Shown: positions 1-64,000 of the stretch, one piece after another | Position numbering within the stretch: the first letter of the stretch is position 1 | Layout of the letters: the number at the start of each line of letters is the position of its first letter | DNA from: Escherichia coli | GTDB lineage: Bacteria > Pseudomonadota > Gammaproteobacteria > Enterobacterales > Enterobacteriaceae | DNA: 64,000 nucleotides | Strand: one strand, 5' to 3' | NCBI RefSeq assembly: GCF_003334305.1 | Contig: NZ_QOWS01000003.1 | Made by a program: the position numbers and the translations under genes | The notes under the pieces: generated by a model | Seen by the model: the letters and a program-made list of their open reading frames with translations, nothing else | Database searches by the model: none | Told to the model about the DNA's origin: nothing

Positions 1-869
1 ATAAGCCGTATCACCTGCTCAATCTTATCCAGCAGTACCTGCGGTGCATCGTTAAACAGCAGATGTGCCTCGTCGAAGAAAAACACCAGTTTTGGTTTCT
101 CCAGATCGCCCGCTTCCGGCAATTGTTCATACAACTCTGAAAGCATCCACAGCAGGCTGGCGGCGTACAGTTTCGGCATCTGATAAAGCTTCTCGGCGCT
201 GAGGATATTGATAACGCCTTTACCGTTGGTATCGGTGCGCATCCAGTCTTTGATATCCAGCATCGGCTCGCCAAAGAAGTGTGCTGCGCCTTGCTGTTCC
301 AGCGACAACAGTCCGCGCTGGATGGCACCAACCGATGCGCTACTGATATTACCGTACTGATTCTGGAAAGATTTGGCGTTATCGCCGATGTACTGGGTAA
401 TCGCCCGCAGATCTTTAAAGTCGAGCAGCAACAATCCCTGATCGTCAGCAATACGGAAGATGATATTCAGCACGCCAGATTGCACATCGTTGAGATTCAA
501 CAGCCGCGCCAGCAACAGCGGCCCCAGATCCGAAACCGTCGCCCGCACCGGATGGCCTTTCTCGCCAAAGATATCCCACACCACCACCGGATTAGCATGC
601 GGTTGCCAGTCATTGACGCCGATATTTTTAAGCCTTGCGAGTAGTTTTTCCGATGCCGTTCCTGCCTGCGCGATGCCGGTCAGATCGCCTTTCACATCGG
701 CCATAAACACCGGAACACCGATTTCCGATAGAGACTCCGCCAGTTTTTGCAGCGTGACAGTTTTACCCGTCCCCGTTGCGCCAGTAATCAGCCCGTGACG
801 GTTAGCCATTCCCGGCAGTAAAAACAGTTCTGTGTCCGGCGTGCGGGCAATTAACAGGGGTTCGCTCAT
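1..869 (-). CDS. yjgR: YjgR-like P-loop ATPase (DUF853 family), 5' part only; gene runs off the window start
   Basis: Minus-strand translation from the ATG (complement of 867-869) gives [49 protein letters not shown] with a Walker A GTGKT; reading frame stays open to position 1. Not in the ORF track because it is truncated. Confidence 0.85.
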
Positions 870-969
870 GAGATATCCTCCAGTTTCCTGCCTGGAGTAT
901 AGGCAACGGCTGTGCACTCTTCACCGCTAAATTCAGCAGATTGCGAGACGCCTTCCAAAGAGATTTAAG

Positions 970-992
970 TGCCGGGCGACAGGCACCCGGCA
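970..992 (-). terminator. Putative terminator hairpin downstream of ahr
   Basis: Inverted repeat tgccgggcgacaggcacccggca immediately after the ahr stop (999-1001 complement); only moderately U-rich tail on the minus transcript. Confidence 0.35.
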
Positions 993-998
993 AAGGGA

Positions 999-2018
999 TC
1001 AGAAGTCGGCTTTCAGAACCACGCGATAACGCGCCTTACCGTCGCGCACATGCTGGATGGCGTCGTTAATTTTCGACATCGGGAACAGTTCGGTGGTCGG
1101 CGCAACCTTGCTGCGGGCGGCAAAACGCATCAGCTTACGCAGCTCATAAGGTGTGCCGGTTGCTGAACCAGAGACGCTGCGGTCGCCCGCAATTAACGTA
1201 AAGGCCGGAACAGACAGCGGCGTGAGAACCGCACCGACCGTATGGAAATTACCGCCATAGGTCAGCGCCTCAAAATAAGGCTGCCAGTCGAGGCTGACGT
1301 TGACGGTGTTGATAATGAGATCAAACTGCCCCGCCAGTGCTTTCAGTGCCTGCGGATCGCGGCTATTCACCACTTTATCGGCACCCATCGCCAGCACTTC
1401 CTGCTCTTTCGCCGGATTAGAACTAAAGGCTGTCACCTCGCATCCCATTGCGTGCAGAAGTTTTATAGCGATATGCCCCAGCCCGCCAATACCAATTACC
1501 CCAACGCGGCTGGTGGCAGTGATATGGTGCATCAACAGTGGTTTAAAGACCGTGATACCGCCGCACAACAGCGGCCCGGCAGACTCGATATCAATATTTT
1601 CTGGCAGCGGAATCACCCATTGCCAGTCCGCACGCAACTTCTCGGCAAAACCGCCGCGATTCATAATTGTTGGCACCGCACCTTGCTCGCAGTTGATCTG
1701 ATTACCGCTAATACAGGCATCGCAATGCCCGCAGCTGCGTGCCGTCCAGCCAATCCCGACACGCTGACCGACCTGCAAACCTTTATCCTGTGCGGCGCTC
1801 CCGAGCGCCACCACGCGACCAATCACCTCATGCCCGGCAACCAGCGGATACTGTGAAAATCCCCATTCGTTGTCGATCATCGACAGATCGGAATGGCAGA
1901 TCCCGCAGTAATCCACCTGCACTTCAACATCTTGTGGCTTCAGTTCACCGGGATCGTACTCATAAACTTCCAGTTCGCCGCCCGCTTCTTTTGCGGCATA
2001 GCATTTTATCATCGACAT
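999..2018 (-). CDS. ahr: NADPH-dependent aldehyde reductase, Zn-dependent alcohol dehydrogenase family
   Basis: ORF 999-2060; product from MSMIK... (339 aa) carries the GHEVIG and CGICHSDL zinc-ADH motifs and a GIGGLGH Rossmann motif; matches remembered Ahr/YjgB. Confidence 0.93.
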
Positions 2019-2156
2019 TTTTTGATCCTTCTCTGGTGTTGTCTGGGAAGTGTAGAGCATGGCAGGGCGGGGTGCCTGGAGTGTGACAAAGGTTACACAT
2101 CGCTGTATGCAATGCTGAAAATTTCAGCACTTAGCGAAGTGGGAGCAAGCTGGCGC

Positions 2157-2184
2157 TTGCATGGTGGCGTGCGCTAGGTATAAT
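2157..2184 (+). promoter_or_regulatory. leuX promoter (sigma70-like)
   Basis: -35 TTGCAT (2157-2162), 16-bp spacer, -10 TATAAT (2179-2184), about 30 nt upstream of the tRNA 5' end. Confidence 0.6.
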
Positions 2185-2213
2185 CCACAACGTTTTCCGC
2201 ATACCTCTTCAGT

Positions 2214-2298
2214 GCCGAAGTGGCGAAATCGGTAGACGCAGTTGATTCAAAATCAACCGTAGAAATACGTGCCGGTTCGAGTCCGGCCTTCGGCACCA
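2214..2298 (+). tRNA. leuX: tRNA-Leu (anticodon CAA)
   Basis: 85-nt sequence GCCGAAGTGGCGAAATCGGTAGACGCAGTTGATTCAAAATCAACCGTAGAAATACGTGCCGGTTCGAGTCCGGCCTTCGGCACCA: 7-bp acceptor stem, long variable arm, CAA in the anticodon loop, encoded CCA end. Confidence 0.95.
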
Positions 2299-2314
2299 CA
2301 TCGTATGCAAATCG

Positions 2315-2339
2315 AGTCGCTCAAGGGCGGCTTTTTTTG
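2315..2339 (+). terminator. Rho-independent terminator after leuX
   Basis: Stem agtcgc / gcggct with a 6-nt loop followed by a run of seven T (2333-2339). Confidence 0.55.
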
Positions 2340-2499
2340 TGCCTGAAATCCAGTATCCGCAAGGCTTTCCTCGCTTTTTCACTCAACCTAAGTCAACCTG
2401 ATTCAATCTACATCAACTTACTGATGCGGGTACAACTGCGGGTATTTCCCGGTTCGATTATGTTTGTACCCACACAGGGCCCTTGAAAGGATACTCATC

Positions 2500-3764
2500 A
2501 TGGCTCTGAGTGATGTGAAGGTCCGTTCGGCTAAGCCGGAAGCAAAAGCCTATAAACTTACTGACGGTGAAGGCATGGTTTTGTTGGTCACCCTAATGGC
2601 TCCAAATACTGGCGACTTCGTTATCGTTTTGGCGGTAAGGAGAAGATGCTGGCGCTGGGGAAATACCCTGAAGTCTCGCTGGTCGATGCCAGAGGTCGCC
2701 GGGATGAAGCCCGTAAGTTGTTAGCTAACGGCGTCGATCCTAGTGAGAACAAGAAAGCTGTTAAGGTAGAGCATGAGCAAGAGGTGATAACGTTTGAAGT
2801 GGTAGCCAGAGAGTGGCACGCCAGCAATCAGAAGTGGTCTGCATCGCATAGCGCTCGTGTATTGAAAAGCCTCGAAGATAATCTCTTTGCTGCTATCGGT
2901 AAGCGGAACATTGCTGATCTGAAGACTCGGGATCTGCTTGTCCCCATCAAAGCGGTGGAGTCGTCTGGGCGTCTCGAAGTCGCTGCTCGTTTGCAGCAGC
3001 ATACTACCGCGATTATACGCTTTGCTGTACACAGTGGATTAATCGACTACAACCCCGCTCAAGAGATTGCTGGTGCGGTTGCTACGGCGAAAAGACAGCA
3101 TCGTGCTGCTCTGGAACTTAACCGCATTCCTGAATTGCTTCAACGCATCTATCACTATTCTGGCAGGCCGTTAACCCGACTGGCGGTTGAACTCACATTG
3201 TTAGTTTTCATCCGTTCAAGCGAGTTGCGTTTTGCTCGCTGGTCAGAAGTTGATTTTGATACTGCCATGTGGACGATTCCGGGAGAACGTGAGCCACTGG
3301 AGGGAGTTAAGCATTCTCAGCGTGGTTCGAAGATGCGGACTCCACATCTTGTACCCTTATCTCGACAAGCTCTCACCATTCTGGAAAAAATCAAAAGCAT
3401 GAGTGGAAACCGTGAGCTGATCTTCGTTGGTGATCACGATCCGCGTAAGCCAATGAGTGAGAATACGCTTAACAAGGCCTTGCGAGTGATGGGCTATGAC
3501 ACGAAAACGGAAGTGTGTGGACATGGTTTCAGGACGATGGCGTGTAGTTCTTTGATTGAATCGGGATTGTGGTCGAGGGATGCAGTAGAGCGGCAGATGA
3601 GTCATCAGGAACGTAGCTCAGTACGGGCGGCTTATATCCATAAGGCGGAACATCTTGGGGAGCGAATGTTGATGCTGCAGTGGTGGGCTGATTATCTGGA
3701 TGCGAATAGAATGGCGGCTATCACTCCATTTGACTATGCAAAGATTAATAGTTCTTTTCGATAA
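2500..3764 (+). pseudogene. intB: P4-family tyrosine integrase with an N-terminal frameshift; longest intact frame 2646-3764
   Basis: ATG at 2500 gives MALSDVKVRSAKPEAKAYKLTDGEGMVLLV and then leaves frame; the expected continuation HPNGSKYWRLRYRFGGKEKMLALGKYPEVSLVDARGRRDEARKLLANGVDPS is in the other frame joined at about nt 2589, consistent with a 1-bp deletion (gtcac where gtccac is expected). Position next to a tRNA 3' end is typical for P4-type integrases. Confidence 0.75.
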
Positions 3765-3820
3765 TTCTATCTAAGTATATGAATATTAACTGTTTTTTAA
3801 TTAAAGGCTTATAACTGAGA

Positions 3821-3854
3821 AGCCTCCGCCCTAATGGGGAGAGGCTTTTGTCTT
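3821..3854 (+). terminator. Possible terminator hairpin after the integrase gene
   Basis: agcctc / gaggct inverted repeat followed by tttgtctt; the loop is long (14 nt), so this is weak. Confidence 0.3.
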
Positions 3855-3965
3855 AACTCAATCAAGAAGGAAATCGTTATGTAAAACTTTATTTTTTTGT
3901 CCGGTATGTGAACGGAAGTGTTAAATATCCACTATGCCTTGTTCGCGCAATGGTCATCCTTTCAA

Positions 3966-5435
3966 TCAAATAACTCCAAGCTTTGCATACAATTCTTTTT
4001 TCTCTTTCATGCTGTTATCCAATGGTGCTACTCGCAATGCCGCTTTCAAATAAGCCGCAGCACCAGAGTAATCACGCATTTGCTCGCAAACTAAAATGAG
4101 TTGGCTTAACACATGGAACTTCATTGGAGTTGTTTGGTTTACTTTCTCCAATAGTACTCTTGCTTCAGAATATTTCGCTTCAAGGCCAAGGATAGATGAT
4201 TCTAAATACATGGTGGCCGCGTTTTCTGCTTCAGCTTGCTTTCGTTGCAACAGCCAGAAATTTGCTTGACTGATATTGCGTAACTGTAGGTTTGCCTTAA
4301 CTATCAACTCGAACAAAGCTGCTGGTTGAGTCAATTTACCCTCAAGTAAGATCGCTTTATTATCTTCTACAACTTTTTCAAAGTCGAATAAGCGATTGGC
4401 GCGATACAAGGCAATAAGTTGCTGATGTAAAGCTTGTAGATCTTTACTGCGGCTATACTCCTGCGACGCTAATTGAGCAGCTTTTTGGTAAGATTGATCG
4501 GACATTGCTTCAAGTACCGCACTTGACCAGTCCTGAGCAGGTTTAGTTTGAAAAACGGGAGCAATAGCACCAACTTTTAATTGCTTAGTGGCAGCAGAAT
4601 CAAATGCATGAATTAAGTCGGAAATAGTGGAAAAGCGATCCTCCGCTCGTTTTTGTAAACAAGTAAGAACCACTTGTTCCAGGTCCGTATGAATAGAGCT
4701 ATTAATCTCTGTCGGAAGCTTGAAAGGTGCGTGGCGCTGAACTTGTGCTGGCGTATCATGGGGCAGCTTTCCTGTCAGCAGCTGGTATAGCAAAACACCT
4801 AAGCTATAGATGTCGCCCAATAGTAGCTCTTCCAGGCTGCCTCTACGGCTATCGACGTTGGAGAACTCTGGGGCCGAATACAGCACAGTCCCGCCATTTT
4901 CACGGGTACGAACGTAAATTTCTTCTGGTAAAGCTGAGCTGCCAAAGTCCGTCAACTTCACCAGGTCCCGCTCTCCAACCAAAATGTTATGTGGCTTAAT
5001 ATCTCCATGAGATATTGGTACTGGTAATTCGGCCAAATAATGCACAGCACAGAGCACTTGACGATATATTCTGAACAACCGTTCATAGGTCTGGCCAAAA
5101 TTACGCTGCCTGTCATCGAGCTTTTGCGCCAGGGTTTGGCTGGGAAAATACTCCATTTCAATATAGAACCATTCATTATCTATACGGCCCATATCAAAAA
5201 TTTGCACAATATTTTCGTGCGGCTCGACGTTTAAAAGCTCTTTACCTTCGGCAAGCTGACGGTCTTCCCGAGTAATATCCTTAGGGATTTTTACTGCGAC
5301 AATTTTTCCATCTTTCAGGCGTTCCGCCCGCCATACCCAGCCATGGCTGCCATCACCAAGGCATTCAAGTAACAGGTATTTGTCACCAAGGCGTTTATTC
5401 GTCCCTGGCAAAAAATGTGCTGATTTTATATTCAC
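3966..5435 (-). CDS. Hanks-type Ser/Thr protein kinase with a C-terminal helical (TPR-like) domain
   Basis: 489-aa ORF with Gly-rich loop LGDGSHGW, catalytic lysine in VAVKIP, catalytic loop HGDIKPHN, DFG, SAPE and DIYSLGVLLYQLLTG; C-terminal half is helical and repeat-like. Last gene of the operon; its start overlaps the upstream gene stop by 4 nt. Confidence 0.88.
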   Translation of the reverse strand: MNIKSAHFLPGTNKRLGDKYLLLECLGDGSHGWVWRAERLKDGKIVAVKIPKDITREDRQLAEGKELLNVEPHENIVQIFDMGRIDNEWFYIEMEYFPSQTLAQKLDDRQRNFGQTYERLFRIYRQVLCAVHYLAELPVPISHGDIKPHNILVGERDLVKLTDFGSSALPEEIYVRTRENGGTVLYSAPEFSNVDSRRGSLEELLLGDIYSLGVLLYQLLTGKLPHDTPAQVQRHAPFKLPTEINSSIHTDLEQVVLTCLQKRAEDRFSTISDLIHAFDSAATKQLKVGAIAPVFQTKPAQDWSSAVLEAMSDQSYQKAAQLASQEYSRSKDLQALHQQLIALYRANRLFDFEKVVEDNKAILLEGKLTQPAALFELIVKANLQLRNISQANFWLLQRKQAEAENAATMYLESSILGLEAKYSEARVLLEKVNQTTPMKFHVLSQLILVCEQMRDYSGAAAYLKAALRVAPLDNSMKEKKELYAKLGVI

Positions 5436-5974
5436 ATCAACACCTCATAGTGAATTCTGTCCAAAACAATCATGTTCAGGTTTTTGATAAATAAAAAGCG
5501 ACTAAATACCACCTCAACATCAGGAGCGGCGATTACTTGGGTACCCGTGGACGAAGTAAAACCCATACGGCATATGTCTTTCAGTTTTTGAGTATCAGGT
5601 ACACCTACTAAGCCTTGGCTCCAGGCACTGAGGACCAGGGTTTTGGGGCAATGATTCCAGCGCTGTGCTGCTTCCAGTAAGTTTTTTAATTTTTCTTCCA
5701 GCTTTTGCTGCCCCTTCGCTGAACCATCAAAGCGTTCAAATTCGATTAAACACACAGGCGATGCAGAAGATTTATGAAACCAGCCCGAGTCAGAGCGAAT
5801 ATCAGCACCAAATGTCCCTGGAGCCGGGCATTCCACTACCGCCATAAATGACTGTTCATGCCCGAATGTATTCCAAACGCTACAGCCCAGGCTGTGGACC
5901 AATACATCCTGGTCCAATAGCTTACCGCTTGCTAAAAGTGGAAATGTCTCATTTACCCAGGCAACTTCAGGCAT
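5432..5974 (-). CDS. Hypothetical protein (about 180 aa), operon partner of the kinase
   Basis: ORF track 5432-6031; the first ATG is at 5974 (complement of 5972-5974), 7 nt after the HerA-like stop and preceded by AAGGTG. No recognisable motif. Confidence 0.7.
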   Translation of the reverse strand: MPEVAWVNETFPLLASGKLLDQDVLVHSLGCSVWNTFGHEQSFMAVVECPAPGTFGADIRSDSGWFHKSSASPVCLIEFERFDGSAKGQQKLEEKLKNLLEAAQRWNHCPKTLVLSAWSQGLVGVPDTQKLKDICRMGFTSSTGTQVIAAPDVEVVFSRFLFIKNLNMIVLDRIHYEVLM

Positions 5975-5981
5975 AGGCACC

Positions 5982-7667
5982 TTAGCCACTGAAAGAGCCC
6001 CAAACACGCAGTACCTCTGGTGATTCACCACCGTGAATTAATGCCTTACTACCAACTTTAACAAGCAGTGGTGCAGGGATTGAACGACCACACACCAAAG
6101 CTTCACCGGTTGATAAACTCGGGAGTTCCTCCAGATCAGCTTTGCTCACCATATCTGATGCTTTAGCTATAAATCGTTGATCGTCAGGGTTCTTTAAGCG
6201 CATCGTAATTAGCGTATTGCACTGAGAGGTCACATCTGAATCTAATTTCGATGGACGCTGGCTCACAATGCCAAATCCAACGCCAAATTTACGACCTTCA
6301 CCAGCGATCTTTTTAATAATGCGGTGACTGACTGCGTTGCCGCCGGCCGGGGCAAAATTATGACCCTCTTCGTAAATGATAAAGCATGGGCGCAGCGGGT
6401 CCGTTTTGCTCGAGGCTGCTTTTAATATTTCACTAGATAACAGTGCACAAATGACTTGCTTAGCGGTATCACTCAAACCTTGTAAGTCAACAACGACTAA
6501 ACGCCCCTGTTGATTGCTCGGGCGACCCACCATTTTGTAAATATCAGTTGGCTCAGCCATTGTTGCGCTGTAAAAACTTTTAGCTTCATTAAGCACACGT
6601 GAAAGCTTCATCGAGGCGACGGCGGCACTACGGCCTGATAACGCCTTCGCCTCAGCTTCAGAAAGGTCGTCCCACTCTTTTAACTCTTCAATACCATCAC
6701 CTAATAAGAAGCGTAGGCGGTTAATATCTCGTGGCTCAGTCTTATCTGCAGAGCGCCAATAACGAATTGCAACATCGAGTACTCGTTGCTGCGGTTCCGT
6801 TAAGCCAGGTAATATTTCAGCAATATCGTCCATTTCAAAATGGTCAAACTGAAGCGCTAATGGCGTATTCTTACTGGCGTATTTATGTTTAAAAGATTCA
6901 TGCTGCGGCGAGTAAACCTGAATACCTGCACCGGCGGCTTGCAGCTTTTCAAAGGTCTGTTTTATCAGTGGCAGTGCTTCTTGATCACGCTTATCGTCAG
7001 TGGCTTCTAAGAAGCTTGAGAATTGCAGATTACCGCCAGCGAGGGCTTTACCGTATTCACCATGTGGGTCAAATACTACTACCGTACCGTTATTAACCGC
7101 AACTAAACGCTCAATAATGCGGCCAACTGTATAAGACTTACCTGAACCCGTCATTGCCAGAACAGCCAAATGCTCAGTGACCAACTTGTTCACGTCAATA
7201 AAAACAGGAACTGTATTCTCACCTTTGTCGTAGCCTACTAAGTTACCTAAGTGCAAACTGGAGTGTTCATTAAATTCGTAAAAATCACTCAAAAACTGAA
7301 AATCGACGGTTTCAACAGCGGTACCCGGGTTAAGCGGGCGACGTGGAATTTTGATTTGACGAGTAACAGGATCGCGGTAACCAACCAGCTCGACCTGAGC
7401 AAACATATTCTCACCAGTTACATTCGCACCGGGCAAAAGCTCAAGCTCGGTTACACCATCGCCAAAGCCGGCGTTATAGAGCATATTAGTACGGCTTATC
7501 TTGGTCACTCGCCCCAGTACGGCGACTTGCCCCTCATCTTTGCGTTCCTGGTGCATAATGCGTACAAACTCACCACGGCGTACTGAAAACGAGTCTTGTA
7601 CAACCATAGTTAACTGACTGGCATCACCAGTGTTACCGACTAATTTACCTAAAACTTTATAAGCCAT
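5982..7667 (-). CDS. HerA/FtsK-superfamily P-loop ATPase (DUF87-like)
   Basis: 561 aa; Walker A LAMTGSGKSYT, then VVVFDPHGEY, Walker B-like FIIYEEGHNF and a C-terminal GVGFGIVSQRPSKLD segment typical of HerA-type ATPases. Confidence 0.82.
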   Translation of the reverse strand: MAYKVLGKLVGNTGDASQLTMVVQDSFSVRRGEFVRIMHQERKDEGQVAVLGRVTKISRTNMLYNAGFGDGVTELELLPGANVTGENMFAQVELVGYRDPVTRQIKIPRRPLNPGTAVETVDFQFLSDFYEFNEHSSLHLGNLVGYDKGENTVPVFIDVNKLVTEHLAVLAMTGSGKSYTVGRIIERLVAVNNGTVVVFDPHGEYGKALAGGNLQFSSFLEATDDKRDQEALPLIKQTFEKLQAAGAGIQVYSPQHESFKHKYASKNTPLALQFDHFEMDDIAEILPGLTEPQQRVLDVAIRYWRSADKTEPRDINRLRFLLGDGIEELKEWDDLSEAEAKALSGRSAAVASMKLSRVLNEAKSFYSATMAEPTDIYKMVGRPSNQQGRLVVVDLQGLSDTAKQVICALLSSEILKAASSKTDPLRPCFIIYEEGHNFAPAGGNAVSHRIIKKIAGEGRKFGVGFGIVSQRPSKLDSDVTSQCNTLITMRLKNPDDQRFIAKASDMVSKADLEELPSLSTGEALVCGRSIPAPLLVKVGSKALIHGGESPEVLRVWGSFSG

Positions 7668-8814
7668 TATTCAATCCCTCATCGAGGCCTGCCAACCACC
7701 CTGCCTCAATATCATTATTCTTTAGTGCCTGGTGTAAACCCTGGCGATAAAACGTAGCAAATTTAGGTAAAATACCAAGCTGTTGATAACCAAGTAATTG
7801 TGGCAACGGCATTGCATTACCTTTGTTTTGCATATCCAGCACCATCAGGCGAGAGGCAACTAAATCGAGATCAGCACTTTTCCATTCTGGTTCGTCACCC
7901 GCTAATTGCACCATTTTTATCTGTCCACCTCGGGCACTACGGAAGTGAAAACCAATTAGACCTTGCTTAGCTTCAATATTGGGTTCAATGCGCTTTTCTT
8001 GTTCAGACAAACGAAATGCGATGGTGCGCGAATAGTTGCCTAAAATGCCATTGATAAATCGCAAATCTCCCACGCCAACCAAACTTTCATCCAGTCCTTC
8101 CAGATTTTGCATCAACTCTTTAGAAAACCCATCAGATGCTAAAATTTGTTTGCGTCCTTGTTCGGTACGTAAATCTTGTTTGGCGATACTTACAATGGCA
8201 CTAAAGCGCTCAGCCAAAATGCTCGCAAGTACTACACCATTTTGATTCCAGGGAAAAATTCTGGAGCGATGGTTTTGCCAAAAAGTTTCTATCACTTGTC
8301 TGGTTTTTTCGTACTCTTGTTTATGACGGACATTTCTCTCCAGCGGAGCCATATCCCGTGCTAAAAACAACGGCGTATCCAGCAAAATTAAATCGCCAGG
8401 CTCATAACCTAAAAGTTTTTTCTCAACTAACTGATAAGCCTGACGAATTTCAATTAAATCAAGCCGTTTACGCTGAGCTTCAAAATCAATATCATCCAGT
8501 TCTGATACCGAGTCGCTACCCACCGTGCTGACTTTATTGTCATCTATTAACAAATCTGTGCGCACTGCTGCACTGGCATAAATAAAACCACCCAATACCT
8601 TGTCTAAGCACGATTTAGTCGCAATACCGGCTACGCGTAAATTAACAATTGTGGGCTTGGGGACCGCTTTCACTAAGCCAGCATCACGGAATAGCGGCGC
8701 CACTTGCTCAATATCACGGACCTGTTTAAGCAAGCGTCCTGCACTTCCCGGTAAGCGAAGCTGGCTATCGATGGCGAGCGATTGCGCTAAATTCATCGTT
8801 TTGTTCTCATTCAT
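7657..8814 (-). CDS. Hypothetical protein (about 386 aa)
   Basis: ATG at 8814 (MNENKTMNLAQ...) lies 2 nt after the stop of the upstream gene; its 3' end overlaps the HerA-like start by 11 nt. No confident motif. Confidence 0.75.
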   Translation of the reverse strand: MNENKTMNLAQSLAIDSQLRLPGSAGRLLKQVRDIEQVAPLFRDAGLVKAVPKPTIVNLRVAGIATKSCLDKVLGGFIYASAAVRTDLLIDDNKVSTVGSDSVSELDDIDFEAQRKRLDLIEIRQAYQLVEKKLLGYEPGDLILLDTPLFLARDMAPLERNVRHKQEYEKTRQVIETFWQNHRSRIFPWNQNGVVLASILAERFSAIVSIAKQDLRTEQGRKQILASDGFSKELMQNLEGLDESLVGVGDLRFINGILGNYSRTIAFRLSEQEKRIEPNIEAKQGLIGFHFRSARGGQIKMVQLAGDEPEWKSADLDLVASRLMVLDMQNKGNAMPLPQLLGYQQLGILPKFATFYRQGLHQALKNNDIEAGWLAGLDEGLNNGL

Positions 8815-8816
8815 GC

Positions 8817-9665
8817 TTATAGCGTTCCTGTGTGTAGCTGCTCGCCAAGTAATGGGGCATAAGCCCAATATTGCGAGGCTTGTAGGCATGTTTTACCGGT
8901 AGCTGTTATGCCCGCGTCGTCGATAAAATCGTGCTGCCGCAACATCTCACCCCGCTTGACAATATCAAGGCTATTAACATCAAACATCAGCTTAACCGCA
9001 TTATGCTCAGACAACGCTTGTAAGTTCATGCCACCGCCAGCGTAGAGTAATAGCAATACAACTAGATCGTGCTTATCTGGCGTGTAGTCAGTTGATGGCG
9101 CTTTAGGTTCGATTATTCGTTCAGCAATGCCTGCATGGTCCACAAACCAATTCAACCAGCTCACCAGGAGCTCACTATGATCGAGTAAAGTCAGCGACCA
9201 CAAAGGTAACGTGGTAAAGGCTAATAGCCCACTGTTGCTGTGTTTTCGTATGTAGCGGGTATGCACTACATCACCGGCCTGGTGCTGGTAGCGATCTGCG
9301 CTGCCAGTAAAGCCAGCAATAGCCTGGTCTGTTTCACTGGCTAGCAAAGCGGTTAGCCCCGGTTCCTGCCCCCTCAAGCTCGCTGGTACTAACTGCCAAT
9401 CCAGTGGATAGGGCAATTGCGCTAATAAGGTAAATTGTTCTGCTTTCAGGTTTATTACCAAAGCGGCACAACCTGCCTGCATAGCCCAGTGATACAGGTG
9501 CTGCATAGTATTAGCGTCAGTCAACTCTTCTGCTTGCACTATTAACAAACCGCTGGCTGGCGGCGAGCTAATCCAATCCTTCATTAAGGGGGTAGCCCCC
9601 GCAACAGTTTGCAAAAAACGGCCTTTACGATTACTGGCCAGTGCCGCAGATAAATAACGACTCAT
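8817..9665 (-). CDS. Hypothetical protein (about 282 aa)
   Basis: ATG at 9665 (MSRYLSAAL...), 10 nt after the stop of the 1428-aa gene; the longer frame to 9692 needs a non-ATG start. No recognisable motif. Confidence 0.72.
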   Translation of the reverse strand: MSRYLSAALASNRKGRFLQTVAGATPLMKDWISSPPASGLLIVQAEELTDANTMQHLYHWAMQAGCAALVINLKAEQFTLLAQLPYPLDWQLVPASLRGQEPGLTALLASETDQAIAGFTGSADRYQHQAGDVVHTRYIRKHSNSGLLAFTTLPLWSLTLLDHSELLVSWLNWFVDHAGIAERIIEPKAPSTDYTPDKHDLVVLLLLYAGGGMNLQALSEHNAVKLMFDVNSLDIVKRGEMLRQHDFIDDAGITATGKTCLQASQYWAYAPLLGEQLHTGTL

Positions 9666-9675
9666 CGCGTCACCT

Positions 9676-12600
9676 CTACAAACCAGTGGCAAAGGTAAGG
9701 CGCATTTTTACAATGCCTTTGTCTACAAGTCCTTTCTGTTGCTCAGGTGTTAACACGGGTTCCTGATTTTGGCTCAAAGCCTTATAAATCGGTTGCCAAT
9801 CCGCCAGTGTTAAGCCTGTATCATTTAATATTTGCTCACCTTGACTCTGCCATTTGGCCTGGGTGCTTTCACACACCTGTTGAAGTTCTCTGACACCCAA
9901 ATTGCTCACATCCTCCAGAGTCAACGCTGCTGGTTCCGCTTGCTTTTGAGAAGCCAATAGCGGTTTTAATAACGGCAGCCAGCTGTTTACCTGTGCGATG
10001 GAGTTGCGTCTTACTTGGTTTAGACGCTCTTCAATTTTAAGTAGCTGGCCTTGAATCGGTGTAAGTTGACCGCGTGCCGGTTTTAAAAGCTCTTCTGGTA
10101 AATCCCGTAACGATGAAAACTGCCCATTGCGCAAACTGTTTTGCATACTTTGACGCTTGCTCTCTGCATCACTGGGGAGATCGGCAATAGCATCTTCAAT
10201 GAGCTGTAATTTCATTACCAGTTTTGGTAGCTCTGCAATGTCATCGGCGAACTGATACTCAGCCGTGGCGCTACTAAGCCATTCTTGCAGTTGTTGTGCA
10301 CGTAGTTTTTGCTCTGTGAGGTTATTAACCAGCTTACTAAATCGTTCTTTGCAGTTGCGGTAGCTGGACAAAATATGCCCCTGAATCTCCGCTATCGGCA
10401 ACTGTTGATCATTGTGCAGGTTTAAACCCACTTCTTGCGCTAAGGCTGAAAGCTTGTCATGCGCTCTACCTAAATCGAGTTTACGCAGGTAATGCAGTAA
10501 GGTATCGCTATCTGCTTGCTGCTCTTTTCGGCCAGTGGCACTGCTGGTATCGTCTTTTAACGCTCCATCTAAAATATGACCTATGGTGCGCAGCGTGTTG
10601 GTGTACAGACGTTTCGGAAAATTCGTCAGCGGGGCACACTCTGTTTCAACATCTATGATTAAATCAACGAGTCGGTTGTTGATACGCTCAGCGCTGCACT
10701 CAACAAACTCGGCAAATAAACAGGCCTGTTCAATCCGTTGATAAAGCGAGGTCGTTTTGTCTTCTAAGCTGAGAATATGGGCATCTTTTAGCATAGGCCT
10801 GGAACTATTAAGCGGTTTAACCTTTGCTACCAGCTCCAGCACTTCAGCGCGTTTGTGGATAAGCCCTGCCAATACTTTCGTGTCGTTGGCCTCGACCATA
10901 TCAGCCAATTGTTCTTCTTGCTGTTTGAGCACGTTAAATAGCGATTGTGCTTTTTCCAGCTGCTCTTTAGCTTCCACGGTGACGAAACCCAGCTTATTTT
11001 TACCCAGTGGCGCGAACATTTCATTAATGCGTGCATAACCATACACGCGGCTCATGACTTCCACATTGGCTGCATAGCTGCCCATATCGTTACCACGGAA
11101 CCAGTTTTGCGCTTCTCTAATGGCATTTTCTAAGCGGGAGCGCGGGTAGTGCTCCCAAATTGCCTGTTTTTCTGTTGGATTGGTTAAAGTGAGTAAGTTC
11201 AGCTCTCCACACCACCACATCCAGTCATTAAACACGCCTTTGGCGGTAACACTCGTTTCAGCCACATAGGCGAAATAAAACTGTTGCTTAAAGCCTTCGA
11301 ATTGCCACTTGTGCTTTTTATTAGGGTGAGCAATACGGGCTAAAAATAATGGGATCTGCGCCTGGCTTCGCTGCACATTATTAAGTTCAGTAAATAGCCC
11401 GGCATGTTCATCGGCAGTGTAACCTTTGGCAATATAGCTGCCCGGCACCTTAAGTTTATCCAACAAGCTGCTCAGCTCATTCACTGGCACGCCGTGTTGC
11501 TGCTGTAAATCGAGAATGCCATTTAACTCAGGGTGAGCAATGGCCAGCTGATACCAGCCTTTAAACAACAGGTCTCGGTCATTCGGTGATAATTTACCAT
11601 CTACCTTTAACGGCCAGGCAATTAAACCGCGCTGCTGCAAACGCTGGCGCCACTTGTGAATGGCATCCGTGGCAAAGGTTGTCAGGGCATGCAGCTTGTT
11701 TTTGAATTTCGCGGTAAAGCTGTCGGCAGTTAAATTCACGCCGTGCAACTGACATGCTGCCAAACTTAAGCCAATACGCTCTAACTGGTCTGCTTCGCTT
11801 GGGTTGACATAATGCAGCAGTATCGCATCACGCAACTCATTTCTTTCATCCAGTCGGCTGTATTGCTCCATGAGATGTGCAGAAGCAGTTAACGCTAATA
11901 CTGGCGTGCGACCATTTTGGTGGCTGTGGTTTGCCGCAAAGGTGTGAAGATTGTTCAGCTCAATTAGGTTGCTGACCCAGGCAAACAAGGCTTTACCTTC
12001 TGGGTGAAGCTTAAATCCATCCAGGGTAAGTAAACCACCCTGGCGGCCACGGGGCTCGGTTAAAATGGCCAAAGGTGCATCGTCGCTGCCCGCTTTATTA
12101 CTCAGCAAGTTTTCATCATAGGTCCAGTTGTTATCAAGTAATCTCACAAAGCCCGTTACACGGGCTAATGCCTTGATGAGCGGCTTCTGGCTACTTTGTT
12201 TGCTAAGTTCACTCATTGCCTGTTCATGAGCGTCGCCCATGGCGGGATCTTTAAAAATCAGTGAGTTTTGCTGGGCACTGCGATAGCGCAAATCCAGGCG
12301 CAGTAACATCGCCACACTGGGGCCAATATGCGTTGCTTCGCTGGCGTCCAGTTCGGTAGTTTCACCCACTAGCTTGTGCCATAAGGCATCGGCAGCGAAT
12401 TCAATCGCTGGGTGGTCATACAGCAAGCTGAGTAAGTATTTAAACTCACCTTTTGACAGAGGTAGTAATACCGCGCCTTTATCGCCGCTTGCGGCTTGTT
12501 CTTTAATTGAAAAAGTACGCAGGTTATCCAGCAAAGTATCTAAGTTCAGCGCTTGATCTACTGCAGGGTAGTACCATTCATCTTTATCGCGGCGGAATTT

Positions 12601-13962
12601 GGCTTGCTCCAGGGCTTGTCGGCACTGTAGGCGGTCAATGCTCAGTTTGCGGTAATGAGCGGCTATGGGTTCCAGATCTTCGTTTTTCAGCGCCAGCAAT
12701 TCTGTGGCATAGCCCATTTCAGCTAAGCGCACGGGTAATTGGCCGTAGAGCAAACTACGACATTCGGTCAATAGTGCCTGGTCGCGAGTTTGAATGCCTT
12801 CTATCGCGCCTTTATCCAGCACATGCCTGGCTACGCGGCCAGAGCCTGCCAGCACAGCTTCAAATAAATCGCCCACATCCTTGATACTGCGGCCTGCTTG
12901 TTGGTATTGGCTCAGCACTGCATCCACATTAGCCATGACCACGTTAAACCAACCGAAGTTGGCACCACTCATGGCGTATGCAGCTTCCACTAAACCAGCA
13001 GGGTAATTAAAACCCAGCTTGCCGTCTTTTAAGAGGCTTGCCACATAGTCTGATACATCGGCAAAGGCATTATGCTCAAGTTCCACTAACTCAAAGCGGC
13101 GTGCGACCGATTGAATTTCGCGCAATTGCTGGCCAAGCAGTGGTGAACACAGCGCTACATAGCGCAACCATGGAAGTTTACGGCGAGGGTCTTCCTCTTT
13201 AATTGCTTTACCAATCAGGCGAATGGCCTGGCCATCGAGGCGTTTATTTTGTTCATCTTCCAGGCCAAAGGTGGCGGCTTCTGCAACGGTTTCCAGCTCA
13301 TCCAGCACCACCAACATATACTGCACGCCAAAGCTCTTTAATACTTTATAGGCGGCTTGCACCAAACTGACTACCAGCGTTTGGTCAGTATAGAGGTCTT
13401 CTTCGCTGTGGTTGGCGTTCAGCTGTAAGGCATCTGCTAACAGTTCAGATTTAAAGCCAAATGGCATTAAGCGTTCATAGGCTTGTTTGGCAATTTCACT
13501 TTGAATCGATCCATCAAAGGTTTGGGTGGCCAGTGGTAATAGCGCCTGATATAAACCAAAAGCAAACCAGTTATCCGAGTTTTGATAATCTGATGCCACT
13601 TGCGAGTAGCGAATGTAGAGCGCCAGGTATTTGTCTTGCGTGTCGCGATTAAACAGCTGCTTATCGTGCAGTTGGCCTTGTTCGTCGCGGACAAACCAGC
13701 CCCTTGAACAGTCGTTAATTTGTGCAACCAATTCATGGCCTAAACGTGATTTACCCCGACCCCATTCGGCTTCGACGGCAAACACATGGGCAAAGCGATC
13801 ATCGTCGTGATCCACCGTATGCAAAAAGGTTTGAAAGCGTTTAAAAAAGCGGCTCTGGCCCACTAACGGGTCGCGAGGTGGATAATCTGATACGCCCGTC
13901 GCCGCCCAGCGATGTTGTTTTGCCAGGCTATCAACCATCTGTTCGTTTAATTCAAAACTCAT
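9676..13962 (-). CDS. Giant protein (1428 aa) with an N-terminal KAP-type P-loop NTPase domain and about 1200 aa of helical extension
   Basis: Walker A AEWGRGKSRL (the GxWGxGKS pattern of KAP NTPases) near residue 65 and Walker B MLVVLDELE about 150 residues later; the remainder is long and uninterrupted. ATGA overlap with the upstream gene. Confidence 0.85.
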   Translation of the reverse strand: MSFELNEQMVDSLAKQHRWAATGVSDYPPRDPLVGQSRFFKRFQTFLHTVDHDDDRFAHVFAVEAEWGRGKSRLGHELVAQINDCSRGWFVRDEQGQLHDKQLFNRDTQDKYLALYIRYSQVASDYQNSDNWFAFGLYQALLPLATQTFDGSIQSEIAKQAYERLMPFGFKSELLADALQLNANHSEEDLYTDQTLVVSLVQAAYKVLKSFGVQYMLVVLDELETVAEAATFGLEDEQNKRLDGQAIRLIGKAIKEEDPRRKLPWLRYVALCSPLLGQQLREIQSVARRFELVELEHNAFADVSDYVASLLKDGKLGFNYPAGLVEAAYAMSGANFGWFNVVMANVDAVLSQYQQAGRSIKDVGDLFEAVLAGSGRVARHVLDKGAIEGIQTRDQALLTECRSLLYGQLPVRLAEMGYATELLALKNEDLEPIAAHYRKLSIDRLQCRQALEQAKFRRDKDEWYYPAVDQALNLDTLLDNLRTFSIKEQAASGDKGAVLLPLSKGEFKYLLSLLYDHPAIEFAADALWHKLVGETTELDASEATHIGPSVAMLLRLDLRYRSAQQNSLIFKDPAMGDAHEQAMSELSKQSSQKPLIKALARVTGFVRLLDNNWTYDENLLSNKAGSDDAPLAILTEPRGRQGGLLTLDGFKLHPEGKALFAWVSNLIELNNLHTFAANHSHQNGRTPVLALTASAHLMEQYSRLDERNELRDAILLHYVNPSEADQLERIGLSLAACQLHGVNLTADSFTAKFKNKLHALTTFATDAIHKWRQRLQQRGLIAWPLKVDGKLSPNDRDLLFKGWYQLAIAHPELNGILDLQQQHGVPVNELSSLLDKLKVPGSYIAKGYTADEHAGLFTELNNVQRSQAQIPLFLARIAHPNKKHKWQFEGFKQQFYFAYVAETSVTAKGVFNDWMWWCGELNLLTLTNPTEKQAIWEHYPRSRLENAIREAQNWFRGNDMGSYAANVEVMSRVYGYARINEMFAPLGKNKLGFVTVEAKEQLEKAQSLFNVLKQQEEQLADMVEANDTKVLAGLIHKRAEVLELVAKVKPLNSSRPMLKDAHILSLEDKTTSLYQRIEQACLFAEFVECSAERINNRLVDLIIDVETECAPLTNFPKRLYTNTLRTIGHILDGALKDDTSSATGRKEQQADSDTLLHYLRKLDLGRAHDKLSALAQEVGLNLHNDQQLPIAEIQGHILSSYRNCKERFSKLVNNLTEQKLRAQQLQEWLSSATAEYQFADDIAELPKLVMKLQLIEDAIADLPSDAESKRQSMQNSLRNGQFSSLRDLPEELLKPARGQLTPIQGQLLKIEERLNQVRRNSIAQVNSWLPLLKPLLASQKQAEPAALTLEDVSNLGVRELQQVCESTQAKWQSQGEQILNDTGLTLADWQPIYKALSQNQEPVLTPEQQKGLVDKGIVKMRLTFATGL

Positions 13963-15260
13963 AACGACGATCCTTGAAGGTTTATTCTATTGGCGGCGCG
14001 TTTTTTATTGGCATAGCAGTTTTGCGCCAGTTGCTTAATGGTCCGTTGTAACGTTTGGCTTTTGTAGCCAAATAGTGGTGCTAACGGCAGGCTATAACAG
14101 GCATCGCTGAAGCTTGTATGAATTCGATATTGGCCGGCCTCTCCACGACCCGCCTCGGTAAATTGCCAGATTTTTTTTGCCAACAATTCGGCAATGAATG
14201 AGCTCAGGACGCGGTTTAGGCGGTTGATGCTTTCCGTGTTCGCATCGAGTGCCGGGTAGAGGGGTATATTGAGCTCACCGAGCAGAAGCACAAGAAACTC
14301 GGCCAAACTACCCAGACTCACCTCATCACCTTCAATGCCCTGTACCGCCACATTTATTTGACCGGGGGCAAAGGCATTTTGCCCGGCAGGTAAGGTGAGC
14401 AACAAACCGCCACGTTGCTCGGCAGCCCAGGCATCTTGCACAAAGATAATTAGACTGAGTAAAAATAACCAGGGCTGTTGGGCGAATAGCTCGGTAAGCG
14501 GCATGTTGTCATGACCCGAGCGGGACACCAATAACCAATCGGCATTGGGTTTAAGGTTATGTTCATCAAGCAAGGTATTAGGGAGTGCTAACAACCGCCC
14601 ACTACACCAGTTATTTGTCAGTTGTTTTGCGGTGACATCCACCGCTTGTATAGGTGCCGGTGGTTCATTTTGTTCGCTCACGGTAAACAAGGTATAGCTG
14701 GTGCGCAAAATACGACATAGCGCGGGAATGGCAGCATTGTCGTTTAGGCTATGACCGAGCAAATCGCGTTCGGTTTGTGCCAGAGGGCCGGCAATGATTT
14801 GCGGCGTGGTGGCAGTGCTTTCCAGCTGGGCTAAGACCCATTCACTGGCATTGCCCAGTTGCTGAATGAGTTTAACCAATACCATTGTGTCACTCATCGT
14901 GCCTGCTTCCTGGCAGCGAGCGGCGGCTAAATTGATCCAATGTTGGCGAACATCTGGGTTTAAGCCCAACAACGCTAATTGCCATTCACCTGACTGGCTT
15001 AAATCGTTAAAGGCATCAAGCAATGGTGCAGTGAGGCTAAAGGCGCTAACGATATCCGTTTCAGCGTCGTTCTTTTTCGGCTGTATTATTGGTTGTAGCA
15101 GTGACCTAAGGGCAGGCACAGCCGCCAATAACAATGCTGCTTTGTTGGCGTTCAAACCACCTTGTTGCCAAAGCTGCAGGCAGAGGTTAAGTGCCGCTTC
15201 GCTATTTACGGGGTCGTTATATTGCCTGGTTGTACTGCTGTCCGTGCCCCTTGTCTCCAT
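13959..15260 (-). CDS. Hypothetical protein (433 aa)
   Basis: Complete ORF starting METRGTDSS; 2-nt gap to the upstream HsdS-like gene and 4-nt overlap with the downstream gene. No recognisable motif. Confidence 0.78.
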   Translation of the reverse strand: METRGTDSSTTRQYNDPVNSEAALNLCLQLWQQGGLNANKAALLLAAVPALRSLLQPIIQPKKNDAETDIVSAFSLTAPLLDAFNDLSQSGEWQLALLGLNPDVRQHWINLAAARCQEAGTMSDTMVLVKLIQQLGNASEWVLAQLESTATTPQIIAGPLAQTERDLLGHSLNDNAAIPALCRILRTSYTLFTVSEQNEPPAPIQAVDVTAKQLTNNWCSGRLLALPNTLLDEHNLKPNADWLLVSRSGHDNMPLTELFAQQPWLFLLSLIIFVQDAWAAEQRGGLLLTLPAGQNAFAPGQINVAVQGIEGDEVSLGSLAEFLVLLLGELNIPLYPALDANTESINRLNRVLSSFIAELLAKKIWQFTEAGRGEAGQYRIHTSFSDACYSLPLAPLFGYKSQTLQRTIKQLAQNCYANKKRAANRINLQGSSL

Positions 15261-15262
15261 CT

Positions 15263-16741
15263 TTACTCTTCAGCCTCCGCTTGCGCCGCCTCTTCCAGCA
15301 AACTGTATAACTCATCCACATCGCTAAATAGCGGTGTGGCACCTTCAATGGCATAACCCTCAGCGCTCAGTTTGCTTAAAATCGCTTGATCAAAGCTGCT
15401 GTCGCCATCTTCCAGGGCTTGTTGGGCCTGGATTAGTTGTTGCTCAGTCAGTTGGCCTTCGATTAATGACTCAACTAGAGTTTTGGCAGATGCTGTTAAC
15501 TTTTTTGCATATGCTGCCGTAGTAACGGCTAGTCTCAGCTTACTTCCTATTTCTCTATTCTTCGCTATGTCAATCGGAATCAGAATATTTAACAGGTTTT
15601 CTGAAGTCACTTTTGGTACAACGCTGCCAGTAGTCACACCTTTCCAACACGGAAAGTGTTTATCCAGGAACCTACAAATAGACTCAATATCATATTCATC
15701 TTTTACCTTTAAAACCCAAACATGGTTGTTTGCCCAAAACTTTCCATCAGCTACATTTGCACAGCCAATAGAGCCATCTTGCGCAATAATCAGATATTTA
15801 CCGTTGAAATTGAATTCGGTATGAGTATCTATTGGACCTGATGCGCCATAGTAAAAATATGGTCCGGGTACTCTGTCTTCCGATTTAATAGGGTCGCCAC
15901 ATTTGCATTTACTAATGAAATTAGATAGTTTTGATGAATTCCTAAAGGTCATTTGACTATCGGCCGCACGTGCAAACTCAGGAGCTAAAGACACTGCTGA
16001 TAATACCTGTTGTTTCATTCTTCTAGGTTTCAATGTTAATGAATCAACAAGGTTGAAGTGAAATAAATCTTTAATTTTTCTATCAGCCATTCCTTCAAGT
16101 CGTTTCGCCCAAGCGCGTAACTGCTCGGCTTGGCGAACTTTATCCCCGATGTATTTTTGGGCTAGAGGTAAAACTTTAGGAACCGCTAGCGAGCGGACAC
16201 TTGGGAAGTCAATTGCAGGGCGAGTTGCGCCATATGCTTCCTTCCAGATCGCTACTTGTCCGGTTTTGCTATTCAAATATGCCACCAAGAAATAGGCGTC
16301 AACTTTTTTGGGATCGGGCTTGAATCTGACTGAGTGCTGACTAATGTTGGCCGGTAGATGTTTAGCTGACACAACAGCCGATTTACCAAATTTTGCACCA
16401 GTAATCGTAAGTAAAACGTCGCCATCCACTAATCGGCTGCGCTTTAATTTTTCATCATCTTCATCGTTAATAAAAACAGCTTCTTCAGCTTGCAAGAACA
16501 TTTCTTCAACTTCAGAAGTGCGATAAAACTTAACACGGCCTTTTTCTAAATAATTTGCTCCTAAAGGTGTTGCGCCACTAGCCACCCCGCGCTTTGAATC
16601 AATTACCGCTTCTAGGGGCAAAGCACCTAGGTTGTCTTTTATCTTATTAATTTGTCTTTCAAATCGCGGTTGATAGTGCCAAGGATCAATCCGCCTTTCA
16701 GACAATTGTTCGGGTGTTCTTTTAAAAATAGTTGCCATCAC
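15263..16741 (-). CDS. Type I restriction-modification specificity subunit-like protein (HsdS-like, two target-recognition domains)
   Basis: Two repeated TRD-end segments (GATRPAIDFPSVRSLAVPKVLPLAQ and GVTTGSVVPKVTSENLLNILIPIDIAKNREIG) plus a helical C-terminus, resembling HsdS. Start is GTG at 16741 or ATG at 16738, overlapping the methyltransferase stop. Confidence 0.75.
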   Translation of the reverse strand: MMATIFKRTPEQLSERRIDPWHYQPRFERQINKIKDNLGALPLEAVIDSKRGVASGATPLGANYLEKGRVKFYRTSEVEEMFLQAEEAVFINDEDDEKLKRSRLVDGDVLLTITGAKFGKSAVVSAKHLPANISQHSVRFKPDPKKVDAYFLVAYLNSKTGQVAIWKEAYGATRPAIDFPSVRSLAVPKVLPLAQKYIGDKVRQAEQLRAWAKRLEGMADRKIKDLFHFNLVDSLTLKPRRMKQQVLSAVSLAPEFARAADSQMTFRNSSKLSNFISKCKCGDPIKSEDRVPGPYFYYGASGPIDTHTEFNFNGKYLIIAQDGSIGCANVADGKFWANNHVWVLKVKDEYDIESICRFLDKHFPCWKGVTTGSVVPKVTSENLLNILIPIDIAKNREIGSKLRLAVTTAAYAKKLTASAKTLVESLIEGQLTEQQLIQAQQALEDGDSSFDQAILSKLSAEGYAIEGATPLFSDVDELYSLLEEAAQAEAEE

Positions 16742-18885
16742 TCACCCCGCTTATAAGCCGATACAATCTTATCCAGATCGTTTGCGACACCGGCGTTATA
16801 GTCTTCGATATTGTTTTTCACCACATAACCCAATGTTTCAGCCACTGCCATAAACACGTCGGTTTGTGGCTCGGGCAAAAATTGCTCTGGCTGGTTGGGG
16901 TTAGCATGGCGTTTTTGTAAATACAAAATCGAGGTTTTGGCCCCCGTACCGGAGAGTTTAAAGCAGTCGCTCGGCAATGAAATTACTGCTTTTACAATAG
17001 CTTTACCGCCAACAAACTCGCCGGTTTTTTCGTCTTTTTTCCCCATAATGTACTCACGGACATAACGGTCGCCGGAGTTACATAAAATACCATCAGGCAG
17101 CACTATTAACAGGCGGCCACCGGGTTTAAGCAGTTGCAGGCAGCGGTCGATAAAAAGTACTGCTGGGTCAATAGTGGCACCTACCGGTTGCCAGTTGCCC
17201 TTGCTATCGGGCTTGCTGCCCAGCGCGAGCCCTGCGGTTGTAGGCTGCAGGCTGTAAAACGGCTTTTTATCAGTCCCGCCCGTTCTGCGCAAATCGGTAC
17301 GGTAGCCCGCCCATTTAGGCTCGCCGTTTTCATCCAGCTCTAAATCACCGATATCCTGCCACTTCATTTTCACGTGGTCATACCAGGCGTTGTAGCTATC
17401 AACGACTTTTTTGGTCGGACGAAAACCACCGAGCACTTGCTCCATATTGGCTTCGTAATTGGCTTTTGAGTTTTGACCATTTTTGCCTTTATCAAATTTA
17501 GGCGTACCGAACGGCGGGTTGGTGCAAATCAGGTCAAAGCTATTCGGCTTCAGAGCGTTAGTAGTGAGTGAGTTGTCGGTATAAAAAATCTGCGCTTTGG
17601 GGGCACCTTGCAATGCCATATTCACGCGGGCCAGCATTACCATGCGTGGTGCAGCATCGGCACCGGTAAATGCACAGTCGCGTAATTTTTGTTTCAATGA
17701 TTCTTTTTTATCGTCGGCCAGCACCAGCTTAAAATCGATCCATTTATCAATCTGGCTTAACGCCACCGAGCCAAAACCAAAGGAGCCACAGGTGGGGTCG
17801 CAGAAACGAAAATCGCCATTGGCTAAGCGCGATCGCATTTCATCGTCATCGTCGATGTCGTGCATAGCAATTTCTAGCATGGCCTGTTTTACTGGGTTTG
17901 GTGTTAAATAAACGCCAAGGCCACCTTTGGATTCAAAGTTAGCGCGTAGGAATACATCAAACACTCTGCCTAGTAAATCTCCTGACACATCAGCCAACGT
18001 GCCGTGTTCTTTCGCGATTTTACCGTCGTTGGTTTTTACCGGACCCAGGTTTTGTATTGCTTCCAGCAAATCCTGATAGTTTTTCGCAACAGACAGTCGC
18101 AGGTGTGTTTCTTTACTAAAGATGGGGTTACGTGAGCCATCATCTGAGATCACAACGTAGTTTTCGTGGCTTTTAAATTCCTCAAAGGCGGCTTTGATTT
18201 GGGCAACGGCTTTATCGCCGTGGCTCTCCACATATTGCCAATCAAAGACATCACGAAAACGCAGGGTATTTCCCTCATCATCTTTAAAGGTAAGGTCTTC
18301 ATCGTGATGCAGGCGGAAAGTTTCTAAAAACAGAAGCTTAGCTACTTCTTCAATAATGTCGTTCTTGTCGTTTACCTTGTCTTTGGTAACGCGATAAACA
18401 TTTTCATGGAAGGCATCAAATCGCTGCATTAAGCGTGTATAAACACGCATCGACCAGCGAAAGGTTGGATCACGCTCCATGCGATCAAAGCTACGTAATT
18501 CTTCCAGACCAGGCAGGGTATCTGCACCGTGGGTACCGTCAGATCCATCGGCACCGAACAAGGCCAAAATACGTTGGTTCAAGCCATCGTCCACAACGGC
18601 ATATACTGGCCAGTCACCTTCGATATCACTTAACAGCTGATAGGCTAAATCATCAAACTTTGCAGTGTCAGCGGCGTATTCCCAATGGCCTTCTGTCAGC
18701 GCAATCAACATGACTGGTGGCGTTAAGTTGCCTTCAACCAGGCCTTGAATGAGACCAGCCTTGGCGAATTCATGCTCGGGTAATTCGACCAATGGCTGAG
18801 TAAACTCGGAGTGCTGTTTGACCAGTTTATTGAACAGTGCTTCTAGCTGCTGTTGCGGGTCTTGTTTTTTTGCTTCTTTTGCCAT
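16738..18885 (-). CDS. N6-adenine DNA methyltransferase (HsdM-like) with an extra N-terminal region of about 350 aa
   Basis: 715 aa; AdoMet motif I-like DPTCGSFGFG and catalytic motif IV NPPFG; the domain order resembles the type I M subunit. Confidence 0.85.
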   Translation of the reverse strand: MAKEAKKQDPQQQLEALFNKLVKQHSEFTQPLVELPEHEFAKAGLIQGLVEGNLTPPVMLIALTEGHWEYAADTAKFDDLAYQLLSDIEGDWPVYAVVDDGLNQRILALFGADGSDGTHGADTLPGLEELRSFDRMERDPTFRWSMRVYTRLMQRFDAFHENVYRVTKDKVNDKNDIIEEVAKLLFLETFRLHHDEDLTFKDDEGNTLRFRDVFDWQYVESHGDKAVAQIKAAFEEFKSHENYVVISDDGSRNPIFSKETHLRLSVAKNYQDLLEAIQNLGPVKTNDGKIAKEHGTLADVSGDLLGRVFDVFLRANFESKGGLGVYLTPNPVKQAMLEIAMHDIDDDDEMRSRLANGDFRFCDPTCGSFGFGSVALSQIDKWIDFKLVLADDKKESLKQKLRDCAFTGADAAPRMVMLARVNMALQGAPKAQIFYTDNSLTTNALKPNSFDLICTNPPFGTPKFDKGKNGQNSKANYEANMEQVLGGFRPTKKVVDSYNAWYDHVKMKWQDIGDLELDENGEPKWAGYRTDLRRTGGTDKKPFYSLQPTTAGLALGSKPDSKGNWQPVGATIDPAVLFIDRCLQLLKPGGRLLIVLPDGILCNSGDRYVREYIMGKKDEKTGEFVGGKAIVKAVISLPSDCFKLSGTGAKTSILYLQKRHANPNQPEQFLPEPQTDVFMAVAETLGYVVKNNIEDYNAGVANDLDKIVSAYKRGE

Positions 18886-18935
18886 GATGTTTTCTAAAAT
18901 CCTTTAATACAGCCAATGGTTACTACAAATGCCGG

Positions 18936-19322
18936 CTAATTTATCAGTACCAGCAAGGGGCCTTTAATCTCTATCTGCGCGTGCTTCTGTGCCAGTTTGC
19001 GTATCTGCTGTTCACTGGTCGTAATACCAGCAGGGAGCTTTTTCAGTACTTGTGCAAGGGGCATGCGCCCACCAGCTTGATGCAACAATGATACCAAATG
19101 TGCCGCGATATCAGGTATAACCTGGTACGTTGCCGTTGTGGGCCCTTTTAGATGATTACTTTGAGGCAATGAGGCAAGCCATAGCGAAACTTGAGACTGG
19201 CTAAAGCCAAGTGTTTGCCAGAGGGTTTGGTTCTCATTAAATACAACGGCGGCGCTTCTGGGAGTTGCTGTTTGCTGAGTTATTAGTTGTTCCAGGCTTT
19301 GTCGCTGGTATTCATGGGTCAT
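18936..19322 (-). CDS. Small hypothetical protein (128 aa), possibly helix-turn-helix
   Basis: ATGA overlap with the McrC-like gene stop; a 50-nt gap precedes the methyltransferase gene. The segment TLWQTLGFSQSQVSLWLAS loosely resembles an XRE-type HTH (weak). Confidence 0.65.
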   Translation of the reverse strand: MTHEYQRQSLEQLITQQTATPRSAAVVFNENQTLWQTLGFSQSQVSLWLASLPQSNHLKGPTTATYQVIPDIAAHLVSLLHQAGGRMPLAQVLKKLPAGITTSEQQIRKLAQKHAQIEIKGPLLVLIN

Positions 19323-20662
19323 CTCATGCCTCCACTATAGGATACTGAAGCAGCCATCCGATCCAGTTTGGGGCTCATTGTACAGGACACGTCATTCGGC
19401 CACATCATCCTCTCACCGCGTTTTGCCATTATCCGGTATGGCACAACCCATAATTTTAAAGTCTCCGAGAAAGCAAAATGCTGCGCTATAGGTTGGCTAA
19501 AGTCATCATGCGCAGGGTAAATCAGATACATTTCGCCATTCCCACCAAGATATTTTTGTCCGTAGGCAAACATTTGATAGAAGTCAGCTTGTGCCAGTCC
19601 ATAGAGTGATTTTGTCTGCTGGCTGCTATTCACCAGCTTCCATTTTGTATCCATCACCATTTCGGTTTGAACTGGTTTGTGTGATTGAATCAGCAAGTCG
19701 GGGCGAAGCTTAAAGCAATCTTTAAGTCCATGCTTTACCAAAGAATAAGTTGCTGCTTGAGGTAAAACTTTGAGGTGAGGTGGTAACTCGTCGGGTAGGG
19801 TCTGTGCCACAAAGGATTCAAATACCGCTTCCATAGGGAACAAAAGTGATATCGCTTTGGTGTTTCCCTGCAAAGCACTCGGGCTCATTCCCCTCAGGAT
19901 CAATTGCGCCCATGCCATTGGCTCGTTGTAATGAGCCATACCACGCTCGAGGCGTAAGTTGTTTATATCACGTTCAATATCCCGGCTAAGTGGAATACCG
20001 TCAAACGCAAAACGCAGTTCGTAAAGCCAGCGTTGATTATCTGATGACAGCTGCAGACTAAGAAGCTTATCTAGTGCGGAGTGTAAGAGCCGATTGGCTG
20101 CACAATCAGGCATGTAGTCATCATAATCGACACAAAACTTATGGCGATTCACCGCGTTATGTCGCAGCTGTGCAGAAAGCATCAGCTTGCCCTTCATAAA
20201 AGCCAGATTACCTTGCTTGCTCACATAGTCGGAGCGTAAACCCTGTTTAAGCAATTGGCTGACGCTATGCAAAAACTGGTTAATAAAAATCTCAAGCAAA
20301 GGCATACGCTGAGCCTGAAGAGTGGCTTGCTGGGTTTGAATATGTCGGAACCCAGGCAGATGGCTTAGCATCGTCAGCAATGTTTGACGTGCATTAGCCG
20401 CTGTGAGGTTTTTACCAACCTTGGGCAGTATCTCAAGCTGGAAACCGTGAGGTGTTGAAAGCATCCCTGCGTAGTTTTGAACCTGAAGCAATTTGAAGCC
20501 TGAGCGAGAGGTGAGTTTGAGGAACTGGCTCCCTTGATTACTTGCCAGGCTAAGCGCTTCTAAATAATTAAAGACCTGTGGAGGCACCGGTTTTGCGCCA
20601 ACTGAAGCCGCTTTTCCACTCCCCAAGAGGTCATATTCAAAAACGGAGATAACTTCACCCAT
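19319..20662 (-). CDS. McrC-like PD-(D/E)xK nuclease
   Basis: 447 aa; RPDLLI ... MDTKWK arrangement typical of the McrC catalytic core; overlaps the upstream McrB-like gene by 8 nt, as in mcrBC. Confidence 0.8.
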   Translation of the reverse strand: MGEVISVFEYDLLGSGKAASVGAKPVPPQVFNYLEALSLASNQGSQFLKLTSRSGFKLLQVQNYAGMLSTPHGFQLEILPKVGKNLTAANARQTLLTMLSHLPGFRHIQTQQATLQAQRMPLLEIFINQFLHSVSQLLKQGLRSDYVSKQGNLAFMKGKLMLSAQLRHNAVNRHKFCVDYDDYMPDCAANRLLHSALDKLLSLQLSSDNQRWLYELRFAFDGIPLSRDIERDINNLRLERGMAHYNEPMAWAQLILRGMSPSALQGNTKAISLLFPMEAVFESFVAQTLPDELPPHLKVLPQAATYSLVKHGLKDCFKLRPDLLIQSHKPVQTEMVMDTKWKLVNSSQQTKSLYGLAQADFYQMFAYGQKYLGGNGEMYLIYPAHDDFSQPIAQHFAFSETLKLWVVPYRIMAKRGERMMWPNDVSCTMSPKLDRMAASVSYSGGMR

Positions 20663-22730
20663 GATTTACTGCCTGCTCATCAAGGGGAGTCTGTTGGGGC
20701 TGATAAATTGAACGATAAGCCTGTGGAATATTCCAGATCTCTTGATCGAAATCTTTGAGCTCATAAGCTGTTGATTGCTGATCATGGCGTCGTAAACCAT
20801 GGTTGTTACCAAAAAGCGTATCGAGATCGTCGGTTTTCTCAATCACGAATTGCAGGTTGTCGTCTTGCTTTTGATTGTCTGCCAGCACCAACCGGATCTT
20901 GTTCCAGTCATCGAAAAAGTATTCCTGTAAAAGCGGAATGATCTTTTTCTGGAATGCGATCTTCAATTGTTTAAACGCAGCTTCTTCATCACCGGCATCG
21001 AGTGCATTTTTTACCGGCATAAAGAACGCATGCCCCAGCGTATGTTCACGATCGTAAAGAGCCTCGATGCGGCTATTGAGTTTCTCTAACAACGACTCGA
21101 GCTCTATGCCTTTCACCTTAGCTTCACTCAGTAAAGAGAGATCAGGCATCATTTCGACAAAGTCAAAGCGACGGCGCAAAGCCGTGTCCATCAGAGCTAA
21201 AGAACGGTCCGCTGTATTCATGGCTCCGATGATATCGACATTGCCGGGTACGCTGAAGTGATCACCGCTATAAGCCAGTTGCAGGCTCATCGCATTGGGC
21301 ATGCCTGCACGCTTGTCTACTTCAATGAGTGAGATTAGTTCACCAAAGATCTTGGATATGTTACCGCGATTGATCTCATCAATGAAAATGGCGTAGCGAT
21401 GTCCTGGATCGGCATTCGCACGTTGGCAAAGGCGCATAAAGATACCCGGCTCAATGGGATAAGAGATATTGCCACTCTCGTCAGAGCGAGCGCGTATACC
21501 TTCAATAAATTCTTCATAGCCGTAAGATTGGTGGAACGTAACCACCGCAAAACGCTGGATGGCTTCGGCAGATTTAGGGCCACGTTTAAGTTCGGCGTAG
21601 AGCTCTACCAAATCCTCCACTTGCTCGAGCTGTGAATCAACTAGAAACCATTCGCTGTTATCTGTTTTGTTAAATACGGCAGGCTCACGCCGATTCTTAT
21701 AATCAACGGTTAACGACTCGGGAACTGTATAGGATTGCAAAGCTGCCCAGGCAGTATTCGATAGATTGCCATTACGACCGTTTAATAATGCCTTACGTTG
21801 AAACCACATATGTTCAATAATTTGGCGAACTTTCGCTCGTTTCCCAAGATCGAGCAGCACCAGCGTTATAACCTGCATCCAGTTCAACGATTCAAGGCGA
21901 GAATCCAGCCAGGCATCACGATCAGCGGGAACAGCATGAGAAGTGTACTCTTTCATTTTTTGCTGCAACCTGAAGGTCTTGCCAGTGCCAGGGGGGCCAA
22001 AGAAGATCACGTTAGTTGGTGAATGTAGGATGATCTTGTTCTCGATGGGCTCACTGCGGGTTATGGATGTAGTGCTAGCTACTTTCTCCTGCTTTTGTTC
22101 ATTATCGCGTTCACGGAGCAATTCATAGAGATGCCAGATGGCCATATTCACATAATAAGGATCTGTATCAGGAGATTGGGCGTGTATGGCTTGTTTCAAT
22201 TCATAGTTTTTCTGTAACCAATTTCCGGTCAGTACCAAACCGAGATGGAAGTGCTGATTTAAGAATTCTGCTGCTTTATTAAAAGCATTCTCATCCACAG
22301 TACTGGTGTAGTTTTCTGGCGAGAACGCGGCAAAGACGCGATTTCTCAAACTCCAATACATACGCTTGAGAAGTCCGTTTTCTTTAGCTTGTTGAAGTGC
22401 ATTGCCAACATATTGGTAAGTTTCTTCATCCGGCTGTTGCCGAATTCGTTCAGTTAGTTCTCTAAGCAGTGGCAGGCTTTGCTGATATTCTGCTAAGGAT
22501 GGAACGCCCTGGCGAATACTTGCAATGCCGTTGTCACGCTCATACCAAAGCTGTTTGACCAGACCATCTGTTGCAGGCTCAGCAAAAGTTGAGGTTTGCT
22601 GTAGCAAAGTCGTAAATGCACGGTATCGCTGATACCATCTGGAAGCTGTGTAATTTTTATCTTTCGCCAGGGCATCAATCAATTCACTAATCGTTAGCCT
22701 ACCTGCTTCGACACTATCTACAAGAGTCAT
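20655..22730 (-). CDS. McrB-like AAA+ NTPase with a distinct N-terminal domain of about 230 aa
   Basis: 691 aa; Walker A GPPGTGKTF, Walker B FIDEINRGN and the McrB-type ALRRRFDF motif. First gene of the operon; GAGGAA ribosome-binding site 8 nt upstream of the ATG. Confidence 0.85.
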   Translation of the reverse strand: MTLVDSVEAGRLTISELIDALAKDKNYTASRWYQRYRAFTTLLQQTSTFAEPATDGLVKQLWYERDNGIASIRQGVPSLAEYQQSLPLLRELTERIRQQPDEETYQYVGNALQQAKENGLLKRMYWSLRNRVFAAFSPENYTSTVDENAFNKAAEFLNQHFHLGLVLTGNWLQKNYELKQAIHAQSPDTDPYYVNMAIWHLYELLRERDNEQKQEKVASTTSITRSEPIENKIILHSPTNVIFFGPPGTGKTFRLQQKMKEYTSHAVPADRDAWLDSRLESLNWMQVITLVLLDLGKRAKVRQIIEHMWFQRKALLNGRNGNLSNTAWAALQSYTVPESLTVDYKNRREPAVFNKTDNSEWFLVDSQLEQVEDLVELYAELKRGPKSAEAIQRFAVVTFHQSYGYEEFIEGIRARSDESGNISYPIEPGIFMRLCQRANADPGHRYAIFIDEINRGNISKIFGELISLIEVDKRAGMPNAMSLQLAYSGDHFSVPGNVDIIGAMNTADRSLALMDTALRRRFDFVEMMPDLSLLSEAKVKGIELESLLEKLNSRIEALYDREHTLGHAFFMPVKNALDAGDEEAAFKQLKIAFQKKIIPLLQEYFFDDWNKIRLVLADNQKQDDNLQFVIEKTDDLDTLFGNNHGLRRHDQQSTAYELKDFDQEIWNIPQAYRSIYQPQQTPLDEQAVNHG

Positions 22731-22899
22731 CGTGACTTTTCCTCTGTTGTGACATTACTTATTTTTTAATTAATATGAGGTATTCTAACTATATTGAGTT
22801 AATCGTTGTGACAAGTGCCTGTTATATATACAACTATCTGTTAACTCAGCTCTAATTTAAATACAATGTAAGGTTGTAGGGTGAATGCTGTTATCAACC
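22731..22899 (-). promoter_or_regulatory. AT-rich intergenic region, probable promoter of the 12-gene operon
   Basis: 169 bp between the HNH gene stop and the McrB-like start; candidate -35 TTGTCA (complement of 22809-22814) and -10 TATAGT (complement of 22788-22793) with a short 15-bp spacer, so the hexamer call is weak. Confidence 0.35.
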
Positions 22900-23772
22900 T
22901 CACCCCCTAAAAACCTCTTTCCGATGCCACTCTACAAACACCTCATAAGGGTAATTTTTACGCACCTGCGGCAACGCAATAGTTTTCCCGTCAAAATCCC
23001 AGAATAATCTCTCAACGATCCCTCCGCCGTTTACCGCATCTGATACCAGTACCCGCATATTTTCATCCAGGCCAATCGATCCTTTATCAAAGGCTTTATG
23101 GTGAATTGCGCAAAGCGCCAGGCCATTAGGAATTTCACAAGGACCTCCTTGCTGTTTCCATTTTATATGCGCCGCTTCCAACGCTACGGTGGTGTCGTCG
23201 TGGCGCATATTAAAGCCACATATCGCGCACTGGTAGTTATAAGCGCGTAATACATTTTTGCGAAATAAAGGGTCGCGCTGTTTACGGATTTGCTGGAGAT
23301 CAAAACCCAGCTCGTCAGCAATTTCTTCCTGAATACTCTCGGTGAAGTGCGCTTCGAGTATCTGTTGCGCCAGAGTATTGATGAGTTTTTTATTGCCGGT
23401 TACCAGGGCGTAGTGCTGTTCATCGAAACCGCCTGCAACGTGGTATTCGTTCAGTTCCTTCACTGGCGGTTGTCGGCTGCTCCCTGCTGTTGAGCAAAGC
23501 TCGGCATTGTGTAATTGCCAGAATCCGTCGCCTTGTAATCGCCAGAACGGCATATCAGGTCGGTAATGTGAACGCTGTGGCCCAAAACGTTCCAGTAAAC
23601 TGTGCAGAGGTTCGTAGATTTCCGATCCATAATCGAAAAGGCGTGGATGTCCATTCAGGTATCCCGCTAATACGTATAGCAATAACAATGGCTTATGCGG
23701 CGCGCGCTGTTCACCTTTGTGCCAGATTTTTATGTTGGCAATTGCCTGCTGTAGCGATTTACTGGAAGCCAT
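22900..23772 (-). CDS. HNH endonuclease with an uncharacterised N-terminal domain (candidate modification-dependent restriction enzyme)
   Basis: C-terminal HNH motif CAICGF ... AAHIKWKQQGGPCEIPNGLALCAIHHKAFDKG. Preferred start is the ATG at 23772 (MASSKSL), preceded by AGGGA; the ORF track extends to 23829 with a TTG start. Confidence 0.78.
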   Translation of the reverse strand: MASSKSLQQAIANIKIWHKGEQRAPHKPLLLLYVLAGYLNGHPRLFDYGSEIYEPLHSLLERFGPQRSHYRPDMPFWRLQGDGFWQLHNAELCSTAGSSRQPPVKELNEYHVAGGFDEQHYALVTGNKKLINTLAQQILEAHFTESIQEEIADELGFDLQQIRKQRDPLFRKNVLRAYNYQCAICGFNMRHDDTTVALEAAHIKWKQQGGPCEIPNGLALCAIHHKAFDKGSIGLDENMRVLVSDAVNGGGIVERLFWDFDGKTIALPQVRKNYPYEVFVEWHRKEVFRG

Positions 23773-23983
23773 TGATATCCCTGGCAGTGAAATAATTGCG
23801 ATCATGCTCGCAAATTTTCGGCTGTTCAAGCCTGCAAGTGAAGATATATTACTTTGATCTCATTTGTTTTTTTGCTGCCTGTGTACCCTAATTGCCATGC
23901 GATGTTGCACCGACGCAAACCACCTTTTACGCCGGAGGAGTTAAAAGCGTTGATGGATGCGAATAAATCAAATTAATGAACGC

Positions 23984-24964
23984 TCACTTTTCGCGCCAAA
24001 ACTGCAAAATTGCTTCTACAAACCTGTCAGAAATAACCCCCCGACGGGCTGCCGTGCTGAAATGACTGCTTCGCAGTGCCGTCGTCCAGTTCTCCGGTGA
24101 CCGGTACGCTGAACCGTAATATCCCGTGCTTAAATCGTCCGGGTCTTCATCAGGCGCGTTCGTCAGTCCTCTTTCACCTTGTTGCTGGAAGTCGACGAAA
24201 ATAATATTGGCTAAAACATTATTTTGATAATTGCCATAAATAGCTTCATACGAATGCGGGAAATTTTCTTTCCAGTACCAGGTGGTATCGCCGCAAAACC
24301 ACGGCGCGTCAGTAATATTATTAAGCTGAGAATGGTATTGTTTTAGATCCCTACGAAAGGCTTCAACCATATGATTAAAGTGTTGAGGGTGTGACGCGTA
24401 GTCACTGGTCATTAAGTCAAATTCGCCTTGCATCCAGCATACGCCGAGGAATTTGTTCTGCGGATTTTTTGCCAGTGCGGCTCGCGTTCTGCTGACTAAA
24501 TCCTGGTATAGCGGAGTATCCGATCCCCAACGACAAGCATCATGGCTGGCTCCGTGCCGTTCTGAATATGTCCCTTCGCTGCCCGCGATAAAAGCCGAGC
24601 CGCCACGACAACATGGAACGATGAGAACCCCTGCATTATCAGGAATAGAGGGCAGTAATTTCCGTGCAATATGCAGTGCCTGGCCAACGGTGCCGTACTG
24701 TGTTTGATGATTCGTTGCCAGAGGATGGTGATAACCCTGCATATCCTGAACATCGTGTGGGCAGTGAGTCAGTGGAATAATGTCGTTAAAGTGACATGAC
24801 GGGCCTCCGGGATGCGTATGCGCAAATCTCGCTAATTGTTTAATTCTGGGATGAGGCGCATCTTCCCTGTCCGGTAATGGCAGTCCTTCGCCATACGCCA
24901 TGGCATTAGACTGACCAGCAACGGTAAGAACATAGTAATAATCGGGCGATATTATTGCGTTCAT
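23984..24964 (-). CDS. nanS: 9-O-acetyl-N-acetylneuraminate esterase
   Basis: Product from MNAIISPDYYYVLTVAGQSNAMAYGEG... (about 326 aa) matches remembered NanS/YjhS. Confidence 0.9.
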   Translation of the reverse strand: MNAIISPDYYYVLTVAGQSNAMAYGEGLPLPDREDAPHPRIKQLARFAHTHPGGPSCHFNDIIPLTHCPHDVQDMQGYHHPLATNHQTQYGTVGQALHIARKLLPSIPDNAGVLIVPCCRGGSAFIAGSEGTYSERHGASHDACRWGSDTPLYQDLVSRTRAALAKNPQNKFLGVCWMQGEFDLMTSDYASHPQHFNHMVEAFRRDLKQYHSQLNNITDAPWFCGDTTWYWKENFPHSYEAIYGNYQNNVLANIIFVDFQQQGERGLTNAPDEDPDDLSTGYYGSAYRSPENWTTALRSSHFSTAARRGVISDRFVEAILQFWREK

Positions 24965-25028
24965 ATAAATTTCGCGTAATTGAAATGACAAATTGATAGC
25001 AGGGCCCCTTTACCGGGGCCCTGAAGCG

Positions 25029-26135
25029 TTAATTTTGTACTGTGACTTTATTATCCTTCACAGAGATCAAAACTGAATCCGTCACCGCTTTGCCGCCTGC
25101 AGTTTCACCGCCAATAATCAATAGACTATTATTCCAGGGCAATGATACTCCGTAGGCCCGACCTTGCGATAATTCACCCGATTTATCCCATTTCCCGTTA
25201 TGCCAAAGATGAATATCAGTGCTATATGATTTTTTTAGGCCTTCATGCGCATAGTTCTTACCGTTCTGGTAATTTTCTCGTGAACCTTTGAATCCGGCCC
25301 CTCCGGCAAATATAAGAGAATCATTGCTTATCCCCGCAAAACCGCCAGCGACGCCATCTGGTGATGAGACGGGAGCAAGCTTATTCCATTTTAAATTATT
25401 ACCGGTGAAATCAAGTTCAAATACGGCATCCGTTCGCAATCCTGGTTTGGCTTCGCCATTAATAAGCCAGGTTTTATCACCTTTATTCACAAGCGCCGCA
25501 CCAGCCGTTCCGTACCAGGGAGATTCGCCAGCGTAACTCCATTGCTGTGTTGAGGGATCAAAAGACAACAGAAACTTATTGAAGAAATAATCTTCTGCTT
25601 TTTTGTCAAAATAATGGGCATTGATCTTGTCTATAGTTGCTGAATCTTTTCCAGCCTCGTTGAGATCTTCAAAATAGCCATTGAAGATATTCTGGTTAAC
25701 ACCGCCAGTAACATAAGCCTTGCCGTTGTGTACAAAAGTCACATGACCCGCCATGCCCATCGGTGCATGCGACATCAATTTAACCCAACTATTGGTTTTG
25801 GGGTTGTATTTGTGTACGTCATTAAATACCTGAGTCAAGCCCTTGCTATTTTTGCCAATGCCGCCAAACACATACAGATTGCCATCAATAAATGCCGAGG
25901 TTGCTTGATCTCTTGGTCCACCAGGGAATGCAGCTAACGCTGTCCATTTTTTATCTTTGGCCTGTGTATCCAGCTTGTACCATGCCGTACCTGCGCTACC
26001 TAAACCAATGTAGACAGTGTCGTTATCAATTGCTCCGGTACCACTTTTAAATGGCACAGGAGTTTCAGGTAATACAGACGCGTTTGCGGCAAATGAAGCC
26101 ATCATGATAGCAAGCGCCGTTATTGTTTTATTCAT
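25029..26135 (-). CDS. nanM: N-acetylneuraminate mutarotase (Kelch-repeat beta-propeller)
   Basis: Product from MNKTITALAIMMASFAANA (signal peptide) onward; repeated GG/W Kelch-like blades; matches remembered NanM/YjhT. Confidence 0.9.
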   Translation of the reverse strand: MNKTITALAIMMASFAANASVLPETPVPFKSGTGAIDNDTVYIGLGSAGTAWYKLDTQAKDKKWTALAAFPGGPRDQATSAFIDGNLYVFGGIGKNSKGLTQVFNDVHKYNPKTNSWVKLMSHAPMGMAGHVTFVHNGKAYVTGGVNQNIFNGYFEDLNEAGKDSATIDKINAHYFDKKAEDYFFNKFLLSFDPSTQQWSYAGESPWYGTAGAALVNKGDKTWLINGEAKPGLRTDAVFELDFTGNNLKWNKLAPVSSPDGVAGGFAGISNDSLIFAGGAGFKGSRENYQNGKNYAHEGLKKSYSTDIHLWHNGKWDKSGELSQGRAYGVSLPWNNSLLIIGGETAGGKAVTDSVLISVKDNKVTVQN

Positions 26136-26154
26136 TGTGACTGTCTCCTGTCTA

Positions 26155-26871
26155 CTACAGTTTAAATGACACACCAATGCGATAACTGTTTTCCGATAAA
26201 TTATCTCTGCCGTTGTAAACACCCTGACGGTCCAGGTAGTCATATTCTATGTATGGCGTAATATCGGGCGTCATATGGTATTGTAGAACAAATGCATTTT
26301 CCGTCGCCCATTTCTTATGGTTTGCATAGCGATAATCGTTCTGTTTGCTGTATAGCGTCGTTTGCCATGCGAAGGTGAAATCACTATTAATATGGTAAGT
26401 GACATATCCATCCCAACGATGAACGTTATCACGAGACATATCACCGGATAAGTCTTGTTGTCGGTAAGCTTTCCAGTCGTAACGATAGCGAATGCCAAAA
26501 TTAAGATCTTTTGTCGCGTCCCAGGACAGTTTTACGTAGGGTCCGTAGCGTGTGCCGTTGCTGCTAAAATGCGTTAACATTCCCGGGCGCACCGTCCATT
26601 GATCATCAAGTTTAATCGCGTAATTAACTTCAACCTGAACATCATTGAGTGCGGCATTTTCCTTTTTATTATCATGAATGGTATTCCAGGTATTACTTTC
26701 CATGCTTGCCCACCATCCATTTTGCCATCCCTCACTGACTTTGAGTCGAGTCTCATAGGCGTGGCTTCCACTACGATATCCACCACGTACGTCCAGTGTT
26801 GCAGCCTGAGAAATTAATGGTGACGAAAAGCACAGTAATAATACGCCAGAAAGTATTTTAGCCTTTTTCAT
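26155..26871 (-). CDS. nanC: N-acetylneuraminic acid outer-membrane channel (KdgM family porin)
   Basis: Product MKKAKILSGVLLLCFSSPLISQA... with signal peptide, beta-barrel character and a terminal F; matches remembered NanC/YjhA. Confidence 0.9.
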   Translation of the reverse strand: MKKAKILSGVLLLCFSSPLISQAATLDVRGGYRSGSHAYETRLKVSEGWQNGWWASMESNTWNTIHDNKKENAALNDVQVEVNYAIKLDDQWTVRPGMLTHFSSNGTRYGPYVKLSWDATKDLNFGIRYRYDWKAYRQQDLSGDMSRDNVHRWDGYVTYHINSDFTFAWQTTLYSKQNDYRYANHKKWATENAFVLQYHMTPDITPYIEYDYLDRQGVYNGRDNLSENSYRIGVSFKL

Positions 26872-28324
26872 AAATTTCACTCATTTGTAGGATACAGAAA
26901 GCAATACAAAGCCCGCATAAACAATTAGCATTTATGTTGTGTAGTATTTTTTGCCAGGCTTATAGTGTCTTTGGCAACCGATAGCTGTATTTTATATTTT
27001 TTGTATAATGTCTCCTGTGAAAAATCTCTTTCCACATTATTTAAATAAACAGAGAGCCAGATTAAATACTTGAGTATAAAATCTCTGCTGATGTTTAATT
27101 GATTTGAATGTTCGTAAGCTATATCACTTACTCAATTCATTTTACCCAGAGTCATAAAATAGAGTGTCTGTTGATCTCATTTTCATATTCCTTTCAGACT
27201 GAAGTGCATTTTCATCACCCGATGAGAAAGAACTGAAGTGATGTTTGCCATAGATTACGAGATGCCCAGTCTCATTGCCTATCGTGGTGCACCTTTATAC
27301 CTGTTATACCAGATCAAAAATCACGCAATCCATACAACGAAACCAGATTTGCAATTCGTGTCACAAAATATGTCGATCTTTTTCTAAGAAGAAGATGCCA
27401 TGTGAAGCCAGACGAACACTTGCGGAGGCCTTCACAAACCAAAGATTGTTGTTTAATTGTATGTTTTATAAGTAATTTATTTAAAGTATAAACAAGGAAA
27501 GATTTGCAAGCTAACTCAGTGAGCGTGGTGAAAATCAGTGTTTACCCGCCATCAGGCTGAGCATAATTCTCATCATGAAATATGTTTCCTGGTTTGTGGC
27601 TTGTAACTGGTCACTTCTGAAGTCGATCTGGAGAGGCTTGTTGATGTTGGTGTTTTCAGGATGATGTTTCACTTAGTTTGTTTGCCGTATCGCCCGGCGA
27701 ATGGCTGTGATTGAGGAAGGTTTAAGTCGTAGTGACCAAAGCTATATTTACCAACGAATGTAGATGAAAAAATCATCTCCTGCGTTCCCCATATCTCCAG
27801 GATAAAAAGGAATGTAACAATCTCATGGCGTAAGCTGACGAATCAGCCAGGAATAATCGCTAGGGACCTAAGAATTAGCATGATAATAGCCACTAAGAAA
27901 TTACTGCGCTCCATGAAATAGCCATTTTGTGGCAAATGGAGTTGACTAATAATGTCATATGTGAGACGGCTAGTTGAACGAATATTAAATTTTGCTGAAT
28001 TTTTTATGTTGATTTTACTTGTTACAGAACATATCACATGATATATAGATAAGATTAGTTGCATTAATGATGAGGGTTATTATTAGATTCGTATCCGATT
28101 GATAAATATATAAAGGTACATAGCATGCAAGAGCATGGCGTTTGTATGGCAACGTTATTATAATTAACTGTTGCTACTCCATTTAAGTTCACTCAGAAGA
28201 ACTGGTCCACTTACGTTAGTTATTAAGCAAACGTTCGCTTTTATAAACATAATCAGGATAAAAATGTTGGATTATTGCTAACCCAGCACAGCTAGTGCGC
28301 GTCTGTAATTATAAGGGAAAAACG
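26872..28324. promoter_or_regulatory. Long AT-rich nanC-fimB intergenic regulatory region
   Basis: About 1.45 kb without a convincing ORF between the divergent nanC and fimB genes; by recollection this region carries the fimB and nanC promoters and NanR/NagC/IHF sites. Individual sites were not located. Confidence 0.6.
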
Positions 28325-28927
28325 ATGAAGAATAAGGCTGATAACAAAAAAAGGAACTTCCTGACCCATAGTGAAATCGAATCACTCCTTAAAGCAGCAA
28401 ATACCGGGCCTCATGCAGCACGTAATTATTGTCTGACTTTGCTTTGTTTTATTCATGGTTTCCGGGCGAGTGAAATTTGTCGATTGAGGATTTCGGATAT
28501 TGATCTTAAGGCAAAGTGTATATATATCCATCGATTAAAAAAAGGCTTTTCAACAACGCATCCGCTATTGAACAAAGAAGTTCAGGCTTTAAAAAACTGG
28601 TTGAGTATCCGTACTTCGTACCCGCATGCTGAGAGCGAGTGGGTATTTTTATCTCGTAAGGGAAATCCGCTTTCTCGGCAACAGTTTTACCATATTATCT
28701 CGACTTCCGGTGGTAATGCCGGGTTGTCACTGGAGATTCATCCGCACATGTTACGCCATTCGTGTGGTTTTGCTTTGGCGAATATGGGAATAGATACGCG
28801 ACTTATCCAGGATTATCTTGGGCATCGCAATATTCGTCATACTGTCTGGTATACCGCCAGCAATGCAGGGCGTTTTTACGGCATCTGGGATAGAGCCAGA
28901 GGACGACAGCGTCACGCTGTTTTATAG
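28325..28927 (+). CDS. fimB: Type 1 fimbriae switch recombinase FimB (tyrosine recombinase)
   Basis: MKNKADNKKRNFLTHSEIESLL ... HMLRHSCGFALANMGIDTRLIQDYLGHRNIRHTVWYT (200 aa). Confidence 0.95.
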   Translation: MKNKADNKKRNFLTHSEIESLLKAANTGPHAARNYCLTLLCFIHGFRASEICRLRISDIDLKAKCIYIHRLKKGFSTTHPLLNKEVQALKNWLSIRTSYPHAESEWVFLSRKGNPLSRQQFYHIISTSGGNAGLSLEIHPHMLRHSCGFALANMGIDTRLIQDYLGHRNIRHTVWYTASNAGRFYGIWDRARGRQRHAVL

Positions 28928-29404
28928 AGATAGTTGAGATACCAGGGATGGTGTTAAAAACTACATTATTCTTACGATATATCAAAAATGATTAACCATT
29001 TATTAATTGATGTTATTGTAAGTGTGATTATTAATTTTCATAATAAACATTAAGTTAACCATATCCATACAAAATACAATGGTTTATGTTCTTCAAAATA
29101 AATAAACAAAATCATTCATAAATTTACACATCACTTAAATTCTCCTGTTTCCGCACTTTTTTCTTTATTTTTTAAGCAACTGGAAGTTAATCCACTGCAA
29201 TCTATTGTTATATTGAATCAAATCAATGAAAATAGATGTTATCACATCAGTGATATTTTATTTTTGTATGATATTTAATGTAATTGACTGATAGCCACAT
29301 CACTTCGTGTGTGGTTATCTTTTTATCTATTGGGCTAATTTTGACCGATTGAGGTTTCCTATAGGTATTCATTCAAATATATCTCAGTTAGGAGTACTAC
29401 TATT

Positions 29405-30001
29405 GTGAGTAAACGTCGTTATCTTACCGGTAAAGAAGTTCAGGCCATGATGCAGGCGGTTTGTTACGGGGCAACGGGAGCCAGAGATTATTGTCTTATT
29501 CTGTTGGCATATCGGCATGGGATGCGTATTAGTGAACTGCTTGATCTGCATTATCAGGATCTTGACCTTAATGAAGGTCGAATAAATATTCGCCGACTGA
29601 AGAACGGATTTTCTACCGTTCACCCGTTACGTTTTGATGAGCGTGAAGCCGTGGAACGCTGGACCCAGGAACGTGCTAACTGGAAAGGCGCTGACCGGAC
29701 CGACGCTATATTTATTTCTCGCCGCGGGAGTCGGCTTTCTCGCCAGCAGGCCTATCGCATTATTCGCGATGCCGGTATTGAAGCTGGAACCGTAACGCAG
29801 ACTCATCCTCATATGTTAAGGCATGCTTGTGGTTATGAACTGGCGGAGCGTGGTGCCGATACCCGTTTAATTCAGGATTATCTCGGGCATCGAAATATTC
29901 GCCATACTGTACGTTATACCGCCAGTAATGCTGCTCGTTTTGCCGGACTATGGGAAAGAAATAATCTCATAAACGAAAAATTAAAAAGAGAAGAGGTTTG
30001 A
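29405..30001 (+). CDS. fimE: Type 1 fimbriae switch recombinase FimE (tyrosine recombinase)
   Basis: MSKRRYLTGKEVQAMMQAV ... HMLRHACGYELAERGADTRLIQDYLGHRNIRHTVRYT (198 aa). Confidence 0.95.
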   Translation: MSKRRYLTGKEVQAMMQAVCYGATGARDYCLILLAYRHGMRISELLDLHYQDLDLNEGRINIRRLKNGFSTVHPLRFDEREAVERWTQERANWKGADRTDAIFISRRGSRLSRQQAYRIIRDAGIEAGTVTQTHPHMLRHACGYELAERGADTRLIQDYLGHRNIRHTVRYTASNAARFAGLWERNNLINEKLKREEV

Positions 30002-30048
30002 TTTAACTCATTGATAATAAAGTTAAAAAACAAATAAATACAAGACAA

Positions 30049-30057
30049 TTGGGGCCA
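30049..30057. repeat. fim switch left inverted repeat (IRL)
   Basis: TTGGGGCCA, reverse complement of the repeat at 30354-30362. Confidence 0.85.
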
Positions 30058-30067
30058 AACTGTCCAT

Positions 30068-30097
30068 ATCATAAATAAGTTACGTATTTTTTCTCAA
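30068..30097 (-). promoter_or_regulatory. fimA promoter inside the switch, reading towards fimE (OFF phase)
   Basis: On the minus strand: -35 TTGAGA (complement of 30092-30097), 18-bp spacer, -10 TATGAT (complement of 30068-30073); no comparable element faces fimA on the plus strand. Confidence 0.55.
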
Positions 30098-30353
30098 GCA
30101 TAAAAATATTAAAAAACGACAAAAAGCATCCAACTGTTTGATATGTAAATTATTTCTCTTGTAAATTAATTTCACATCACCTCCGCTATATGTAAAGCTA
30201 ACGTTTCTGTGGCTCGACGCATCTTCCTCATTCTTCTCTCCAAAAACCACCTCATGCAATATAAAAATCTATAAATAAAGATAACAATAGAATATTAAGC
30301 CAGCAAATAAACTGAAAAAGTTTGTGCGCGATGCTTTCCTCTATGAGTCAAAA

Positions 30354-30362
30354 TGGCCCCAA
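30354..30362. repeat. fim switch right inverted repeat (IRR)
   Basis: TGGCCCCAA, reverse complement of the repeat at 30049-30057. Confidence 0.85.
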
Positions 30363-30481
30363 ATGTTTCATCTTTTGGGGGAAAACTGTGCAGTGTTGGC
30401 AGTCAAACTCGTTGACAAAACAAAGTGTACAGAACGACTGCCCATGTCGATTTAGAAATAGTTTTTTTAAAGGAAAGCAGC

Positions 30482-31030
30482 ATGAAAATTAAAACTCTGG
30501 CAATCGTTGTTCTGTCGGCTCTGTCCCTCAGTTCCGCAGCGGCTCTGGCCGATACTACGACGGTAAATGGTGGGACCGTTCACTTTAAAGGGGAAGTTGT
30601 TAACGCCGCTTGCGCAGTTGATGCAGGCTCTGTTGATCAAACCGTTCAGTTGGGCCAGGTTCGTACCGCTAGCCTGAAGCAGGCTGGAGCAACCAGCTCT
30701 GCCGTTGGTTTTAACATTCAGCTGAATGATTGCGATACCACTGTTGCCACAAAAGCCGCTGTTGCCTTCTTAGGTACGGCAATTGATGCTACGCATACTG
30801 ATGTACTGGCTCTGCAGAGTTCAGCTGCGGGTAGCGCAACAAACGTTGGTGTGCAGATCCTGGACAGAACGGGTGCTGCGCTGGCGCTGGACGGTGCGAC
30901 ATTTAGTTCAGAAACAACCCTGAATAACGGAACCAACACCATTCCGTTCCAGGCGCGTTATTTTGCAACCGGTGCCGCAACCCCTGGCGCAGCTAATGCG
31001 GATGCGACCTTCAAGGTTCAGTATCAATAA
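30482..31030 (+). CDS. fimA: Type 1 fimbrial major subunit FimA
   Basis: [23 protein letters not shown] signal peptide followed by a pilin domain; ATG at 30482 inside ORF 30425-31030. Confidence 0.95.
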
Positions 31031-31094
31031 CCTACCCAGGTTCAGGGACGTCATTACGGGCAGGGATGCCCACCCTTGTGCGATAAAAATAACG

Positions 31095-31634
31095 ATGAAA
31101 AGGAAGAGATTATTTCTATTAGCGTCGTTGCTGCCAATGTTTGCTCTGGCCGGAAATAAATGGAATACCACGTTGCCCGGCGGAAATATGCAATTTCAGG
31201 GCGTCATTATTGCGGAAACTTGCCGGATTGAAGCCGGTGATAAACAAATGACGGTCAATATGGGGCAAATCAGCAGTAACCGGTTTCATGCGGTTGGGGA
31301 AGATAGCGCACCGGTGCCTTTTGTTATTCATTTACGGGAATGTAGCACGGTGGTGAGTGAACATGTGGGTGTGGCGTTTTACGGTGTCGCGGATGGTAAA
31401 AATCCAGATGTGCTTTCCGTTGGAGAGGGGCCAGGGATAGCCACCAATATTGGCGTAGCGTTGTTTGATGATGAAGGAAACCTCGTACCGATTAATCGTC
31501 CTCCAGCAAACTGGAAACGGCTTTACTCAGGCTCTACTTCGCTACATTTCATCGCCAAATATCGTGCTACCGGGCGTCGGGTTACTGGCGGCATCGCCAA
31601 TGCACAGGCCTGGTTCTCTTTAACCTATCAGTAA
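31095..31634 (+). CDS. fimI: Fimbrial protein FimI
   Basis: [19 protein letters not shown] signal peptide; the frame is open back to 30963, so the start is ambiguous. Confidence 0.85.
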
Positions 31635-31670
31635 TTGTTCAGCAGATAATGTGATAACAGGAACAGGACA

Positions 31671-32396
31671 GTGAGTAATAAAAACGTCAATGTAAGGAAA
31701 TCGCAGGAAATAACATTCTGCTTGCTGGCAGGTATCCTGATGTTCATGGCAATGATGGTTGCCGGACGCGCTGAAGCGGGAGTGGCCTTAGGTGCGACTC
31801 GCGTAATTTATCCGGCAGGGCAAAAACAAGTGCAACTTGCCGTGACAAATAATGATGAAAATAGTACCTATTTAATTCAATCATGGGTGGAAAATGCCGA
31901 TGGTGTAAAGGATGGTCGTTTTATCGTGACGCCTCCTCTGTTTGCGATGAAGGGAAAAAGAGAGAATACCTTGCGTATTCTTGATGCAACTAATAACCAA
32001 TTGCCACAGGATCGGGAAAGTTTATTCTGGATGAATGTTAAAGCGATTCCGTCAATGGATAAATCAAAATTGACTGAGAATACGCTACAGCTCGCAATTA
32101 TCAGCCGCATTAAACTGTACTATCGTCCGGCTAAATTAGCGTTGCCACCCGATCAGGCCGCAGAAAAATTAAGATTTCGTCGTAGCGCGAATTCCCTGAC
32201 GCTGATTAACCCGACACCCTATTACCTGACGGTAACAGAGTTGAATGCCGGAACCCGGGTTCTTGAAAATGCATTGGTGCCTCCAATGGGCGAAAGCACG
32301 GTTAAATTGCCTTCTGATGCAGGAAGCAATATTACTTACCGAACAATAAATGATTATGGCGCACTTACCCCCAAAATGACGGGCGTAATGGAATAA
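31671..32396 (+). CDS. fimC: Periplasmic pilus chaperone FimC
   Basis: 241-aa PapD-like chaperone with signal peptide; position and sequence match remembered FimC. Confidence 0.93.
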   Translation: MSNKNVNVRKSQEITFCLLAGILMFMAMMVAGRAEAGVALGATRVIYPAGQKQVQLAVTNNDENSTYLIQSWVENADGVKDGRFIVTPPLFAMKGKRENTLRILDATNNQLPQDRESLFWMNVKAIPSMDKSKLTENTLQLAIISRIKLYYRPAKLALPPDQAAEKLRFRRSANSLTLINPTPYYLTVTELNAGTRVLENALVPPMGESTVKLPSDAGSNITYRTINDYGALTPKMTGVME

Positions 32397-32462
32397 CGCA
32401 GGGGGAATTTTTCGCCTGAATAAAAAGAATTGACTGCCGGGTGATTTTAAACCGGAGGAATA

Positions 32463-35099
32463 ATGTCATATCTGAATTTAAGACTTTACCAGCGAAACAC
32501 ACAATGCTTGCATATTCGTAAGCATCGTTTGGCTGGTTTTTTTGTCCGGCTCTTTGTCGCCTGTGCTTTTGCCGCACAGACACCTTTGTCATCTGCCGAA
32601 CTCTATTTTAATCCGCGCTTTTTAGCGGATGATCCCCAGGCTGTGGCTGATTTATCGCGTTTTGAAAATGGGCAAGAATTACCGCCAGGGACGTATCGTG
32701 TCGATATCTATTTGAATAATGGTTATATGGCAACGCGTGATGTCACATTTAATACGGGCGACAGCGAACAAGGGATTGTTCCCTGCCTGACACGCGCGCA
32801 ACTTGCCAGTATGGGGCTGAATACGGCTTCTGTCTCCGGTATGAATCTGCTGGCGGATGATGCCTGCGTGCCATTAACCTCAATAATCCATGACGCTACT
32901 GCGCATTTAGATGTTGGTCAGCAGCGACTCAACCTGACGATCCCTCAGGCATTTATGAGTAATCGCGCGCGTGGTTATATTCCTCCTGAGTTATGGGATC
33001 CCGGTATTAATGCCGGATTGCTCAATTATAATTTCAGCGGAAATAGTGTACAGAATCGGATTGGGGGTAACAGCCATTATGCATATTTAAACCTACAGAG
33101 TGGGTTAAATATTGGTGCGTGGCGTTTACGCGACAATACCACCTGGAGTTATAACCGTAGCGACAGATCATCAGGTAGCAAAAATAAATGGCAGCATATC
33201 AATACCTGGCTTGAGCGAGACATAATACCGTTACGTTCCCGGCTGACGCTGGGTGATGGTTATACTCAGGGCGATATTTTCGATGGTATTAACTTTCGCG
33301 GCGCACAATTGGCCTCAGATGACAATATGTTACCCGATAGCCAAAGAGGATTTGCCCCGGTGATCCACGGTATTGCTCGTGGTACTGCACAGGTCACTAT
33401 TAAACAAAATGGGTATGACATTTATAATAGTACGGTGCCACCGGGGCCTTTTACCATCAACGATATCTATGCCGCAGGTAATAGTGGTGACTTGCAGGTA
33501 ACGATCAAAGAGGCTGACGGCAGCACGCAGATTTTTACCGTACCCTATTCGTCAGTCCCGCTTTTGCAACGTGAAGGGCATACTCGTTATTCCATTACGG
33601 CAGGAGAATACCGTAGTGGAAATGCGCAGCAGGAAAAACCCCGCTTTTTCCAGAGTACATTACTCCACGGCCTTCCGGCTGGCTGGACAATATATGGTGG
33701 AACGCAACTGGCGGATCGTTATCGTGCTTTTAATTTCGGTATCGGGAAAAACATGGGGGCACTGGGCGCTCTGTCTGTGGATATGACGCAGGCTAATTCC
33801 ACACTTCCCGATGACAGTCAGCATGACGGACAATCGGTGCGTTTTCTCTATAACAAATCGCTCAATGAGTCAGGCACGAATATTCAGTTAGTGGGTTACC
33901 GTTATTCGACCAGCGGATATTTTAATTTCGCTGATACAACATACAGTCGAATGAATGGCTACAACATCGAAACACAGGACGGTGTTATTCAGGTTAAGCC
34001 GAAATTCACCGACTATTACAACCTCGCTTATAACAAACGCGGGAAATTACAACTCACCGTTACTCAGCAACTCGGGCGCACATCAACACTGTATTTGAGT
34101 GGTAGCCATCAAACTTATTGGGGAACGAGTAATGTCGATGAGCAATTCCAGGCTGGTTTAAATACTGCGTTCGAAGATATCAACTGGACGCTCAGCTATA
34201 GCCTGACGAAAAACGCCTGGCAAAAAGGACGGGATCAGATGTTAGCGCTTAACGTCAATATTCCTTTCAGCCACTGGCTGCGTTCTGACAGTAAATCTCA
34301 GTGGCGACATGCCAGTGCCAGCTACAGCATGTCACACGATCTCAACGGTCGGATGACCAATCTGGCTGGTGTATACGGTACGTTGCTGGAAGACAACAAC
34401 CTCAGCTATAGCGTGCAAACCGGCTATGCCGGGGGAGGCGATGGTAATAGCGGAAGCACAGGCTACACCACGCTGAATTATCGCGGTGGTTACGGCAATG
34501 CCAATATCGGTTACAGCCATAGCGATGATATTAAGCAGCTCTATTACGGAGTCAGCGGTGGGGTACTGGCTCATGCCAATGGCGTAACGCTGGGGCAGCC
34601 GTTAAACGATACGGTGGTACTTGTTAAAGCGCCTGGCGCAAAAGATGCAAAAGTCGAAAACCAGACGGGGGTGCGTACCGACTGGCGCGGTTATGCCGTG
34701 CTGCCTTATGCCACCGAATATCGGGAAAACAGAGTGGCGCTGGATACCAATACCCTGGCTGATAACGTCGATTTAGATAACGCGGTCGCTAACGTTGTTC
34801 CCACTCGTGGGGCGATCGTGCGAGCAGAGTTTAAAGCGCGCGTTGGGATAAAACTGCTCATGACGCTAACTCACAATAATAAGCCGCTGCCGTTTGGGGC
34901 GATGGTGACATCAGAGAGTAGCCAGAGTAGCGGCATTGTTGCGGATAATGGTCAGGTTTACCTCAGCGGAATGCCTCTAGCGGGAAAAGTTCAGGTGAAA
35001 TGGGGAGAAGAGGAAAATGCTCATTGTGTCGCCAATTATCAACTGCCACCAGAGAGTCAGCAGCAGTTATTAACCCAGCTATCAGCTGAATGTCGTTAA
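32463..35099 (+). CDS. fimD: Outer-membrane usher FimD
   Basis: 878-aa usher-family protein, in the expected place in the fim cluster. Confidence 0.95.
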   Translation: MSYLNLRLYQRNTQCLHIRKHRLAGFFVRLFVACAFAAQTPLSSAELYFNPRFLADDPQAVADLSRFENGQELPPGTYRVDIYLNNGYMATRDVTFNTGDSEQGIVPCLTRAQLASMGLNTASVSGMNLLADDACVPLTSIIHDATAHLDVGQQRLNLTIPQAFMSNRARGYIPPELWDPGINAGLLNYNFSGNSVQNRIGGNSHYAYLNLQSGLNIGAWRLRDNTTWSYNRSDRSSGSKNKWQHINTWLERDIIPLRSRLTLGDGYTQGDIFDGINFRGAQLASDDNMLPDSQRGFAPVIHGIARGTAQVTIKQNGYDIYNSTVPPGPFTINDIYAAGNSGDLQVTIKEADGSTQIFTVPYSSVPLLQREGHTRYSITAGEYRSGNAQQEKPRFFQSTLLHGLPAGWTIYGGTQLADRYRAFNFGIGKNMGALGALSVDMTQANSTLPDDSQHDGQSVRFLYNKSLNESGTNIQLVGYRYSTSGYFNFADTTYSRMNGYNIETQDGVIQVKPKFTDYYNLAYNKRGKLQLTVTQQLGRTSTLYLSGSHQTYWGTSNVDEQFQAGLNTAFEDINWTLSYSLTKNAWQKGRDQMLALNVNIPFSHWLRSDSKSQWRHASASYSMSHDLNGRMTNLAGVYGTLLEDNNLSYSVQTGYAGGGDGNSGSTGYTTLNYRGGYGNANIGYSHSDDIKQLYYGVSGGVLAHANGVTLGQPLNDTVVLVKAPGAKDAKVENQTGVRTDWRGYAVLPYATEYRENRVALDTNTLADNVDLDNAVANVVPTRGAIVRAEFKARVGIKLLMTLTHNNKPLPFGAMVTSESSQSSGIVADNGQVYLSGMPLAGKVQVKWGEEENAHCVANYQLPPESQQQLLTQLSAECR

Positions 35100-35108
35100 G
35101 GGGGCGTG

Positions 35109-35639
35109 ATGAGAAACAAACCTTTTTATCTTCTGTGCGCTTTTTTGTGGCTGGCGGTGAGTCACGCTTTGGCTGCGGATAGCACGATTACTATCCGCGG
35201 CTATGTCAGGGATAACGGCTGTAGTGTGGCCGCTGAATCAACCAATTTTACTGTTGATCTGATGGAAAACGCGGCGAAGCAATTTAACGACATTGGCGCG
35301 ACGACTCCTGTTGTTCCATTTCGTATTTTGCTGTCACCCTGTGGTAATGCCGTTTCTGCCGTAAAAGTTGGGTTTACCGGCGTTGCAGATAGCCACAATG
35401 CCAATCTGCTTGCACTTGAAAATACGGTGTCAGCGGCTTCGGGACTGGGAATACAGCTTCTGAATGAGCAGCAAAATCAAATACCCCTTAATGCTCCATC
35501 GTCCGCGCTTTCGTGGACGACCCTGACGCCGGGTAAACCAAATACGCTGAATTTTTACGCCCGGCTAATGGCGACACAGGTGCCTGTCACTGCAGGGCAT
35601 ATCAATGCCACGGCTACCTTCACTCTTGAATATCAGTAA
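35109..35639 (+). CDS. fimF: Fimbrial minor subunit FimF
   Basis: [22 protein letters not shown] signal peptide, pilin fold, terminal YQ. Confidence 0.92.
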
Positions 35640-35651
35640 CTGGAGATGCTC

Positions 35652-36155
35652 ATGAAATGGTGCAAACGTGGGTATGTATTGGCGGCAATATTGGCGCTCG
35701 CAAGTGCGACGATACAGGCAGCCGATGTCACCATCACGGTGAACGGTAAGGTCGTCGCCAAACCGTGCACAGTTTCCACCACCAATGCCACGGTTGATCT
35801 CGGCGATCTTTATTCTTTCAGTCTGATGTCTGCCGGGGCGGCATCGGCCTGGCATGATGTTGCGCTTGAGTTGACTAATTGTCCGGTGGGAACGTCGAGG
35901 GTCACTGCCAGCTTCAGCGGGGCAGCCGACAGTACCGGATATTATAAAAACCAGGGGACCGCGCAAAACATCCAGTTAGAGCTACAGGATGACAGTGGCA
36001 ACACATTGAATACTGGCGCAACCAAAACAGTTCAGGTGGATGATTCCTCACAATCAGCGCACTTCCCGTTACAGGTCAGAGTATTGACGGTAAATGGCGG
36101 AGCCACTCAGGGAACCATTCAGGCAGTGATTAGCATCACCTATACCTACAGCTGA
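35652..36155 (+). CDS. fimG: Fimbrial minor subunit FimG
   Basis: MKWCKRGYVLAAILALASATIQA signal peptide; about 167 aa. Confidence 0.92.
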   Translation: MKWCKRGYVLAAILALASATIQAADVTITVNGKVVAKPCTVSTTNATVDLGDLYSFSLMSAGAASAWHDVALELTNCPVGTSRVTASFSGAADSTGYYKNQGTAQNIQLELQDDSGNTLNTGATKTVQVDDSSQSAHFPLQVRVLTVNGGATQGTIQAVISITYTYS

Positions 36156-36174
36156 ACCCGAAGAGATGATTGTA

Positions 36175-37077
36175 ATGAAACGAGTTATTACCCTGTTTGC
36201 TGTACTGCTGATGGGCTGGTCGGTAAATGCCTGGTCATTCGCCTGTAAAACCGCCAATGGTACCGCTATCCCTATTGGCGGTGGCAGCGCTAATGTTTAT
36301 GTAAACCTTGCGCCTGCCGTGAATGTGGGGCAAAACCTGGTCGTAGATCTTTCGACGCAAATCTTTTGCCATAACGATTATCCGGAAACCATTACAGACT
36401 ATGTCACACTGCAACGAGGCTCGGCTTATGGCGGCGTGTTATCTAATTTTTCCGGGACCGTAAAATATAGTGGCAGTAGCTATCCATTTCCGACCACCAG
36501 CGAAACGCCGCGGGTTGTTTATAATTCGAGAACGGATAAGCCGTGGCCGGTGGCGCTTTATTTGACGCCTGTGAGCAGTGCGGGCGGGGTGGCGATTAAA
36601 GCTGGCTCATTAATTGCCGTGCTTATTTTGCGACAGACCAACAACTATAACAGCGATGATTTCCAGTTTGTGTGGAATATTTACGCCAATAATGATGTGG
36701 TGGTGCCTACTGGCGGCTGCGATGTTTCTGCTCGTGATGTCACCGTTACTCTGCCGGACTACCCTGGTTCAGTGCCAATTCCTCTTACCGTTTATTGTGC
36801 GAAAAGCCAAAACCTGGGGTATTACCTCTCCGGCACAACCGCAGATGCGGGCAACTCGATTTTCACCAATACCGCGTCGTTTTCACCAGCGCAGGGCGTC
36901 GGCGTACAGTTGACGCGCAACGGTACGATTATTCCAGCGAATAACACGGTATCGTTAGGAGCAGTAGGGACTTCGGCGGTAAGTCTGGGATTAACGGCAA
37001 ATTACGCACGTACCGGAGGGCAGGTGACTGCAGGGAATGTGCAATCGATTATTGGCGTGACTTTTGTTTATCAATAA
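36175..37077 (+). CDS. fimH: Mannose-binding fimbrial adhesin FimH
   Basis: MKRVITLFAVLLMGWSVNAWSFACKTANGTAIPIGGGSANVYVNLAP lectin-domain N-terminus; 300 aa. Confidence 0.95.
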   Translation: MKRVITLFAVLLMGWSVNAWSFACKTANGTAIPIGGGSANVYVNLAPAVNVGQNLVVDLSTQIFCHNDYPETITDYVTLQRGSAYGGVLSNFSGTVKYSGSSYPFPTTSETPRVVYNSRTDKPWPVALYLTPVSSAGGVAIKAGSLIAVLILRQTNNYNSDDFQFVWNIYANNDVVVPTGGCDVSARDVTVTLPDYPGSVPIPLTVYCAKSQNLGYYLSGTTADAGNSIFTNTASFSPAQGVGVQLTRNGTIIPANNTVSLGAVGTSAVSLGLTANYARTGGQVTAGNVQSIIGVTFVYQ

Positions 37078-37149
37078 AGAAATCACGGGGCATTGCTAAT
37101 GCAGGTACGCAATATTACCTGAAGCTAAAAACCTGCACGTTAGCCCTTT

Positions 37150-37186
37150 GTAGGCCAGATAAGACGCGTTAGCGTCGCATCTGGCA
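37150..37186. repeat. REP (repetitive extragenic palindrome) element
   Basis: gtaggccagataagacgcgttagcgtcgcatctggca, a palindromic unit of the E. coli REP family between fimH and gntP. Confidence 0.7.
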
Positions 37187-37250
37187 TAAACAAAGCGCAC
37201 TTTGCCGACAATCCGAACTGAGCCTGCCATTGGCAGGCTCTGGTGTTCTT

Positions 37251-38594
37251 TTACGCTACCATGCTAATAATCAGCACAATAATCAGCCCAACCACGGAGT
37301 TGACCAGCTCCAGCAGACCCCAGGTTTTCAACGTGTCTTTTACCGACAGGTCAAAGTAACCTTTGAACAACCAGAAAGATGCATCGTTAATGTGGGTGAG
37401 GGTGTTGGAACCCGCAGCCGTCGCCAGCACCAGCAGCGCCGGATTCACGCCAACCAGCTGACCGGTTGCTGGATCAAGGATTGCAGCACTGATAATCCCG
37501 GCGGCGGTCATCGCCGAAACGACACCCTGACCCGTCGCCAGACGAATTAGCACAGTGATCAGCCATGCCATGATGTAGGGCGAGATATTGCCGTGGGACA
37601 TCAACATGCCGATGGTGTCGCCAATGCCGGTGTCGATGATAGTTTGCTTCAGCACGCCACCCGCACCGATGATCAGAATCACCATTGCAATGCTTTTCAC
37701 CGCACTTTCAAAAGCGTTCATCACCCACTGCATGTCATGACCACGTGCGGTGCCAAAGAGTACGAATGCAACCACCATCGCAATAAACATTGCAATCGGC
37801 GAGGAACCGATAAAGTTAACCACTTCCCAGGCAGGGGTATCTTTTACCAGCCAGATATTGGCGATGGTGGTAGAGATCATAATGATCGCCGGGATCAGCG
37901 GCACCAGAATCGAAACGCCGAAAGAGGGCAGATTGTTCATATCTACCGGTTGATCTGCTTTCAGGAATGATGGCGTTGGGCGCTCAAGATTGCCGAGGAA
38001 CTTCGGCAGGATCAGACCTGCGCAGATTACACTTGGGATCGTCACCAGTACGCCATAGATATAAACCATCCCCATATCTGCGCCATAAGCATTCACCAGC
38101 GCCACCGGACCCGGCTGCGGTGGGAACAGTGAATGTGCGGTAGTGGCAGCTGCTACTGCCGGGATCGCCAGTTTCAGGAACGGAATTTTAGCTTCGGCGG
38201 CAATAACAATAACCAGCGGCGCTAACATGATAAAGGCCACTTCATAGAACATCGCCAGACCAAAAATCAGGCCGATGATAATCACTGACAGCTGTACATA
38301 GCGCAGACCGAGACGCGCCAGCAGCGTATGCGCTATCTGGTGAGCCGCGCCGGAGTCGACCATCAATTTACCGATGACCGCACCGAACACCACGATGATA
38401 GCCAGTTCCCCCAGCGTGTTGCCGAAGCCCGCTTTCATGGTGTGCAGCAGCGACATCAAATCCATGCCCGCCAGCATCCCGACGGACAGCGCCGCCACCA
38501 ACAAAGCCACCATTGAATTGATTTTGAACTTCAAATTCAGTACCAGCATCAGACCAATGCCGAATACCACCCAGAGAATGTTAAGCACATGCAT
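37251..38594 (-). CDS. gntP: Gluconate/fructuronate transporter (GntP family)
   Basis: 447-aa polytopic membrane protein starting [23 protein letters not shown]; matches remembered GntP. Confidence 0.93.
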
Positions 38595-38647
38595 AACGTT
38601 TTACCTTACCTGGTTGAACCGTTGTTATTTTGGGCGACATGTTATGC

Positions 38648-38663
38648 AAATTGGTCAACCATT
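38648..38663. promoter_or_regulatory. Putative UxuR/ExuR operator (gntP side)
   Basis: AAATTGGTCAACCATT, a near-palindrome of the TTGGT..ACCAA type in the gntP-uxuA divergent region. Confidence 0.4.
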
Positions 38664-38710
38664 GTTGCGATGAATGTCACATCCTCTGATCAATAACCAT
38701 CGATTACCCT

Positions 38711-38729
38711 TTGCTGCAATTTGCAGCAA
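38711..38729. promoter_or_regulatory. Perfect 9-1-9 palindrome in the uxuA upstream region
   Basis: TTGCTGCAA t TTGCAGCAA; a probable regulator-binding site whose identity is unknown. Confidence 0.3.
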
Positions 38730-38754
38730 CAACCATGAGAGTGAAATTCTTGTG

Positions 38755-38772
38755 ATGTGGTTAACCAATTTC
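38755..38772. promoter_or_regulatory. Putative UxuR/ExuR operator (uxuA side)
   Basis: Palindrome TGGTTAACCA inside gtggttaaccaatttc, about 165 nt upstream of uxuA, with a TTGACA hexamer just downstream (38783-38788). Confidence 0.45.
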
Positions 38773-38933
38773 AGAATTCGGGTTGACATGTCTTACCAAA
38801 AGGTAGAACTTATACGCCATCTCATCCGATGCAACGCCACGGCTGCGGTCTGGTTGTTCATCCGGATACCTAAACAACTCCAGGGTTCCGCGTCTCTTTG
38901 CTGTGGAACCCACTATGTGAAAGAGGAAAAATC

Positions 38934-40118
38934 ATGGAACAGACCTGGCGCTGGTACGGCCCAAACGATCCGGTTTCTTTAGCTGATGTCCGTCAGGCGG
39001 GCGCAACTGGCGTGGTTACCGCGCTGCACCATATCCCGAACGGCGAAGTATGGTCCGTAGAAGAGATCCTCAAACGCAAGGCGATCGTTGAAGACGCAGG
39101 CCTGGTGTGGTCTGTCGTAGAAAGCGTACCAATTCACGAAGATATCAAAACCCACACTGGCAACTATGAGCAGTGGATCGCTAACTATCAGCAGACTCTG
39201 CGCAACCTGGCGCAGTGCGGCATTCGCACCGTGTGCTACAACTTCATGCCGGTGCTCGACTGGACCCGTACTGACCTCGAATACGTGCTGCCAGACGGCT
39301 CCAAAGCTCTGCGCTTCGACCAGATCGAATTCGCTGCATTCGAAATGCATATCCTGAAACGTCCAGGCGCGGAAGCGGATTACACCGAAGAAGAAATTGC
39401 TCAGGCTGCTGTTCGCTTCGCCACTATGAGCGATGAAGACAAAGCGCGTCTGACGCGTAACATCATTGCCGGTCTGCCGGGCGCGGAAGAAGGGTATACC
39501 CTCGACCAGTTCCGTAAGCACCTGGAGCTGTACAAAGATATCGATAAAGCGAAGCTGCGCGAAAACTTTGCCGTCTTCCTGAAAGCGATTATTCCAGTTG
39601 CTGAAGAAGTTGGCGTGCGTATGGCGGTTCACCCGGACGATCCGCCGCGCCCGATCCTCGGCCTGCCGCGCATTGTTTCCACCATTGAAGATATGCAGTG
39701 GATGGTTGATACCGTAAACAGCATGGCGAACGGTTTCACCATGTGCACCGGTTCCTACGGCGTGCGTGCTGACAACGATCTGGTTGATATGATCAAGCAG
39801 TTCGGTCCGCGTATTTACTTCACCCATCTGCGCTCCACCATGCGTGAAGATAACCCGAAAACCTTCCACGAAGCGGCGCACCTGAACGGTGACGTTGATA
39901 TGTACGAAGTGGTGAAAGCGATTGTTGAAGAAGAACACCGTCGTAAAGCGGAAGGCAAAGAAGACCTGATCCCGATGCGTCCGGACCACGGTCATCAGAT
40001 GCTGGACGACCTGAAGAAGAAAACCAACCCAGGTTACTCCGCAATTGGTCGTCTGAAAGGCCTGGCCGAAGTTCGCGGTGTCGAACTGGCGATCCAGCGC
40101 GCTTTCTTTAGCCGTTAA
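38934..40118 (+). CDS. uxuA: D-mannonate dehydratase
   Basis: [40 protein letters not shown] ... (394 aa). Confidence 0.95.
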
Positions 40119-40198
40119 TATCCACCGGCATGGCTGCGCGCCGTGCCGGTTCCTTCTTCCTTGCCGTCACTCTCTGAAGACGGATTCTGGAGTTTACG

Positions 40199-41659
40199 AT
40201 GACTACTATTGTTGACAGCAATCTGCCGGTTGCCCGCCCGTCATGGGATCATTCTCGTCTGGAATCACGCATTGTGCATCTCGGTTGCGGGGCGTTTCAC
40301 CGCGCGCACCAGGCGCTGTATACCCATCATCTGCTGGAAAGCACCGACAGCGACTGGGGCATCTGCGAAGTTAACCTGATGCCAGGCAACGACCGCGTGC
40401 TGATCGAAAACCTGAAAAAACAGCAACTGCTGTACACCGTAGCGGAAAAAGGCGCAGAGAGCACCGAGCTGAAAATTATCGGTTCGATGAAAGAAGCGCT
40501 GCATCCGGAAATCGATGGCTGCGAAGGTATTCTCAACGCGATGGCGCGTCCGCAAACGGCGATTGTCTCTCTAACGGTCACGGAAAAAGGCTACTGCGCT
40601 GATGCGGCAAGCGGTCAACTGGATCTCAATAACCCGCTGATCAAGCACGATCTGGAAAACCCGACTGCGCCGAAGTCCGCGATTGGTTACATCGTCGAAG
40701 CCTTGCGTCTGCGTCGTGAAAAAGGGTTGAAAGCGTTTACGGTGATGTCCTGCGATAACGTGCGTGAAAACGGTCATGTGGCGAAGGTCGCGGTACTGGG
40801 GCTGGCTCAGGCGCGTGACCCGCAGCTGGCGGCATGGATTGAAGAAAATGTCACCTTCCCGTGCACCATGGTTGACCGCATCGTTCCGGCGGCGACGCCA
40901 GAAACCTTACAGGAAATTGCTGACCAGCTGGGTGTTTACGACCCGTGCGCCATTGCCTGCGAACCGTTCCGTCAGTGGGTGATTGAAGATAACTTCGTTA
41001 ATGGTCGCCCGGACTGGGATAAAGTGGGCGCACAGTTCGTTGCAGACGTTGTGCCGTTCGAAATGATGAAGCTGCGTATGCTGAACGGCAGCCACTCTTT
41101 TCTGGCGTACCTCGGTTACCTCGGCGGCTATGAAACCATTGCCGACACCATGACTAACCCGGCTTATCGCAAAGCGGCCTTTGCCCTGATGATGCAGGAA
41201 CAAGCGCCAACGCTGTCGATGCCGGAAGGTACAGACCTGAACGCCTATGCGACGCTGCTGATCGAGCGTTTCAGCAACCCGTCTCTGCGTCACCGTACCT
41301 GGCAGATTGCGATGGACGGCAGCCAGAAGTTACCGCAGCGTCTGCTGGACCCGGTGCGTCTGCACCTGCAAAACGGCGGCAGCTGGCGTCACCTGGCGCT
41401 GGGCGTGGCTGGCTGGATGCGTTACACCCAGGGCGTGGATGAGCAGGGTAATGCCATTGACGTGGTCGACCCGATGCTGGCGGAGTTCCAGAAGATCAAC
41501 GCGCAGTATCAGGGCGCAGACCGCGTGAAAGCGCTGCTGGGCCTGAGCGGTATTTTTGCCGATGATCTGCCGCAGAATGCCGACTTTGTTGGCGCAGTGA
41601 CGGCGGCATATCAGCAGCTGTGCGAACGCGGTGCGCGCGAGTGTGTGGCTGCGCTGTAA
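40199..41659 (+). CDS. uxuB: D-mannonate (fructuronate) oxidoreductase
   Basis: 486 aa starting MTTIVDSNLPVARPSWDHSRLESRIVHLGCGAFHRAHQALY; mannitol-dehydrogenase family. Confidence 0.95.
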   Translation: MTTIVDSNLPVARPSWDHSRLESRIVHLGCGAFHRAHQALYTHHLLESTDSDWGICEVNLMPGNDRVLIENLKKQQLLYTVAEKGAESTELKIIGSMKEALHPEIDGCEGILNAMARPQTAIVSLTVTEKGYCADAASGQLDLNNPLIKHDLENPTAPKSAIGYIVEALRLRREKGLKAFTVMSCDNVRENGHVAKVAVLGLAQARDPQLAAWIEENVTFPCTMVDRIVPAATPETLQEIADQLGVYDPCAIACEPFRQWVIEDNFVNGRPDWDKVGAQFVADVVPFEMMKLRMLNGSHSFLAYLGYLGGYETIADTMTNPAYRKAAFALMMQEQAPTLSMPEGTDLNAYATLLIERFSNPSLRHRTWQIAMDGSQKLPQRLLDPVRLHLQNGGSWRHLALGVAGWMRYTQGVDEQGNAIDVVDPMLAEFQKINAQYQGADRVKALLGLSGIFADDLPQNADFVGAVTAAYQQLCERGARECVAAL

Positions 41660-41683
41660 CTAACTGATTACCCTACAGACTTA

Positions 41684-41728
41684 CTGGTCAATCAAACTGA
41701 TATTTGGTTGACCAGTTTTCGTTTTTTT
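41684..41728 (+). terminator. Rho-independent terminator after uxuB
   Basis: Stem ctggtcaa / ttgaccag (41684-41715) followed by tttt cg ttttttt. Confidence 0.7.
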
Positions 41729-41801
41729 GCCCACCTGTACGTGCCAACTTCCAGTGCTAATGGTATAGTTTGAGATTAACGGGGGCCGTAAAATTGCCCG
41801 T

Positions 41802-41837
41802 TGTAGGCCGGATAAGGCGTTCACGCCGCATCCGGCA
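41802..41837. repeat. REP element
   Basis: gtaggccggataaggcgttcacgccgcatccggca. Confidence 0.7.
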
Positions 41838-41873
41838 AAAATTTGATTAACCGCACCTAACGGACACAACACC

Positions 41874-42647
41874 ATGAAATCTGCCACCTCTGCGCAAAGA
41901 CCTTACCAGGAAGTCGGGGCGATGATCCGCGATCTGATCATAAAGACGCCGTACAACCCTGGCGAACGGCTGCCGCCGGAGCGTGAAATTGCAGAAATGC
42001 TTGATGTCACGCGGACGGTGGTACGTGAAGCGCTGATCATGCTGGAGATCAAAGGGCTGGTGGAAGTGCGCCGGGGTGCCGGTATCTATGTTCTTGATAG
42101 CTCAGGCAGCCACAACACAGACAGTCCGGATGCCAACGTCTGCAATGATGCGGGTCCTTTTGAGCTGTTACAGGCGCGTCAGTTACTGGAAAGTAACATC
42201 GCCGAGTTTGCCGCCCTGCAGGCTACCCGCGAAGATATCGTCAAAATGCGTCAGGCATTGCAACTGGAAGAGCGTGAACTGGCTTCCAGTGCGCCGGGCA
42301 GCAGCGAAAGCGGTGACATGCAGTTCCATCTCGCTATTGCCGAAGCAACGCATAACAGCATGCTGGTGGAGCTGTTCCGTCAGTCCTGGCAGTGGCGGGA
42401 AAACAACCCAATGTGGATCCAGTTGCACAGCCATCTGGATGACAGCCTGTATCGCAAAGAGTGGTTGGGCGATCACAAACAGATCCTCGCCGCGTTAATC
42501 AAAAAAGATGCCCGAGCGGCGAAGCTGGCAATGTGGCAGCATCTGGAAAACGTTAAGCAACGTCTGCTGGAATTCTCGAACGTTGACGATATTTATTTTG
42601 ACGGCTATCTGTTTGATTCATGGCCGCTGGATAAAGTCGACGCCTGA
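41874..42647 (+). CDS. uxuR: GntR-family transcriptional repressor of hexuronate genes
   Basis: 257 aa starting MKSATSAQRPYQEVGAMIRDLIIKTPYNPGERLPPEREIAEMLDVTRTVVREAL (winged HTH) with an FCD effector domain. Confidence 0.95.
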   Translation: MKSATSAQRPYQEVGAMIRDLIIKTPYNPGERLPPEREIAEMLDVTRTVVREALIMLEIKGLVEVRRGAGIYVLDSSGSHNTDSPDANVCNDAGPFELLQARQLLESNIAEFAALQATREDIVKMRQALQLEERELASSAPGSSESGDMQFHLAIAEATHNSMLVELFRQSWQWRENNPMWIQLHSHLDDSLYRKEWLGDHKQILAALIKKDARAAKLAMWQHLENVKQRLLEFSNVDDIYFDGYLFDSWPLDKVDA

Positions 42648-42660
42648 CTTATTATAATAA

Positions 42661-42691
42661 GCGCAAGGGTAAACGTTCCTTGCGCTTTCTT
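42661..42691. terminator. Hairpin terminator between convergent uxuR and yjiC
   Basis: gcgcaagg / ccttgcgc stem with a 9-nt loop followed by tttctt. Confidence 0.5.
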
Positions 42692-42787
42692 AAATTAAGA
42701 AGTCGCAATGAGTATTACTTTGTAAATTGCAGGGTATTGTTTAAATATCTGTATAACCTGAATATTAGTACTCATTCTTCTCAGTGG

Positions 42788-43618
42788 CTATTTACCAATA
42801 TAATTCCATTCACCATTTTTTAATTCAAACAGTTCTGGAAGAGATGACGGTTGCAGAGTCATGCGTTTGAGTGGCGCATCTTCATCACCGGGGATAACGT
42901 TATATCCCATTTTTGCATGGATCTCCGCGGTACCGGGATAGGCTTCTATACCAATTATTGGGTCATTTCCCATTCCAATATTAGCATTAAGTAATGCGGC
43001 AAGGGCGAATCCGGAAGAATTTGCTACCCCTGAGACAGTTATTATCTGATCAATATAGATATCAATTCTTGGCTGCTCATTGGTCCATCTTTTTGCCTGA
43101 GAAACTGGAAGGGTTGAAATATATCCTATCGTGGTTCCGGCGTAACCTGGAACATTGCAACCAGGGCCTAATGTTATTTCATGAACTGTATAGTCCTCAA
43201 CAGGATCGAAAGGGCTCTTCATAAATAAATTTAGCCGTAAACCTTCTGCTAATTCTGTAGCAGCATGCGCCTTTTTACATATACCACCATATATTTCGTC
43301 TAAAGCTGAGGTGATTTTCAAGTTTCGATAGAGCATACGTCCTGTTGTTGTAATACCATCGGATTCTCTGCATGCTTCTGTCACATAATTAAATGGCCAG
43401 GACTCTTTACTAATATCAAGTTTTCTAATTTCGACAACGCTTTTTCCATCGTAATTATGGTTATTGCCACGAGCAAGAGGCAGAAGATAGATATTTTCCG
43501 TATCCAGGCGAGCTCGTTCATATTTACGTGTTAACTCATTGTCGACTTTTGGGTGATGAAGGAAGTGATTATCTGTAATAATTTGACTCTGAAGGGCATT
43601 GCTTAATGGCATAGACAT
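42788..43618 (-). CDS. yjiC: Uncharacterised protein YjiC
   Basis: 276-aa ORF starting MSMPLSNALQSQIITDNHFLHH; position matches remembered K-12 yjiC. Confidence 0.8.
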   Translation of the reverse strand: MSMPLSNALQSQIITDNHFLHHPKVDNELTRKYERARLDTENIYLLPLARGNNHNYDGKSVVEIRKLDISKESWPFNYVTEACRESDGITTTGRMLYRNLKITSALDEIYGGICKKAHAATELAEGLRLNLFMKSPFDPVEDYTVHEITLGPGCNVPGYAGTTIGYISTLPVSQAKRWTNEQPRIDIYIDQIITVSGVANSSGFALAALLNANIGMGNDPIIGIEAYPGTAEIHAKMGYNVIPGDEDAPLKRMTLQPSSLPELFELKNGEWNYIGK

Positions 43619-44290
43619 AATAGTTACCTTTTAGGAGTATTTCACTGATGTTTAGAAAAATAGATAAATTTTTCTGTAGTAAAAAGAGAAGTAAACAAAT
43701 GACATGCATGTTTCTGTTGTAGTGATATCAACTCTACACGGTGATATTAAAGGGTAGGAAACACTCTAAAGTATCAAAAAACGCTCATTTGAAATTATTT
43801 TCATGCAATTAAAAAGCATATCTTATTACTAATTGGAATTTGATGTTGCTATATTGATGTCTATATTAATAATGCCTGTGAATGGTATTTTTGATGTATT
43901 TGATATGTTATCAATTTATATTATTTACAAACTAATTGTTTCAAATAATACATGGCTGATTATGCGGAAATAAATAATTTCCCACCGGAATTAAGTAGCA
44001 GCGGTGACAAGTATTTTCATCTACGTAACTATTCGGAATATTCAGAATATACTAGCGGTTTTTTTTTGAGTTTGATGATTTTTATCAAATCATGACTTTT
44101 TTCCTGAAAAGTCAGTAGATATTCATAGGCAAGTAAGGTTTTATACTTTGCTGACAGGATTCAGGCCTGTCTCAGACTGACATGGATGTAATGAACAAAA
44201 GGGAATGGCTATGGAAAATGAGCATCAATACAGTGGTGCCCGGTGTTCAGGGCAAGCCGCATATGTTGCTAAACGTCAGGAGTGCGCAAA

Positions 44291-44683
44291 ATGATGCGCC
44301 AATCACTTCAGGCTGTTTTACCTGAAATTTCAGGCAATAAAACGTCATTGCTGCGTAAATCGGTATGCAGCGATCTCCTCACTCTTTTTAATTCTCCTCA
44401 TTCGGCATTACCGTCATTACTTGTTTCAGGCATGCCAGAGTGGCAAGTGCATAACCAGAGCGACAAACATCTCCAGAGCTGGTATTGCCGTCAGCTGCGT
44501 TCTGCACTGTTATTTCATGAGCCACGGATTGCGGCGTTGCAGGTTAATTTTAAAGAAGCGTACTGCCACACTCTGGCGATCAGCCTTGAGATAATGCTGT
44601 ACCACGACGGTGAACCGCTAACGTTTGATCTGGTCTGGGATAATGGCGGTTGGTGTAGTGCGATGCTGGAGAATGTCAGCTAA
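44291..44683 (+). CDS. iraD: Anti-adapter protein IraD (inhibits RssB-mediated RpoS degradation)
   Basis: [30 protein letters not shown] ... (130 aa), preceded by a long AT-rich leader region. Confidence 0.88.
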
Positions 44684-45587
44684 GCACAATCTCCAGCTCG
44701 CGCAGTTCACGCCAGAAGCGTTCGGCAACTGGATTCATGCGGGTATTCATTCGGTATGCATAGGCCTGAATCGGGATCACCAGTTCGTCCCGATTCAGTA
44801 CAACGAGCTTCCCGCTGCGAATTTCTTGTTGGATGGCGTACTCCGGCAGCCAGGCAATCCCACAGCCGTCGAGGGCAACCTGCTTTAAAAGCTCGCTCAT
44901 CGAAGAGACAAAAAAGGTGCTGAAACTTAACTCACTGTGGCGCGTCAGGGTGCGATTAATCAATCGCCCCATGTAGGAGTTGCGGCTGTAATTCAGTAAC
45001 GGAAAGTGTGGCTGCGCGAGGTTAAAAAGTGCTTCTCCGTGTTCGTCACTGGCGCAGACAGGGAACAATTGAGATTCAAATAAGCGAATGTGGTCAAACG
45101 GCGCTTCCAGCAAATCTTCGTCGTGAAAGGAAAAAATACAGTCACTTTGCCCTTCACGCAGTTTATCGACCGCTTCATCGACATCAATAGCTTCAATTGC
45201 CCAGGTAAAGAGCGGCGGCATCTGGCTGATAATGGACGGTAACAGCCCGAGGGAAAGAGAGTGTGCAGCGGCTATCTTGATTTTTCGTTGCGCGTAATCG
45301 CTGCCGCCACGCAGCTCTGCCAGATTGCTCTCTAACTGTTGCAACAGATGGCGGATCTGCGAATGGAAGATTTTCCCTTGTTCTGAGAGTTGCAGCGGCG
45401 TTACCTGGCGGTTAAACAATTCAACACCAATCGCCTGTTCCAGCGCACGGATGCGGCGGCTGAATGCCGGTTGCGAGACGTTGCGACTGACTGCCGCCTG
45501 GGAAAAATTGCGGCATTTTTCCAGGGTCAGAAAATCATAAAGCCATTTGGTTTCAATATTATGCAAAATCGCACCACAGTCATCCAT
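44676..45587 (-). CDS. hypT: LysR-family transcriptional regulator HypT (YjiE)
   Basis: 303 aa; N-terminal [34 protein letters not shown] and a LysR substrate-binding domain. Confidence 0.9.
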
Positions 45588-45651
45588 TACGTTTTACTCT
45601 GTCAGCCGCCCTTGCGGGCATTCTACGTCCATTCGGGCGGCTGACAACCGT

Positions 45652-46824
45652 TTAAGCCGTTTCAAACGTTCCATTCACGCAGGCTTTGCCGTCTTTGACC
45701 ATCAGTTTGCCGCGAGCGTATACCTGCTCAATGCGCAGTTCTGGCGTCATGACCAGCAAGTCAGCATCATTGCCTGGCAGAATTTCGCCTTTCCCGGTCA
45801 GGTTAAGGAAACCGGCTACGCTACTGGTGAGCGGGCGCAGGGCATCGCTGATACTGAAATCATAGTCTTTGACCAGCACCTGCACGGTTTCCAGCAACGT
45901 TTCAAAACCGGCAACACCGATATGGGTTAAATTCCCTTCGTCATCGAAGAACGGCTGGCTACCGTTGCCGTCGGAGCTGAGGGTGACGCGTGCCAGCGGA
46001 ATACCCGCCTGAACGGCGCGGGCAATACCTTCGGCAGGGGCGACCGGTTCGTCAATGCTGCTGGTGATATCGATAGTGCCGCCTTTGCGCGCGAACTCCA
46101 GCGCCTGCTCAAACAACGGAACGTTGCGGTTAACGTGGGTCGGCAGCAACTTGCTGATCGGCACATCGCAGTTTTCCAGCAGGTCATAGACAGGCTGTAA
46201 CGCCTTTTTGCTGTCGCCCATGTGGAACACGGTGACGCCAGGTTTACCGCCGAGCAAACCGCCAACGCGGGATTCCGCCGCCATATTAGCCAGGTGATAA
46301 ACGTCCGGTGCGGCAGAACGGTGATCAGAGATGGCGCATTTCACGCCAATCACACGATCGATAATCGCCACGTCTTTTTCCACGGAACCTGTAATGGTGC
46401 GGGAAGGGACATGATAAGCGCCGGTCAGCATCCAGGCGCTGATGCCTTCTTCATTGAGCGCACGGGTCTTGGCGAGCAGGGATTCCGGGTGGCGAGAGAT
46501 AGAGTCGGTGCCCAGCAGACCAACCACTGACGTGACGCCCGCTTCCGTCAGGCGACTTAGCGCCACTTCTGGCGTGCGCGTCGTGGGACCTGCTTCGCCG
46601 CCACCACCAATCAAATGGACGTGTTGATCAATAAAACCAGGACAGAGGATCTGCCCGCTGAGATCGACAACCGTGCAGTCCGGTACAATGTCAGAAGGGA
46701 TATTGCTGGCAACGGCGATAATTTTGCCGTTAGCGACGAGGACATCGCAAATTCCCCGATCTTCCGGCGCATACAAATGCGCTCCCTGCAGCAGGGTAAA
46801 ACCGGCTGCGGTATAATCAATCAT
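45652..46824 (-). CDS. iadA: Isoaspartyl dipeptidase
   Basis: 390-aa amidohydrolase with the GFIDQHVHLIGGGGE metal-binding motif. Confidence 0.92.
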   Translation of the reverse strand: MIDYTAAGFTLLQGAHLYAPEDRGICDVLVANGKIIAVASNIPSDIVPDCTVVDLSGQILCPGFIDQHVHLIGGGGEAGPTTRTPEVALSRLTEAGVTSVVGLLGTDSISRHPESLLAKTRALNEEGISAWMLTGAYHVPSRTITGSVEKDVAIIDRVIGVKCAISDHRSAAPDVYHLANMAAESRVGGLLGGKPGVTVFHMGDSKKALQPVYDLLENCDVPISKLLPTHVNRNVPLFEQALEFARKGGTIDITSSIDEPVAPAEGIARAVQAGIPLARVTLSSDGNGSQPFFDDEGNLTHIGVAGFETLLETVQVLVKDYDFSISDALRPLTSSVAGFLNLTGKGEILPGNDADLLVMTPELRIEQVYARGKLMVKDGKACVNGTFETA

Positions 46825-46836
46825 GGTAACTCCTTG

Positions 46837-47298
46837 TTAAACAATAAGCTGCATAACCCAGATCGACAGCAATGCGTTAATCACGCAGACCGTAATGATA
46901 TGCGGGTAATATTTGGCATTCACTTCGGCTGTCCCCAGGCAGCGACCGACATTTTGCACCGGGTTGCCCATTAAATACATCGCGGGCAGTAAAACGGTGA
47001 CATCGTGACCGGTTAATGCGCCGGCGGTCGCCAGACTGGCGGCAACACCGACTGCGCCGCCCATACTCATTAATGCGGCTAAAAGGACGGTTGCCGCTTC
47101 ACCGGGTAATCCCCACAGCGCCATTACGGGTTCACAGATATGCCCCACCCAGTCGAGCAGGCCGGTAATTTTCAGCGCCTGAATGATGACAAACGCCATC
47201 ACCACGTTTGGCAGCAGGTTGGTCGTGGCGATAGTAAAGCCACGGCGCGCGCCATCGATAAACATATCCATGACGTTTTTGCGGACCTGAGTTGTCAT
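46837..47298 (-). CDS. yjiG: Inner-membrane protein YjiG
   Basis: 153-aa hydrophobic ORF; ATGA overlap with yjiH. Confidence 0.85.
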   Translation of the reverse strand: MTTQVRKNVMDMFIDGARRGFTIATTNLLPNVVMAFVIIQALKITGLLDWVGHICEPVMALWGLPGEAATVLLAALMSMGGAVGVAASLATAGALTGHDVTVLLPAMYLMGNPVQNVGRCLGTAEVNAKYYPHIITVCVINALLSIWVMQLIV

Positions 47299-47978
47299 GC
47301 TTGCGCTCCTTGCGTTGGGTTGCGACGTTCTTCGAAGTTAAGCCAGACGCGCAAAATGTTGGCTCCGACAAATTTAAACACCAGGATGACGGCTAAAGGT
47401 ACGATTACGGACGTGCCCAGAAAGGCGAACACCGCGACGCCGGAAGAGAAGTAGTTGGTGATGATGGCGCTACCGCTGGTTTGATATGCGGCGAAAATCA
47501 CTTTATCGCGTTCGGTAATTTCCCCTTCCTGCGCCAGCTCTTTGGTCATACCGGCGGCGGCATCAGTGTTTTGCAGGTTAGCGATCAGCGCCAGCGAGCA
47601 GATCCCTGGAATGCCCAACAACGGTTTTAGCACAGGCGTCATTAACTGCTGCGCGGCGCGTAATCCACCAAGACCATCGGTAATTGAAATAATCCCCAGA
47701 GAGAGAATGACTGACGGTGCCAGCTCCAGCGCAAAGAGAAAGCCATCTTTAGCCCCCGCGCCACCCGCCCCGCGAAATGAGGTGGTGGCTCCATTCGCAC
47801 CAGGCAGTTGCCCAAACGATCCGTTCAGAACGGAAAAATCAAAAACGCGCCACCAGCTGTCTGTCCCGGAAAAAACTCCGGAAAAAAAGATTATGGTGAG
47901 AAAAAAAGCCAGATACCCTTTAATGCCCACTTTTTCTGTCGCCAGCTCCCCGGCTACAGCATCCCCTTGTTGTGTCAT
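47295..47978 (-). CDS. yjiH: Inner-membrane protein YjiH
   Basis: About 227-aa membrane protein from MTQQGDAVAGE; forms an operon with yjiG. Confidence 0.85.
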   Translation of the reverse strand: MTQQGDAVAGELATEKVGIKGYLAFFLTIIFFSGVFSGTDSWWRVFDFSVLNGSFGQLPGANGATTSFRGAGGAGAKDGFLFALELAPSVILSLGIISITDGLGGLRAAQQLMTPVLKPLLGIPGICSLALIANLQNTDAAAGMTKELAQEGEITERDKVIFAAYQTSGSAIITNYFSSGVAVFAFLGTSVIVPLAVILVFKFVGANILRVWLNFEERRNPTQGAQA

Positions 47979-48227
47979 AACAATCCCCATTGTTTTTTTG
48001 TGTTTGTGTGTTGCTTGAGCCAGGAAAATTCCTGGAGCTGAAAAACCTTATCAGCCATGTGGGTATGGGGAAAATGCAAGTATGTTTCTTGCTATGCGTT
48101 TTTTGCATAGCGGAAAAATTACGCTGTGTAGAAAAGGCTCTGCGCAGGATTGAGTTGCAGAAAATTCATAAACCCAGTGACAATGACATCAGTAAATAAA
48201 AACAGAAAATCCAGGGACGAAAACGCG

Positions 48228-48782
48228 ATGGCAAAGTACAACGAAAAAGAGTTGGCGGATACGAGCAAGTTTTTAAGTTTTGTCCTCCGACACAAACCGG
48301 AGGCGATTGGTATCGTACTTGACCGTGAAGGATGGGCGGATATCGATAAGCTCATACTTTGTGCCCAAAAAGCGGGCAAGCGGTTAACCCGTGCATTGCT
48401 GGATACTGTGGTTGCCACCAGCGATAAAAAGCGTTTTAGTCATTCCAGTGATGGTAGGTGCATCCGCGCGGTTCAGGGGCATTCGACTTCGCAGGTCGCC
48501 ATTTCCTTTGCCGAAAAAACACCGCCACAGTTTCTCTACCACGGTACGGCAAGCCGTTTCCTTGACGAGATAAAAAAACAGGGGCTGATTGCAGGGGAGC
48601 GTCATTACGTACATCTCTCTGCTGATGAAGCAACGGCACGCAAAGTGGGAGCAAGACACGGATCGCCGGTTATCTTAACCGTCAAAGCACAGGAAATGGC
48701 GAAACGAGGCATCCCTTTCTGGCAAGCGGAAAACGGGGTCTGGCTGACATCAACGGTTGCTGTTGAGTTTCTTGAGTGGTAA
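48228..48782 (+). CDS. kptA: RNA 2'-phosphotransferase (Tpt1 family)
   Basis: [42 protein letters not shown] ... (184 aa). Confidence 0.92.
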
Positions 48783-48794
48783 GGGAAACACTCC

Positions 48795-49973
48795 TCATGA
48801 AGTGACCACTTGCAGCTTAAATAATTGTACTGTGCTGATAAGCGCAGCAATAAACAACGCCGCCGCGCCGCAGAGAGTGGCGCCGGCAAGCGCCGATGTT
48901 CCATTGCCGAGCATACTGGTCAGCGCCGGGCCGAGGATTTGTCCAATGCCGTAAATGAGCGTCACAAAGCCTAAAAGATTGAGATTTCCCGGAACGCTCA
49001 GTTGGCGGGCGATAGTCATCACCAGAGATGTCGTGCCCATAAAGGTACCGCCAAAACCGATACTACTAATGATAAGCAAGAGAGGAGAGTCGCTGGCGAG
49101 AGTAAGCAGCACACTGATAGCCTGCACCAGCAAATTCGCCGTCAGGCAAGGCAAAGCCCCCCAACGTTTTGCTGCCCATAGCCAGCCAAAGCAGCCTGGC
49201 ACAATTGATAAGCCGACTAACGTCCAGAGATGGGCGGTTAACAATGGTGAGCCTGCATCTTTCGCCATGAGCGGCAGGTAAGTCGCGACGATGATATAAC
49301 CAAATCCCGCAAGGCCGTACAGAATAGCCAGTAACCACCAGCTCATTATCTGTTGCTCCGTTTTTGCCAATGGCATTGGTGCGATGGCGTGTTTTTTCGA
49401 GGGCATTAAAAGCGTAAGTGCAATCAGCATCATGCCAGAAAGCGCCCCGGCGCCTTGCCATAACGTTTGCGAGGAGAAGGCAAAATGCAGGCCTGCCAGA
49501 ACATATTCGTTGCCCAGTGCAATGCCAATGCCAACGCCAGAAAACAAAGCTGCCAGCACAAAAGGATGGCGCGTGTGCTGCATAATCAGCGTCGAACCAA
49601 AAATCAGCATACCGGCGCTGGCGACACCCGCCAGGAAGCGAATCAATAACACCAGAATAAATGGCGGCAACCATGCCATTGCGAGGATCAACAACCCGCT
49701 CGCCAGGGCAGAAACCAACAGTAATGGGCGCAGGCGCGACGGCTGGTGAAATGCGCCAAACGAAAATAGCAGACTGCCAGCCAGATACCCCGCATAGTTG
49801 CCGCTGGCAATCCACGAGAGCTGGCTAAATGAAAACGCCCCTTCCGCCATCATGACGGGCAACATAGGCGTATAAAGGAAGCGACCTAATCCCATACCTA
49901 AGGTCAGAACCAGCATCCCGAAAAGCGCGGTGCTGAAAGAAAAGCGTTCTACGGGATGCGAGGACGAAGGCAT
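48795..49973 (-). CDS. yjiJ: MFS-family transporter YjiJ
   Basis: 392-aa polytopic membrane protein. Confidence 0.85.
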
Positions 49974-50040
49974 GTTTAACCTTGTATGTCATTTTTGTTG
50001 TTAACAAGTTAATAACAAAAAGGTGAAATATGCCAGCCTG

Positions 50041-51048
<1,008 letters not shown>

Positions 51049-51219
51049 TCACCCATTGTATTTCCTCGCCGGGGGGACAGGTCAGCCAAATGCATAACCC
51101 GCAGCCGCCGCGTAAATCACGGGGAATATCGCTGACGCGAAAAGTCATGCCCGCTGCCTGCAACGCCTTGCGGGTTTGTATGACGCCGACCGTGGAGTGA
51201 AATAAAAATAAAAACTCTT

Positions 51220-53148
<1,929 letters not shown>

Positions 53149-53263
53149 GATTTTCCTTCCCCGTACCACGGGAGATAATGAAAAGAGGCCACATTATTAC
53201 CATTCTTTTAGTGTGGTTTATTTGATCTCTCTCGCGGTTAGCTACTTAGTTTTTCATGGATTT

Positions 53264-54544
53264 CTAAAAATTGCCGAGGGGGAACAAGGCCGGGAGCTGC
53301 GACAACAAATATAAAATTAGCCCAATACAACCGCCAACCAGCGTACCGTTGACACGGATAAACTGCAGATCTTTGCCGATATTTAACTCTATTTGCCGCG
53401 ACATATCCCGCGCATCCCAGCTTTTTACCGTATCGCTGATATGGCGCGTCAGGAATGCGGAAAACTCAGGCGCGACGCGGTGCGCGGCTTGTTCCAGATG
53501 ACCATTTAACGACGCCCGCAAGGCATCATCGGCAATTAACGTTTCGCCAAACCATTGACCCGCCCGCGCGATACGTTCTTTCACACGAGAATCTTCACTG
53601 TTGATATCCGCTTTCAGCCATTCCCGTAAATCCCCCCACAATTCACTGAGATAGCGGTTAAAAGCTTCATCTTCTTTCAGATAGCTTTTTACGGCATCAG
53701 CTCGCGCTGCCATTTCAGGATCGTTTTTCAACTTGTCGATCAGGGCAAAAGTGGCGCGATCAAACGCATGGCGGATCTGATGCGCACGATCGCGGCTGAT
53801 ATCATCAAGCAAAGAATTCACCGCGTCAGAAACCAACTCCGCGCTATGTTCGCCCAGCCATTCGGTGGGGAGAATTTTGGCTTTTAGTGGATGCTCGCTC
53901 TCCAGCCAGCGAACAATTTGCTGGGCGATTAACTTGCGCGATTTATCGCGCTGGAGAAGGGCGATCAACTGTGCGATCAGCGTATCCAGCAGCACCTGAT
54001 GACGATCGTTTTTGGTCATACTCTCCAGCATCAACGCACTGGTGCCGGAAAGATCTACCTTATCAATCGCCCGATGGACCGCGCGCTTAAGCAGGCGCTG
54101 AATACGCGCATCATCGGTCAGTTCAAGAAAACCGCTCATGATCTGCAACAGATGCTGACCAACGCGGCGGGCGTTTTCTGGCTGACTAAACCAGTTGCCA
54201 ATCAACAACGCCGGTTCGTGACGTCGAATCAATGCCACCAGCGACTGGGTATCGAGAAATTTTTCCTGCACGAACTGGCCGAGATTTTCGCCAATCCGGT
54301 CTTTATTACGCGGGATAATCGCCGTATGACGAGAAATGATCGGAATCGGCACGCGGCGAAACAGCGCCACCACCGCAAACCAGTCCGCCAGCGCGCCGAC
54401 CATCGCCGCTTCAGCAATCGCCTTCACGCCGCTCACCCAAAAATTGGGCGGCAAAAACAGCGTAACGACAAAGGTAGCAGCGGCGATAAGCAGTAAAGAG
54501 AGCGCCAACATTTTGGCGCGTCTGAGTTCAATGAGTTTATTCAT
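53264..54544 (-). CDS. yjiN: Inner-membrane protein YjiN (DUF445)
   Basis: 426-aa ORF with N-terminal transmembrane segments. Confidence 0.85.
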
Positions 54545-54584
54545 AACGTTAAGAATAGAGCCTGACGGCAGGATCGCGCAAAAA

Positions 54585-55817
54585 TCACCGCTCCTCCGCC
54601 AGCTCGGCAGCCTGATGTTGGCGCACGCGATTGAGCAATCCTGCCAGGGTGAAAACGACGATAACGCCCGCCACGACGGCTAACAGATGAAACGGCAAGC
54701 GACCGCCGTTAAACCACAGCCAGCGGCCGATTTCGACCGAGACAGACATCACCATCAGGATCACCATATTCAGCGATGCGGAGACGGTTCCTTTCGGTAA
54801 GTTATTGGAAAAAAGCGTAAAGCGGAATAAGGTCGGGAAGATCAAACCAATCCCGAAAGCATACAAACTGGTGCCCAGCACCGACCACAGCCAGACGTGC
54901 GGTGACAGCAGATTGCCGATAATCAACAGCGCGAGGCCGACCAGTTGAATGGGTACAGCACGCCAGATAAAGCGCGGTTCGGTCGGATCTTTAACGAAAC
55001 GCGCCACGATGGCATTCGCGACAATCACCGCGCCGAACACCGGAACCTGTGTCCAGGCGAACTGCGAAGTTGTTAAGCCGCCTGCGTCAATCAGGATCAC
55101 CGGCGAGACAGCCACCCAACTCATCATCGGGATATAGCTTAAAGAGATGGTTGCTGCGCCAAAGAGGAACAGCCGGTTGCAAAAGACATTACGAAAATCG
55201 CGCAAGACGCTTTTGGCGCTAAATGGAACCGCGCCGCGCTTCACCGTCTCTGGCATCGCCAGCAGTAAGCCAACAAATGAGATAAACCCCATAACCGCAA
55301 TGATGGCAAAAAGGACTTTCCAGTGCACAAAGTGCATCAGAGCTGCGCCGGAAAGCGGGCCAATAATCGGCGCAATCAGTACGATGGAGGTGATAATCGC
55401 CATCAACTTAATCCCTTTTGTCTGTCCGAACGCCTCCTGCACCGTGACATAACCAACGGTAGCAATAAAACAGATACTGGTGCCCTGAATTGCACGCGCG
55501 ATAAGAAACTGTGTCATAGACGTTGTGAACATTGTCGCAGCGCAGGCAAGGGTAAATATTAGCGCCCCGGTAATCAGCACCGGCCTGCGGCCAATCCTGT
55601 CGGAAAGCGGCCCCAGCAGCCACTGTAACGCCATACCCCCCGCGAGATAGAGACTGACGGCAGCCGGAGCCAGACTGACATCGGCATTAAAATCACGGAC
55701 CACATTAATGATCCCCGGCTGGATCAGATCCGTCGAAAGATAGGCGGCAAAGTCATACAAAATCAACGCCATCGGGAAAAACAGCGTAGCGGCATGGCGG
55801 GCAAAAAAACGTGGCAT
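54585..55817 (-). CDS. mdtM: MFS multidrug efflux transporter MdtM
   Basis: [26 protein letters not shown] ... (about 410 aa), 12-TMS MFS. Confidence 0.92.
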
Positions 55818-56283
55818 AACAAACAACTCCTTGTCCGGAGAACCCCAACGGGGAAAACGAAATTCAATACCGTCGGTAATGACGAAAGGCAGGCGAGAAG
55901 GACAAATGTACTGAATTTCATGTAATCAACCACACTGCCTGTGAACACACAGACAGAGAAATACCTTCTGACTCCAGGTCAGAATGTATAACGATTACAA
56001 ATAGTCATCAGCACATTACACCTCTTTAATTGATGGGTTGCATAGAAAATATACACCTTAAGTGTAATTAAAATTTGCGGTTAATCAAAAGAGCGCGGTG
56101 GAAAGGGGAATATCTGCCGGGTACAGGAAATGTAAAACGCGAGCCTGTTTCCGGAAAAATGTATCGTTTGCAGAGGAACACAAATAGCCTGGAAAGCGCC
56201 TCGGGGAACGAGAAATTGCCGGGTGAGAATGGTTTTGTTAGTCGCTACAGTCGGGCCATCTTATCTACAGGTGACGGATCGCC

Positions 56284-57228
56284 ATGACAAACTTCACAAC
56301 CAGCACGCCGCATGACGCATTATTTAAATCCTTTCTCACGCACCCTGACACCGCGCGGGATTTTATGGAGATCCACTTACCCAAAGATTTACGTGAACTG
56401 TGCGATCTCGACAGCTTAAAACTGGAATCCGCCAGCTTCGTCGATGAAAAATTGCGGGCGCTACACTCCGATATTCTGTGGTCGGTAAAGACCCGTGAAG
56501 GTGATGGTTATATTTACGTAGTGATTGAACATCAGAGCCGCGAGGATATCCATATGGCCTTTCGCCTGATGCGATATTCCATGGCGGTGATGCAGCGCCA
56601 TATCGAGCATGATAAACGCCGGCCGCTACCGCTGGTCATCCCGATGCTGTTTTATCACGGTAGCCGTAGTCCTTATCCCTGGTCCCTGTGCTGGCTGGAC
56701 GAATTTGCTGACCCGACCACCGCACGGAAGCTTTATACCGCAGCGTTCCCGCTGGTGGATGTCACTGTCGTGCCAGACGACGAGATTGTGCAGCACCGCA
56801 GAGTCGCCCTGTTGGAGTTGATCCAAAAGCATATTCGCCAGCGCGATCTGATGGGGCTTATCGATCAACTGGTAATATTACTGGTTACAGAGTGTGCTAA
56901 TGACAGCCAGATAACTGCGCTGTTAAATTACATTTTACTGACTGGCGATGAAGCGCGTTTTAAGAAGTTTATCAGCGAACTTACCCGTCGAATGCCACAA
57001 CACAGGGAGCGAATAATGACGATTGCAGAGCGAATTTATAATGATGGATGGCTGTTGGGGATGGAAAAGGGGAAAGAAGAAGGGGAACAACGCCTCCTTA
57101 GATTGTTGTTGCAGAATGGGGCAGATCCTGAATGGATACAAAAGATTACCGGACTTTCGACAGAGCAAATGCAGGCATTAGAGCAGCCCTTGCCTGAAAT
57201 CAAGCGCGATCCATGGATCGAATACTAA
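56284..57228 (+). CDS. rpnD: Rpn-family recombination-promoting nuclease-like protein (PD-(D/E)XK, transposase_31 fold), apparently intact
   Basis: 314-aa uninterrupted ORF starting [33 protein letters not shown] with [11 protein letters not shown] in the nuclease core. Confidence 0.8.
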
Positions 57229-57318
57229 TCAGAGACGGATGACAAACGCAAAGCTGCCTGATGCGCTACGCTTATCAGACCTACATTTCCTCTGCAATCT
57301 ATTGAATTTGCGCGGTTT

Positions 57319-57352
57319 GTAGGCCGGATAAGGCGTTCACGCCGCATCCGGT
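57319..57352. repeat. REP element
   Basis: gtaggccggataaggcgttcacgccgcatccgg. Confidence 0.7.
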
Positions 57353-57469
57353 ATGAACGAAGCACACTTTGCCTAAGCCATGCTGGAACGTGGCGATGAC
57401 CCTGCAAAGATACAACGAGTTACAGGCGATTCGTGAGAGGAAATCAGGTGCTTCGCCACTAATTCGAAT

Positions 57470-58882
57470 TTATTCCATTGCCCGATACACGGCCTCGCCA
57501 ATTTGCTTTAGTGCTTCGCGATAGGTTTCGCTGAGCGGCAAAGCGCAGTTGATGCGTAGACAATTACGGTATTTGCCGGAAGCCGAGAAAATCGAGCCTG
57601 CTGCCACCTGGATATTCATGCGGCACAGCTGCCGCGCAACGCAGACCATATCGACCTGTTCAGGCAATTCTATCCACAGTAAAAATCCGCCTTTCGGGCG
57701 CGTAATACAGATTTCGCAGGGAAAATATTCCCGTATCCAGCAGGTATAAAGCGCCAAATTGCGCTGATAGCTCTGCCGCATCCGCCGGATATGGCGATGA
57801 TAGTGACCTTCCAGCACAAACGTTGCCGCCGCCATTTGCGTGGACGGCACATTAAAGCTGCTGATGGCGTATTTCATATGCATCAGTTTATCGTGATAAC
57901 GCCCCGGTGCGACCCAACCCACGCGCAGGCCTGGAGCAATACTTTTACTGAACGAGCTGCACAACAACACTCGCCCGTCGATATCCCATGAATGGATGGT
58001 CCGCGGGCGCGGATACTCCGTTGCCAGTTCGCCGTAGACATCATCTTCAAAAATCACAATATCATGACGCTGAGCGAGAGAGAGAACGGCCCGTTTGCGT
58101 GCGTCCGGCATAATAAATCCCAGCGGATTATTACAGTTTGGCACCAGAATGATGCCTTTAATCGGCCACTGTTCCAGCGCCAGTTCCAGTGCTTCAACGC
58201 TGATGCCAGTTTCTGGATCGGTTGGGATTTCAATCACTTTCACGCCCATGCCTCGCAGCATCTGCATCGAACCGTAATAACAGGGAGATTCGACCGCGAC
58301 AATATCGCCCGGTTTACACACCGCCATTAACGCCAGCGACATCGAGTTATGGCAGCCGCTGGTGATGATGATGTCATCGGCGGTGACCACCGAGCCGCTG
58401 TCGAGCATCAGGCGGGCAATCTGCTCCCGCAACACTCGCTGACCGGCTAACAAGTCATAACCGAGAACGGTTTGCAGATTATGCTGCACCACCCGGCTTA
58501 GCTCACGCCACAGCGGTTTCAGGCTGGGCGTTTCGACATCCGGCGTGCTTTTGCTTAACGGAACAATGGAATTGTCGCTATGCGCCTCCAGCATATCCAG
58601 CACCTGATCCCACTGGGTAATTTCCACCGGGCGCTGCACCGGACGCGTCATCGGCGGTACAGGCGGCTGGGCTTTACGTTGTGCGACAAAATAACCCGAA
58701 CGCGGCTGCGGAGTGATGAGCCTCATCGTTTCCAGCGTCTGATACGCCTGTTGCACGGTGCTGATGCTGACGCCGTGCTCCTGACTTAAGCTGCGCACCG
58801 ACGGCAATTTCTCCCCGTGACGATACAGCCCTTGCTCAATCCGCTCGGCAAGTAGAGTCGCCAGATGTTGATAACGCGTCAT
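57470..58882 (-). CDS. yjiR: MocR-type regulator (GntR HTH fused to a PLP aminotransferase-like domain) YjiR
   Basis: 470 aa; N-terminal winged HTH (EKLPSVRSLSQEHGVSISTVQQAYQTLE) and a fold-type I aminotransferase domain. Confidence 0.9.
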   Translation of the reverse strand: MTRYQHLATLLAERIEQGLYRHGEKLPSVRSLSQEHGVSISTVQQAYQTLETMRLITPQPRSGYFVAQRKAQPPVPPMTRPVQRPVEITQWDQVLDMLEAHSDNSIVPLSKSTPDVETPSLKPLWRELSRVVQHNLQTVLGYDLLAGQRVLREQIARLMLDSGSVVTADDIIITSGCHNSMSLALMAVCKPGDIVAVESPCYYGSMQMLRGMGVKVIEIPTDPETGISVEALELALEQWPIKGIILVPNCNNPLGFIMPDARKRAVLSLAQRHDIVIFEDDVYGELATEYPRPRTIHSWDIDGRVLLCSSFSKSIAPGLRVGWVAPGRYHDKLMHMKYAISSFNVPSTQMAAATFVLEGHYHRHIRRMRQSYQRNLALYTCWIREYFPCEICITRPKGGFLLWIELPEQVDMVCVARQLCRMNIQVAAGSIFSASGKYRNCLRINCALPLSETYREALKQIGEAVYRAME

Positions 58883-59058
58883 GCTGTATTCCTTATTTGG
58901 CCCATACAGAAAGAAAAACCGGTACAGATGAGGCTAAAAAACCGGATGCAGATGCTGTTTTAACCTGTCTGTATGTTAAATAAAACTAATATTTGCATCT
59001 GTATTGTGAACTGCCAGAAGGCGGATGATGAAGCCTCTGAAAGATGAGGAGGCAGCAG

Positions 59059-59223
59059 ATGGAATTTCACGAAAACAAAGCCAAAACGCCGTTTATCAGA
59101 CTTGTGCAACTCTGGCATGCGGTGAGGCGTTGGCGGCGGCAAATGCAGACCCGACGAGTGTTACAGCAGATGAGTGATGAACGGTTGAGGGATATTGGGT
59201 TACGCAGGGAGGATGTGGAGTGA
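59059..59223 (+). CDS. yjiS: Small DUF1127 protein YjiS
   Basis: 54-aa ORF MEFHENKAKTPFIRLVQLWHAVRRWRRQMQTRRVLQQMSDERLRDIGLRREDVE with GAGGAGG upstream; below the ORF-track length cutoff. Confidence 0.8.
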   Translation: MEFHENKAKTPFIRLVQLWHAVRRWRRQMQTRRVLQQMSDERLRDIGLRREDVE

Positions 59224-59574
59224 ACTATGGGCGGCGTGTTGGCAAATGCTGCCTGTCTGCATTCAAAATTGCTACAAAATCCAACCATAAAAGTCGTTTA
59301 CAACATATTTTTCTGATTTACATACAGATAATGACCTGAGCTGTCTCTCTGGGGGTCATCATCTATGCGTCCGGGGGATCTGTCACAAAAAGGAATAGAA
59401 CAAAATCATCAGCGGTGAATAAAGCGATTCGTTTTAGATCACATTAATGAAATTTTTGTATCAAAAATTAGTTATCGCGCTCACAGTTCATAATGAAACA
59501 ATTCTCTGCAAATAGATAACCGAAGCTTCGTTGCTAGTATCAATTCGCTAATTATACACCTGCCAGAGGATACA

Positions 59575-62115
59575 ATGAAAAATAGAAATCGTATGATCGT
59601 GAACTGTGTTACTGCTTCCCTGATGTATTATTGGAGCTTACCTGCACTGGCTGAGCAGTCGTCAAGTGAGATAAAGATTGTTCGCGATGAATACGGCATG
59701 CCGCATATTTATGCCAATGATACATGGCACCTATTTTATGGCTATGGCTATGTAGTAGCACAAGATCGCCTTTTTCAGATGGAAATGGCACGTCGCAGTA
59801 CTCAAGGGACTGTCGCGGAAGTGCTTGGCAAAGATTTTGTGAAATTTGATAAAGATATCCGTCGTAACTACTGGCCGGATGCTATCCGGGCGCAAATTGC
59901 TGCCCTTTCCCCAGAGGATATGTCCATTCTGCAAGGCTACGCTGATGGAATGAATGCCTGGATTGATAAGGTAAATACCAATCCAGAGACGCTCTTACCA
60001 AAACAGTTTAATACATTTGGCTTTACTCCTAAGCGCTGGGAACCGTTTGATGTCGCGATGATATTTGTGGGCACCATGGCAAACCGCTTCTCTGATAGCA
60101 CTAGCGAAATTGATAATCTGGCACTGCTAACGGCTTTAAAAGATAAATATGGTGTATCACAAGGCATGGCGGTATTTAATCAGTTGAAATGGCTGGTAAA
60201 CCCATCAGCGCCAACCACTATTGCCGTACAAGAGAGTAACTACCCACTTAAATTTAATCAGCAAAACTCGCAAACAGCAGCTCTGTTGCCACGCTACGAT
60301 TTACCTGCACCAATGCTTGACCGACCAGCAAAAGGGGCGGATGGCGCACTGCTGGCGTTAACAGCAGGGAAGAACCGGGAAACTATTGCTGCACAATTTG
60401 CACAGGGTGGTGCCAATGGTCTGGCGGGGTATCCAACGACCAGCAATATGTGGGTGATCGGCAAAAGCAAAGCCCAGGATGCGAAAGCAATCATGGTAAA
60501 TGGTCCGCAGTTTGGCTGGTATGCGCCTGCGTATACTTATGGTATTGGTCTGCACGGTGCTGGTTATGATGTCACTGGCAATACACCATTTGCCTATCCT
60601 GGGCTGGTTTTTGGTCATAATGGTGTGATTTCCTGGGGATCAACGGCAGGTTTCGGCGATGATGTCGATATTTTTGCTGAACGGCTGTCGGCAGAGAAAC
60701 CAGGCTACTACTTGCATAATGGTAAGTGGGTGAAAATGTTAAGCCGTGAGGAAACCATTACGGTGAAAAATGGTCAGGCAGAGACCTTTACTGTCTGGCG
60801 TACGGTGCATGGCAACATTCTCCAAACTGACCAGACGACACAAACGGCTTACGCTAAATCCCGCGCATGGGATGGTAAAGAGGTGGCGTCTTTGCTGGCC
60901 TGGACTCATCAGATGAAGGCCAAAAATTGGCAGGAGTGGACACAGCAGGCAGCGAAACAAGCACTGACCATCAACTGGTACTATGCTGATGTAAACGGCA
61001 ATATTGGTTATGTTCATACTGGTGCTTATCCAGATCGTCAATCAGGCCATGATCCGCGATTACCCGTTCCTGGTACGGGAAAATGGGACTGGAAAGGGCT
61101 ATTGCCTTTTGAAATGAACCCTAAGGTGTATAACCCCCAGTCGGGATATATTGCTAACTGGAACAATTCTCCCCAAAAAGATTATCCCGCTTCAGATCTG
61201 TTTGCCTTTTTGTGGGGTGGTGCAGATCGCGTTACGGAGATCGACCGACTGCTTGAGCAAAAGCCACGCTTAACTGCTGATCAGGCATGGGATGTTATTC
61301 GCCAAACCAGTCGTCAGGATCTTAACCTGAGGCTTTTTTTACCTACTCTGCAAGCAGCGACATCTGGTTTGACACAGAGCGATCCGCGTCGTCAGTTGGT
61401 AGAAACATTAACACGTTGGGATGGCATCAATTTGCTTAATGATGATGGTAAAACCTGGCAGCAGCCAGGCTCTGCCATCCTGAACGTTTGGCTGACCAGT
61501 ATGTTGAAGCGTACCGTAGTGGCTGCCGTACCTATGCCATTTGATAAGTGGTACAGCGCCAGTGGCTACGAAACAACCCAGGACGGCCCAACTGGTTCGC
61601 TGAATATAAGTGTTGGAGCAAAAATTTTGTATGAGGCGGTGCAGGGAGACAAATCACCAATCCCACAGGCGGTTGATCTGTTTGCTGGGAAACCACAGCA
61701 GGAGGTTGTGTTGGCTGCGCTGGAAGATACCTGGGAGACTCTTTCCAAACGCTATGGCAATAATGTGAGTAACTGGAAAACACCTGCAATGGCCTTAACG
61801 TTCCGGGCAAATAATTTCTTTGGTGTACCGCAGGCCGCAGCGGAAGAAACGCGTCATCAGGCGGAGTATCAAAACCGTGGAACAGAAAACGATATGATTG
61901 TTTTCTCACCAACGACAAGCGATCGTCCTGTGCTTGCCTGGGATGTGGTCGCACCCGGTCAGAGTGGGTTTATTGCTCCCGATGGAACAGTTGATAAGCA
62001 CTATGAAGATCAGCTGAAAATGTACGAAAATTTTGGCCGTAAGTCGCTCTGGTTAACGAAGCAGGATGTGGAGGCGCATAAGGAGTCGCAGGAAGTGTTG
62101 CACGTTCAGAGATAA
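59575..62115 (+). CDS. pac: Penicillin G acylase precursor (Ntn-hydrolase)
   Basis: 846 aa; [74 protein letters not shown] matches remembered E. coli penicillin G amidase (signal peptide, alpha subunit, spacer, beta subunit beginning SNMWVIG). Confidence 0.95.
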
Positions 62116-62130
62116 TTAAGCCCGAAAGCC

Positions 62131-62158
62131 CTCATATTCTGGAGGAATATGAGGGTGA
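62131..62158. terminator. Hairpin between convergent pac and yjiA
   Basis: ccctcatattc / gaatatgaggg stem with a 5-nt loop; flanking T-runs are weak. Confidence 0.35.
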
Positions 62159-62192
62159 TAAAGTCTCAGGTATTGTGATGTTGGAGGGCTGG

Positions 62193-63149
62193 TTACTTTT
62201 TGAGTCCCGCAAACGCCGCCCGAATCTCATCCTCCGGCAACTGAATCCCGATAAACACCATCGTGCTATGCGGTGTTTCATCGCCCCATGGCCTGTCCCA
62301 GTCGGCGCTGTAGAGGCGCTGGACGCCCTGGAACAGCAGGCGGTTAGGTTCGCCGTCAATCCACAGCATCCCTTTGTAACGCAGCAGTTTATCCGCCGAT
62401 TCCAGCAGCAGGTTTTCCATCACCCGGGAAACTTCGCTGATATCTACCGGGTAATCCAGTTCCACCACAATCGACGAAATATCGTTTTGTTTGTCCGCGA
62501 TAAAATGGAAACGCGGTTTGGTGCTGACGACGTTTTCTTCCAGCATAAAACCGTTGGTGTTGAACAGCAGACCCAGGTCGATGTCGCCGTGGGTGACGGT
62601 GTAGACCGGTGCACGGGCGTTGATGCGTGCCAGACGTTCACGCAGTTTTTCTGCTTCGCCTGCGACGTCGGTTTTAGTCAGCAGAATACGGTCGGCGTAG
62701 CCCACCTGGGACTGGGCGATGGTGAACTGGTTCATCTGCTCATCGGCATGTACCGCATCCACCAGCGCAATCACGCCGTCCAGCAGGTAGCGCTGGCATA
62801 AAATCTCATGGGAGAAAAAGGTTTGAATAATCGGGCCAGGATCGGCCATGCCGGTGCATTCAATGACCAGACGATCGAACTGAATATTGCCCTTGTCGAG
62901 ATTATCCAGCAGGTCGAGTAGCGCGTCCTCCAGCTCGTTGGAGCGCGAACAGCAGATGCAGCCGTTGGTCAGCGTTTTGATCTGCGTTGCGCGATCACCA
63001 ATCAATTGATCATCAACGGAGACTTCGCCGAATTCGTTTTCAATCACGGCAATCTTGTAGCCGTGTTGTTCATTAAGAATATGGCGCAGCAGGGTGGTTT
63101 TGCCCGCGCCTAAAAAACCGGTGAGTAGGGTAACTGCAATCGGGTTCAT
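62193..63149 (-). CDS. yjiA: CobW/COG0523-family GTPase YjiA
   Basis: MNPIAVTLLTGFLGAGKTTLLRHILNE (P-loop) and a GCICC motif; 318 aa from the ATG at 63149. Confidence 0.93.
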   Translation of the reverse strand: MNPIAVTLLTGFLGAGKTTLLRHILNEQHGYKIAVIENEFGEVSVDDQLIGDRATQIKTLTNGCICCSRSNELEDALLDLLDNLDKGNIQFDRLVIECTGMADPGPIIQTFFSHEILCQRYLLDGVIALVDAVHADEQMNQFTIAQSQVGYADRILLTKTDVAGEAEKLRERLARINARAPVYTVTHGDIDLGLLFNTNGFMLEENVVSTKPRFHFIADKQNDISSIVVELDYPVDISEVSRVMENLLLESADKLLRYKGMLWIDGEPNRLLFQGVQRLYSADWDRPWGDETPHSTMVFIGIQLPEDEIRAAFAGLKK

Positions 63150-63159
63150 GCTCTCTCCA

Positions 63160-63363
63160 TTAACAACAGCGCATACCGCCTTTACCATCGCCGCCGTAGC
63201 GTGCGTTCTGGCGTTCGCGGAAGAATTCTTCATAGCTCATGTACGGCTTGTCGGGATGGTTGGTCTTCATATGCTCGACGTAGTTGTCGTAGTCTGGAAT
63301 GCCAATCAACATCTTCGCCGCCTGGCCGAGATATTTTTTTGCCTGTCCTAAGTTACCAAACAT
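63160..63363 (-). CDS. yjiX: Small DUF466 protein YjiX
   Basis: 67 aa [58 protein letters not shown]; partner of the downstream CstA-family transporter. Confidence 0.88.
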
Positions 63364-63412
63364 AGTTCACTCTGATAAGAACAAAGCCCCGCCGAAGCGG
63401 GGCTAAATACGG

Positions 63413-64000
63413 TTAGTGGTGCGAAGAGATCTTCACGCCGCCTTCCGGGATTGGAACGTACGGTGTTTCTTTGTCAGTACGTTTGTCGCTGTTACGCACA
63501 TTCAGCCAGGTTTTGAAACCGTAGAAGATGATGCTGTACACCACAATCAGGAACAGAATACTCAGGCCTGCGTTGGTGTAGTTGTTCACAACGATGTGGT
63601 TCATGTTGGCAATCTGCTGCGCCGTCAGGTCAGTACCGTTAGCAATCTTCTCTTTGTACTGGCTTGCCATGTAGAAGAAGCCTTCCATCTGCGGGTTGGT
63701 GCTGAACAGTTTCAGACCCAGCGCCCAGGTGGTGCAGATAAGCAGCCATACAGCCGGAACAACAGTTACCCAGATGTATTGGGTGCGCTTCATCTTAATC
63801 AGCACAACGGTGCCCAGTACCAGCGCTACGGCTGCCAGCATCTGGTTGGAAATACCGAACAGCGGCCACAGGCTCTTAACGCCGCCCAGCGGATCGACCA
63901 CGCCCTGATACAGCAGGTAGCCCCACAGACCCACACAGCCCGCAGTACCGATGATACCGGCAACCAGAGAGTCGGTTTTTTTCAGGAACGGGATGAAGTT
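63413..64000 (-). CDS. btsT: CstA-family pyruvate/peptide transporter BtsT (YjiY), 3' part only; gene continues past the window end
   Basis: Hydrophobic C-terminal segment ending KETPYVPIPEGGVKISSHH; the frame stays open to position 64000. Confidence 0.85.
   Translation of the reverse strand, partial: NFIPFLKKTDSLVAGIIGTAGCVGLWGYLLYQGVVDPLGGVKSLWPLFGISNQMLAAVALVLGTVVLIKMKRTQYIWVTVVPAVWLLICTTWALGLKLFSTNPQMEGFFYMASQYKEKIANGTDLTAQQIANMNHIVVNNYTNAGLSILFLIVVYSIIFYGFKTWLNVRNSDKRTDKETPYVPIPEGGVKISSHH

Follow-up and report, generated by a model that had tools for sequence, protein, structure and literature searches.

The genes at positions 5982 to 8814 of the Escherichia coli DNA analyzed here (a window of 64,000 nucleotides) likely belong, with a probability of roughly 0.6, to the motor and nuclease core of a "MADS-like" cassette on the leuX genomic island, a multi-gene system linked to methylation and with a putative role in anti-phage defense. 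A HerA-type ATPase stands there between two genes whose products have predicted nuclease folds, and the core formed by this trio belongs to a methylation-associated operon of 10 genes (Table 1), so the functional unit is far larger than 5982-8814. A preliminary description, made from the sequence, had proposed a defense-type HerA module with a nuclease or other effector as neighbor. That proposal is borne out in that the trio is real and a nuclease fold was found in both neighbors, but the genes do not form a stand-alone HerA-plus-effector pair, being embedded in the larger operon.

Table 1. Genes of the operon in the window, in order of coordinate.
Feature	Coordinates	Strand	Remarks
Ser/Thr protein kinase, TPR-like C-terminal region, 489 aa	3966..5435	minus	start overlaps nuclease stop by 4 nt
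Small PD-(D/E)xK (restriction-endonuclease-fold) protein	5432..5989	minus	start at ATG 5974 (180 aa) or GTG 5989 (185 aa); probable effector nuclease
HerA-type hexameric ATPase/translocase	5982..7667	minus	561 aa; profile and PDB matches
NurA-like protein, 385 aa	7657..8814	minus	RNase H-like NurA fold, degenerate catalytic site; likely HerA-docking dimer
282-aa protein, conserved cassette position	8817..9665	minus	no detectable family
1428-aa P-loop NTPase, long helical C-terminal part	9676..13962	minus	Walker motifs GRGKS (A, at 68) and VLDELE (B, at 219)
433-aa protein	13959..15260	minus	no family match; orthologs in L002, L003 and L008
Type I-like specificity (HsdS) subunit	15263..16738	minus	PADLOC Specificity_I 8e-164; MAD5 below cut-off
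N6-adenine DNA methyltransferase, HsdM-like, 715 aa	16738..18885	minus	PADLOC MTase_I 1577 bits; MAD2 below cut-off; NPPFG at 456
128-aa protein, first operon gene	18936..19322	minus	start overlaps McrC stop by 4 nt

Gene overlaps and the HerA motor

The ORF listing gives three minus-strand genes, 7657-8814 (385 aa), 5982-7667 (HerA, 561 aa) and 5432-5974 (180 aa), and RefSeq/PGAP annotates the same three in an E. coli chromosome of 100 % identity. Direct reading of the sequence placed the nurA-like stop codon (TAA, 7659-7657) 11 nt into herA, counted from the HerA ATG (7667-7665), with a GAGGGA Shine-Dalgarno sequence upstream of that ATG; the short-gene stop overlaps the GTG start of the kinase gene, also by direct reading. 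For the short gene, GTG 5989 is a possible start (185 aa); the gene would then overlap the HerA stop by 8 nt, as its Pseudomonas and Desulfonema orthologs do. A start at GTG 6031 (199 aa) was rejected, as distant homologs lack the N-terminal extension, which falls within the HerA coding region, and a 410-aa start for the nurA-like gene (ATG 8889) was set aside for 8814 on homolog lengths and alignment. In Pseudomonas, nurA-like and herA overlap by 4 nt, and the two genes adjoin in all six loci examined. With their overlaps read directly, the HerA, NurA-like and small nuclease genes are shown to be translationally coupled. The preliminary account of an upstream gene overlapping the HerA start by 11 nt and of a short gene following HerA was thus accurate.

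Its call of a HerA-like ATPase also holds, with HerA profiles, solved HerA proteins and motifs all in agreement. The protein matches the PADLOC HerA (1.2e-56) and NCBIfam helicase_HerA (6e-59) profiles, and its orthologs match Pfam DUF87. The best solved relative is 9x1l_A, the HerA of a HerA-NurA complex (4.4e-48), and 4d2i matches at 6e-33. Walker A (GSGKS, from residue 174), Walker B and the arginine-finger region are intact, with GRKFG at 458 and SQRPS at 469; the Walker-B-like IIYEEGH (YEEGH at 432) has E where a DEAH-type box usually has D. Scores of 200, 133 and 112 bits lie below the NCBIfam equivalog cut-offs, set at 970 bits for repair HerA and 800-850 bits for anti-phage HerA. These matches make a sound case for an intact HerA-clade ATPase of the FtsK-HerA superfamily that is the equivalog of no curated HerA subfamily.

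Nuclease folds in the two neighboring proteins

By sequence alone, nothing was found for either neighbor in Pfam, PADLOC, NCBIfam, PHROGs or PDB sequence and profile searches; matches to a PCP regulator, LSm8 and immunoglobulin (E about 0.5-1) were dismissed as chance. In fold searches with the predicted model, the upstream protein has the NurA three-dimensional fold, an RNase H-like core with NurA-specific extensions, over its whole 385 aa, the model being of moderate quality with pLDDT below 55 at residues 200-300. Some of its homologs are already labeled "NurA domain-containing" in UniRef. According to this model, the protein is a highly diverged NurA, the classical partner of HerA. Pfam NurA (PF09376) does not match the E. 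coli protein, and among 29 relatives it matched none at E<=1e-3 and two at E<=0.1 (best 1.3e-3). A search with the NurA-like alignment against 1.84 billion representatives returned no more than 122 proteins, canonical NurA not among them, so the link was made by fold search and by hhalign, in which the profile-profile comparison with canonical NurA gave E 2e-4 to 6e-4 and probabilities of 29-45 %.

The catalytic residues of SsoNurA are D58, E116 and D133, and its D58A mutant is nuclease-dead (PMC3326311). A haloarchaeal NurA seed matched no PDB NurA by phmmer, so catalytic residues were not transferable through a PDB alignment. Among 27 relatives of the NurA-like protein, β1 (positions 59-66) contains no D or E. 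The hhalign mapping, which is of low confidence outside positions 122-309 and hence at β1 and the C-terminus, aligns the canonical motif II E177 to A126 and the canonical C-terminal acid to a non-acidic column. The sole catalytic motif kept is D146, 93 % conserved, which aligns to the motif III "YDGPL" (D200). Judging from these alignments, the protein lacks the canonical β1 Asp, and the motif II Glu and C-terminal acid are probably gone too, which makes it the less likely effector. It may still cut, since acids are conserved across the wide NurA-like family at D110 (85 %), D146 (93 %) and D228 (96 % D/E), which could constitute a non-canonical metal site. In close orthologs, an acid-rich stretch, D107-D108-x-D110-x-E112, is invariant beside helix α1. 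The protein also has an invariant loop, P336-x-P338, by which it would be expected to dock on the HAS-barrel face.

The small protein is modeled with a pLDDT of 94.6 and has the αβββαβ core of the restriction-endonuclease fold, closest to OkrAI/BamHI/NucC. Its invariant residues include D62 (with D58) at β2 and, on β3, E78-F-E80-R81, the third position being E rather than K, an ExE of the BamHI type. Very distant homologs still have the E/D48…D62…E78-x-E80 motif, and the nuclease motif is retained at 27-30 % identity in loci L006 and L007. On its predicted fold, this BamHI/OkrAI-like protein is the likeliest effector, a better candidate than the NurA-like protein.

The preliminary description had seen no nuclease motif by eye in either neighbor, which was fair for the 385-aa protein, but the 180-aa protein has a D...ExE once aligned with its homologs. 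This overlooked gene now supplies, by its BamHI/OkrAI-like fold and E...D...ExE motif, a candidate for the effector that had been left unassigned. The upstream partner, described as of no known function and possibly a nuclease, does have a nuclease fold; its type can be named as NurA, although canonical catalytic acids seem to be missing. The fold search that had been suggested for the neighbors found nuclease folds in both, and because each has one, the objection that neither neighbor would have such a fold falls away.

The ten-gene operon, its proposed function and rival readings

From its first gene, the operon encodes a small protein, N6-methyltransferase, HsdS, the 433-aa protein, the 1428-aa P-loop ATPase, the 282-aa protein, NurA-like protein, HerA, nuclease and Ser/Thr kinase. 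The kinase, with VAVK at 46, HGDIKPHN at 143 and DFG at 163, matches PADLOC mad6 (1e-45) and PD-T4-6, and NCBIfam MAD6 with 116.9 bits against a cut-off of 460. The 1428-aa ATPase has a faint KAP_NTPase match (E 0.3) and no sequence relative in the PDB; homologs of 1269-1436 aa occupy the same position in L002, L003, L006, L007 and L008. No match to the 282-aa protein was found in Pfam, PADLOC, NCBIfam or PHROG; it has orthologs in L002 and L003 and, in a small database, weak matches to its positional equivalents in L007 (6e-5) and L006 (5e-3). Searches of PADLOC, NCBIfam and PHROG gave nothing significant for the 433-aa protein. Semi-global identities of the 433- and 282-aa proteins to L006 and L007 are meaningless and were left out of the comparison. 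Desulfonema has a 133-aa gene at the position of the 128-aa first gene. A promoter and terminator scan found nothing above background.

The operon occurs in 207 of 5426 complete E. coli genomes (3.8 %). Here it is situated in the leuX genomic island, adjoined by tRNA-Leu and a frameshifted integrase, McrBC and a PT-dependent HNH enzyme, with a GC content of 41-47 % over 3500-8500. Gene order is identical in Pseudomonas, where the same operon adjoins integrases, and in Desulfonema; P. aeruginosa also carries the operon. HerA is 82-87 % identical to its Desulfonema and Pseudomonas counterparts and 51-57 % identical to those of distant cassettes. The NurA-like protein, HerA and the small nuclease always occur together with a P-loop ATPase of ~1300-1430 aa and a ~290-aa protein, and the trio stays together even with a different methyltransferase type and no kinase; together with a ~370-460-aa protein, these genes form a six-gene core. 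An incomplete type I restriction/modification (R/M) system beside unrelated genes was rejected as a reading because E. coli, Pseudomonas and Desulfonema have kept the same order of 9-10 genes.

In the mechanism we propose, the M and S pair would methylate host DNA at a bipartite site without HsdR, and the large ATPase and accessory proteins would engage unmethylated invading DNA. The NurA-like dimer, docked on the HerA hexamer, would act as a ring that guides the DNA, as in archaeal HerA-NurA but without canonical catalysis. HerA would translocate the DNA, and the small BamHI-like nuclease (E/D48, D62, E78-x-E80) would cut it. In the proteobacterial version, the Ser/Thr kinase may regulate the response or add an abortive-infection branch. 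A bolder proposal, which we regard as possible but doubtful, is that the six-gene core is a distinct and widely spread ATP-dependent restriction engine which takes over the part of HsdR in combination with various methyltransferase modules; a dead NurA would be kept only for threading DNA into HerA, with cleavage left to the separate PD-(D/E)xK subunit.

The operon might instead contain a classical HerA-NurA resection engine, in which the NurA-like protein is an active nuclease by way of a rearranged site (D110, D146, D228) and the role of the small PD-(D/E)xK protein is limited to the first break, or to sensing or binding DNA. The span of the NurA fold over the whole protein, the 85-96 % conservation of the three acids and the invariant acid-rich stretch beside helix α1 are consistent with this, and an endonuclease could supply the DNA ends that archaeal HerA-NurA needs (PMC3326311). 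We consider it unlikely, as there is no acid anywhere in β1, where loss of the Asp (D58A) kills SsoNurA (PMC3326311), the motif II and C-terminal acids map to non-acidic columns, and Pfam NurA is barely detectable.

The remaining readings place the genes outside defense altogether. HerA/FtsK-type ATPases are known in conjugation and packaging, and PHROG matches to large terminase and FtsK-like families, with weak VirB4/TraC-type matches, would suit a pump with which the island transfers, packages or segregates its own DNA. This is very improbable given that HerA proper is the best match by a wide margin, that the operon has no conjugation, relaxase or capsid genes, that the cassette is flanked by different elements at different loci and that the integrase here is frameshifted. 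Least probable of all is a housekeeping double-strand-break repair module such as HerA-NurA in archaea and Deinococcus: the closest solved HerA relatives (9x1l, 4d2i) are of the repair type, and the 9x1l NurA chain is described as encoded beside Rad50 and Mre11 homologs, yet no Mre11/Rad50 lies nearby. The methyltransferase, HsdS and kinase genes, the adjoining McrBC, the tRNA-linked island with its integrase, the integrases beside the Pseudomonas operon and the low frequency among E. coli genomes all argue against repair.

Known HerA-NurA complexes serve in repair, and known HerA-effector pairs are two-gene defenses; here a HerA-NurA scaffold lies inside a 10-gene methylation-linked operon. 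This operon, present in ~4 % of complete E. coli genomes as well as in Pseudomonas and Desulfonema, had only a provisional name, and its core proteins were previously without functional annotation. With a NurA seemingly stripped of catalytic residues, a constant BamHI-like third partner and a conserved six-gene core, the system is tractable by experiment, and it raises the question of how the methylation mark is read without HsdR.

Comparison with known systems

The HerA-NurA end-resection complexes of archaea and bacteria (S. solfataricus 2YGK, D. radiodurans 7F6D, 9X1L) share with the E. coli module overlapping herA and nurA-fold genes and the same HerA clade. Unlike them, the E. coli module lacks the canonical D (β1) and E (α1) as well as Mre11/Rad50, lies in a defense island and has an extra small REase-fold partner. 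TdpAB, which we take to be a defense system, is a distant relative only. Its two proteins are a HerA-like ATPase and a NurA-like nuclease (PDB 8WET), whereas the E. coli pair is found inside a 10-gene operon and has a degenerate NurA-like site.

A HerA-type motor coupled to an effector is also seen in Sir2-HerA, HerA-DUF4297 and the "HerA/FtsK capture systems" described by Rakesh, Aravind and Krishnan (PMC10853773). These systems rely on Orc/Cdc6 ATPases into which an inactive REase is inserted, or on Sir2/DUF4297 effectors, whereas the partners here are a NurA-like protein and a free-standing BamHI-like mini-nuclease; NurA has 0 occurrences in that paper. BamHI/OkrAI/BstYI-type restriction endonucleases and NucC are 7-10 % identical in sequence to the small protein, which is much smaller than NucC and resembles these enzymes in its predicted fold.

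HsdM-like and HsdS-like proteins are present as in type I R/M systems but HsdR is not; none is annotated in the island, and none of nine operon proteins scanned matched it. The experimentally validated MADS (mad1-8) likewise combines methyltransferase, S subunit, Ser/Thr kinase and HerA-like ATPase within a single operon. Cross-matches to the MAD2, MAD5, MAD6 and MAD8 models are weak and below cut-off (NCBIfam MAD2 111.6 bits against 720, MAD5 90 against 400, MAD6 as given above). In PADLOC and NCBIfam, mad7, mad1, mad3 and mad4 had no match among the nine operon proteins scanned, those from the methyltransferase to the kinase. The MacSyFinder model of the MADS authors makes MAD6, MAD7 and MAD8 mandatory, and no mad7 is present here. 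In place of MAD7 (DndG/DptG-like), MAD3 (AbiEii/Toprim ATPase) and MAD4 (DUF4276), all missing, the E. coli operon has the NurA-like and PD-(D/E)xK proteins, the 1428-aa ATPase and two other proteins. Identity with MADS was rejected because mad7, mad3 and mad4 are missing and all scores lie below cut-off.

The "MADS-like" locus (madl1-11) of P. aeruginosa was named from inspection only by Maestri et al. (bioRxiv 10.1101/2023.03.30.534895, supplementary notes), who left it untested and gave no prediction for four of its proteins. It shares the order N6-methyltransferase, S subunit, hypothetical protein, ATPase, two hypothetical proteins, helicase/translocase, hypothetical protein and kinase, and both loci have an adjoining Type IV restriction system. 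The E. coli locus differs in lacking the WYL-HTH regulator (madl1): the interval 18885-22730 contains no WYL gene, and McrC directly precedes the 128-aa first gene. The operon fits MADS-like in this comparison, which matches it to the madl genes by description only, and the NurA and PD-(D/E)xK assignments are new relative to Maestri et al.

Operon layout and island setting

Gene calls from an ORF listing and from the PGAP annotation of E. coli strain A7, whose chromosome is 100 % identical to window bases 3900-19000, agree on a closely packed minus-strand operon of 10 genes. At least 80 % of this stretch is present in 207 of 5426 complete E. coli genomes. The operon is the functional unit and is larger than HerA and its two neighbors, to which the preliminary description had confined the module.

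Genes of the operon (ORF listing and PGAP)
Product	Coordinates	Strand
128-aa protein	18936-19322	-
N6-methyltransferase	16738-18885	-
HsdS-like specificity subunit	15263-16738	-
433-aa protein	13959-15260	-
1428-aa protein	9676-13962	-
282-aa protein	8817-9665	-
385-aa protein (NurA-like)	7657-8814	-
HerA	5982-7667	-
180-aa protein (small nuclease)	5432-5974	-
Ser/Thr kinase	3966-5435	-

Direct reading of the junctions, together with the gene calls, bore out the coordinates and the 11-nt overlap described before: the TAA stop of the 385-aa gene lies at 7659-7657, inside HerA, whose ATG is at 7667-7665 and is preceded by a GAGGGA ribosome-binding site. For the short gene, GTG 5989 is a more likely start than ATG 5974 and gives an 8-nt overlap with HerA, as in the Pseudomonas and Desulfonema orthologs; the 385-aa gene, HerA and the short gene form a translationally coupled trio. 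The kinase GTG start overlaps the short-gene stop by 4 nt. At the other end, McrC runs 4 nt into the 128-aa first gene, its stop overlapping the ATG at 19322 (window 18936-22730), so that McrB-McrC may share one transcription unit with the 10-gene system. The 1428-aa protein has a Walker A motif at 68 (GRGKS), a Walker B motif at 219 (VLDELE) and only faint KAP-NTPase similarity.

The defense island is integrated at tRNA-Leu(CAA) (2214-2298), which is followed by a tyrosine integrase with a frameshift (~2500-3764; ORFs 2464-2724 and 2646-3764), and is probably no longer able to excise. GC content is low (41-47 %) over 3500-8500. McrBC adjoins the operon, and a PT-dependent HNH enzyme is also adjacent, annotated by PGAP beside McrBC (22900-23829) as a phosphorothioated-DNA-binding restriction endonuclease with an HNH C-terminus; no dnd/ssp modification genes were seen in the examined part of the window. 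Just past the island, at ~23870-24990 beside nanM/nanC, the strain A7 record (PGAP) has an HNH endonuclease fragment and a truncated sialate O-acetylesterase, which look like scars at its far boundary. Window bases 1-869 are yjgR in that record, a core gene annotated as "helicase HerA-like C-terminal domain-containing protein"; the proximity of this second, unrelated HerA-like ATPase, ~5 kb from the island's HerA, is taken as coincidence.

HerA and its two nuclease-fold partners

HerA matches HerA profiles in PADLOC (1e-56) and NCBIfam (6e-59), its nearest solved relatives being 9x1l_A, the HerA of a HerA-NurA complex (4e-48), and then 4d2i. Its motifs are intact (Walker A GSGKS at 174, Walker-B-type IIYEEGH at 432, GRKFG/SQRPS region). 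Judged by sequence, it is a HerA-clade protein belonging to no named subfamily, since it scores far under every curated NCBIfam equivalog cut-off.

The 385-aa protein gave nothing in Pfam, PADLOC, NCBIfam, PHROGs or PDB sequence or profile searches. By structural matching, it very probably adopts a NurA fold: it matched S. solfataricus NurA (2ygk_B, score 18.1, 277 residues aligned), the NurA of the HerA-NurA complex (9x1l_G, 14.4), TdpB (8wet_G, 12.9), TM1739 (1zup_B, 12.8) and D. radiodurans NurA (7f6d_G, 12.5). Independent but weaker support comes from several homologs with the UniRef name "NurA domain-containing", from Pfam NurA matches at E <= 0.1 in 2/29 family members, and from hhalign against a canonical haloarchaeal NurA profile seeded from an Mre11-Rad50-NurA-HerA operon (E 6e-4 local, 2e-4 near-global). 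This upstream partner of HerA is a diverged NurA.

The modeled 180-aa protein (pLDDT 94.6, pTM 0.90) has an α-β-β-β-α-β core and very probably a PD-(D/E)xK fold. In the numbering of the 180-aa form, H27, E48, D58, D62, E78-F-E80-R81 and K95 are invariant in the family alignment, and two far homologs (27-30 % identity), which occupy this position in other cassettes, keep H27, E/D48, D62 and "EFER". Its acid…D…ExE pattern, with spacings of ~14 and ~16 residues, resembles that of BamHI (E77/D94/E111/E113). In AFDB50 the family is "uncharacterized" save for a few members labeled "Restriction endonuclease".

The comparison of both neighbors with known folds, as proposed in the preliminary description, thus yielded predicted nuclease folds for each. 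That description had raised a possible nuclease role for the upstream partner and treated the short gene as secondary; the short gene is now the module's best effector-nuclease candidate, and we put the probability that its product is the catalytic effector at roughly 0.6.

The active site of the NurA-like protein looks degenerate by alignment. SsoNurA relies on D58 (β1), E116 and D133, and D58A is nuclease-dead (PMC3326311); canonical NurAs keep these residues invariant as "DGS", "E" and "YDGPL". In the NurA-like family only the last motif is recognizable ("LILLDTPL"), its D146, present in 93 % of sequences, aligning with the motif-III Asp. Strand β1 ("LRVAGIAT", 59-66) has no Asp/Glu in any of 27 relatives, down to ~21 % identity, and this absence is independent of alignment register. 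Motif II falls on A126 and the C-terminal acid on a basic/polar column, with low-confidence residue mapping at both protein ends. D110, D146 and D228, conserved at 85-96 %, may form a non-canonical catalytic site, and the balance tips only slightly toward a non-catalytic protein. The family's best-conserved element, a P336-x-P338 loop ahead of the last helices (27/27 sequences), would reflect HerA docking and not catalysis, because the equivalent SsoNurA segment bears Y298 and the HerA-binding patch I295/F300 (PMC3326311).

Conservation of the cassette

A 9-10-gene order is common to E. coli, Desulfonema limicola, Pseudomonas and P. aeruginosa, and the trio was found together across the loci examined. 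Identities to the Desulfonema/Pseudomonas orthologs are 82-87 % for HerA, 66-67 % for the NurA-like protein and 46-48 % for the small nuclease; for two distant metagenomic cassettes, L006 and L007, they are 51-57, 24-27 and 27-30 %. Divergence between E. coli and Pseudomonas is markedly uneven inside the operon (HerA 87 %, NurA-like 67 %, small nuclease 48 %, 282-aa protein 33 %, HsdS 30 %).

L006 is probably haloarchaeal, given neighbors with Cdc6_lid, TumE and DUF8012. Both distant cassettes hold a reduced core in which HerA, the NurA-like protein and the small nuclease are joined by a ~290-aa protein and a large P-loop ATPase of 1269-1332 aa; upstream of this core is a 369-458-aa protein. 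They lack the kinase, and L006 has N6_N4-type methyltransferases in place of HsdM/HsdS; the five core proteins are therefore the constant part and the modification and kinase modules exchangeable. At the 433-aa position, the two distant cassettes have proteins (369 and 458 aa) that are similar to one another and unlike that of E. coli. The upstream genes of the two cassettes are also different, with a 703-aa HARE-HTH and a 188-aa protein in L007 (1337-5146) and a 571-aa protein in L006 (1998-5086). Evolution seems to be fast at the sensor/recognition end of the system. In Desulfonema, the genes straight after the kinase (L002:14914-21131), for a 433-aa AAA_15/AAA_21 ATPase and proteins of 197 and >1500 aa, probably make up a further defense system stacked onto the cassette.

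Relation to known defense systems

The cassette probably serves in defense. In the mechanism we propose, M and S would methylate self DNA, and the large ATPase with accessory proteins would recognize, or load onto, unmodified DNA. A NurA-like dimer would cap the HerA hexamer and guide DNA, which HerA would translocate and the small PD-(D/E)xK subunit cleave, while the kinase might regulate the response or add an abortive-infection branch.

In PADLOC and NCBIfam, MAD2, MAD5, MAD6 and MAD8 of the methylation-associated defense system (MADS) gave weak matches under cut-off, and MAD7, MAD3 and MAD4 gave none in the nine operon proteins scanned. The operon is not MADS, since the MADS authors' detection model makes MAD6, MAD7 and MAD8 mandatory and MAD7 is unmatched.

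It is quite likely the same as MADS-like, an 11-gene system of P. aeruginosa islands named by inspection alone, which comprises an MTase, S subunit, ATPase, helicase/translocase and kinase, plus four proteins lacking a prediction, and adjoins a Type IV RM system (Maestri et al. supplementary notes, bioRxiv 10.1101/2023.03.30.534895). Compared by description, the two are alike in gene order, domain positions, P. aeruginosa occurrence and an adjacent Type IV system (McrBC in E. coli); they differ in the WYL regulator, which is absent in E. coli. We found no later literature on MADS-like, and the proteins specific to it lack a model in the June 2026 NCBIfam release.

Related concepts are archaeal HerA-NurA, TdpAB (via the structural match of the 385-aa protein), HerA-Sir2 and HerA-DUF4297. 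Also related are the "HerA/FtsK capture systems", where large ATPases and REase domains accompany HerA/FtsK, in a paper that does not mention NurA (PMC10853773). The cassette, so far carrying a provisional preprint-supplement name, is a variant that brings together HerA-NurA and methylation-associated defense.

What the first reader, a model, noticed from the sequence alone, without database searches (positions are those of the whole stretch)
9676..13962. 1428-aa protein with a KAP-type P-loop and a very long uncharacterised extension
The Walker A sequence AEWGRGKS has the tryptophan that typifies KAP NTPases, a family that by recollection includes the phage-exclusion protein PifA and many abortive-infection ATPases. 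Walker B MLVVLDELE follows about 150 residues later. The remaining 1200 residues or so show no motif I recognise. The protein may instead be related to the large BREX ATPases BrxC/PglY; I cannot tell the two apart from sequence by eye.
Basis: partly seen in the sequence, partly recalled or inferred. Interest (0 to 1): 0.7.

Follow-up and report, generated by a model that had tools for sequence, protein, structure and literature searches.

The report
Giant BrxC-like ATPase of MADS-like defence
The 1428-residue protein is real and is the large central ATPase of a conserved, untested ten-gene methylation-linked anti-phage gene cluster; its ATP-binding loop resembles the KAP family, while its long "unknown" extension folds like BrxC, the scaffold ATPase of BREX systems.

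Summary
The ORF (9676-13962, minus strand, 1428 aa) and both Walker motifs are confirmed and are invariant across about 80 orthologues. It is not a stand-alone KAP/PifA-type abortive-infection protein. It always sits in one cassette: small protein, HsdM-like N6-methylase, HsdS, unknown, this ATPase, two unknowns, HerA, unknown, Ser/Thr kinase. That layout matches the "MADS-like" system noted only in the supplement of the MADS preprint, where gene 6 is the ATPase and the system is untested. In this window the cassette lies on the E. coli leuX island, fused downstream of McrBC.

No curated model reaches significance (Pfam, NCBIfam, PADLOC, PHROGs, PDB sequences). Profile-profile comparison links the N-terminal P-loop to KAP NTPases (Prob 88-96%) and not to BrxC (under 2%). 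A confident AlphaFold model of residues 621-1428 matches BrxC by fold (Foldseek E 2e-19, TM 0.60, 14% identity). The weak N-terminal model hits ORC/Cdc6/DnaA-type AAA+ ATPases.

Best reading: a divergent BrxC-like oligomerising scaffold/DNA-sensing ATPase. It would couple the methylase/specificity pair to the HerA motor and to unknown effectors. This is a new variant of a known kind, and the function is inferred, not shown.

The parts
9676..13962 (-). Target gene: 1428-aa, 161-kDa soluble ATPase (Madl6-like); no predicted transmembrane segment
12703..13962 (-). Residues 1-420: P-loop NTPase core plus helical lid. Most conserved part of the protein; residues 241-280 are 99% identical across 35 homologues.
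13747..13767 (-). Walker A EWGRGKS (residues 66-72), KAP-type with invariant Trp67
13291..13314 (-). Walker B LVVLDELE (residues 217-224); D221, E222 and E224 invariant
13096..13101 (-). Invariant R288-R289 just before the predicted strand 5. Candidate arginine finger, inferred from spacing similar to BrxC E269 to K326/R330.
12940..12960 (-). Invariant NFGWFNV motif (residues 335-341) in the lid; family signature of unknown role
10993..12702 (-). Residues 421-990: mixed alpha/beta and winged-helix-like modules. Consistent with the wHTH, alpha+beta, wHTH order described for BrxC.
   Evidence: secondary structure of the models; Foldseek match to BrxC; BrxC description
9679..10992 (-). Residues 991-1428: long helices / coiled coil; least conserved part (40-65% column identity)
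   Evidence: (only spurious HA2 coiled-coil hits)
18936..19322 (-). 128-aa first cassette gene (Madl2-like); its start overlaps the McrC stop codon
16738..18885 (-). HsdM-like N6-adenine methyltransferase, 715 aa (NPPF motif)
15263..16741 (-). HsdS-type specificity subunit
13959..15260 (-). 433-aa protein of unknown fold (Madl5-like), translationally coupled to the target
8817..9665 (-). 282-aa protein of unknown fold (Madl7-like)
7657..8814 (-). 385-aa strongly conserved protein of unknown fold (Madl8-like). Retained even in the most distant cassette variants.
5982..7667 (-). HerA/FtsK-type ATPase, 561 aa (DUF87); the most conserved cassette protein (65-99% identity)
5432..5974 (-). 180-aa protein of unknown fold (Madl10-like) with an invariant EFERxDG motif
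3966..5435 (-). Ser/Thr protein kinase, 489 aa, with a helical-repeat C-terminus. Hits MAD6 and PglW models below their cut-offs.
19319..22730 (-). McrB and McrC genes fused directly upstream of the cassette (Enterobacterales only). Adjacent system, possibly co-transcribed.

Best explanation
The ORF encodes the large central ATPase of a 10-11-gene methylation-associated defence cassette, equivalent to gene 6 of the 'MADS-like' system. The cassette order is: small protein, HsdM-like N6-methylase, HsdS, unknown, this ATPase, two unknowns, HerA, unknown, Ser/Thr kinase.

Shown here:
- The protein has an N-terminal ASCE/AAA+-type P-loop domain with a KAP-type Walker A (EWGxGKS), a DE Walker B, an invariant RR pair and a conserved Arg/Lys near residue 376. 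These are spaced much like the Walker A, Walker B, arginine-finger and sensor-2 residues of BrxC.
- This is followed by alpha/beta and winged-helix-like modules and a ~430-residue coiled coil.
- Residues 621-1428 as a whole match BrxC by predicted fold.
- The gene is strictly linked to the cassette.

Inferred by analogy with BrxC:
- The protein binds and hydrolyses ATP.
- It dimerises through its coiled-coil end and oligomerises on DNA.
- It acts as the scaffold and switch that joins the methylase/specificity pair to the HerA translocase and the uncharacterised partner proteins. The methylase/specificity pair would mark self DNA and recognise unmethylated sites. The HerA translocase and partners would carry out restriction.
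- The kinase would act as a regulator or back-up effector.

Defence activity, the methylated motif and the effector have not been demonstrated.
For: Synteny: the same gene order is found in P. veronii, Desulfonema, V. cholerae and Paraburkholderia. It is also found in every sufficiently long locus among 77 distinct loci returned by a scan of one genome per species across 100,044 species (85 stretches encoding a relative). These span Proteobacteria, Cyanobacteria, Planctomycetota, Acidobacteriota, Verrucomicrobiota, Fibrobacter and Clostridia.

Gene junctions overlap or are separated by at most 50 nt, with no excess of promoter- or terminator-like sites, which fits a single operon.

PADLOC assigns the neighbours to Type I MTase, Type I S, HerA, mad6-like kinase and mad8-like HerA.

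The layout (MTase third, S fourth, ATPase sixth, helicase/translocase ninth, kinase eleventh, the rest hypothetical) matches the MADS-like description in the supplement of 10.1101/2023.03.30.534895.

Fold: the C-terminal AF2 model has pLDDT 86.3. In AFDB50 it matches 'BREX system P-loop protein BrxC' A0A960LN56 at E 2.2e-19, TM 0.60 over 872 columns, and a second BrxC fragment at E 4.5e-8.

KAP-type P-loop.

Motif invariance.

BrxC behaviour used for the analogy comes from PMC13326643.

Weak supporting leads: one 1645-aa family variant hits BrxD models around its Walker B region (E 2.4e-4 and 3.6e-5). Both 1644-1645-aa variants carry an N-terminal extension containing an RNKTxGHG motif, and in the one scanned that stretch gives a faint Abi_C hit (E 0.27). 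This recalls the HEPN fusions of DUF499 BrxC relatives.
Against: No sequence-level similarity to BrxC was found by any method (PADLOC, NCBIfam, hhalign).

Only two BrxC entries appear among the Foldseek hits, and E. coli-type BrxC is not in the 50 matches listed. Long helices can inflate structural matches.

No PglZ, BrxA or BrxB equivalents were detected among the neighbours.

Identity with P. aeruginosa Madl6 rests on gene order and domain labels only, because no P. aeruginosa sequence was available.

No experiment shows that this cassette defends against phage. No nuclease was identified.
Confidence: 0.7

Rival explanations
1. A stand-alone KAP-family NTPase that acts like PifA: an abortive-infection or exclusion ATPase that senses a phage product and kills or arrests the cell by itself.
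For: EWGxGKS Walker A with invariant Trp. The Walker A to Walker B spacing of 150 residues is close to the 144 residues in PifA. KAP_NTPase is the only recurrent Pfam hit. hhalign against the PifA-clan profile gives Prob 88-96%.
Against: The gene was never found alone. It was embedded in the same cassette in every locus long enough to show it and is translationally coupled to its neighbours. Pfam scores are below threshold. There are no transmembrane inserts. The 800-residue extension matches BrxC, not KAP proteins. No relatives were found on plasmids or phages.
Confidence: 0.08
2. A genuine BrxC/PglY, making the locus an unrecognised BREX subtype.
For: The fold of residues 621-1428 matches BrxC. 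The locus has an N6-methylase, a large ATPase and a PglW-like kinase, as in type 2 BREX/Pgl; the kinase hits PglW models at 1e-19. One family variant weakly hits BrxD.
Against: The defining PglZ is absent. None of the nine cassette proteins scanned hit PglZ, BrxA, BrxB or BrxL models, and hhalign of the unknown proteins against E. coli HS BrxA, BrxB, PglZ and BrxL is negative. The methylase is HsdM plus HsdS, not PglX. BrxC, PglY and DUF6079 models do not hit. hhalign against a BrxC N-terminal profile gives Prob under 2%.
Confidence: 0.12
3. The functional equivalent of MADS Mad3 (OLD/AbiEii-type ATPase-nuclease), so the locus is simply a MADS system.
For: Kinase, HerA, methylase and S subunit hit mad6, mad8, mad2 and mad5 models. 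The preprint notes that Madl6 and Mad3 both have ATPase predictions.
Against: There are no mad3, mad4 or mad7 hits anywhere in the locus. NCBIfam MADS6 scores 117 bits against a cut-off of 460. No Toprim or OLD signature was found. The preprint itself says the HHpred hits of Madl6 and Mad3 are dissimilar.
Confidence: 0.03
4. An SMC/Rad50-like ABC ATPase, suggested by the long coiled coil.
For: A long C-terminal coiled coil. Sub-threshold Foldseek hits to MukB and Smc coiled coils.
Against: Walker A and Walker B both lie in the N-terminal 225 residues. There is no C-terminal half-head and no SMC_N, AAA_23 or ABC signature hit. The N-terminal model matches AAA+ lids, not ABC heads.
Confidence: 0.02

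Closest known systems
BrxC / PglY (DUF6079, PF19557), the central AAA+ ATPase of BREX systems
   Same: Size class (1200-1430 aa). N-terminal P-loop ATPase with a long insert between Walker A and Walker B. Similar Walker B to Arg and Walker B to sensor-Arg spacings. A post-ATPase region and terminal coiled coil that match by predicted fold (E 2e-19). Operon partnership with an N6-adenine methylase and, as in Pgl, a Ser/Thr kinase.
   Different: No detectable sequence similarity. The P-loop is KAP-type (EWGxGKS versus GFFGSGKSH). No PglZ, BrxA or BrxB partners. The methylase is a type I-like HsdM/HsdS pair. A HerA translocase is an obligate partner.
KAP family P-loop NTPases (PF07693), e.g. PifA of plasmid F
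   Same: hhhhEGxWGxGK[ST] Walker A. Walker spacing of ~145-150 residues. Colinear profile alignment from the helix before strand 1 through Walker B and strand 4.
   Different: Below the Pfam threshold. Twice the length, with a BrxC-like extension. Never stand-alone. No transmembrane inserts. Chromosomal-island cassette component rather than a single-gene exclusion factor.
MADS-like system (madl1-11) of P. aeruginosa, noted in the supplement of Maestri et al. (bioRxiv 10.1101/2023.03.30.534895; Cell Host Microbe 2024)
   Same: Gene order and domain labels: HTH regulator, N6-methylase (3), S subunit (4), ATPase (6), helicase/translocase with DptH-like HerA (9), kinase (11), and hypothetical proteins in between.
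   Different: Not compared at sequence level here. The E. coli version lacks the small HTH gene and is fused to McrBC. The published note gives only 'predicted ATPase' for Madl6, with no BrxC or KAP link and no experiment.
BREX-related capture (BRC) and HerA/FtsK 'capture' systems (PMC12839542, PMC10853773)
   Same: They combine a BrxC-like/ORC-Cdc6-type ATPase with a HerA/FtsK translocase and DNA-modification genes in a defence context.
   Different: BRC has PglZ, a STAND NTPase, DUF4007, GNAT and TGT, and its ATPase is recognisable as DUF6079. None of these is found here. This cassette instead has a kinase, HsdM/S and five unknown proteins.

Membership tests
KAP NTPase (PF07693) | Significant match to the Pfam KAP_NTPase model | tested here: inconclusive
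   The E. coli protein gives i-E 0.54 (full length) and 0.11 (N-terminus). 8 of 9 close family N-termini reach E<=0.1, best 2.5e-4. 3 of 16 distant members reach E<=0.1, none <=1e-3.
KAP NTPase (PF07693) | Walker A of the form hhhhEGxWGxGK[ST] with a conserved Trp | tested here: met
   VFAVEAEWGRGKS. The Trp is invariant in all orthologues, including those at 27-29% identity. PifA has VVGIEGAWGSGKT.
KAP NTPase (PF07693) | Profile-profile homology of the NTPase domain to bona fide KAP proteins | tested here: met
   hhalign against a 54-sequence PifA-clan profile. Local Prob 90.9 (P-loop segment) and 87.8 (Walker B to strand 4 segment). Global Prob 95.7. Controls 0.2-1.8.
KAP NTPase (PF07693) | Transmembrane helices inserted in the NTPase domain (present in many members, from my own knowledge of Aravind et al. 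2004) | tested here: not met
   Maximum 19-residue Kyte-Doolittle mean is 1.24, so no TM segment. This feature is not universal in the family.
BrxC/PglY (PF19557, NCBIfam BrxC, PADLOC BrxC/PglY) | Match to curated BrxC, PglY or DUF6079 models | tested here: not met
   No hit for the E. coli protein, four N-termini or seven distant members, even at lenient E-values. hhalign against a BrxC profile gives Prob 0.6-1.8.
BrxC/PglY (PF19557, NCBIfam BrxC, PADLOC BrxC/PglY) | Post-ATPase architecture: wHTH, alpha+beta, wHTH, then a 250-500-aa coiled coil | tested here: met
   The AF2 model of residues 621-1428 (pLDDT 86.3) matches two BrxC entries in AFDB50, at E 2.2e-19 (TMq 0.60, 872 columns) and E 4.5e-8. 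The secondary-structure order is consistent with the published description.
BrxC/PglY (PF19557, NCBIfam BrxC, PADLOC BrxC/PglY) | ORC/Cdc6-clade AAA+ core with arginine finger and sensor 2 | tested here: inconclusive
BrxC/PglY (PF19557, NCBIfam BrxC, PADLOC BrxC/PglY) | Operon partnership with PglZ and a PglX-type methylase | tested here: not met
   None of the nine cassette proteins scanned hit PglZ or PglX models. The methylase is Type I HsdM-like with a separate HsdS.
MADS (mad1-8) | Presence of Mad3 (OLD/AbiEii ATPase), Mad4 (DUF4276) and Mad7 (DptG-like); MAD6, 7 and 8 are mandatory in the authors' model | tested here: not met
   Only mad2, mad5, mad6 and mad8 models hit, each weaker than a generic model in the same scan except mad6, which is the kinase's top PADLOC hit. 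No mad3, mad4 or mad7 hits. NCBIfam MADS6 is far below its cut-off.
MADS-like (madl1-11) | Gene order MTase(3), S(4), x, ATPase(6), x, x, HerA/helicase(9), x, kinase(11) | tested here: met
   Identical order in the window and in every sufficiently long related locus, compared with the description.
MADS-like (madl1-11) | Sequence homology to P. aeruginosa Madl6 | not testable with these tools
   No P. aeruginosa MADS-like sequence or accession was available in the held text. No P. aeruginosa genome was among the 77 loci from the one-genome-per-species scan.
SMC/Rad50-type ABC ATPases | Split head (N-terminal Walker A, C-terminal Walker B and signature motif) joined by an antiparallel coiled coil | tested here: not met
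   Both Walker motifs lie within residues 66-224. No SMC_N or AAA_23 hits.

The most novel reading that the evidence does not exclude
This family may be a third, sequence-divergent branch of BrxC-like scaffold ATPases, alongside DUF6079 and DUF499, with a KAP-type P-loop. That would make the MADS-like cassette a BREX-related system in which PglZ/BrxB are replaced by a HerA translocase plus four or five proteins of unknown fold, while the PglW-type kinase is kept. It would link KAP NTPases, BREX/Pgl and MADS in one mechanistic class: a methylation-reading AAA+ scaffold with a swappable motor/effector module. The distant L085 variant has a PbeA-like SF2 helicase in place of HerA.
Probability: 0.35. 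Interest if true: 0.72.

Novelty: new variant of a known kind. Interest (0 to 1): 0.58.

Why it matters
How BREX-type systems stop phage remains unresolved, and BrxC is emerging as their central switch. Here a protein with BrxC's architecture but no sequence similarity sits in a tightly conserved cassette with a different methylase type, a HerA motor, a kinase and five proteins of unknown fold. This offers an independent natural experiment on how a methylation-reading AAA+ scaffold is wired to effectors.

The cassette is in about 4% of complete E. coli genomes (230 of 5426), so it is genetically tractable. It is invisible to PADLOC, NCBIfam, Pfam and PHROGs, so defence inventories currently miss it.

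The family is small and sharply bounded: 165 clusters at 50% identity among 1.84 billion representatives. It nevertheless spans at least eight phyla, which implies strong horizontal spread and selection.

Tried and rejected
- **Curated libraries on the full protein and on N-termini:** PADLOC, NCBIfam, PHROGs and Pfam gave nothing significant.
- **PDB sequence profile search:** only spurious influenza HA2 coiled-coil hits.
- **Foldseek of the C-terminal model against PDB:** nothing below E 0.3. BrxC structures published in July 2026 post-date that library.
- **AF2 of residues 1-640 with a 35-sequence alignment:** the model was poor exactly at the ATPase core.
- **hhalign against E. coli HS BrxC:** negative with a single sequence, a 100+ sequence N-terminal profile, the full-length family and the C-terminal family.
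- **Partner proteins Madl2, 5, 7, 8 and 10:**
  - PADLOC, NCBIfam and PHROGs found nothing for Madl5, 7, 8 and 10, and NCBIfam and PHROGs nothing for Madl2.
  - Pfam found nothing for Madl5 and Madl8.
  - PDB-sequence profile searches found nothing for Madl8 and Madl10.
  - hhalign of all five against BrxA, BrxB, PglZ, BrxL and PglX was negative.
  - My guesses of a NurA-like nuclease (Madl8) and a PD-(D/E)xK nuclease (Madl10) therefore remain untested.
- **Island att repeats:** none convincing.
- **Literature:** searching by RefSeq protein accessions returned no paper.
- **Bridging sequences to KAP or BrxC:** the 1.84-billion-protein search returned only family members and fragments. The most distant full-length members also lack curated hits.

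Full report
**1. The observation**

The ORF is real. It runs from 9676 to 13962 on the minus strand, starts with ATG and encodes 1428 aa. An AAGGA ribosome-binding site lies 8 nt upstream, and the start codon overlaps the stop of the upstream gene as ATGA. RefSeq annotates it as hypothetical protein WP_000007267.1.

AEWGRGKS is residues 65-72 and MLVVLDELE is residues 216-224. The Walker A lysine and Walker B aspartate are 150 residues apart.

The protein is 161 kDa, has pI 5.8 and has no hydrophobic stretch long enough for a membrane helix.

W67, G68, G70, K71, D221, E222 and E224 are invariant in 35 homologues. They are also invariant in a 16-sequence set reaching 27-30% identity. Every recovered orthologue whose N-terminus was recovered keeps the WGxGK[ST] tryptophan. 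The P-loop is therefore not degenerate.

**2. Where it sits**

The window is the E. coli leuX island:
- tRNA-Leu(CAA) at 2214-2298.
- A frameshifted integrase.
- A minus-strand gene train.
- The truncated nanS, then nanM, nanC and the fim genes.

The DNA of the gene is present in 230 of 5426 complete E. coli genomes, always once and always chromosomal. No relative occurs in the plasmid or phage collections.

The gene train, from upstream to downstream, is:
- McrB and McrC.
- A 128-aa protein.
- A 715-aa HsdM-like N6-methylase.
- HsdS.
- A 433-aa unknown protein.
- The target.
- 282-aa and 385-aa unknown proteins.
- A 561-aa HerA/DUF87 ATPase.
- A 180-aa unknown protein.
- A 489-aa Ser/Thr kinase.

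Junctions overlap or are at most 50 nt apart. Promoter-like and terminator-like sites are not enriched.

PADLOC recognises only the methylase, the S subunit, HerA (also mad8, 7e-26) and the kinase (mad6, 1e-45). The target and four of its five small partners have no hit in PADLOC, and the target and all five have none in NCBIfam or PHROGs. Pfam, run on the target and two partners, gave nothing significant.

**3. The cassette is the unit**

Homologues of the target are all about 1350-1440 aa, all named hypothetical and all without Pfam domains.

In P. veronii, Desulfonema limicola, V. cholerae and Paraburkholderia the neighbours are the same and in the same order. In three of the four a 60-69-aa HTH_17 gene sits at the front, and a 64-aa ORF without a Pfam hit occupies that position in Paraburkholderia.

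A scan of one genome per species across 100,044 species found 85 stretches encoding a relative, kept as 77 distinct loci. They come from Gamma-, Beta-, Alpha- and Deltaproteobacteria, Cyanobacteria, Planctomycetota, Acidobacteriota, Verrucomicrobiota, Fibrobacter and Clostridia.

A tblastn table shows the order MTase, S, Madl5, ATPase, Madl7, Madl8, HerA, Madl10, kinase in every locus long enough to show it.

Variants:
- McrBC upstream occurs only in Enterobacterales.
- One Clostridium locus has DarT-DarG inserted inside the cassette.
- One distant locus has a second HsdS.
- The most distant locus, at 27% identity, has an HsdS-like gene and a PbeA-like SF2 helicase where HerA and the kinase normally lie.

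This points to a constant core (methylase, S, Madl5, ATPase, Madl7, Madl8) with a swappable motor.

The whole family comprises only 165 clusters at 50% identity among 1.84 billion representatives.

**4. Link to published work**

The MADS preprint (10.1101/2023.03.30.534895) describes, in its supplementary notes, an 11-gene 'MADS-like' system in P. aeruginosa islands. It lists:
- An HTH/WYL regulator.
- Methylase Madl3 and specificity subunit Madl4.
- ATPase Madl6.
- Helicase/translocase Madl9 with DptH similarity.
- Kinase Madl11.
- Hypothetical proteins in between.

The system was not tested.

The gene order matches this cassette position for position, so the target is most probably the Madl6 equivalent. 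This rests on layout only, because no P. aeruginosa sequence was available.

The locus is not MADS proper. No mad3, mad4 or mad7 model hits, and the kinase is far below the NCBIfam MAD6 cut-off.

**5. KAP or BrxC? Sequence evidence**

KAP_NTPase is the only Pfam family that recurs. The E. coli protein gives E 0.11-0.54. Eight of nine close N-termini reach E<=0.1, with the best at 2.5e-4. Three of sixteen distant members reach E<=0.1.

I built a KAP profile from 53 homologues of F-plasmid PifA and a BrxC N-terminal profile from homologues of E. coli HS BrxC.

hhalign of the family N-terminus against the KAP profile gave:
- Prob 90.9%, E 1e-6, over the helix, strand 1 and P-loop segment.
- With a more diverse query, Prob 87.8%, E 3e-6, over the separate Walker B to strand 4 segment.
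- The two segments are colinear in an extended alignment.
- Global mode gives Prob 95.7%.

Controls were far lower:

| Comparison | Prob (%) |
|---|---|
| Reversed query vs KAP | 0.2 |
| Family N-terminus vs HerA | 0.6 |
| Family N-terminus vs McrB | 1.0 |
| Family N-terminus vs kinase | 1.1 |
| Family N-terminus vs BrxC | 0.6-1.8 |

Six of the 120 listed BrxC proteins themselves carry precomputed PF07693 hits, and the KAP profile against the BrxC profile gives Prob 18.5%. The two families are therefore not far apart.

**6. KAP or BrxC? Fold evidence**

AF2 on residues 621-1428 gave a confident model (pLDDT 86.3).
- It has no PDB match by Foldseek.
- In AFDB50, after a family fragment, the best hit is a 1109-aa 'BREX system P-loop protein BrxC' at E 2.2e-19, TM 0.60 (normalised by query length), 872 aligned columns and 14% identity.
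- A second BrxC fragment matches at E 4.5e-8.

The secondary-structure order is:
- Winged-helix-like elements.
- A small alpha/beta/alpha unit with long helices.
- Another helix plus hairpin.
- About 430 residues of long helices.

This agrees with the published BrxC domain order of wHTH, alpha+beta, wHTH, coiled coil.

The invariant R288-R289 pair and the R/K at position 376 lie 66-67 and 154 residues after the Walker B glutamate. In BrxC, the arginine fingers K326/R330 and sensor-2 R430 lie 57-61 and 161 residues after E269. This correspondence is an inference from spacing, not a demonstrated equivalence.

No sequence similarity to BrxC was detected for any part of the protein.

**7. Mechanism**

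*Shown.* The protein has intact, invariant ATP-binding and hydrolysis motifs. It has a BrxC-like extension. It is strictly co-inherited and translationally coupled with an N6-adenine methylase/specificity pair, a HerA ATPase, a kinase and five unknown proteins.

*Inferred.* The inference rests on BrxC. BrxC dimerises through its C-terminus, forms ATP-bridged N-terminal dimers and DNA-promoted rings, binds DNA, and bridges methylase and effector sub-complexes (PMC13326643). By analogy, the target would be the ATP-driven scaffold and switch of the cassette. It would hold the HsdM/S module that marks self DNA and reads unmethylated sites. On foreign DNA it would engage the HerA translocase and an as-yet unidentified effector. 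The kinase would act as a regulator or second-line effector.

Conservation fits this picture. The N-terminal 560 residues are highly conserved, with residues 241-280 at 99%. The coiled-coil end is the most variable part.

*Unknown.* Whether the cassette defends at all. Which motif is methylated. Which protein cleaves or blocks DNA.

**8. Side leads**

Two family representatives of 1644-1645 aa carry a ~317-residue N-terminal extension with a conserved RNKTxGHG motif of the Rx4-6H type. In the one scanned (P0333), Pfam gives a faint Abi_C hit at E 0.27 over that stretch. P0333 also weakly hits BrxD models near its Walker B. These recall the HEPN fusions of DUF499 BrxC relatives. They are hints only.

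**9. Verdict**

The P-loop is KAP-type, the body is BrxC-like, and the biology is that of a multi-gene methylation-associated system rather than a single-gene exclusion factor.

The system has been noted in print only as an untested 'MADS-like' locus. The BrxC-like fold of its large ATPase, its KAP-type P-loop, its breadth across phyla and its invariant cassette appear to be new, as far as the held literature shows.

I rate it a new variant of a known kind, of moderate to good interest. It is readily testable because about 4% of complete E. coli genomes carry it.

Noticed in passing
window 19319-22730 (minus strand): The McrB/McrC pair is fused to the cassette. The McrC stop codon overlaps the start of the 128-aa first cassette gene (ATGA). 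This McrBC-cassette fusion is seen only in Enterobacterales loci (Erwinia, Ewingella, Rosenbergiella, Pantoea). Elsewhere a 60-69-aa HTH_17 gene occupies that position. A modification-dependent nuclease may therefore be co-transcribed with a methylation-based system.
   Followed up: partly
window 22900-23829 (minus strand): A gene annotated in RefSeq as 'phosphorothioated DNA-binding restriction endonuclease' (SBD-HNH type) lies next to an HNH remnant and the truncated nanS at the island border. It is a third defence module on the same 22-kb leuX island.
   Followed up: no
window 2214-3764: leuX tRNA-Leu(CAA) is followed by a frameshifted tyrosine integrase. No convincing att direct repeat was found at the far end of the island.
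   Followed up: partly
L069 16010-18085 (Clostridium sp. N3C): A DarT-DarG toxin-antitoxin pair is inserted inside the cassette between the Madl8-like gene and HerA, giving one defence system nested within another.
   Followed up: partly
L085 16223-20031 and L083 11111-12814: In L085 the HerA and kinase positions are occupied by an HsdS-like gene plus a PbeA-like SF2 helicase. L083 instead keeps HerA and the kinase and has an extra HsdS-like gene upstream of HerA. This suggests a swappable motor module around a constant core of methylase, S, Madl5, ATPase, Madl7 and Madl8.
   Followed up: partly
P0333, P0337 (1644-1645-aa family members), residues 1-320: Both carry an N-terminal extension with a conserved RNKTxGHG (Rx4-6H-like) motif; P0333, the one scanned, gives a faint Abi_C hit (E 0.27). 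This may be a HEPN-type RNase fusion, like those on DUF499 ATPases.
   Followed up: partly
window 5432-5974 and 7657-8814 (minus strand): The 180-aa protein has an invariant EFERxDG motif. The 385-aa protein next to HerA has a near-invariant DSVSELDDIDFEAQRKRLDL segment. Neither has any library match. They are the most plausible places to look for the missing effector or nuclease.
   Followed up: partly
window 57277-57319 (minus strand): Rfam match to the ES036 (CssrF) sRNA just above its gathering score (39.9 versus 37.6 bits). Unrelated to the finding.
   Followed up: no
L004/L005 1613-2473 (V. cholerae): A BrxR-type WYL regulator (WHD_BrxR, WYL, BrxR_CTD) lies upstream of the cassette on the opposite strand in V. 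cholerae, separated from it by a 538-aa CoiA_N-like gene, with T6SS Hcp/VgrG genes beyond it. This echoes the WYL 'Madl1' of the published note.
   Followed up: no

What the first reader, a model, noticed from the sequence alone, without database searches (positions are those of the whole stretch)
15263..22730. Hybrid RM-like module: type I-like methyltransferase and specificity subunit paired with a McrBC-like NTPase-nuclease and no HsdR
McrB-like AAA+ protein (20655-22730), McrC-like PD-(D/E)xK nuclease (19319-20662), a small protein (18936-19322), an HsdM-like N6-adenine methyltransferase with a long N-terminal extension (16738-18885) and an HsdS-like protein with two target-recognition domains (15263-16741) are co-transcribed. 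No SF2 HsdR motor is present. If these act together the architecture resembles LlaJI or BsuMI (methyltransferase-protected restriction by a McrBC-type machine) but with type I-style M and S components, which is unusual. Alternatively the methyltransferase and S subunit provide the self-mark for the downstream seven-gene module, as PglX does in BREX.
Basis: partly seen in the sequence, partly recalled or inferred. Interest (0 to 1): 0.8.

Follow-up and report, generated by a model that had tools for sequence, protein, structure and literature searches.

The report
McrBC cassette fused to MADS-like operon
The methyltransferase and specificity genes are not partners of the McrBC-like pair: they belong to a conserved, untested ten-gene "MADS-like" defence operon with its own HerA-NurA nuclease machine, and in enterobacteria a portable McrBC restriction cassette has been spliced onto its front.

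Summary
The genes are real and sit at the stated coordinates, with intact McrB GTPase, McrC PD-DxK, N6-MTase and two-TRD HsdS motifs.

The "hybrid RM" reading is not supported.

- **Core operon.** Across 77 loci from at least 8 phyla, p128-MTase-HsdS-p433-p1428 (P-loop)-p282-p385-HerA-p180-Ser/Thr kinase is one colinear operon. It matches the 11-gene "MADS-like" system named in the MADS preprint.
- **McrBC is separate.** It accompanies this operon only in Enterobacterales, plus one unrelated McrBC in a Fibrobacter MAG. The same cassette, at 89-95% nucleotide identity, sits beside a type I, a type IIG and a type IIS RM system elsewhere. It is in 983 of 5426 complete E. coli genomes, against 265 with the junction seen here.
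- **The junction.** Homology breaks 65 nt before the mcrC stop. The insertion replaced the operon's usual small HTH or WYL regulator and left mcrC overlapping p128 (ATGA).

Best reading: a type IV cassette and a MADS-like system in one superoperon, acting in parallel.

The parts
20655..22730 (-). McrB-family GTPase, 691 aa. Helical N-domain at residues 1-217. AAA+ core with a roughly 120-aa winged-helix-like insertion at residues 272-393. First gene of the portable McrBC cassette.
19319..20662 (-). McrC-family PD-(D/E)xK nuclease, 447 aa. It is 428 aa in other contexts. The last ~22 codons are context-specific.
   Evidence: Pfam PF10117. Aligned to TgMcrC 6ut5_G with PD...DxK intact. C-terminal tails compared. 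dN/dS 0.09-0.16.
19322..19387 (-). Recombination junction. Cassette homology to other McrBC contexts ends at about 19387. mcrC reads on through the p128 leader (GGAGG Shine-Dalgarno) and its TGA overlaps the p128 ATG (ATGA).
   Evidence: blastn breakpoints. Sequence. Leader alignment. Junction present in 265 E. coli genomes.
18936..19322 (-). p128, a small helical protein. It is the first universal gene of the MADS-like core (position of madl2).
   Evidence: tblastn and jackhmmer find homologues directly upstream of the MTase across phyla. Alignment A4.
16738..18885 (-). N6-adenine DNA methyltransferase, 715 aa, gamma-class, MAD2-related. Predicted writer of the self-mark.
   Evidence: PADLOC MTase_I PDLC03023 at 1577 bits end to end. 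NCBIfam best hit MADS2 at 111.6 bits, below the 720-bit cut-off. Motifs I and IV conserved in 28 loci.
15263..16741 (-). HsdS-type specificity subunit with two swappable TRDs and a conserved ~70-aa C-terminal tail.
   Evidence: PADLOC Specificity_I, NCBIfam MADS5 at 90 bits. TRDs differ between E. coli strains while the flanking genes stay above 94% identical.
13959..15260 (-). p433, a conserved core protein with no detectable family.
   Evidence: Syntenic in the loci outside Firmicutes and Chloroflexi. No Pfam, PDB, PADLOC or NCBIfam hits.
9676..13962 (-). p1428, a large P-loop NTPase (GRGKS Walker A, VVLDELE Walker B). It occupies the position of the madl6 ATPase.
   Evidence: Alignment A1 has an invariant N-terminal ~350 aa. 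Only a marginal KAP_NTPase hit, E 0.24. Used as the anchor that retrieved 77 loci.
8817..9665 (-). p282, a conserved core protein of unknown family.
   Evidence: Syntenic. No family hits.
7657..8814 (-). p385, a NurA-fold (RNase H-like) nuclease. Predicted partner of HerA; its 3' end overlaps herA by 11 nt.
5982..7667 (-). HerA-family hexameric translocase ATPase (HAS-barrel plus DUF87). 60-99% identical across phyla.
   Evidence: PADLOC HerA, NCBIfam HerA, Pfam DUF87. Identities.
5432..5974 (-). p180, a conserved core protein of unknown family.
   Evidence: Syntenic. No significant hits.
3966..5435 (-). Ser/Thr protein kinase with a helical, TPR-like C-terminal half. MAD6-related. Last gene of the operon.
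   Evidence: PADLOC mad6 at 1.2e-45, NCBIfam MADS6 at 117 bits, below cut-off. VAVK, HGDIKPxN, DFG and APE motifs conserved.
2214..3764 (+). tRNA-Leu(CAA) plus a frameshifted tyrosine integrase. This is the insertion site of the island that carries the operon.
   Evidence: ARAGORN. RefSeq annotation of strain A7.

Best explanation
The 18.8-kb minus-strand array (22730 to 3966) is two defence systems joined into one superoperon.

**(1) The MADS-like core.** This is a ten-gene operon: p128, N6-adenine MTase, HsdS, p433, a 1428-aa P-loop NTPase, p282, a NurA-fold nuclease (p385), HerA, p180 and a Ser/Thr kinase.
- By analogy with type I RM and with experimentally studied MADS, an M-S complex writes m6A on a bipartite motif set by the two TRDs and so marks host DNA.
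- DNA carrying unmethylated motifs is sensed, probably by M-S together with the large NTPase and the small core proteins.
- That DNA is then attacked by the HerA-NurA translocase-nuclease, with the kinase acting as a regulatory or signalling component.
- HerA-NurA takes the place of HsdR.

**(2) The McrBC cassette.** This is a portable McrBC-family type IV cassette: a GTPase with a helical N-domain and a winged-helix insertion, plus a PD-DxK nuclease. It most likely acts on its own against DNA carrying some non-host modification.

**How they were joined.** In an enterobacterial ancestor the cassette recombined in directly upstream of p128. It replaced the small HTH or WYL regulator found in other lineages and left mcrC translationally coupled to p128.

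**Shown versus inferred.** Shown: gene content, motif integrity, synteny, cassette portability, the junction and the NurA fold. Inferred: methylation, the restriction mechanism, co-transcription and the McrBC target.
For: - **Synteny.** The 9 genes from MTase to kinase are colinear in essentially all full-length loci among the 77 retrieved (Proteobacteria, Cyanobacteria, Planctomycetes, Acidobacteria, Verrucomicrobia, Fibrobacter, Firmicutes, Chloroflexi). p128 homologues sit upstream of the MTase throughout.
- **McrB is rare here.** It is found in only 3 of 61 complete loci with flanks.
- **Portability.** Cassette nt 22761-19387 is 89-95% identical to copies beside type IIG plus Eco57I-like, type I hsdMSR, and Eco31I-type IIS systems.
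- **E. coli counts.** Cassette in 983 genomes, core in 207-268, junction in 265.
- **Mosaicism in Rosenbergiella.** McrBC is 81% nt identical but p128-MTase is 90%.
- **Normal operon head.** Other lineages carry HTH_17, WYL or a second HsdS-like gene there.
- **Family affinity.** Best curated family hits are MADS MAD2, MAD5 and MAD6, plus PADLOC mad8.
- **Match to the published description.** The gene-by-gene description of the 11-gene 'MADS-like' system fits.
- **Precedent.** MADS uses m6A at TCAGN4TCC to discriminate self from non-self.
- **Signs of function.** Catalytic motifs are conserved and TRDs are swapped between strains. McrBC dN/dS is about 0.1-0.15 in all contexts.
- **Literature.** McrBC is known to associate with type I RM and with DNA methyltransferases in same-direction gene arrays that could form single operons (Bell et al. 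2024, PMC11090510).
Against: - No experiment exists for this system or for MADS-like in any host. Methylation, restriction and complex composition all rest on analogy.
- All hits to MADS families are far below the curated cut-offs, and MAD1, MAD3, MAD4 and MAD7 have no counterpart. Mechanistic transfer from MADS is therefore loose.
- Every E. coli copy of the core carries McrBC at the same junction. mcrC overlaps p128 and the usual regulator is gone. A functional or regulatory dependence acquired after the fusion cannot be excluded.
- The NurA catalytic residues were not mapped.
- The McrB N-domain has no significant structural match, so modification dependence is unproven.
Confidence: 0.7

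Rival explanations
1. This is the first reader's hybrid: McrB-McrC is the restriction arm of the M-S pair, as in LlaJI or BsuMI. It cleaves DNA that lacks the M-S methyl mark, and the downstream seven genes are a separate system.
For: - The genes are tightly packed and mcrC is translationally coupled to p128.
- No HsdR is present in the window.
- McrBC-methyltransferase associations are common in several McrB clades.
- The McrB-like protein lacks the extra N-terminal domain seen in many relatives and carries a winged-helix insertion that could read sequence rather than modification.
Against: - M-S is never separated from the downstream genes in 77 loci. It occurs without any McrBC in about 58 of 61 complete loci.
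- The same McrBC cassette occurs with unrelated RM partners. One is a complete type I system with its own HsdR, and another includes a C5-methyltransferase.
- The recombination breakpoint lies inside the mcrC 3' end.
- The core has its own NurA-HerA nuclease.
Confidence: 0.08
2. After the fusion, McrBC became an integrated second layer of the MADS-like system in Enterobacterales. It would be co-regulated from one promoter and functionally complementary, for example killing hypermodified phages that are invisible to a methylation-based sensor. Physical coupling through the new McrC tail or p128 is possible.
For: - The native HTH or WYL regulator has been replaced by McrBC, and the ATGA overlap couples the two.
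- The junction is fixed in all 265 E. coli carriers and in Erwinia, Ewingella and Pantoea.
- A different McrBC pair lies 38 nt downstream of the kinase in a Fibrobacter MAG.
- The Maestri preprint introduction cites synergy between BREX and a co-resident type IV system.
Against: - The fixed junction can be explained by single-origin inheritance of one island.
- Adjacency of defence systems is common and is not enriched here (3 of 61 loci).
- There is no evidence of physical interaction.
Confidence: 0.17
3. The array is a decaying remnant. The MADS-like operon lost its regulator on insertion of McrBC and is no longer functional.
For: The island's integrase is frameshifted and the neighbouring nanS and HNH genes are fragments. 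Some E. coli genomes carry truncated cores (hits H37 and H38).
Against: - All 12 ORFs are intact in more than 200 genomes.
- Catalytic motifs are intact.
- McrBC is under purifying selection.
- HsdS TRDs have been exchanged between strains, as expected for a system under selection for new specificities.
Confidence: 0.05

Closest known systems
'MADS-like' 11-gene system (madl1-11) of Pseudomonas aeruginosa defence islands (Maestri et al. preprint, 10.1101/2023.03.30.534895, Supplementary Notes)
   Same: - Same order and content as described there: regulator, small protein, N6-MTase, S subunit, hypothetical, ATPase, two hypotheticals, HerA/DptH-like translocase, hypothetical, kinase.
- The P. 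veronii and Methylobacter relatives found here have exactly 11 genes, with an HTH_17 or WYL gene at the head.
   Different: - In the window the head regulator is replaced by a McrB-McrC pair, giving 12 genes.
- No direct sequence comparison with the P. aeruginosa madl genes was possible.
- The preprint gave no prediction for the protein shown here to be NurA-fold.
- The system has never been tested experimentally.
MADS (mad1-8), Pseudomonas aeruginosa SMC4386
   Same: - A methylation-associated multi-gene defence with an N6-MTase, an HsdS-type subunit, a Ser/Thr kinase and a HerA-type ATPase.
- m6A at a bipartite motif marks self.
- It provides the best curated family hits for the window's M, S and kinase.
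   Different: - Scores are far below family cut-offs: 112 against 720, 90 against 400, and 117 against 460 bits.
- There is no counterpart of MAD1, MAD3 (AbiEii/Toprim), MAD4 (DUF4276) or MAD7 (DptG-like).
- The window instead has p128, p433, the p1428 NTPase, p282, the NurA-fold p385 and p180.
McrBC type IV restriction (E. coli K-12 EcoKMcrBC; T. gammatolerans McrBC)
   Same: - GTPase AAA+ with the NxxD signature, and a McrC DUF2357 plus PD-DxK nuclease.
- Overlapping gene pair.
- Lies next to RM systems in an integrase-associated variable region, as mcrBC-hsdSMR does in the K-12 immigration control region.
   Different: - The N-terminal domain is unrelated to the K-12 (DUF3578-type) or Tg (YTH-like) readers and has no significant structural match.
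- A ~120-aa winged-helix-like domain is inserted after Walker A.
- The target modification is unknown.
LlaJI / BsuMI (McrBC-like R subunits with cognate methyltransferases)
   Same: McrB- and McrC-like genes lie in the same operon as DNA methyltransferase genes.
   Different: - From established knowledge, those systems use m5C methyltransferases and the R genes are dedicated partners.
- Here the MTase is an N6-adenine enzyme with an HsdS subunit, and the McrBC cassette is promiscuous in its neighbours.
HerA-NurA translocase-nuclease complexes (archaeal and Deinococcus end resection; TdpAB)
   Different: Here the pair is embedded in a methyltransferase/kinase defence operon. Sequence similarity of p385 to NurA is undetectable. 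Complex formation was not tested.
Type I restriction-modification
   Same: A gamma-class N6-MTase with an HsdS that has two TRDs and conserved spacer repeats. TRDs are shuffled between strains.
   Different: No HsdR SF2 motor. The MTase lacks HsdM_N and has a different N-terminal extension plus an internal insertion. The genes are always embedded in the ten-gene cassette.

Membership tests
Type I RM | HsdM-type N6-adenine methyltransferase | tested here: met
   N6_Mtase Pfam domain with motifs I and IV conserved. PADLOC MTase_I at 1577 bits. No HsdM_N domain.
Type I RM | HsdS with two target-recognition domains | tested here: met
   Methylase_S and Specificity_I hits. The alignment shows two variable TRDs and conserved repeats.
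Type I RM | HsdR SF2 translocase-nuclease encoded with M and S | tested here: not met
   No HsdR in the operon, in the 64-kb window, or in any of the related loci searched.
McrBC type IV restriction | McrB AAA+ GTPase with Walker A/B and the NxxD signature | tested here: met
   GPPGTGKT, DEINRGN, MNTADRS and RRRF aligned to 6ut3 and 6hz4.
McrBC type IV restriction | McrC with a PD-(D/E)xK nuclease, encoded immediately downstream | tested here: met
   PF10117. PD...DxK aligned to TgMcrC. 8-nt overlap with mcrB.
McrBC type IV restriction | Cleaves only modified DNA | not testable with these tools
   The N-domain has no recognisable reader fold. Biochemistry is needed.
McrBC type IV restriction | Genetically autonomous, not tied to one methyltransferase | tested here: met
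   The same cassette sits beside four unrelated systems. 983 E. coli genomes carry the cassette against 265 with the junction.
LlaJI/BsuMI-type (MTase-protected McrBC-like restriction) | The McrBC-like R genes consistently co-occur with their cognate methyltransferase | tested here: not met
   M-S occurs without McrBC in about 58 of 61 complete loci. The cassette occurs without this M-S in roughly 730 E. coli genomes.
MADS (mad1-8) | MAD6 kinase, MAD7 (DptG-like) and MAD8 (HerA-like), which the authors' detection model treats as mandatory | tested here: not met
   Kinase and HerA give sub-threshold mad6 and mad8 hits. No MAD7-like protein is present; p385 has no PADLOC or NCBIfam hit and is NurA-fold.
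MADS (mad1-8) | MAD2 methyltransferase and MAD5 S subunit at family level | tested here: not met
   NCBIfam MADS2 at 111.6 bits against a 720-bit cut-off. MADS5 at 90 bits against a 400-bit cut-off.
MADS (mad1-8) | MAD3 (AbiEii/Toprim) and MAD4 (DUF4276) | tested here: not met
   No such hits for any gene.
MADS-like (madl1-11) | Gene order regulator-x-MTase-S-x-ATPase-x-x-HerA-like-x-kinase | tested here: met
   The order is identical from p128 to the kinase in the window and in 60 or more loci. It was compared with the description. The head regulator is replaced by McrBC in the window.
MADS-like (madl1-11) | Sequence homology to the P. aeruginosa madl proteins | not tested
The nearest Pseudomonas relative examined was P. 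veronii.
BREX | PglX methyltransferase with PglZ phosphatase, BrxC ATPase and BrxL/other core genes | tested here: not met
   The only BREX-related hit is a weak PglW-kinase similarity. No PglZ, BrxC or PglX hits.
HerA-NurA | NurA-fold nuclease encoded next to a HerA ATPase | tested here: met
HerA-NurA | Conserved NurA catalytic residues and complex formation | tested here: inconclusive
   D87, D101, D107, D146, E277 and H290 are nearly or fully invariant in alignment A2. They were not mapped onto the NurA active site, and the complex was not modelled.

The most novel reading that the evidence does not exclude
In Enterobacterales the McrBC pair is no longer a free-standing type IV enzyme. It has been wired into the MADS-like system.

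It displaced the operon's own regulator and is translationally coupled to the first core gene. Its new McrC tail, or the winged-helix insertion in McrB, would let it work with M-S, p128 or the large NTPase. It would then act as a second, GTP-driven nuclease arm against DNA flagged as non-self. That would make it a McrBC machine directed by a type I-style specificity subunit.
Probability: 0.1. Interest if true: 0.75.

Novelty: new variant of a known kind. Interest (0 to 1): 0.45.

Why it matters
The apparent "type I M-S plus McrBC without HsdR" puzzle resolves into two recognisable modules. That removes a false lead.

It also highlights something useful. A phylum-spanning MADS-like system that has never been tested is present in about 4-5% of complete E. 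coli genomes, including LY180, which could make it convenient to test.

Identifying a NurA-fold nuclease paired with an unusually conserved HerA gives a concrete effector hypothesis for how MADS-type systems destroy unmethylated DNA. The literature read here lists that mechanism as unknown.

The McrBC cassette has four different RM neighbours and a breakpoint inside mcrC. It is a clean example of modular exchange of restriction cargo next to a conserved type IV anchor.

Tried and rejected
- **Sequence searches on the uncharacterised core proteins.** Pfam, PDB, PADLOC and NCBIfam searches of p433, p282, p180, p128 and p1428 returned nothing, or only a marginal KAP_NTPase hit at E 0.24.
- **Promoter and terminator scan of the operon.** No signal above the shuffled expectation, so it says nothing about transcript structure.
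- **Search for att direct repeats.** I looked between the tRNA-Leu region and the right end of the island. Only chance 9-11-mers turned up, so the island's right boundary is undefined.
- **Literature.** Searches for 'MADS-like', for McrBC+HerA+kinase, and for the RefSeq protein accessions returned nothing. The published Cell Host & Microbe MADS paper is not held, so I used the preprint. The Johnson et al. hotspot preprint does not describe the system.
- **Is the conserved ~465-aa upstream gene in other loci a divergent McrC?** Rejected. jackhmmer does not link them, and the gene is a degenerate HsdS-like protein.
- **Does the Fibrobacter McrBC show repeated recruitment of the same cassette?** Rejected. 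Only the AAA+ part is similar (45%) and its N-terminal region differs.
- **Pfam on relatives with an extra N-terminal domain.** No reader family was identified.

Full report
**Where the window comes from.** The window is Escherichia coli chromosome, 100% identical over 20 kb to strain A7 and others. The finding lies in an island inserted at tRNA-Leu(CAA), window 2214-2298, next to a frameshifted integrase. It is bounded on the other side by nanS remnants, then nanM, nanC and fimB.

**The gene array.** Twelve tightly packed minus-strand genes run from 22730 to 3966:
- McrB-like, 691 aa
- McrC-like, 447 aa
- p128
- N6-MTase, 715 aa
- HsdS, 492 aa
- p433
- p1428
- p282
- p385
- HerA, 561 aa
- p180
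- Ser/Thr kinase, 489 aa

Neighbouring genes overlap by 4-11 nt or are separated by 2-50 nt. A promoter and terminator scan found nothing above chance inside the array. A single operon is plausible but inferred.

**Observation check.**
- McrB-like has AAA_5 plus McrB_lid. It aligns to solved McrB structures with Walker A, Walker B, the NxxD signature (MNTADRS) and the arginine finger intact. A ~120-aa insertion sits between Walker A and the next core element.
- McrC-like aligns to T. gammatolerans McrC with PD...DxK intact.
- The MTase has motif I (DPxCGSxGFG) and motif IV (TNPPF), conserved in 28 phylum-spanning homologues. It has a long N-terminal extension and no HsdM_N domain.
- HsdS has the classical two variable TRDs plus conserved central and C-terminal repeats.
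- No HsdR exists in the operon or the window. The K-12 immigration-control slot between yjiS and yjiA, which lies inside the window, holds a penicillin G acylase gene instead of hsdRMS, mcrBC and mrr.

**What M and S belong to.** PADLOC and NCBIfam gave MADS families as the best curated matches for the MTase (MAD2), S (MAD5) and kinase (MAD6), plus PADLOC mad8 for HerA. All were far below family cut-offs.

I used the 1428-aa P-loop protein as an anchor (alignment A1). A scan of one genome per species returned 77 loci from Gamma-, Beta-, Alpha- and Deltaproteobacteria, Cyanobacteria, Planctomycetes, Acidobacteria, Verrucomicrobia, Fibrobacter, Firmicutes and Chloroflexi.

A tblastn matrix shows MTase-HsdS-p433-p1428-p282-p385-HerA-p180-kinase in the same order in essentially every full-length locus. 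jackhmmer shows that the small gene upstream of the MTase is a p128 homologue throughout (alignment A4).

The MADS preprint describes an 11-gene 'MADS-like' system in P. aeruginosa islands. Its content is a regulator, a small protein, an N6-MTase, an S subunit, a hypothetical, an ATPase, two hypotheticals, a HerA/DptH-like translocase, a hypothetical and a kinase. The loci here match that description gene for gene. One example is P. veronii: HTH_17, then a p128-like gene, then M, S and the rest through the kinase. M and S are therefore integral parts of this conserved cassette, not free type I genes.

HerA-NurA complexes are translocase-nuclease machines (PMC9960219, listed). The missing HsdR is thus functionally replaced by a HerA-NurA pair.

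The kinase keeps VAVK, HGDIKPxN, DFG and APE motifs across phyla. HsdS TRDs differ between E. coli strains, and between close relatives whose flanking genes are 87-97% identical. That is the signature of an active, diversifying specificity subunit.

**What the McrBC pair is.** Among 61 complete related loci with flanks, an HMM built from diverse McrB proteins finds McrB in only three. Two are Enterobacterales. The third is a Fibrobacter MAG, where a different McrBC pair lies downstream of the kinase; it is 45% identical in the AAA+ part only and has a different N-terminus. The close relatives in Vibrio, Pseudoalteromonas and Rheinheimera (p1428 84-87% identical) lack it.

Conversely, the window's cassette (nt 22761-19387) recurs at 89-95% nucleotide identity in other settings:
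- next to a type IIG MmeI-like enzyme plus an Eco57I-like MTase in E. coli
- next to a complete type I hsdM-hsdS-hsdR in Klebsiella
- next to an Alw26I/Eco31I-type IIS system with an A-MTase and a C5-MTase in E. coli R4

The shared layout is integrase, then variable RM-type cargo, then mcrC and mcrB (seen for the window, L082 and L086/087). The integrases are only 67-72% identical, so the cassette is better conserved than the island backbone.

In complete E. coli genomes the cassette is present at 80% coverage or more in 983 of 5426. The MADS-like core is present in 207 (268 with any match). The junction segment is present in 265.

McrB and McrC are under purifying selection in all contexts, with dN/dS 0.09-0.16. 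Bell et al. 2024 already report three relevant points:
- McrBC of the K-12 branch is frequently arranged in the same direction as type I RM genes, potentially as a single operon.
- Other McrB branches associate with DNA methyltransferases.
- GTPase-domain insertions probably encode specificity domains.

**The junction.** Homology to the other contexts stops at about 19387, which is 65 nt before the mcrC stop. McrC is 428 aa elsewhere but 447 aa here. Its new tail runs through the p128 leader, including the GGAGG Shine-Dalgarno, and its TGA overlaps the p128 ATG.

In relatives without McrBC, the sequence upstream of p128 encodes one of three things:
- a small excisionase-type HTH (HTH_17)
- a WYL regulator
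- in 28 loci, a second, degenerate HsdS-like protein

The enterobacterial lineage therefore swapped the operon's own head gene for McrBC. In Rosenbergiella the McrBC part is 81% identical but the p128-MTase part is 90% identical, which shows further mosaic exchange at this boundary.

**McrB domains.** The first ~200 residues form a module conserved in a large McrB subfamily: 153 clusters at 50% identity, with E up to 1e-3. In many relatives this module is preceded by an additional N-terminal domain that the window protein lacks. Pfam did not identify that extra domain.

**Mechanism proposed.** This part is inferred.
- The M-S complex writes m6A on a bipartite motif. That follows type I RM and MADS, where m6A at TCAGN4TCC marks self and unmethylated plasmids are restricted 100-fold.
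- Unmethylated motifs on incoming DNA are sensed by the core proteins: M-S, the large P-loop NTPase, p128, p433, p282 and p180.
- HerA-NurA then degrades the DNA.
- The kinase regulates or signals.
- McrBC acts in parallel as a GTP-dependent type IV nuclease on DNA with some foreign modification. It is expressed from the same upstream promoter because of the fusion.

I put this two-systems-in-one-superoperon reading at about 0.7. An acquired functional integration of McrBC is about 0.17, a true LlaJI-like hybrid about 0.08, and a decayed remnant about 0.05.

**Novelty and interest.** Both modules belong to known kinds. McrBC cassettes next to RM and MTase genes are documented, and the MADS-like architecture has been named.

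What is new here:
- the demonstration that the E. coli M-S pair belongs to that architecture
- its very wide phyletic spread with strict synteny
- the NurA-fold assignment for one of its 'hypothetical' proteins
- the precise McrBC fusion junction that displaced the regulator

The system is experimentally untouched and sits in ordinary E. coli strains, including LY180, so it is readily testable. Interest is moderate at 0.45. The finding as framed, a hybrid RM, is mostly explained away.

Noticed in passing
window 22900-23772 (-): Immediately upstream of mcrB lies a separate SBD-HNH gene. It matches the NCBIfam 'phosphorothioated DNA-binding restriction endonuclease' family at 437 bits against a 180-bit cut-off (Pfam DNA-SBD_ScoMcrA plus HNH_2). 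This is a third, modification-dependent nuclease in the same island. It may be related to the PT-dependent enzyme EcoWI, but I did not verify that.
   Followed up: partly
window 5982-7667 (-), and HerA genes of L005-L081: HerA of this system is 60-99% identical between E. coli and Firmicutes, Chloroflexi, Cyanobacteria and Planctomycetes. Its operon partners are only 25-45% identical. This is an unusually strong constraint on one component, and it is unexplained.
   Followed up: no
L021:2753-4252, L037:2350-3753, L070:2595-3878 and about 25 further loci: In 28 related loci the gene upstream of the p128 homologue is a second, highly diverged HsdS-like protein of about 430-500 aa. It is often translationally coupled to p128. 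Many MADS-like operons therefore carry two S-like subunits.
   Followed up: partly
L055:19933-23462 (Fibrobacter MAG): A different McrB (746 aa, with a PDC-S02-like domain at residues 245-361) and McrC (430 aa) pair starts 38 nt after the kinase gene of a MADS-like operon. That places it at the opposite end from the E. coli arrangement.
   Followed up: partly
window ~59567-62107 (+), between yjiS and yjiA: The chromosomal slot that in E. coli K-12 holds the immigration control region (hsdRMS, mcrBC, mrr) carries a penicillin G acylase gene here and no restriction genes (coordinates converted from strain A7).
   Followed up: no
window 15263-15480 (-), C-terminus of HsdS: HsdS ends in a ~70-aa acidic tail (QLIQAQQALEDGD...EEAAQAEAEE). 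It is nearly invariant among the three enterobacterial copies compared (two E. coli strains and Rosenbergiella), even where both TRDs are replaced. It may be a docking element for other core proteins.
   Followed up: no
window 20655-22730 (-); relatives P0244-P0390: Many relatives of this McrB carry an extra N-terminal domain of about 140 to over 500 aa in front of the conserved helical module. Its consensus is LLxWNP...GDxVYLxRxG, and Pfam does not recognise it. The window protein lacks it. About half of the 21 relatives compared also lack the winged-helix insertion.
   Followed up: partly
window 2500-3764 (+) and 23872-24600: The island backbone looks eroded. The integrase is frameshifted, an HNH endonuclease fragment and a truncated sialate O-acetylesterase (nanS) flank the right end, and no att direct repeat could be found.
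   Followed up: partly
L082:13535-13747, L085: In the type IIG context of the same McrBC cassette, a 70-aa HsdM_N fragment lies directly after mcrC. This suggests that a type I system once occupied that slot and was replaced.
   Followed up: no

What the first reader, a model, noticed from the sequence alone, without database searches (positions are those of the whole stretch)
18886..19322. Small possibly DNA-binding protein and the only sizeable intergenic gap inside the operon, directly upstream of the methyltransferase
The 128-aa ORF overlaps the McrC-like stop and is followed by a 50-nt gap before the methyltransferase start. The segment TLWQTLGFSQSQVSLWLAS loosely resembles an XRE-type HTH. 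In many RM systems a small controller protein and an internal promoter set the timing of methyltransferase versus nuclease expression; this arrangement could play that role.
Basis: inference. Interest (0 to 1): 0.45.

Follow-up and report, generated by a model that had tools for sequence, protein, structure and literature searches.

The report
Winged-helix first gene of MADS-like defence
The 128-residue ORF is a real, conserved, uncharacterised two-domain protein with a basic winged-helix domain that always sits just upstream of the methyltransferase of a MADS-like anti-phage system, but it is not a classical restriction-modification controller protein and the 50-nt gap shows a ribosome-binding site, not a recognisable promoter.

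Summary
A 128-aa ORF (19322-18936, minus strand) overlaps the McrC stop by ATGA. A 50-nt gap, the largest in the gene row, separates it from the methyltransferase.

The window is an E. coli defence island, and 284 of 5426 complete genomes carry this segment. The ORF belongs to a small family with no hit in Pfam, NCBIfam, PADLOC or PHROGs.

In all 20 related loci examined, the gene lies directly 5' of the same N6-methyltransferase, with a 26-86 nt gap. The upstream neighbour varies: McrC, Mrr, a genuine MAD1 HTH, an XRE-type HTH, or none. So it is the first gene of a ten-gene MADS-like core, not part of McrBC.

AlphaFold gives three parts:
- a disordered linker;

The gap has no sigma-70 match, inverted repeat, Rfam hit or unusual RNA fold. 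Only a purine-rich RBS motif next to the ATG is shared across lineages.

My best reading is a nucleic-acid-binding accessory subunit of the methylation module. A regulator role is possible but less supported. This is a modest result: a new family of an ordinary kind.

The parts
18936..19322 (-). 128-aa ORF (WP_000148644.1, 'hypothetical protein'). It is the conserved first gene of the MADS-like core, at the position of Madl2.
   Evidence: ORF list and sequence. RefSeq annotation. Homologues. Always directly 5' of the N6-methyltransferase in 20 loci.
19167..19322 (-). N-terminal domain, residues 1-52: a four-helix bundle (helices 3-19, 24-30, 32-38, 42-51). It is acidic to neutral and fast-evolving.
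19116..19166 (-). Linker, residues 53-69, predicted disordered. It is longer in distant relatives.
   Evidence: pLDDT below 50 for residues 55-69. Variable length in alignment A2.
18939..19115 (-). C-terminal winged-helix domain, residues 70-128, with topology H-strand-H-H-strand-strand. The third (recognition-position) helix is TSEQQIRKLAQKH, and the wing turn G121-P122 is invariant or nearly so. Net charge is about +4.
19319..19322 (-). ATGA overlap of the McrC-like stop and the small-gene start. This is the usual signature of translational coupling.
   Evidence: Sequence. The same overlap occurs in the Ewingella, Pantoea and Erwinia loci.
18886..18935 (-). 50-nt intergenic leader of the methyltransferase gene. 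No promoter-like site, inverted repeat or RNA family match was found.
   Evidence: A gap of 26-86 nt is present in all loci.
18886..18899 (-). TTTTAGAAAACATC directly before the ATG. It corresponds to the only part of the gap shared across lineages (consensus TTAAGAARACATC-ATG), a purine-rich weak Shine-Dalgarno region.
   Evidence: Gap sequences of 17 loci. The reading as an RBS is inference.
16738..18885 (-). 715-aa N6-adenine DNA methyltransferase (HsdM family, distantly MAD2-like), the invariable downstream neighbour.
   Evidence: PADLOC MTase_I E = 0 and mad2 2e-20; NCBIfam MADS2 112 bits, below the cutoff of 720. 72-97% protein identity across 11 loci from other gammaproteobacterial genera, and 46-64% in three distant metagenomic loci.
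3966..16741 (-). The rest of the MADS-like core: HsdS (15263-16741), 433 aa (13959-15260), 1428 aa (9676-13962), 291 aa (8817-9692), 410 aa (7657-8889), HerA-like ATPase (5982-7667), 199 aa (5432-6031) and Ser/Thr kinase (3966-5435).
   Evidence: Sub-threshold hits to mad5, mad8/HerA and mad6. The same gene order occurs in other genera. It matches the description of madl3-madl11 in the supplement of bioRxiv 10.1101/2023.03.30.534895.
19319..22730 (-). McrB-like (20655-22730) and McrC-like (19319-20662) genes: a separable type IV restriction module placed upstream in Enterobacterales only.
   Evidence: NCBIfam McrB and McrC hits. Present upstream in 5 Enterobacterales loci and replaced by other genes elsewhere. 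82 E. coli genomes match the McrC 3' end at about 92% identity but not the small gene.

Best explanation
The ORF encodes a conserved, non-enzymatic accessory protein. It is the first gene of a ten-gene MADS-like (methylation-associated) anti-phage core: small protein, N6-methyltransferase, HsdS, 433 aa, 1428 aa, 291 aa, 410 aa, HerA-like ATPase, 199 aa, Ser/Thr kinase.

Shown:
- The protein has two domains: an acidic, fast-evolving four-helix N-domain and a conserved, basic C-terminal winged helix, joined by a flexible linker.
- The gene is invariably linked to the methyltransferase gene and is independent of the McrBC module.

Inferred:
- The winged helix binds nucleic acid, most likely DNA.
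- The N-domain docks on a partner of the system. The protein would then work with the methyltransferase/specificity module as a DNA-binding accessory, much as BrxA is thought to serve BREX, rather than as the system's transcription factor.
- The 50-nt gap is the methyltransferase's own translation-initiation leader with a purine-rich RBS. It uncouples methyltransferase translation from the upstream genes. It is not a recognisable internal promoter or operator.
For: - Real gene and family.
- Charge: the C-domain is basic in 36 of 40 members (median net charge +2.9). The N-domain has median charge -1.4.
- Linkage: in 20 of 20 loci the gene is directly 5' of the N6_Mtase, followed by HsdS, a 423-454 aa protein and a 1427-1429 aa protein.
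- Variable upstream neighbour: McrC, Mrr, MAD1, HTH_26, a 714-aa HTH_3 protein, a 458-466 aa protein with weak hits to type I specificity subunits, or a 272-666 nt intergenic region.
- A separate regulator exists: a genuine MAD1 HTH (NF047737, 85-89 bits, cutoff 80) lies beside the small gene in Vibrio and Pseudoalteromonas, and upstream of it in Marinomonas with Mrr between them. The predicted-regulator role is therefore already covered, yet the small gene is kept.
- System identity: the methyltransferase, HsdS, HerA and kinase give sub-threshold hits to MAD2, MAD5, MAD8 and MAD6. The gene content and order match the 'MADS-like' madl operon in the supplement of bioRxiv 10.1101/2023.03.30.534895.
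- Gap: there is no promoter, inverted repeat or Rfam match, and RNA folding is not stronger than in shuffles. Only the RBS-proximal motif is shared between lineages.
Against: - Only one basic residue of the third (recognition-position) helix is widely conserved: position 108 is R or K in 32 of 40 members. Whole-protein pI ranges from 4.8 to 9.8 across the family.
- Being first in the core, small, and carrying a winged helix is also what a regulator looks like.
- A gap rather than an overlap before the methyltransferase is unusual for partners made in fixed ratio.
- A mirror-tree test did not single out a partner (Spearman 0.30-0.50 for the N-domain against the other system components).
Confidence: 0.45

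Rival explanations
1. Regulator. The small protein is a transcriptional or translational regulator of the methyltransferase and downstream genes. It would bind DNA near a promoter, or bind the mRNA leader/RBS in the gap, and so set methyltransferase levels.
For: - It has a winged-helix fold with a conserved basic character.
- It is the first gene of the core, and a non-overlapping gap before the methyltransferase is kept in all 20 loci.
- Within lineages the gap is conserved as well as the neighbouring coding DNA: 93-99% for the 86-nt type in four genera and 94-96% among four Enterobacterales.
- The motif around the RBS and start codon is shared by lineages and could be a binding site.
- MAD1 and Madl1 at the head of related operons are predicted regulators.
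Against: - No sigma-70-like site and no inverted repeat lie in or next to the gap.
- The gap bodies of different lineages are unrelated, although the third (recognition-position) helix is almost invariant.
- The high identity of the 86-nt gap is part of a block of about 230 nt that also covers synonymous sites of both flanking genes in mosaic loci. It does not by itself show selection on the gap.
- The gene has no constant upstream region where an autoregulatory operator could sit.
- Dedicated HTH genes (MAD1, HTH_26, and WYL nearby) co-occur with it.
Confidence: 0.27
2. Protein-protein adaptor or sensor. The winged helix and the variable N-domain bind proteins rather than nucleic acid. Possible partners are a phage trigger, an anti-defence protein, or another core subunit.
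For: - After HsdS, the N-domain is the most variable element of the system: 48% mean identity, against 74% for the C-domain and 80-89% for the methyltransferase and the 1428-aa protein. This pattern is typical of interfaces in an arms race.
- The N-domain lacks basic residues.
Against: The positive charge of the C-domain is conserved across the family. No partner could be identified, and no fusion proteins were found that would point to one.
Confidence: 0.2
3. Part of McrBC. The small protein is a third subunit or specificity factor of the upstream McrBC-like type IV enzyme, as the ATGA overlap might suggest.
For: ATGA overlap with mcrC in the window and in the Ewingella, Pantoea and Erwinia loci.
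Against: - Outside Enterobacterales the gene occurs without an adjacent McrBC but always with the methyltransferase.
- 82 E. coli genomes match the McrC 3' end at about 92% identity but not the small gene.
Confidence: 0.03
4. Classical R-M controller (C) protein. An XRE-type dimer would bind a C-box and delay nuclease expression relative to the methyltransferase.
For: Small size and location in a restriction/modification-type gene row. PADLOC has a control-protein model, which hits a different upstream gene in L022, weakly.
Against: - No HTH_3 or HTH_31 match and no PADLOC or NCBIfam match.
- No XRE-like structural match.
- It precedes the methyltransferase, not a nuclease.
- No palindromic operator was found.
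Confidence: 0.03

Closest known systems
Madl2, the second gene of the 'MADS-like' operon noted in Pseudomonas aeruginosa defence islands (Maestri et al., bioRxiv 10.1101/2023.03.30.534895, Supplementary Notes)
   Same: The published description gives Madl3 as methylase, Madl4 as specificity subunit, Madl6 as ATPase, Madl9 as helicase/DptH-like and Madl11 as kinase, with the others hypothetical. This matches the window's gene order when the small gene is counted as number 2.
   Different: The correspondence is by position only. No P. aeruginosa sequence was compared. The paper reports no prediction for these hypothetical proteins and did not test the system. The window lacks the WYL gene (Madl1) at the head; WYL genes lie nearby in the Vibrio and Shewanella loci.
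MAD1, the HTH protein at the head of the MADS operon (NCBIfam NF047737; PADLOC mad1)
   Same: Both are small, predicted DNA-binding proteins encoded just upstream of the methyltransferase of a methylation-associated defence system. Deleting mad1 had a limited effect on defence in P. aeruginosa.
   Different: The small protein has no sequence match to MAD1 models. MAD1 is a protein of about 60 aa in the excisionase (HTH_17) family. Genuine MAD1 genes co-occur with the small gene in at least five loci, so the two are not alternatives.
Controller (C) proteins of type II restriction-modification systems (e.g. C.PvuII, C.AhdI, C.Esp1396I); comparison from established knowledge
   Same: Both are small proteins in a gene row that contains a methyltransferase and nucleases.
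   Different: C proteins are XRE-type five-helix dimers. They bind palindromic C-boxes upstream of their own gene and usually precede the nuclease gene. None of these features is found here.
BrxA of BREX; functional analogy recalled from the literature, not tested here
   Same: Both are small, non-enzymatic, helical, multi-domain proteins encoded at the start of a methylation-based defence operon that also holds a large ATPase and a methyltransferase. BrxA is reported to bind DNA.
   Different: No sequence or structural match to BrxA appeared in any search here. The sizes differ (about 200 aa against 128 aa).
Generic winged-helix domains, including HARE-HTH (N-terminal domain of RNA polymerase delta subunit)
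   Different: The hhalign probability was only 25% and there was no Pfam HARE-HTH hit. The fold class is established, but the family is not.

Membership tests
R-M controller (C) protein | XRE-type (HTH_3/HTH_31) helix-turn-helix domain of about 80-100 aa | tested here: not met
R-M controller (C) protein | Palindromic C-box operator upstream of its own gene | tested here: not met
   The upstream sequence is mcrC coding DNA, with an ATGA overlap. No inverted repeat lies in 18840-18990. The best palindrome in the gap is CCATTGG, at chance level (p 0.84 against shuffles).
R-M controller (C) protein | Gene precedes, and is co-expressed with, the restriction endonuclease gene | tested here: not met
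   It follows McrC and precedes the methyltransferase in all 20 loci.
MAD1 (MADS HTH protein) | Match to NCBIfam NF047737 or PADLOC mad1 (excisionase-type HTH of about 60 aa) | tested here: not met
   No hit even at E <= 10 for the window protein or for 13 relatives. As a positive control, the neighbouring genes in L002 and L020 score 88.7 and 85.3 bits (cutoff 80).
MADS-like (madl) system | Operon with an N6-methylase, specificity subunit, large ATPase, HerA/DptH-like helicase, Ser/Thr kinase and several unannotated genes, in that order | tested here: met
   Domain hits and gene order agree with the description in the supplement of 10.1101/2023.03.30.534895.
MADS-like (madl) system | Sequence homology of each gene to the P. 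aeruginosa madl genes | not tested
A relative of the small protein exists in Pseudomonas frederiksbergensis (33% identity).
MADS-like (madl) system | WYL-domain gene (Madl1) at the head of the operon | tested here: not met
   No WYL gene is annotated in the E. coli island. WYL genes are present near the Vibrio and Shewanella loci.
Canonical MADS (mad1-8) | NCBIfam equivalog scores above cutoff for MAD2, MAD5, MAD6 and MAD8, and presence of MAD3, MAD4 and MAD7 | tested here: not met
   MAD2 scores 112 bits (cutoff 720), MAD5 90 (400) and MAD6 117 (460). MAD8 is hit only through PADLOC. There are no MAD3, MAD4 or MAD7 hits.
Winged-helix fold | H1-strand-H2-H3-strand-strand topology with structural similarity to solved winged helices | tested here: met
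Winged-helix fold | Actual binding of DNA or RNA | not testable with these tools
   There is only indirect support: the C-domain is basic in 36 of 40 members.
HARE-HTH | Profile-level similarity to the HARE-HTH family | tested here: inconclusive
No Pfam hit.

The most novel reading that the evidence does not exclude
The small protein is an obligatory, previously unrecognised core subunit of MADS-like systems. Its conserved basic winged helix would bind the conserved RBS/start region of the methyltransferase mRNA, or the corresponding DNA, and so set the methyltransferase dose. Its fast-evolving acidic N-domain would sense a phage or host signal. This would be a feedback device distinct from C proteins, MAD1 and WYL regulators.
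Probability: 0.1. Interest if true: 0.55.

Novelty: new variant of a known kind. Interest (0 to 1): 0.3.

Why it matters
MADS and MADS-like systems are large, recently named anti-phage systems whose mechanism is unknown. Several of their genes carry no annotation.

This work shows three things about one of those genes:
- It is invariably linked to the methyltransferase.
- It has a defined two-domain architecture with a basic winged helix.
- It is distinct from the MAD1 HTH.

That gives a concrete handle for dissecting how the methylation module is targeted or controlled. It also corrects the reading of this E. coli island: three stacked modules (an HNH enzyme dependent on phosphorothioated DNA, McrBC, and a MADS-like core) rather than one R-M operon with a C protein. 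The gain is incremental. It is a fold assignment and a gene-context rule for an uncharacterised family, not a new principle.

Tried and rejected
- Sequence libraries. Pfam, NCBIfam, PADLOC and PHROGs gave no significant family for the small protein or its relatives. A PDB sequence profile search gave only chance-level hits with E >= 0.17, including homeodomains for residues 12-61.
- Remote structure search in AFDB50 found only uncharacterised relatives and generic winged helices. No fusion protein appeared that would hint at a partner.
- Cluster look-up for organism or product names of distant members returned none.
- Promoter. The standard scan and a relaxed scan of 19100-18870 (at least 7 of 12 matches) found nothing usable. 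The best site scored 7 of 12 and lies inside the coding region.
- Operator. No inverted repeat was found, and the palindrome analysis is at chance level for the window.
- RNA element. There was no Rfam match. Folding z-scores of eight gap regions ranged from -2.0 to +1.8 and were mostly positive. A hairpin across the small-gene stop codon was tested in 12 lineages: mean z -0.57, with only two below -1.9. I rejected it as a general feature.
- Selection on the gap. The 86-nt gap is 93-99% identical in four genera while the flanking genes are 65-83% identical. However, the high-identity block extends about 85 nt into the small gene and about 60 nt into the methyltransferase, including synonymous sites, and the loci are mosaics. 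This is not clean evidence for selection on the non-coding part.
- Own-methylation site in the gap. I rejected this because the Enterobacterales loci keep the same gap while HsdS differs (32% identity in Pantoea).
- Mirror-tree search for a co-evolving partner was not discriminating.
The scan with A1 found only 9 loci in 100,044 species genomes.
- HARE-HTH assignment was inconclusive.

Full report
**Setting**

The window is Escherichia coli chromosome. The segment 18800-19420 is 99-100% identical in 284 of 5426 complete E. coli genomes, always on the chromosome.

In the RefSeq record NZ_CP030331 the island lies between a truncated sialate O-acetylesterase gene (next to nanC and nanM) and a tyrosine integrase. 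On one strand it reads:
- a restriction endonuclease that binds phosphorothioated DNA
- McrB family
- McrC family
- hypothetical protein (the ORF in question, WP_000148644.1)
- HsdM-family methyltransferase
- restriction subunit S
- four hypothetical proteins
- a HerA-domain protein
- a hypothetical protein
- a serine/threonine kinase

**Observation**

The 128-aa ORF at 19322-18936 (minus strand) is present.
- Its ATG overlaps the McrC TGA as ATGA.
- The methyltransferase starts at 18885, leaving 50 nt.
- With the RefSeq gene starts, the junctions from McrB to the kinase are -8, -4, +50, -1, +35, -4, +10, +2, -11, +7 and -4 nt. The gap is the largest, but not the only positive spacing.

**The gene is real**

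- A word-indexed search found 88 protein clusters down to 52% identity in Enterobacterales, Vibrio, Shewanella, Pseudoalteromonas, Acinetobacter, Marinomonas, Rheinheimera and Hahellaceae.
- A profile search of 1.84 billion representatives found 41 members. All are 66-166 aa except one doubtful 733-aa hit.
- Foldseek against AFDB50 adds uncharacterised relatives of 120-146 aa in Pseudomonas, Desulforapulum, Desulfonema, Marinobacter, Legionella, cyanobacteria, Chthoniobacter and Azospirillum.
- The family is rare: 9 loci in one genome each of 100,044 species.
- No member matches Pfam, NCBIfam, PADLOC or PHROGs.

**Which system it belongs to**

I examined 20 related loci (L002-L022).
- In every one, the gene lies directly 5' of an N6_Mtase gene on the same strand.
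- Where the contig allows, this is followed by an HsdS gene, a 423-454 aa gene and a 1427-1429 aa gene.

The gene upstream varies:

| Upstream neighbour | Loci |
|---|---|
| McrC | five Enterobacterales |
| Mrr | Shewanella, Marinomonas |
| HTH_17 protein of about 60 aa | Vibrio, Pseudoalteromonas |
| HTH_26 protein | Acinetobacter |
| 714-aa HTH_3 protein | L022 |
| 458-466 aa protein with weak hits to type I specificity subunits | L005, L021 |
| 272-666 nt of non-coding DNA | L018, L019 |

In the other direction, 82 E. coli genomes match the McrC 3' end at about 92% identity but not the small gene. In the one inspected (UMNK88), McrBC is followed by IS3 remnants. The small gene therefore heads the methyltransferase-containing core and is not part of McrBC.

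The core proteins give sub-threshold hits to the MADS models:
- MAD2: 112 bits against a cutoff of 720.
- MAD5: 90 against 400.
- MAD6: 117 against 460.
- mad8/HerA through PADLOC.

There are no MAD3, MAD4 or MAD7 hits. The MADS preprint (bioRxiv 10.1101/2023.03.30.534895) describes a second, untested 'MADS-like' operon. In it, Madl1 is a WYL protein, Madl3 the methylase, Madl4 the specificity subunit, Madl6 an ATPase, Madl9 a helicase/DptH-like protein and Madl11 a kinase. Four further proteins are hypothetical with no prediction. The window's ten genes, from the small ORF to the kinase, fit positions 2 to 11 exactly. The small ORF is thus Madl2 by position. This is an inference, because no P. 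aeruginosa sequence was compared.

**The protein**

AlphaFold with a 43-sequence alignment gave mean pLDDT 75.
- N-terminal region: helices 3-19, 24-30, 32-38 and 42-50.
- Linker: residues 55-69, with pLDDT below 50.
- C-terminal region: H72-82, E86-88, H89-94, H104-113, E117-120 and E123-126. This is winged-helix topology.

Modelled alone, the N-domain is confident over residues 1-50 (block-mean pLDDT 87-92). It matches nothing specifically.
- No lambda-repressor-like (XRE) protein is in the top 60.

Its QVxLW(L/F) motif explains the chance-level homeodomain hits. It lacks the basic residues that follow that motif in homeodomains.

Across 40 diverse members:
- The C-domain is basic in 36 (median net charge +2.9).
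- The N-domain is neutral to acidic (median -1.4).
- Position 95 is K/R in 35 of 40, position 108 is R/K in 32 of 40, G121 is invariant and P122 is present in 39 of 40.

Over 16 loci, mean pairwise identity is as follows:

| Component | Mean pairwise identity |
|---|---|
| HsdS | 39% |
| Small protein, N-domain | 48% |
| 433-aa protein | 67% |
| Small protein, C-domain | 74% |
| Methyltransferase | 80-89% |
| 1428-aa protein, first 240 residues | 89% |

**Is it the regulator?**

Three lines of evidence argue that it is not the system's main transcription factor.

1. Genuine regulator-type genes co-occur with it.
   - The roughly 60-aa genes in the Vibrio and Marinomonas loci score 88.7 and 85.3 bits on NCBIfam NF047737 (MAD1; cutoff 80). 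In Vibrio the gene directly precedes the small gene. In Marinomonas it lies upstream of Mrr, which in turn precedes the small gene.
   - Homologues lie directly upstream of the small gene in V. hannami and two Pseudoalteromonas loci.
   - WYL genes lie nearby in Vibrio and Shewanella.
   - The E. coli window has no MAD1 homologue.
2. The gene has no constant upstream region. It is often translationally coupled to unrelated genes.
3. The gap offers no recognisable operator (see below).

The evidence does not exclude a regulatory role. The preprint notes that mad1 deletion had little effect on defence, so a small HTH gene at the operon head is not necessarily the key regulator in these systems.

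**The gap**

- The sigma-70 consensus scan found no site on the coding strand between 18500 and 19975.
- My relaxed scan of 19100-18870 found nothing at 8 or more of 12 matches. Operon segments of equal length average 0.77 such hits.
- There is no inverted repeat and no Rfam match.
- The RNA does not fold better than shuffles (z +1.26 for the window).
- Gap length across loci is 26-86 nt. The bodies of the different gap types are unrelated. All but the three most distant loci (L005, L007, L022) end in (T)TAAGAARACATC, or AAATAAACATC in the 86-nt type, followed by ATG; L005 and L007 instead carry a canonical AAGGAG. I read this purine-rich stretch as the methyltransferase's own, rather weak, Shine-Dalgarno region. 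This is inference.

Within lineages the gap is well conserved.
- It is 94-96% identical among E. coli, Ewingella, Pantoea and Erwinia.
- The 86-nt type is 93-99% identical among Shewanella, two Pseudoalteromonas and Marinomonas, while the flanking genes are 65-83% identical.
- An alignment shows that this block also covers the last 85 nt or so of the small gene and the first 60 nt or so of the methyltransferase, including synonymous sites. The loci are mosaics with other blocks of 95-100% identity. The conservation could therefore reflect recombination history as well as function.
- A hairpin across the small-gene stop codon is not a consistent feature (mean z -0.57 over 12 lineages).

**Mechanism**

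Shown:
- The gene is real.
- It has two domains, with a basic winged helix.
- It is strictly linked to the methyltransferase of a MADS-like core.
- It is independent of McrBC and distinct from MAD1 and from C proteins.

Inferred:
- The winged helix binds nucleic acid.
- The variable acidic N-domain contacts a partner or signal.
- The protein assists the methylation/recognition module.
- The gap gives the methyltransferase an independent translation start.

I put this reading at about 0.45. A regulator acting at DNA or at the leader RNA is about 0.27. A purely protein-binding adaptor or sensor is about 0.2. McrBC subunit and classical C protein are about 0.03 each.

**Comparison with known systems and verdict**

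The protein fails every tested defining feature of C proteins and of MAD1. It fits the published outline of the MADS-like operon, but only by position. Its fold class is certain and its family is new to the libraries searched.

This is an uncharacterised family of an ordinary kind: a small winged-helix protein at the head of a defence operon. Interest is modest.

Noticed in passing
L012:6388-6437, L002:10385-10436, L003:10364-10449, L007:1249-1293; window 18886-18935: In four unrelated gap types, the best perfect palindrome (CCAATATTGG, AATGATCATT, TCGTTGAACGA, ATCATATGAT) is centred 30-32 nt upstream of the methyltransferase ATG. Each alone is only p about 0.09-0.14 against shuffles. The E. 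coli gap has just CCATTGG, also centred about 30 nt upstream of the ATG but no better than chance (p 0.84). The sequences differ although the winged helix is invariant, and they do not follow HsdS. The coincidence in position remains unexplained.
   Followed up: partly
L015:6436-6470; window 18865-18871: The Vibrio hannami methyltransferase is frameshifted in the A-run just after its start codon (A6, against A7 in the related Vibrio locus). The window carries an A7 run at the same place. This could be phase variation or an assembly error.
   Followed up: no
window 19387-19520; L023 (E. coli UMNK88): 82 E. coli genomes match only the first 134 nt of the query (the McrC 3' end) at about 92% identity and lack the small gene. 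In UMNK88, the one inspected, McrBC is followed by IS3 remnants and by DUF499/DUF3780 anti-phage genes.
   Followed up: partly
window 18936-19322 (alleles P0086, P0031, P0027): Truncated alleles of the small gene exist in E. coli: 72 aa (seen on 30 contigs), 112 aa and 144 aa. Their C-terminal tails are unrelated, which suggests that the locus is disrupted in some lineages. Some genomes also match only part of the methyltransferase 5' end.
   Followed up: no
window 22731-22899: Upstream of mcrB, TGTCACAAC occurs twice 59 nt apart (22746-22754 and 22805-22813). A possible promoter is TTGTCA, a 15-nt spacer, then TATAGT. Only the AATATAG(T/A) box and the last 40 nt or so are conserved in most other Enterobacterales loci (not Rosenbergiella), and the repeat is specific to E. 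coli.
   Followed up: partly
window 22900-23829: An HNH restriction endonuclease that binds phosphorothioated DNA (NCBIfam NF045808, 437 bits against a cutoff of 180) lies directly upstream of McrBC. The island therefore stacks three defence modules next to an integrase.
   Followed up: no
L002:9810-9992, L020:4455-4631, L014:5783-5947, L013:4085-4258, L015:5810-5989: Genuine MAD1 genes (above the NCBIfam cutoff where scanned) sit at the head of these MADS-like loci, although the other core genes score far below the canonical MADS cutoffs. The two system types seem to share the MAD1 module.
   Followed up: partly
L003, L013, L014, L020 (small gene through the 1428-aa gene): The loci are strongly mosaic. 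P. prydzensis has a divergent central part of the methyltransferase (46-74% nucleotide identity, mostly 50-70%), flanked by blocks of 90-99% identity. The HsdS target-recognition regions are unrelated between loci.
   Followed up: no
L005:571-1971, L021:8628-10004: In two distant metagenomic loci, the gene overlapping the start of the small gene encodes a 458-466 aa protein with weak hits to type I specificity subunits and MAD5. It may be a second S-like subunit upstream of the small gene.
   Followed up: no
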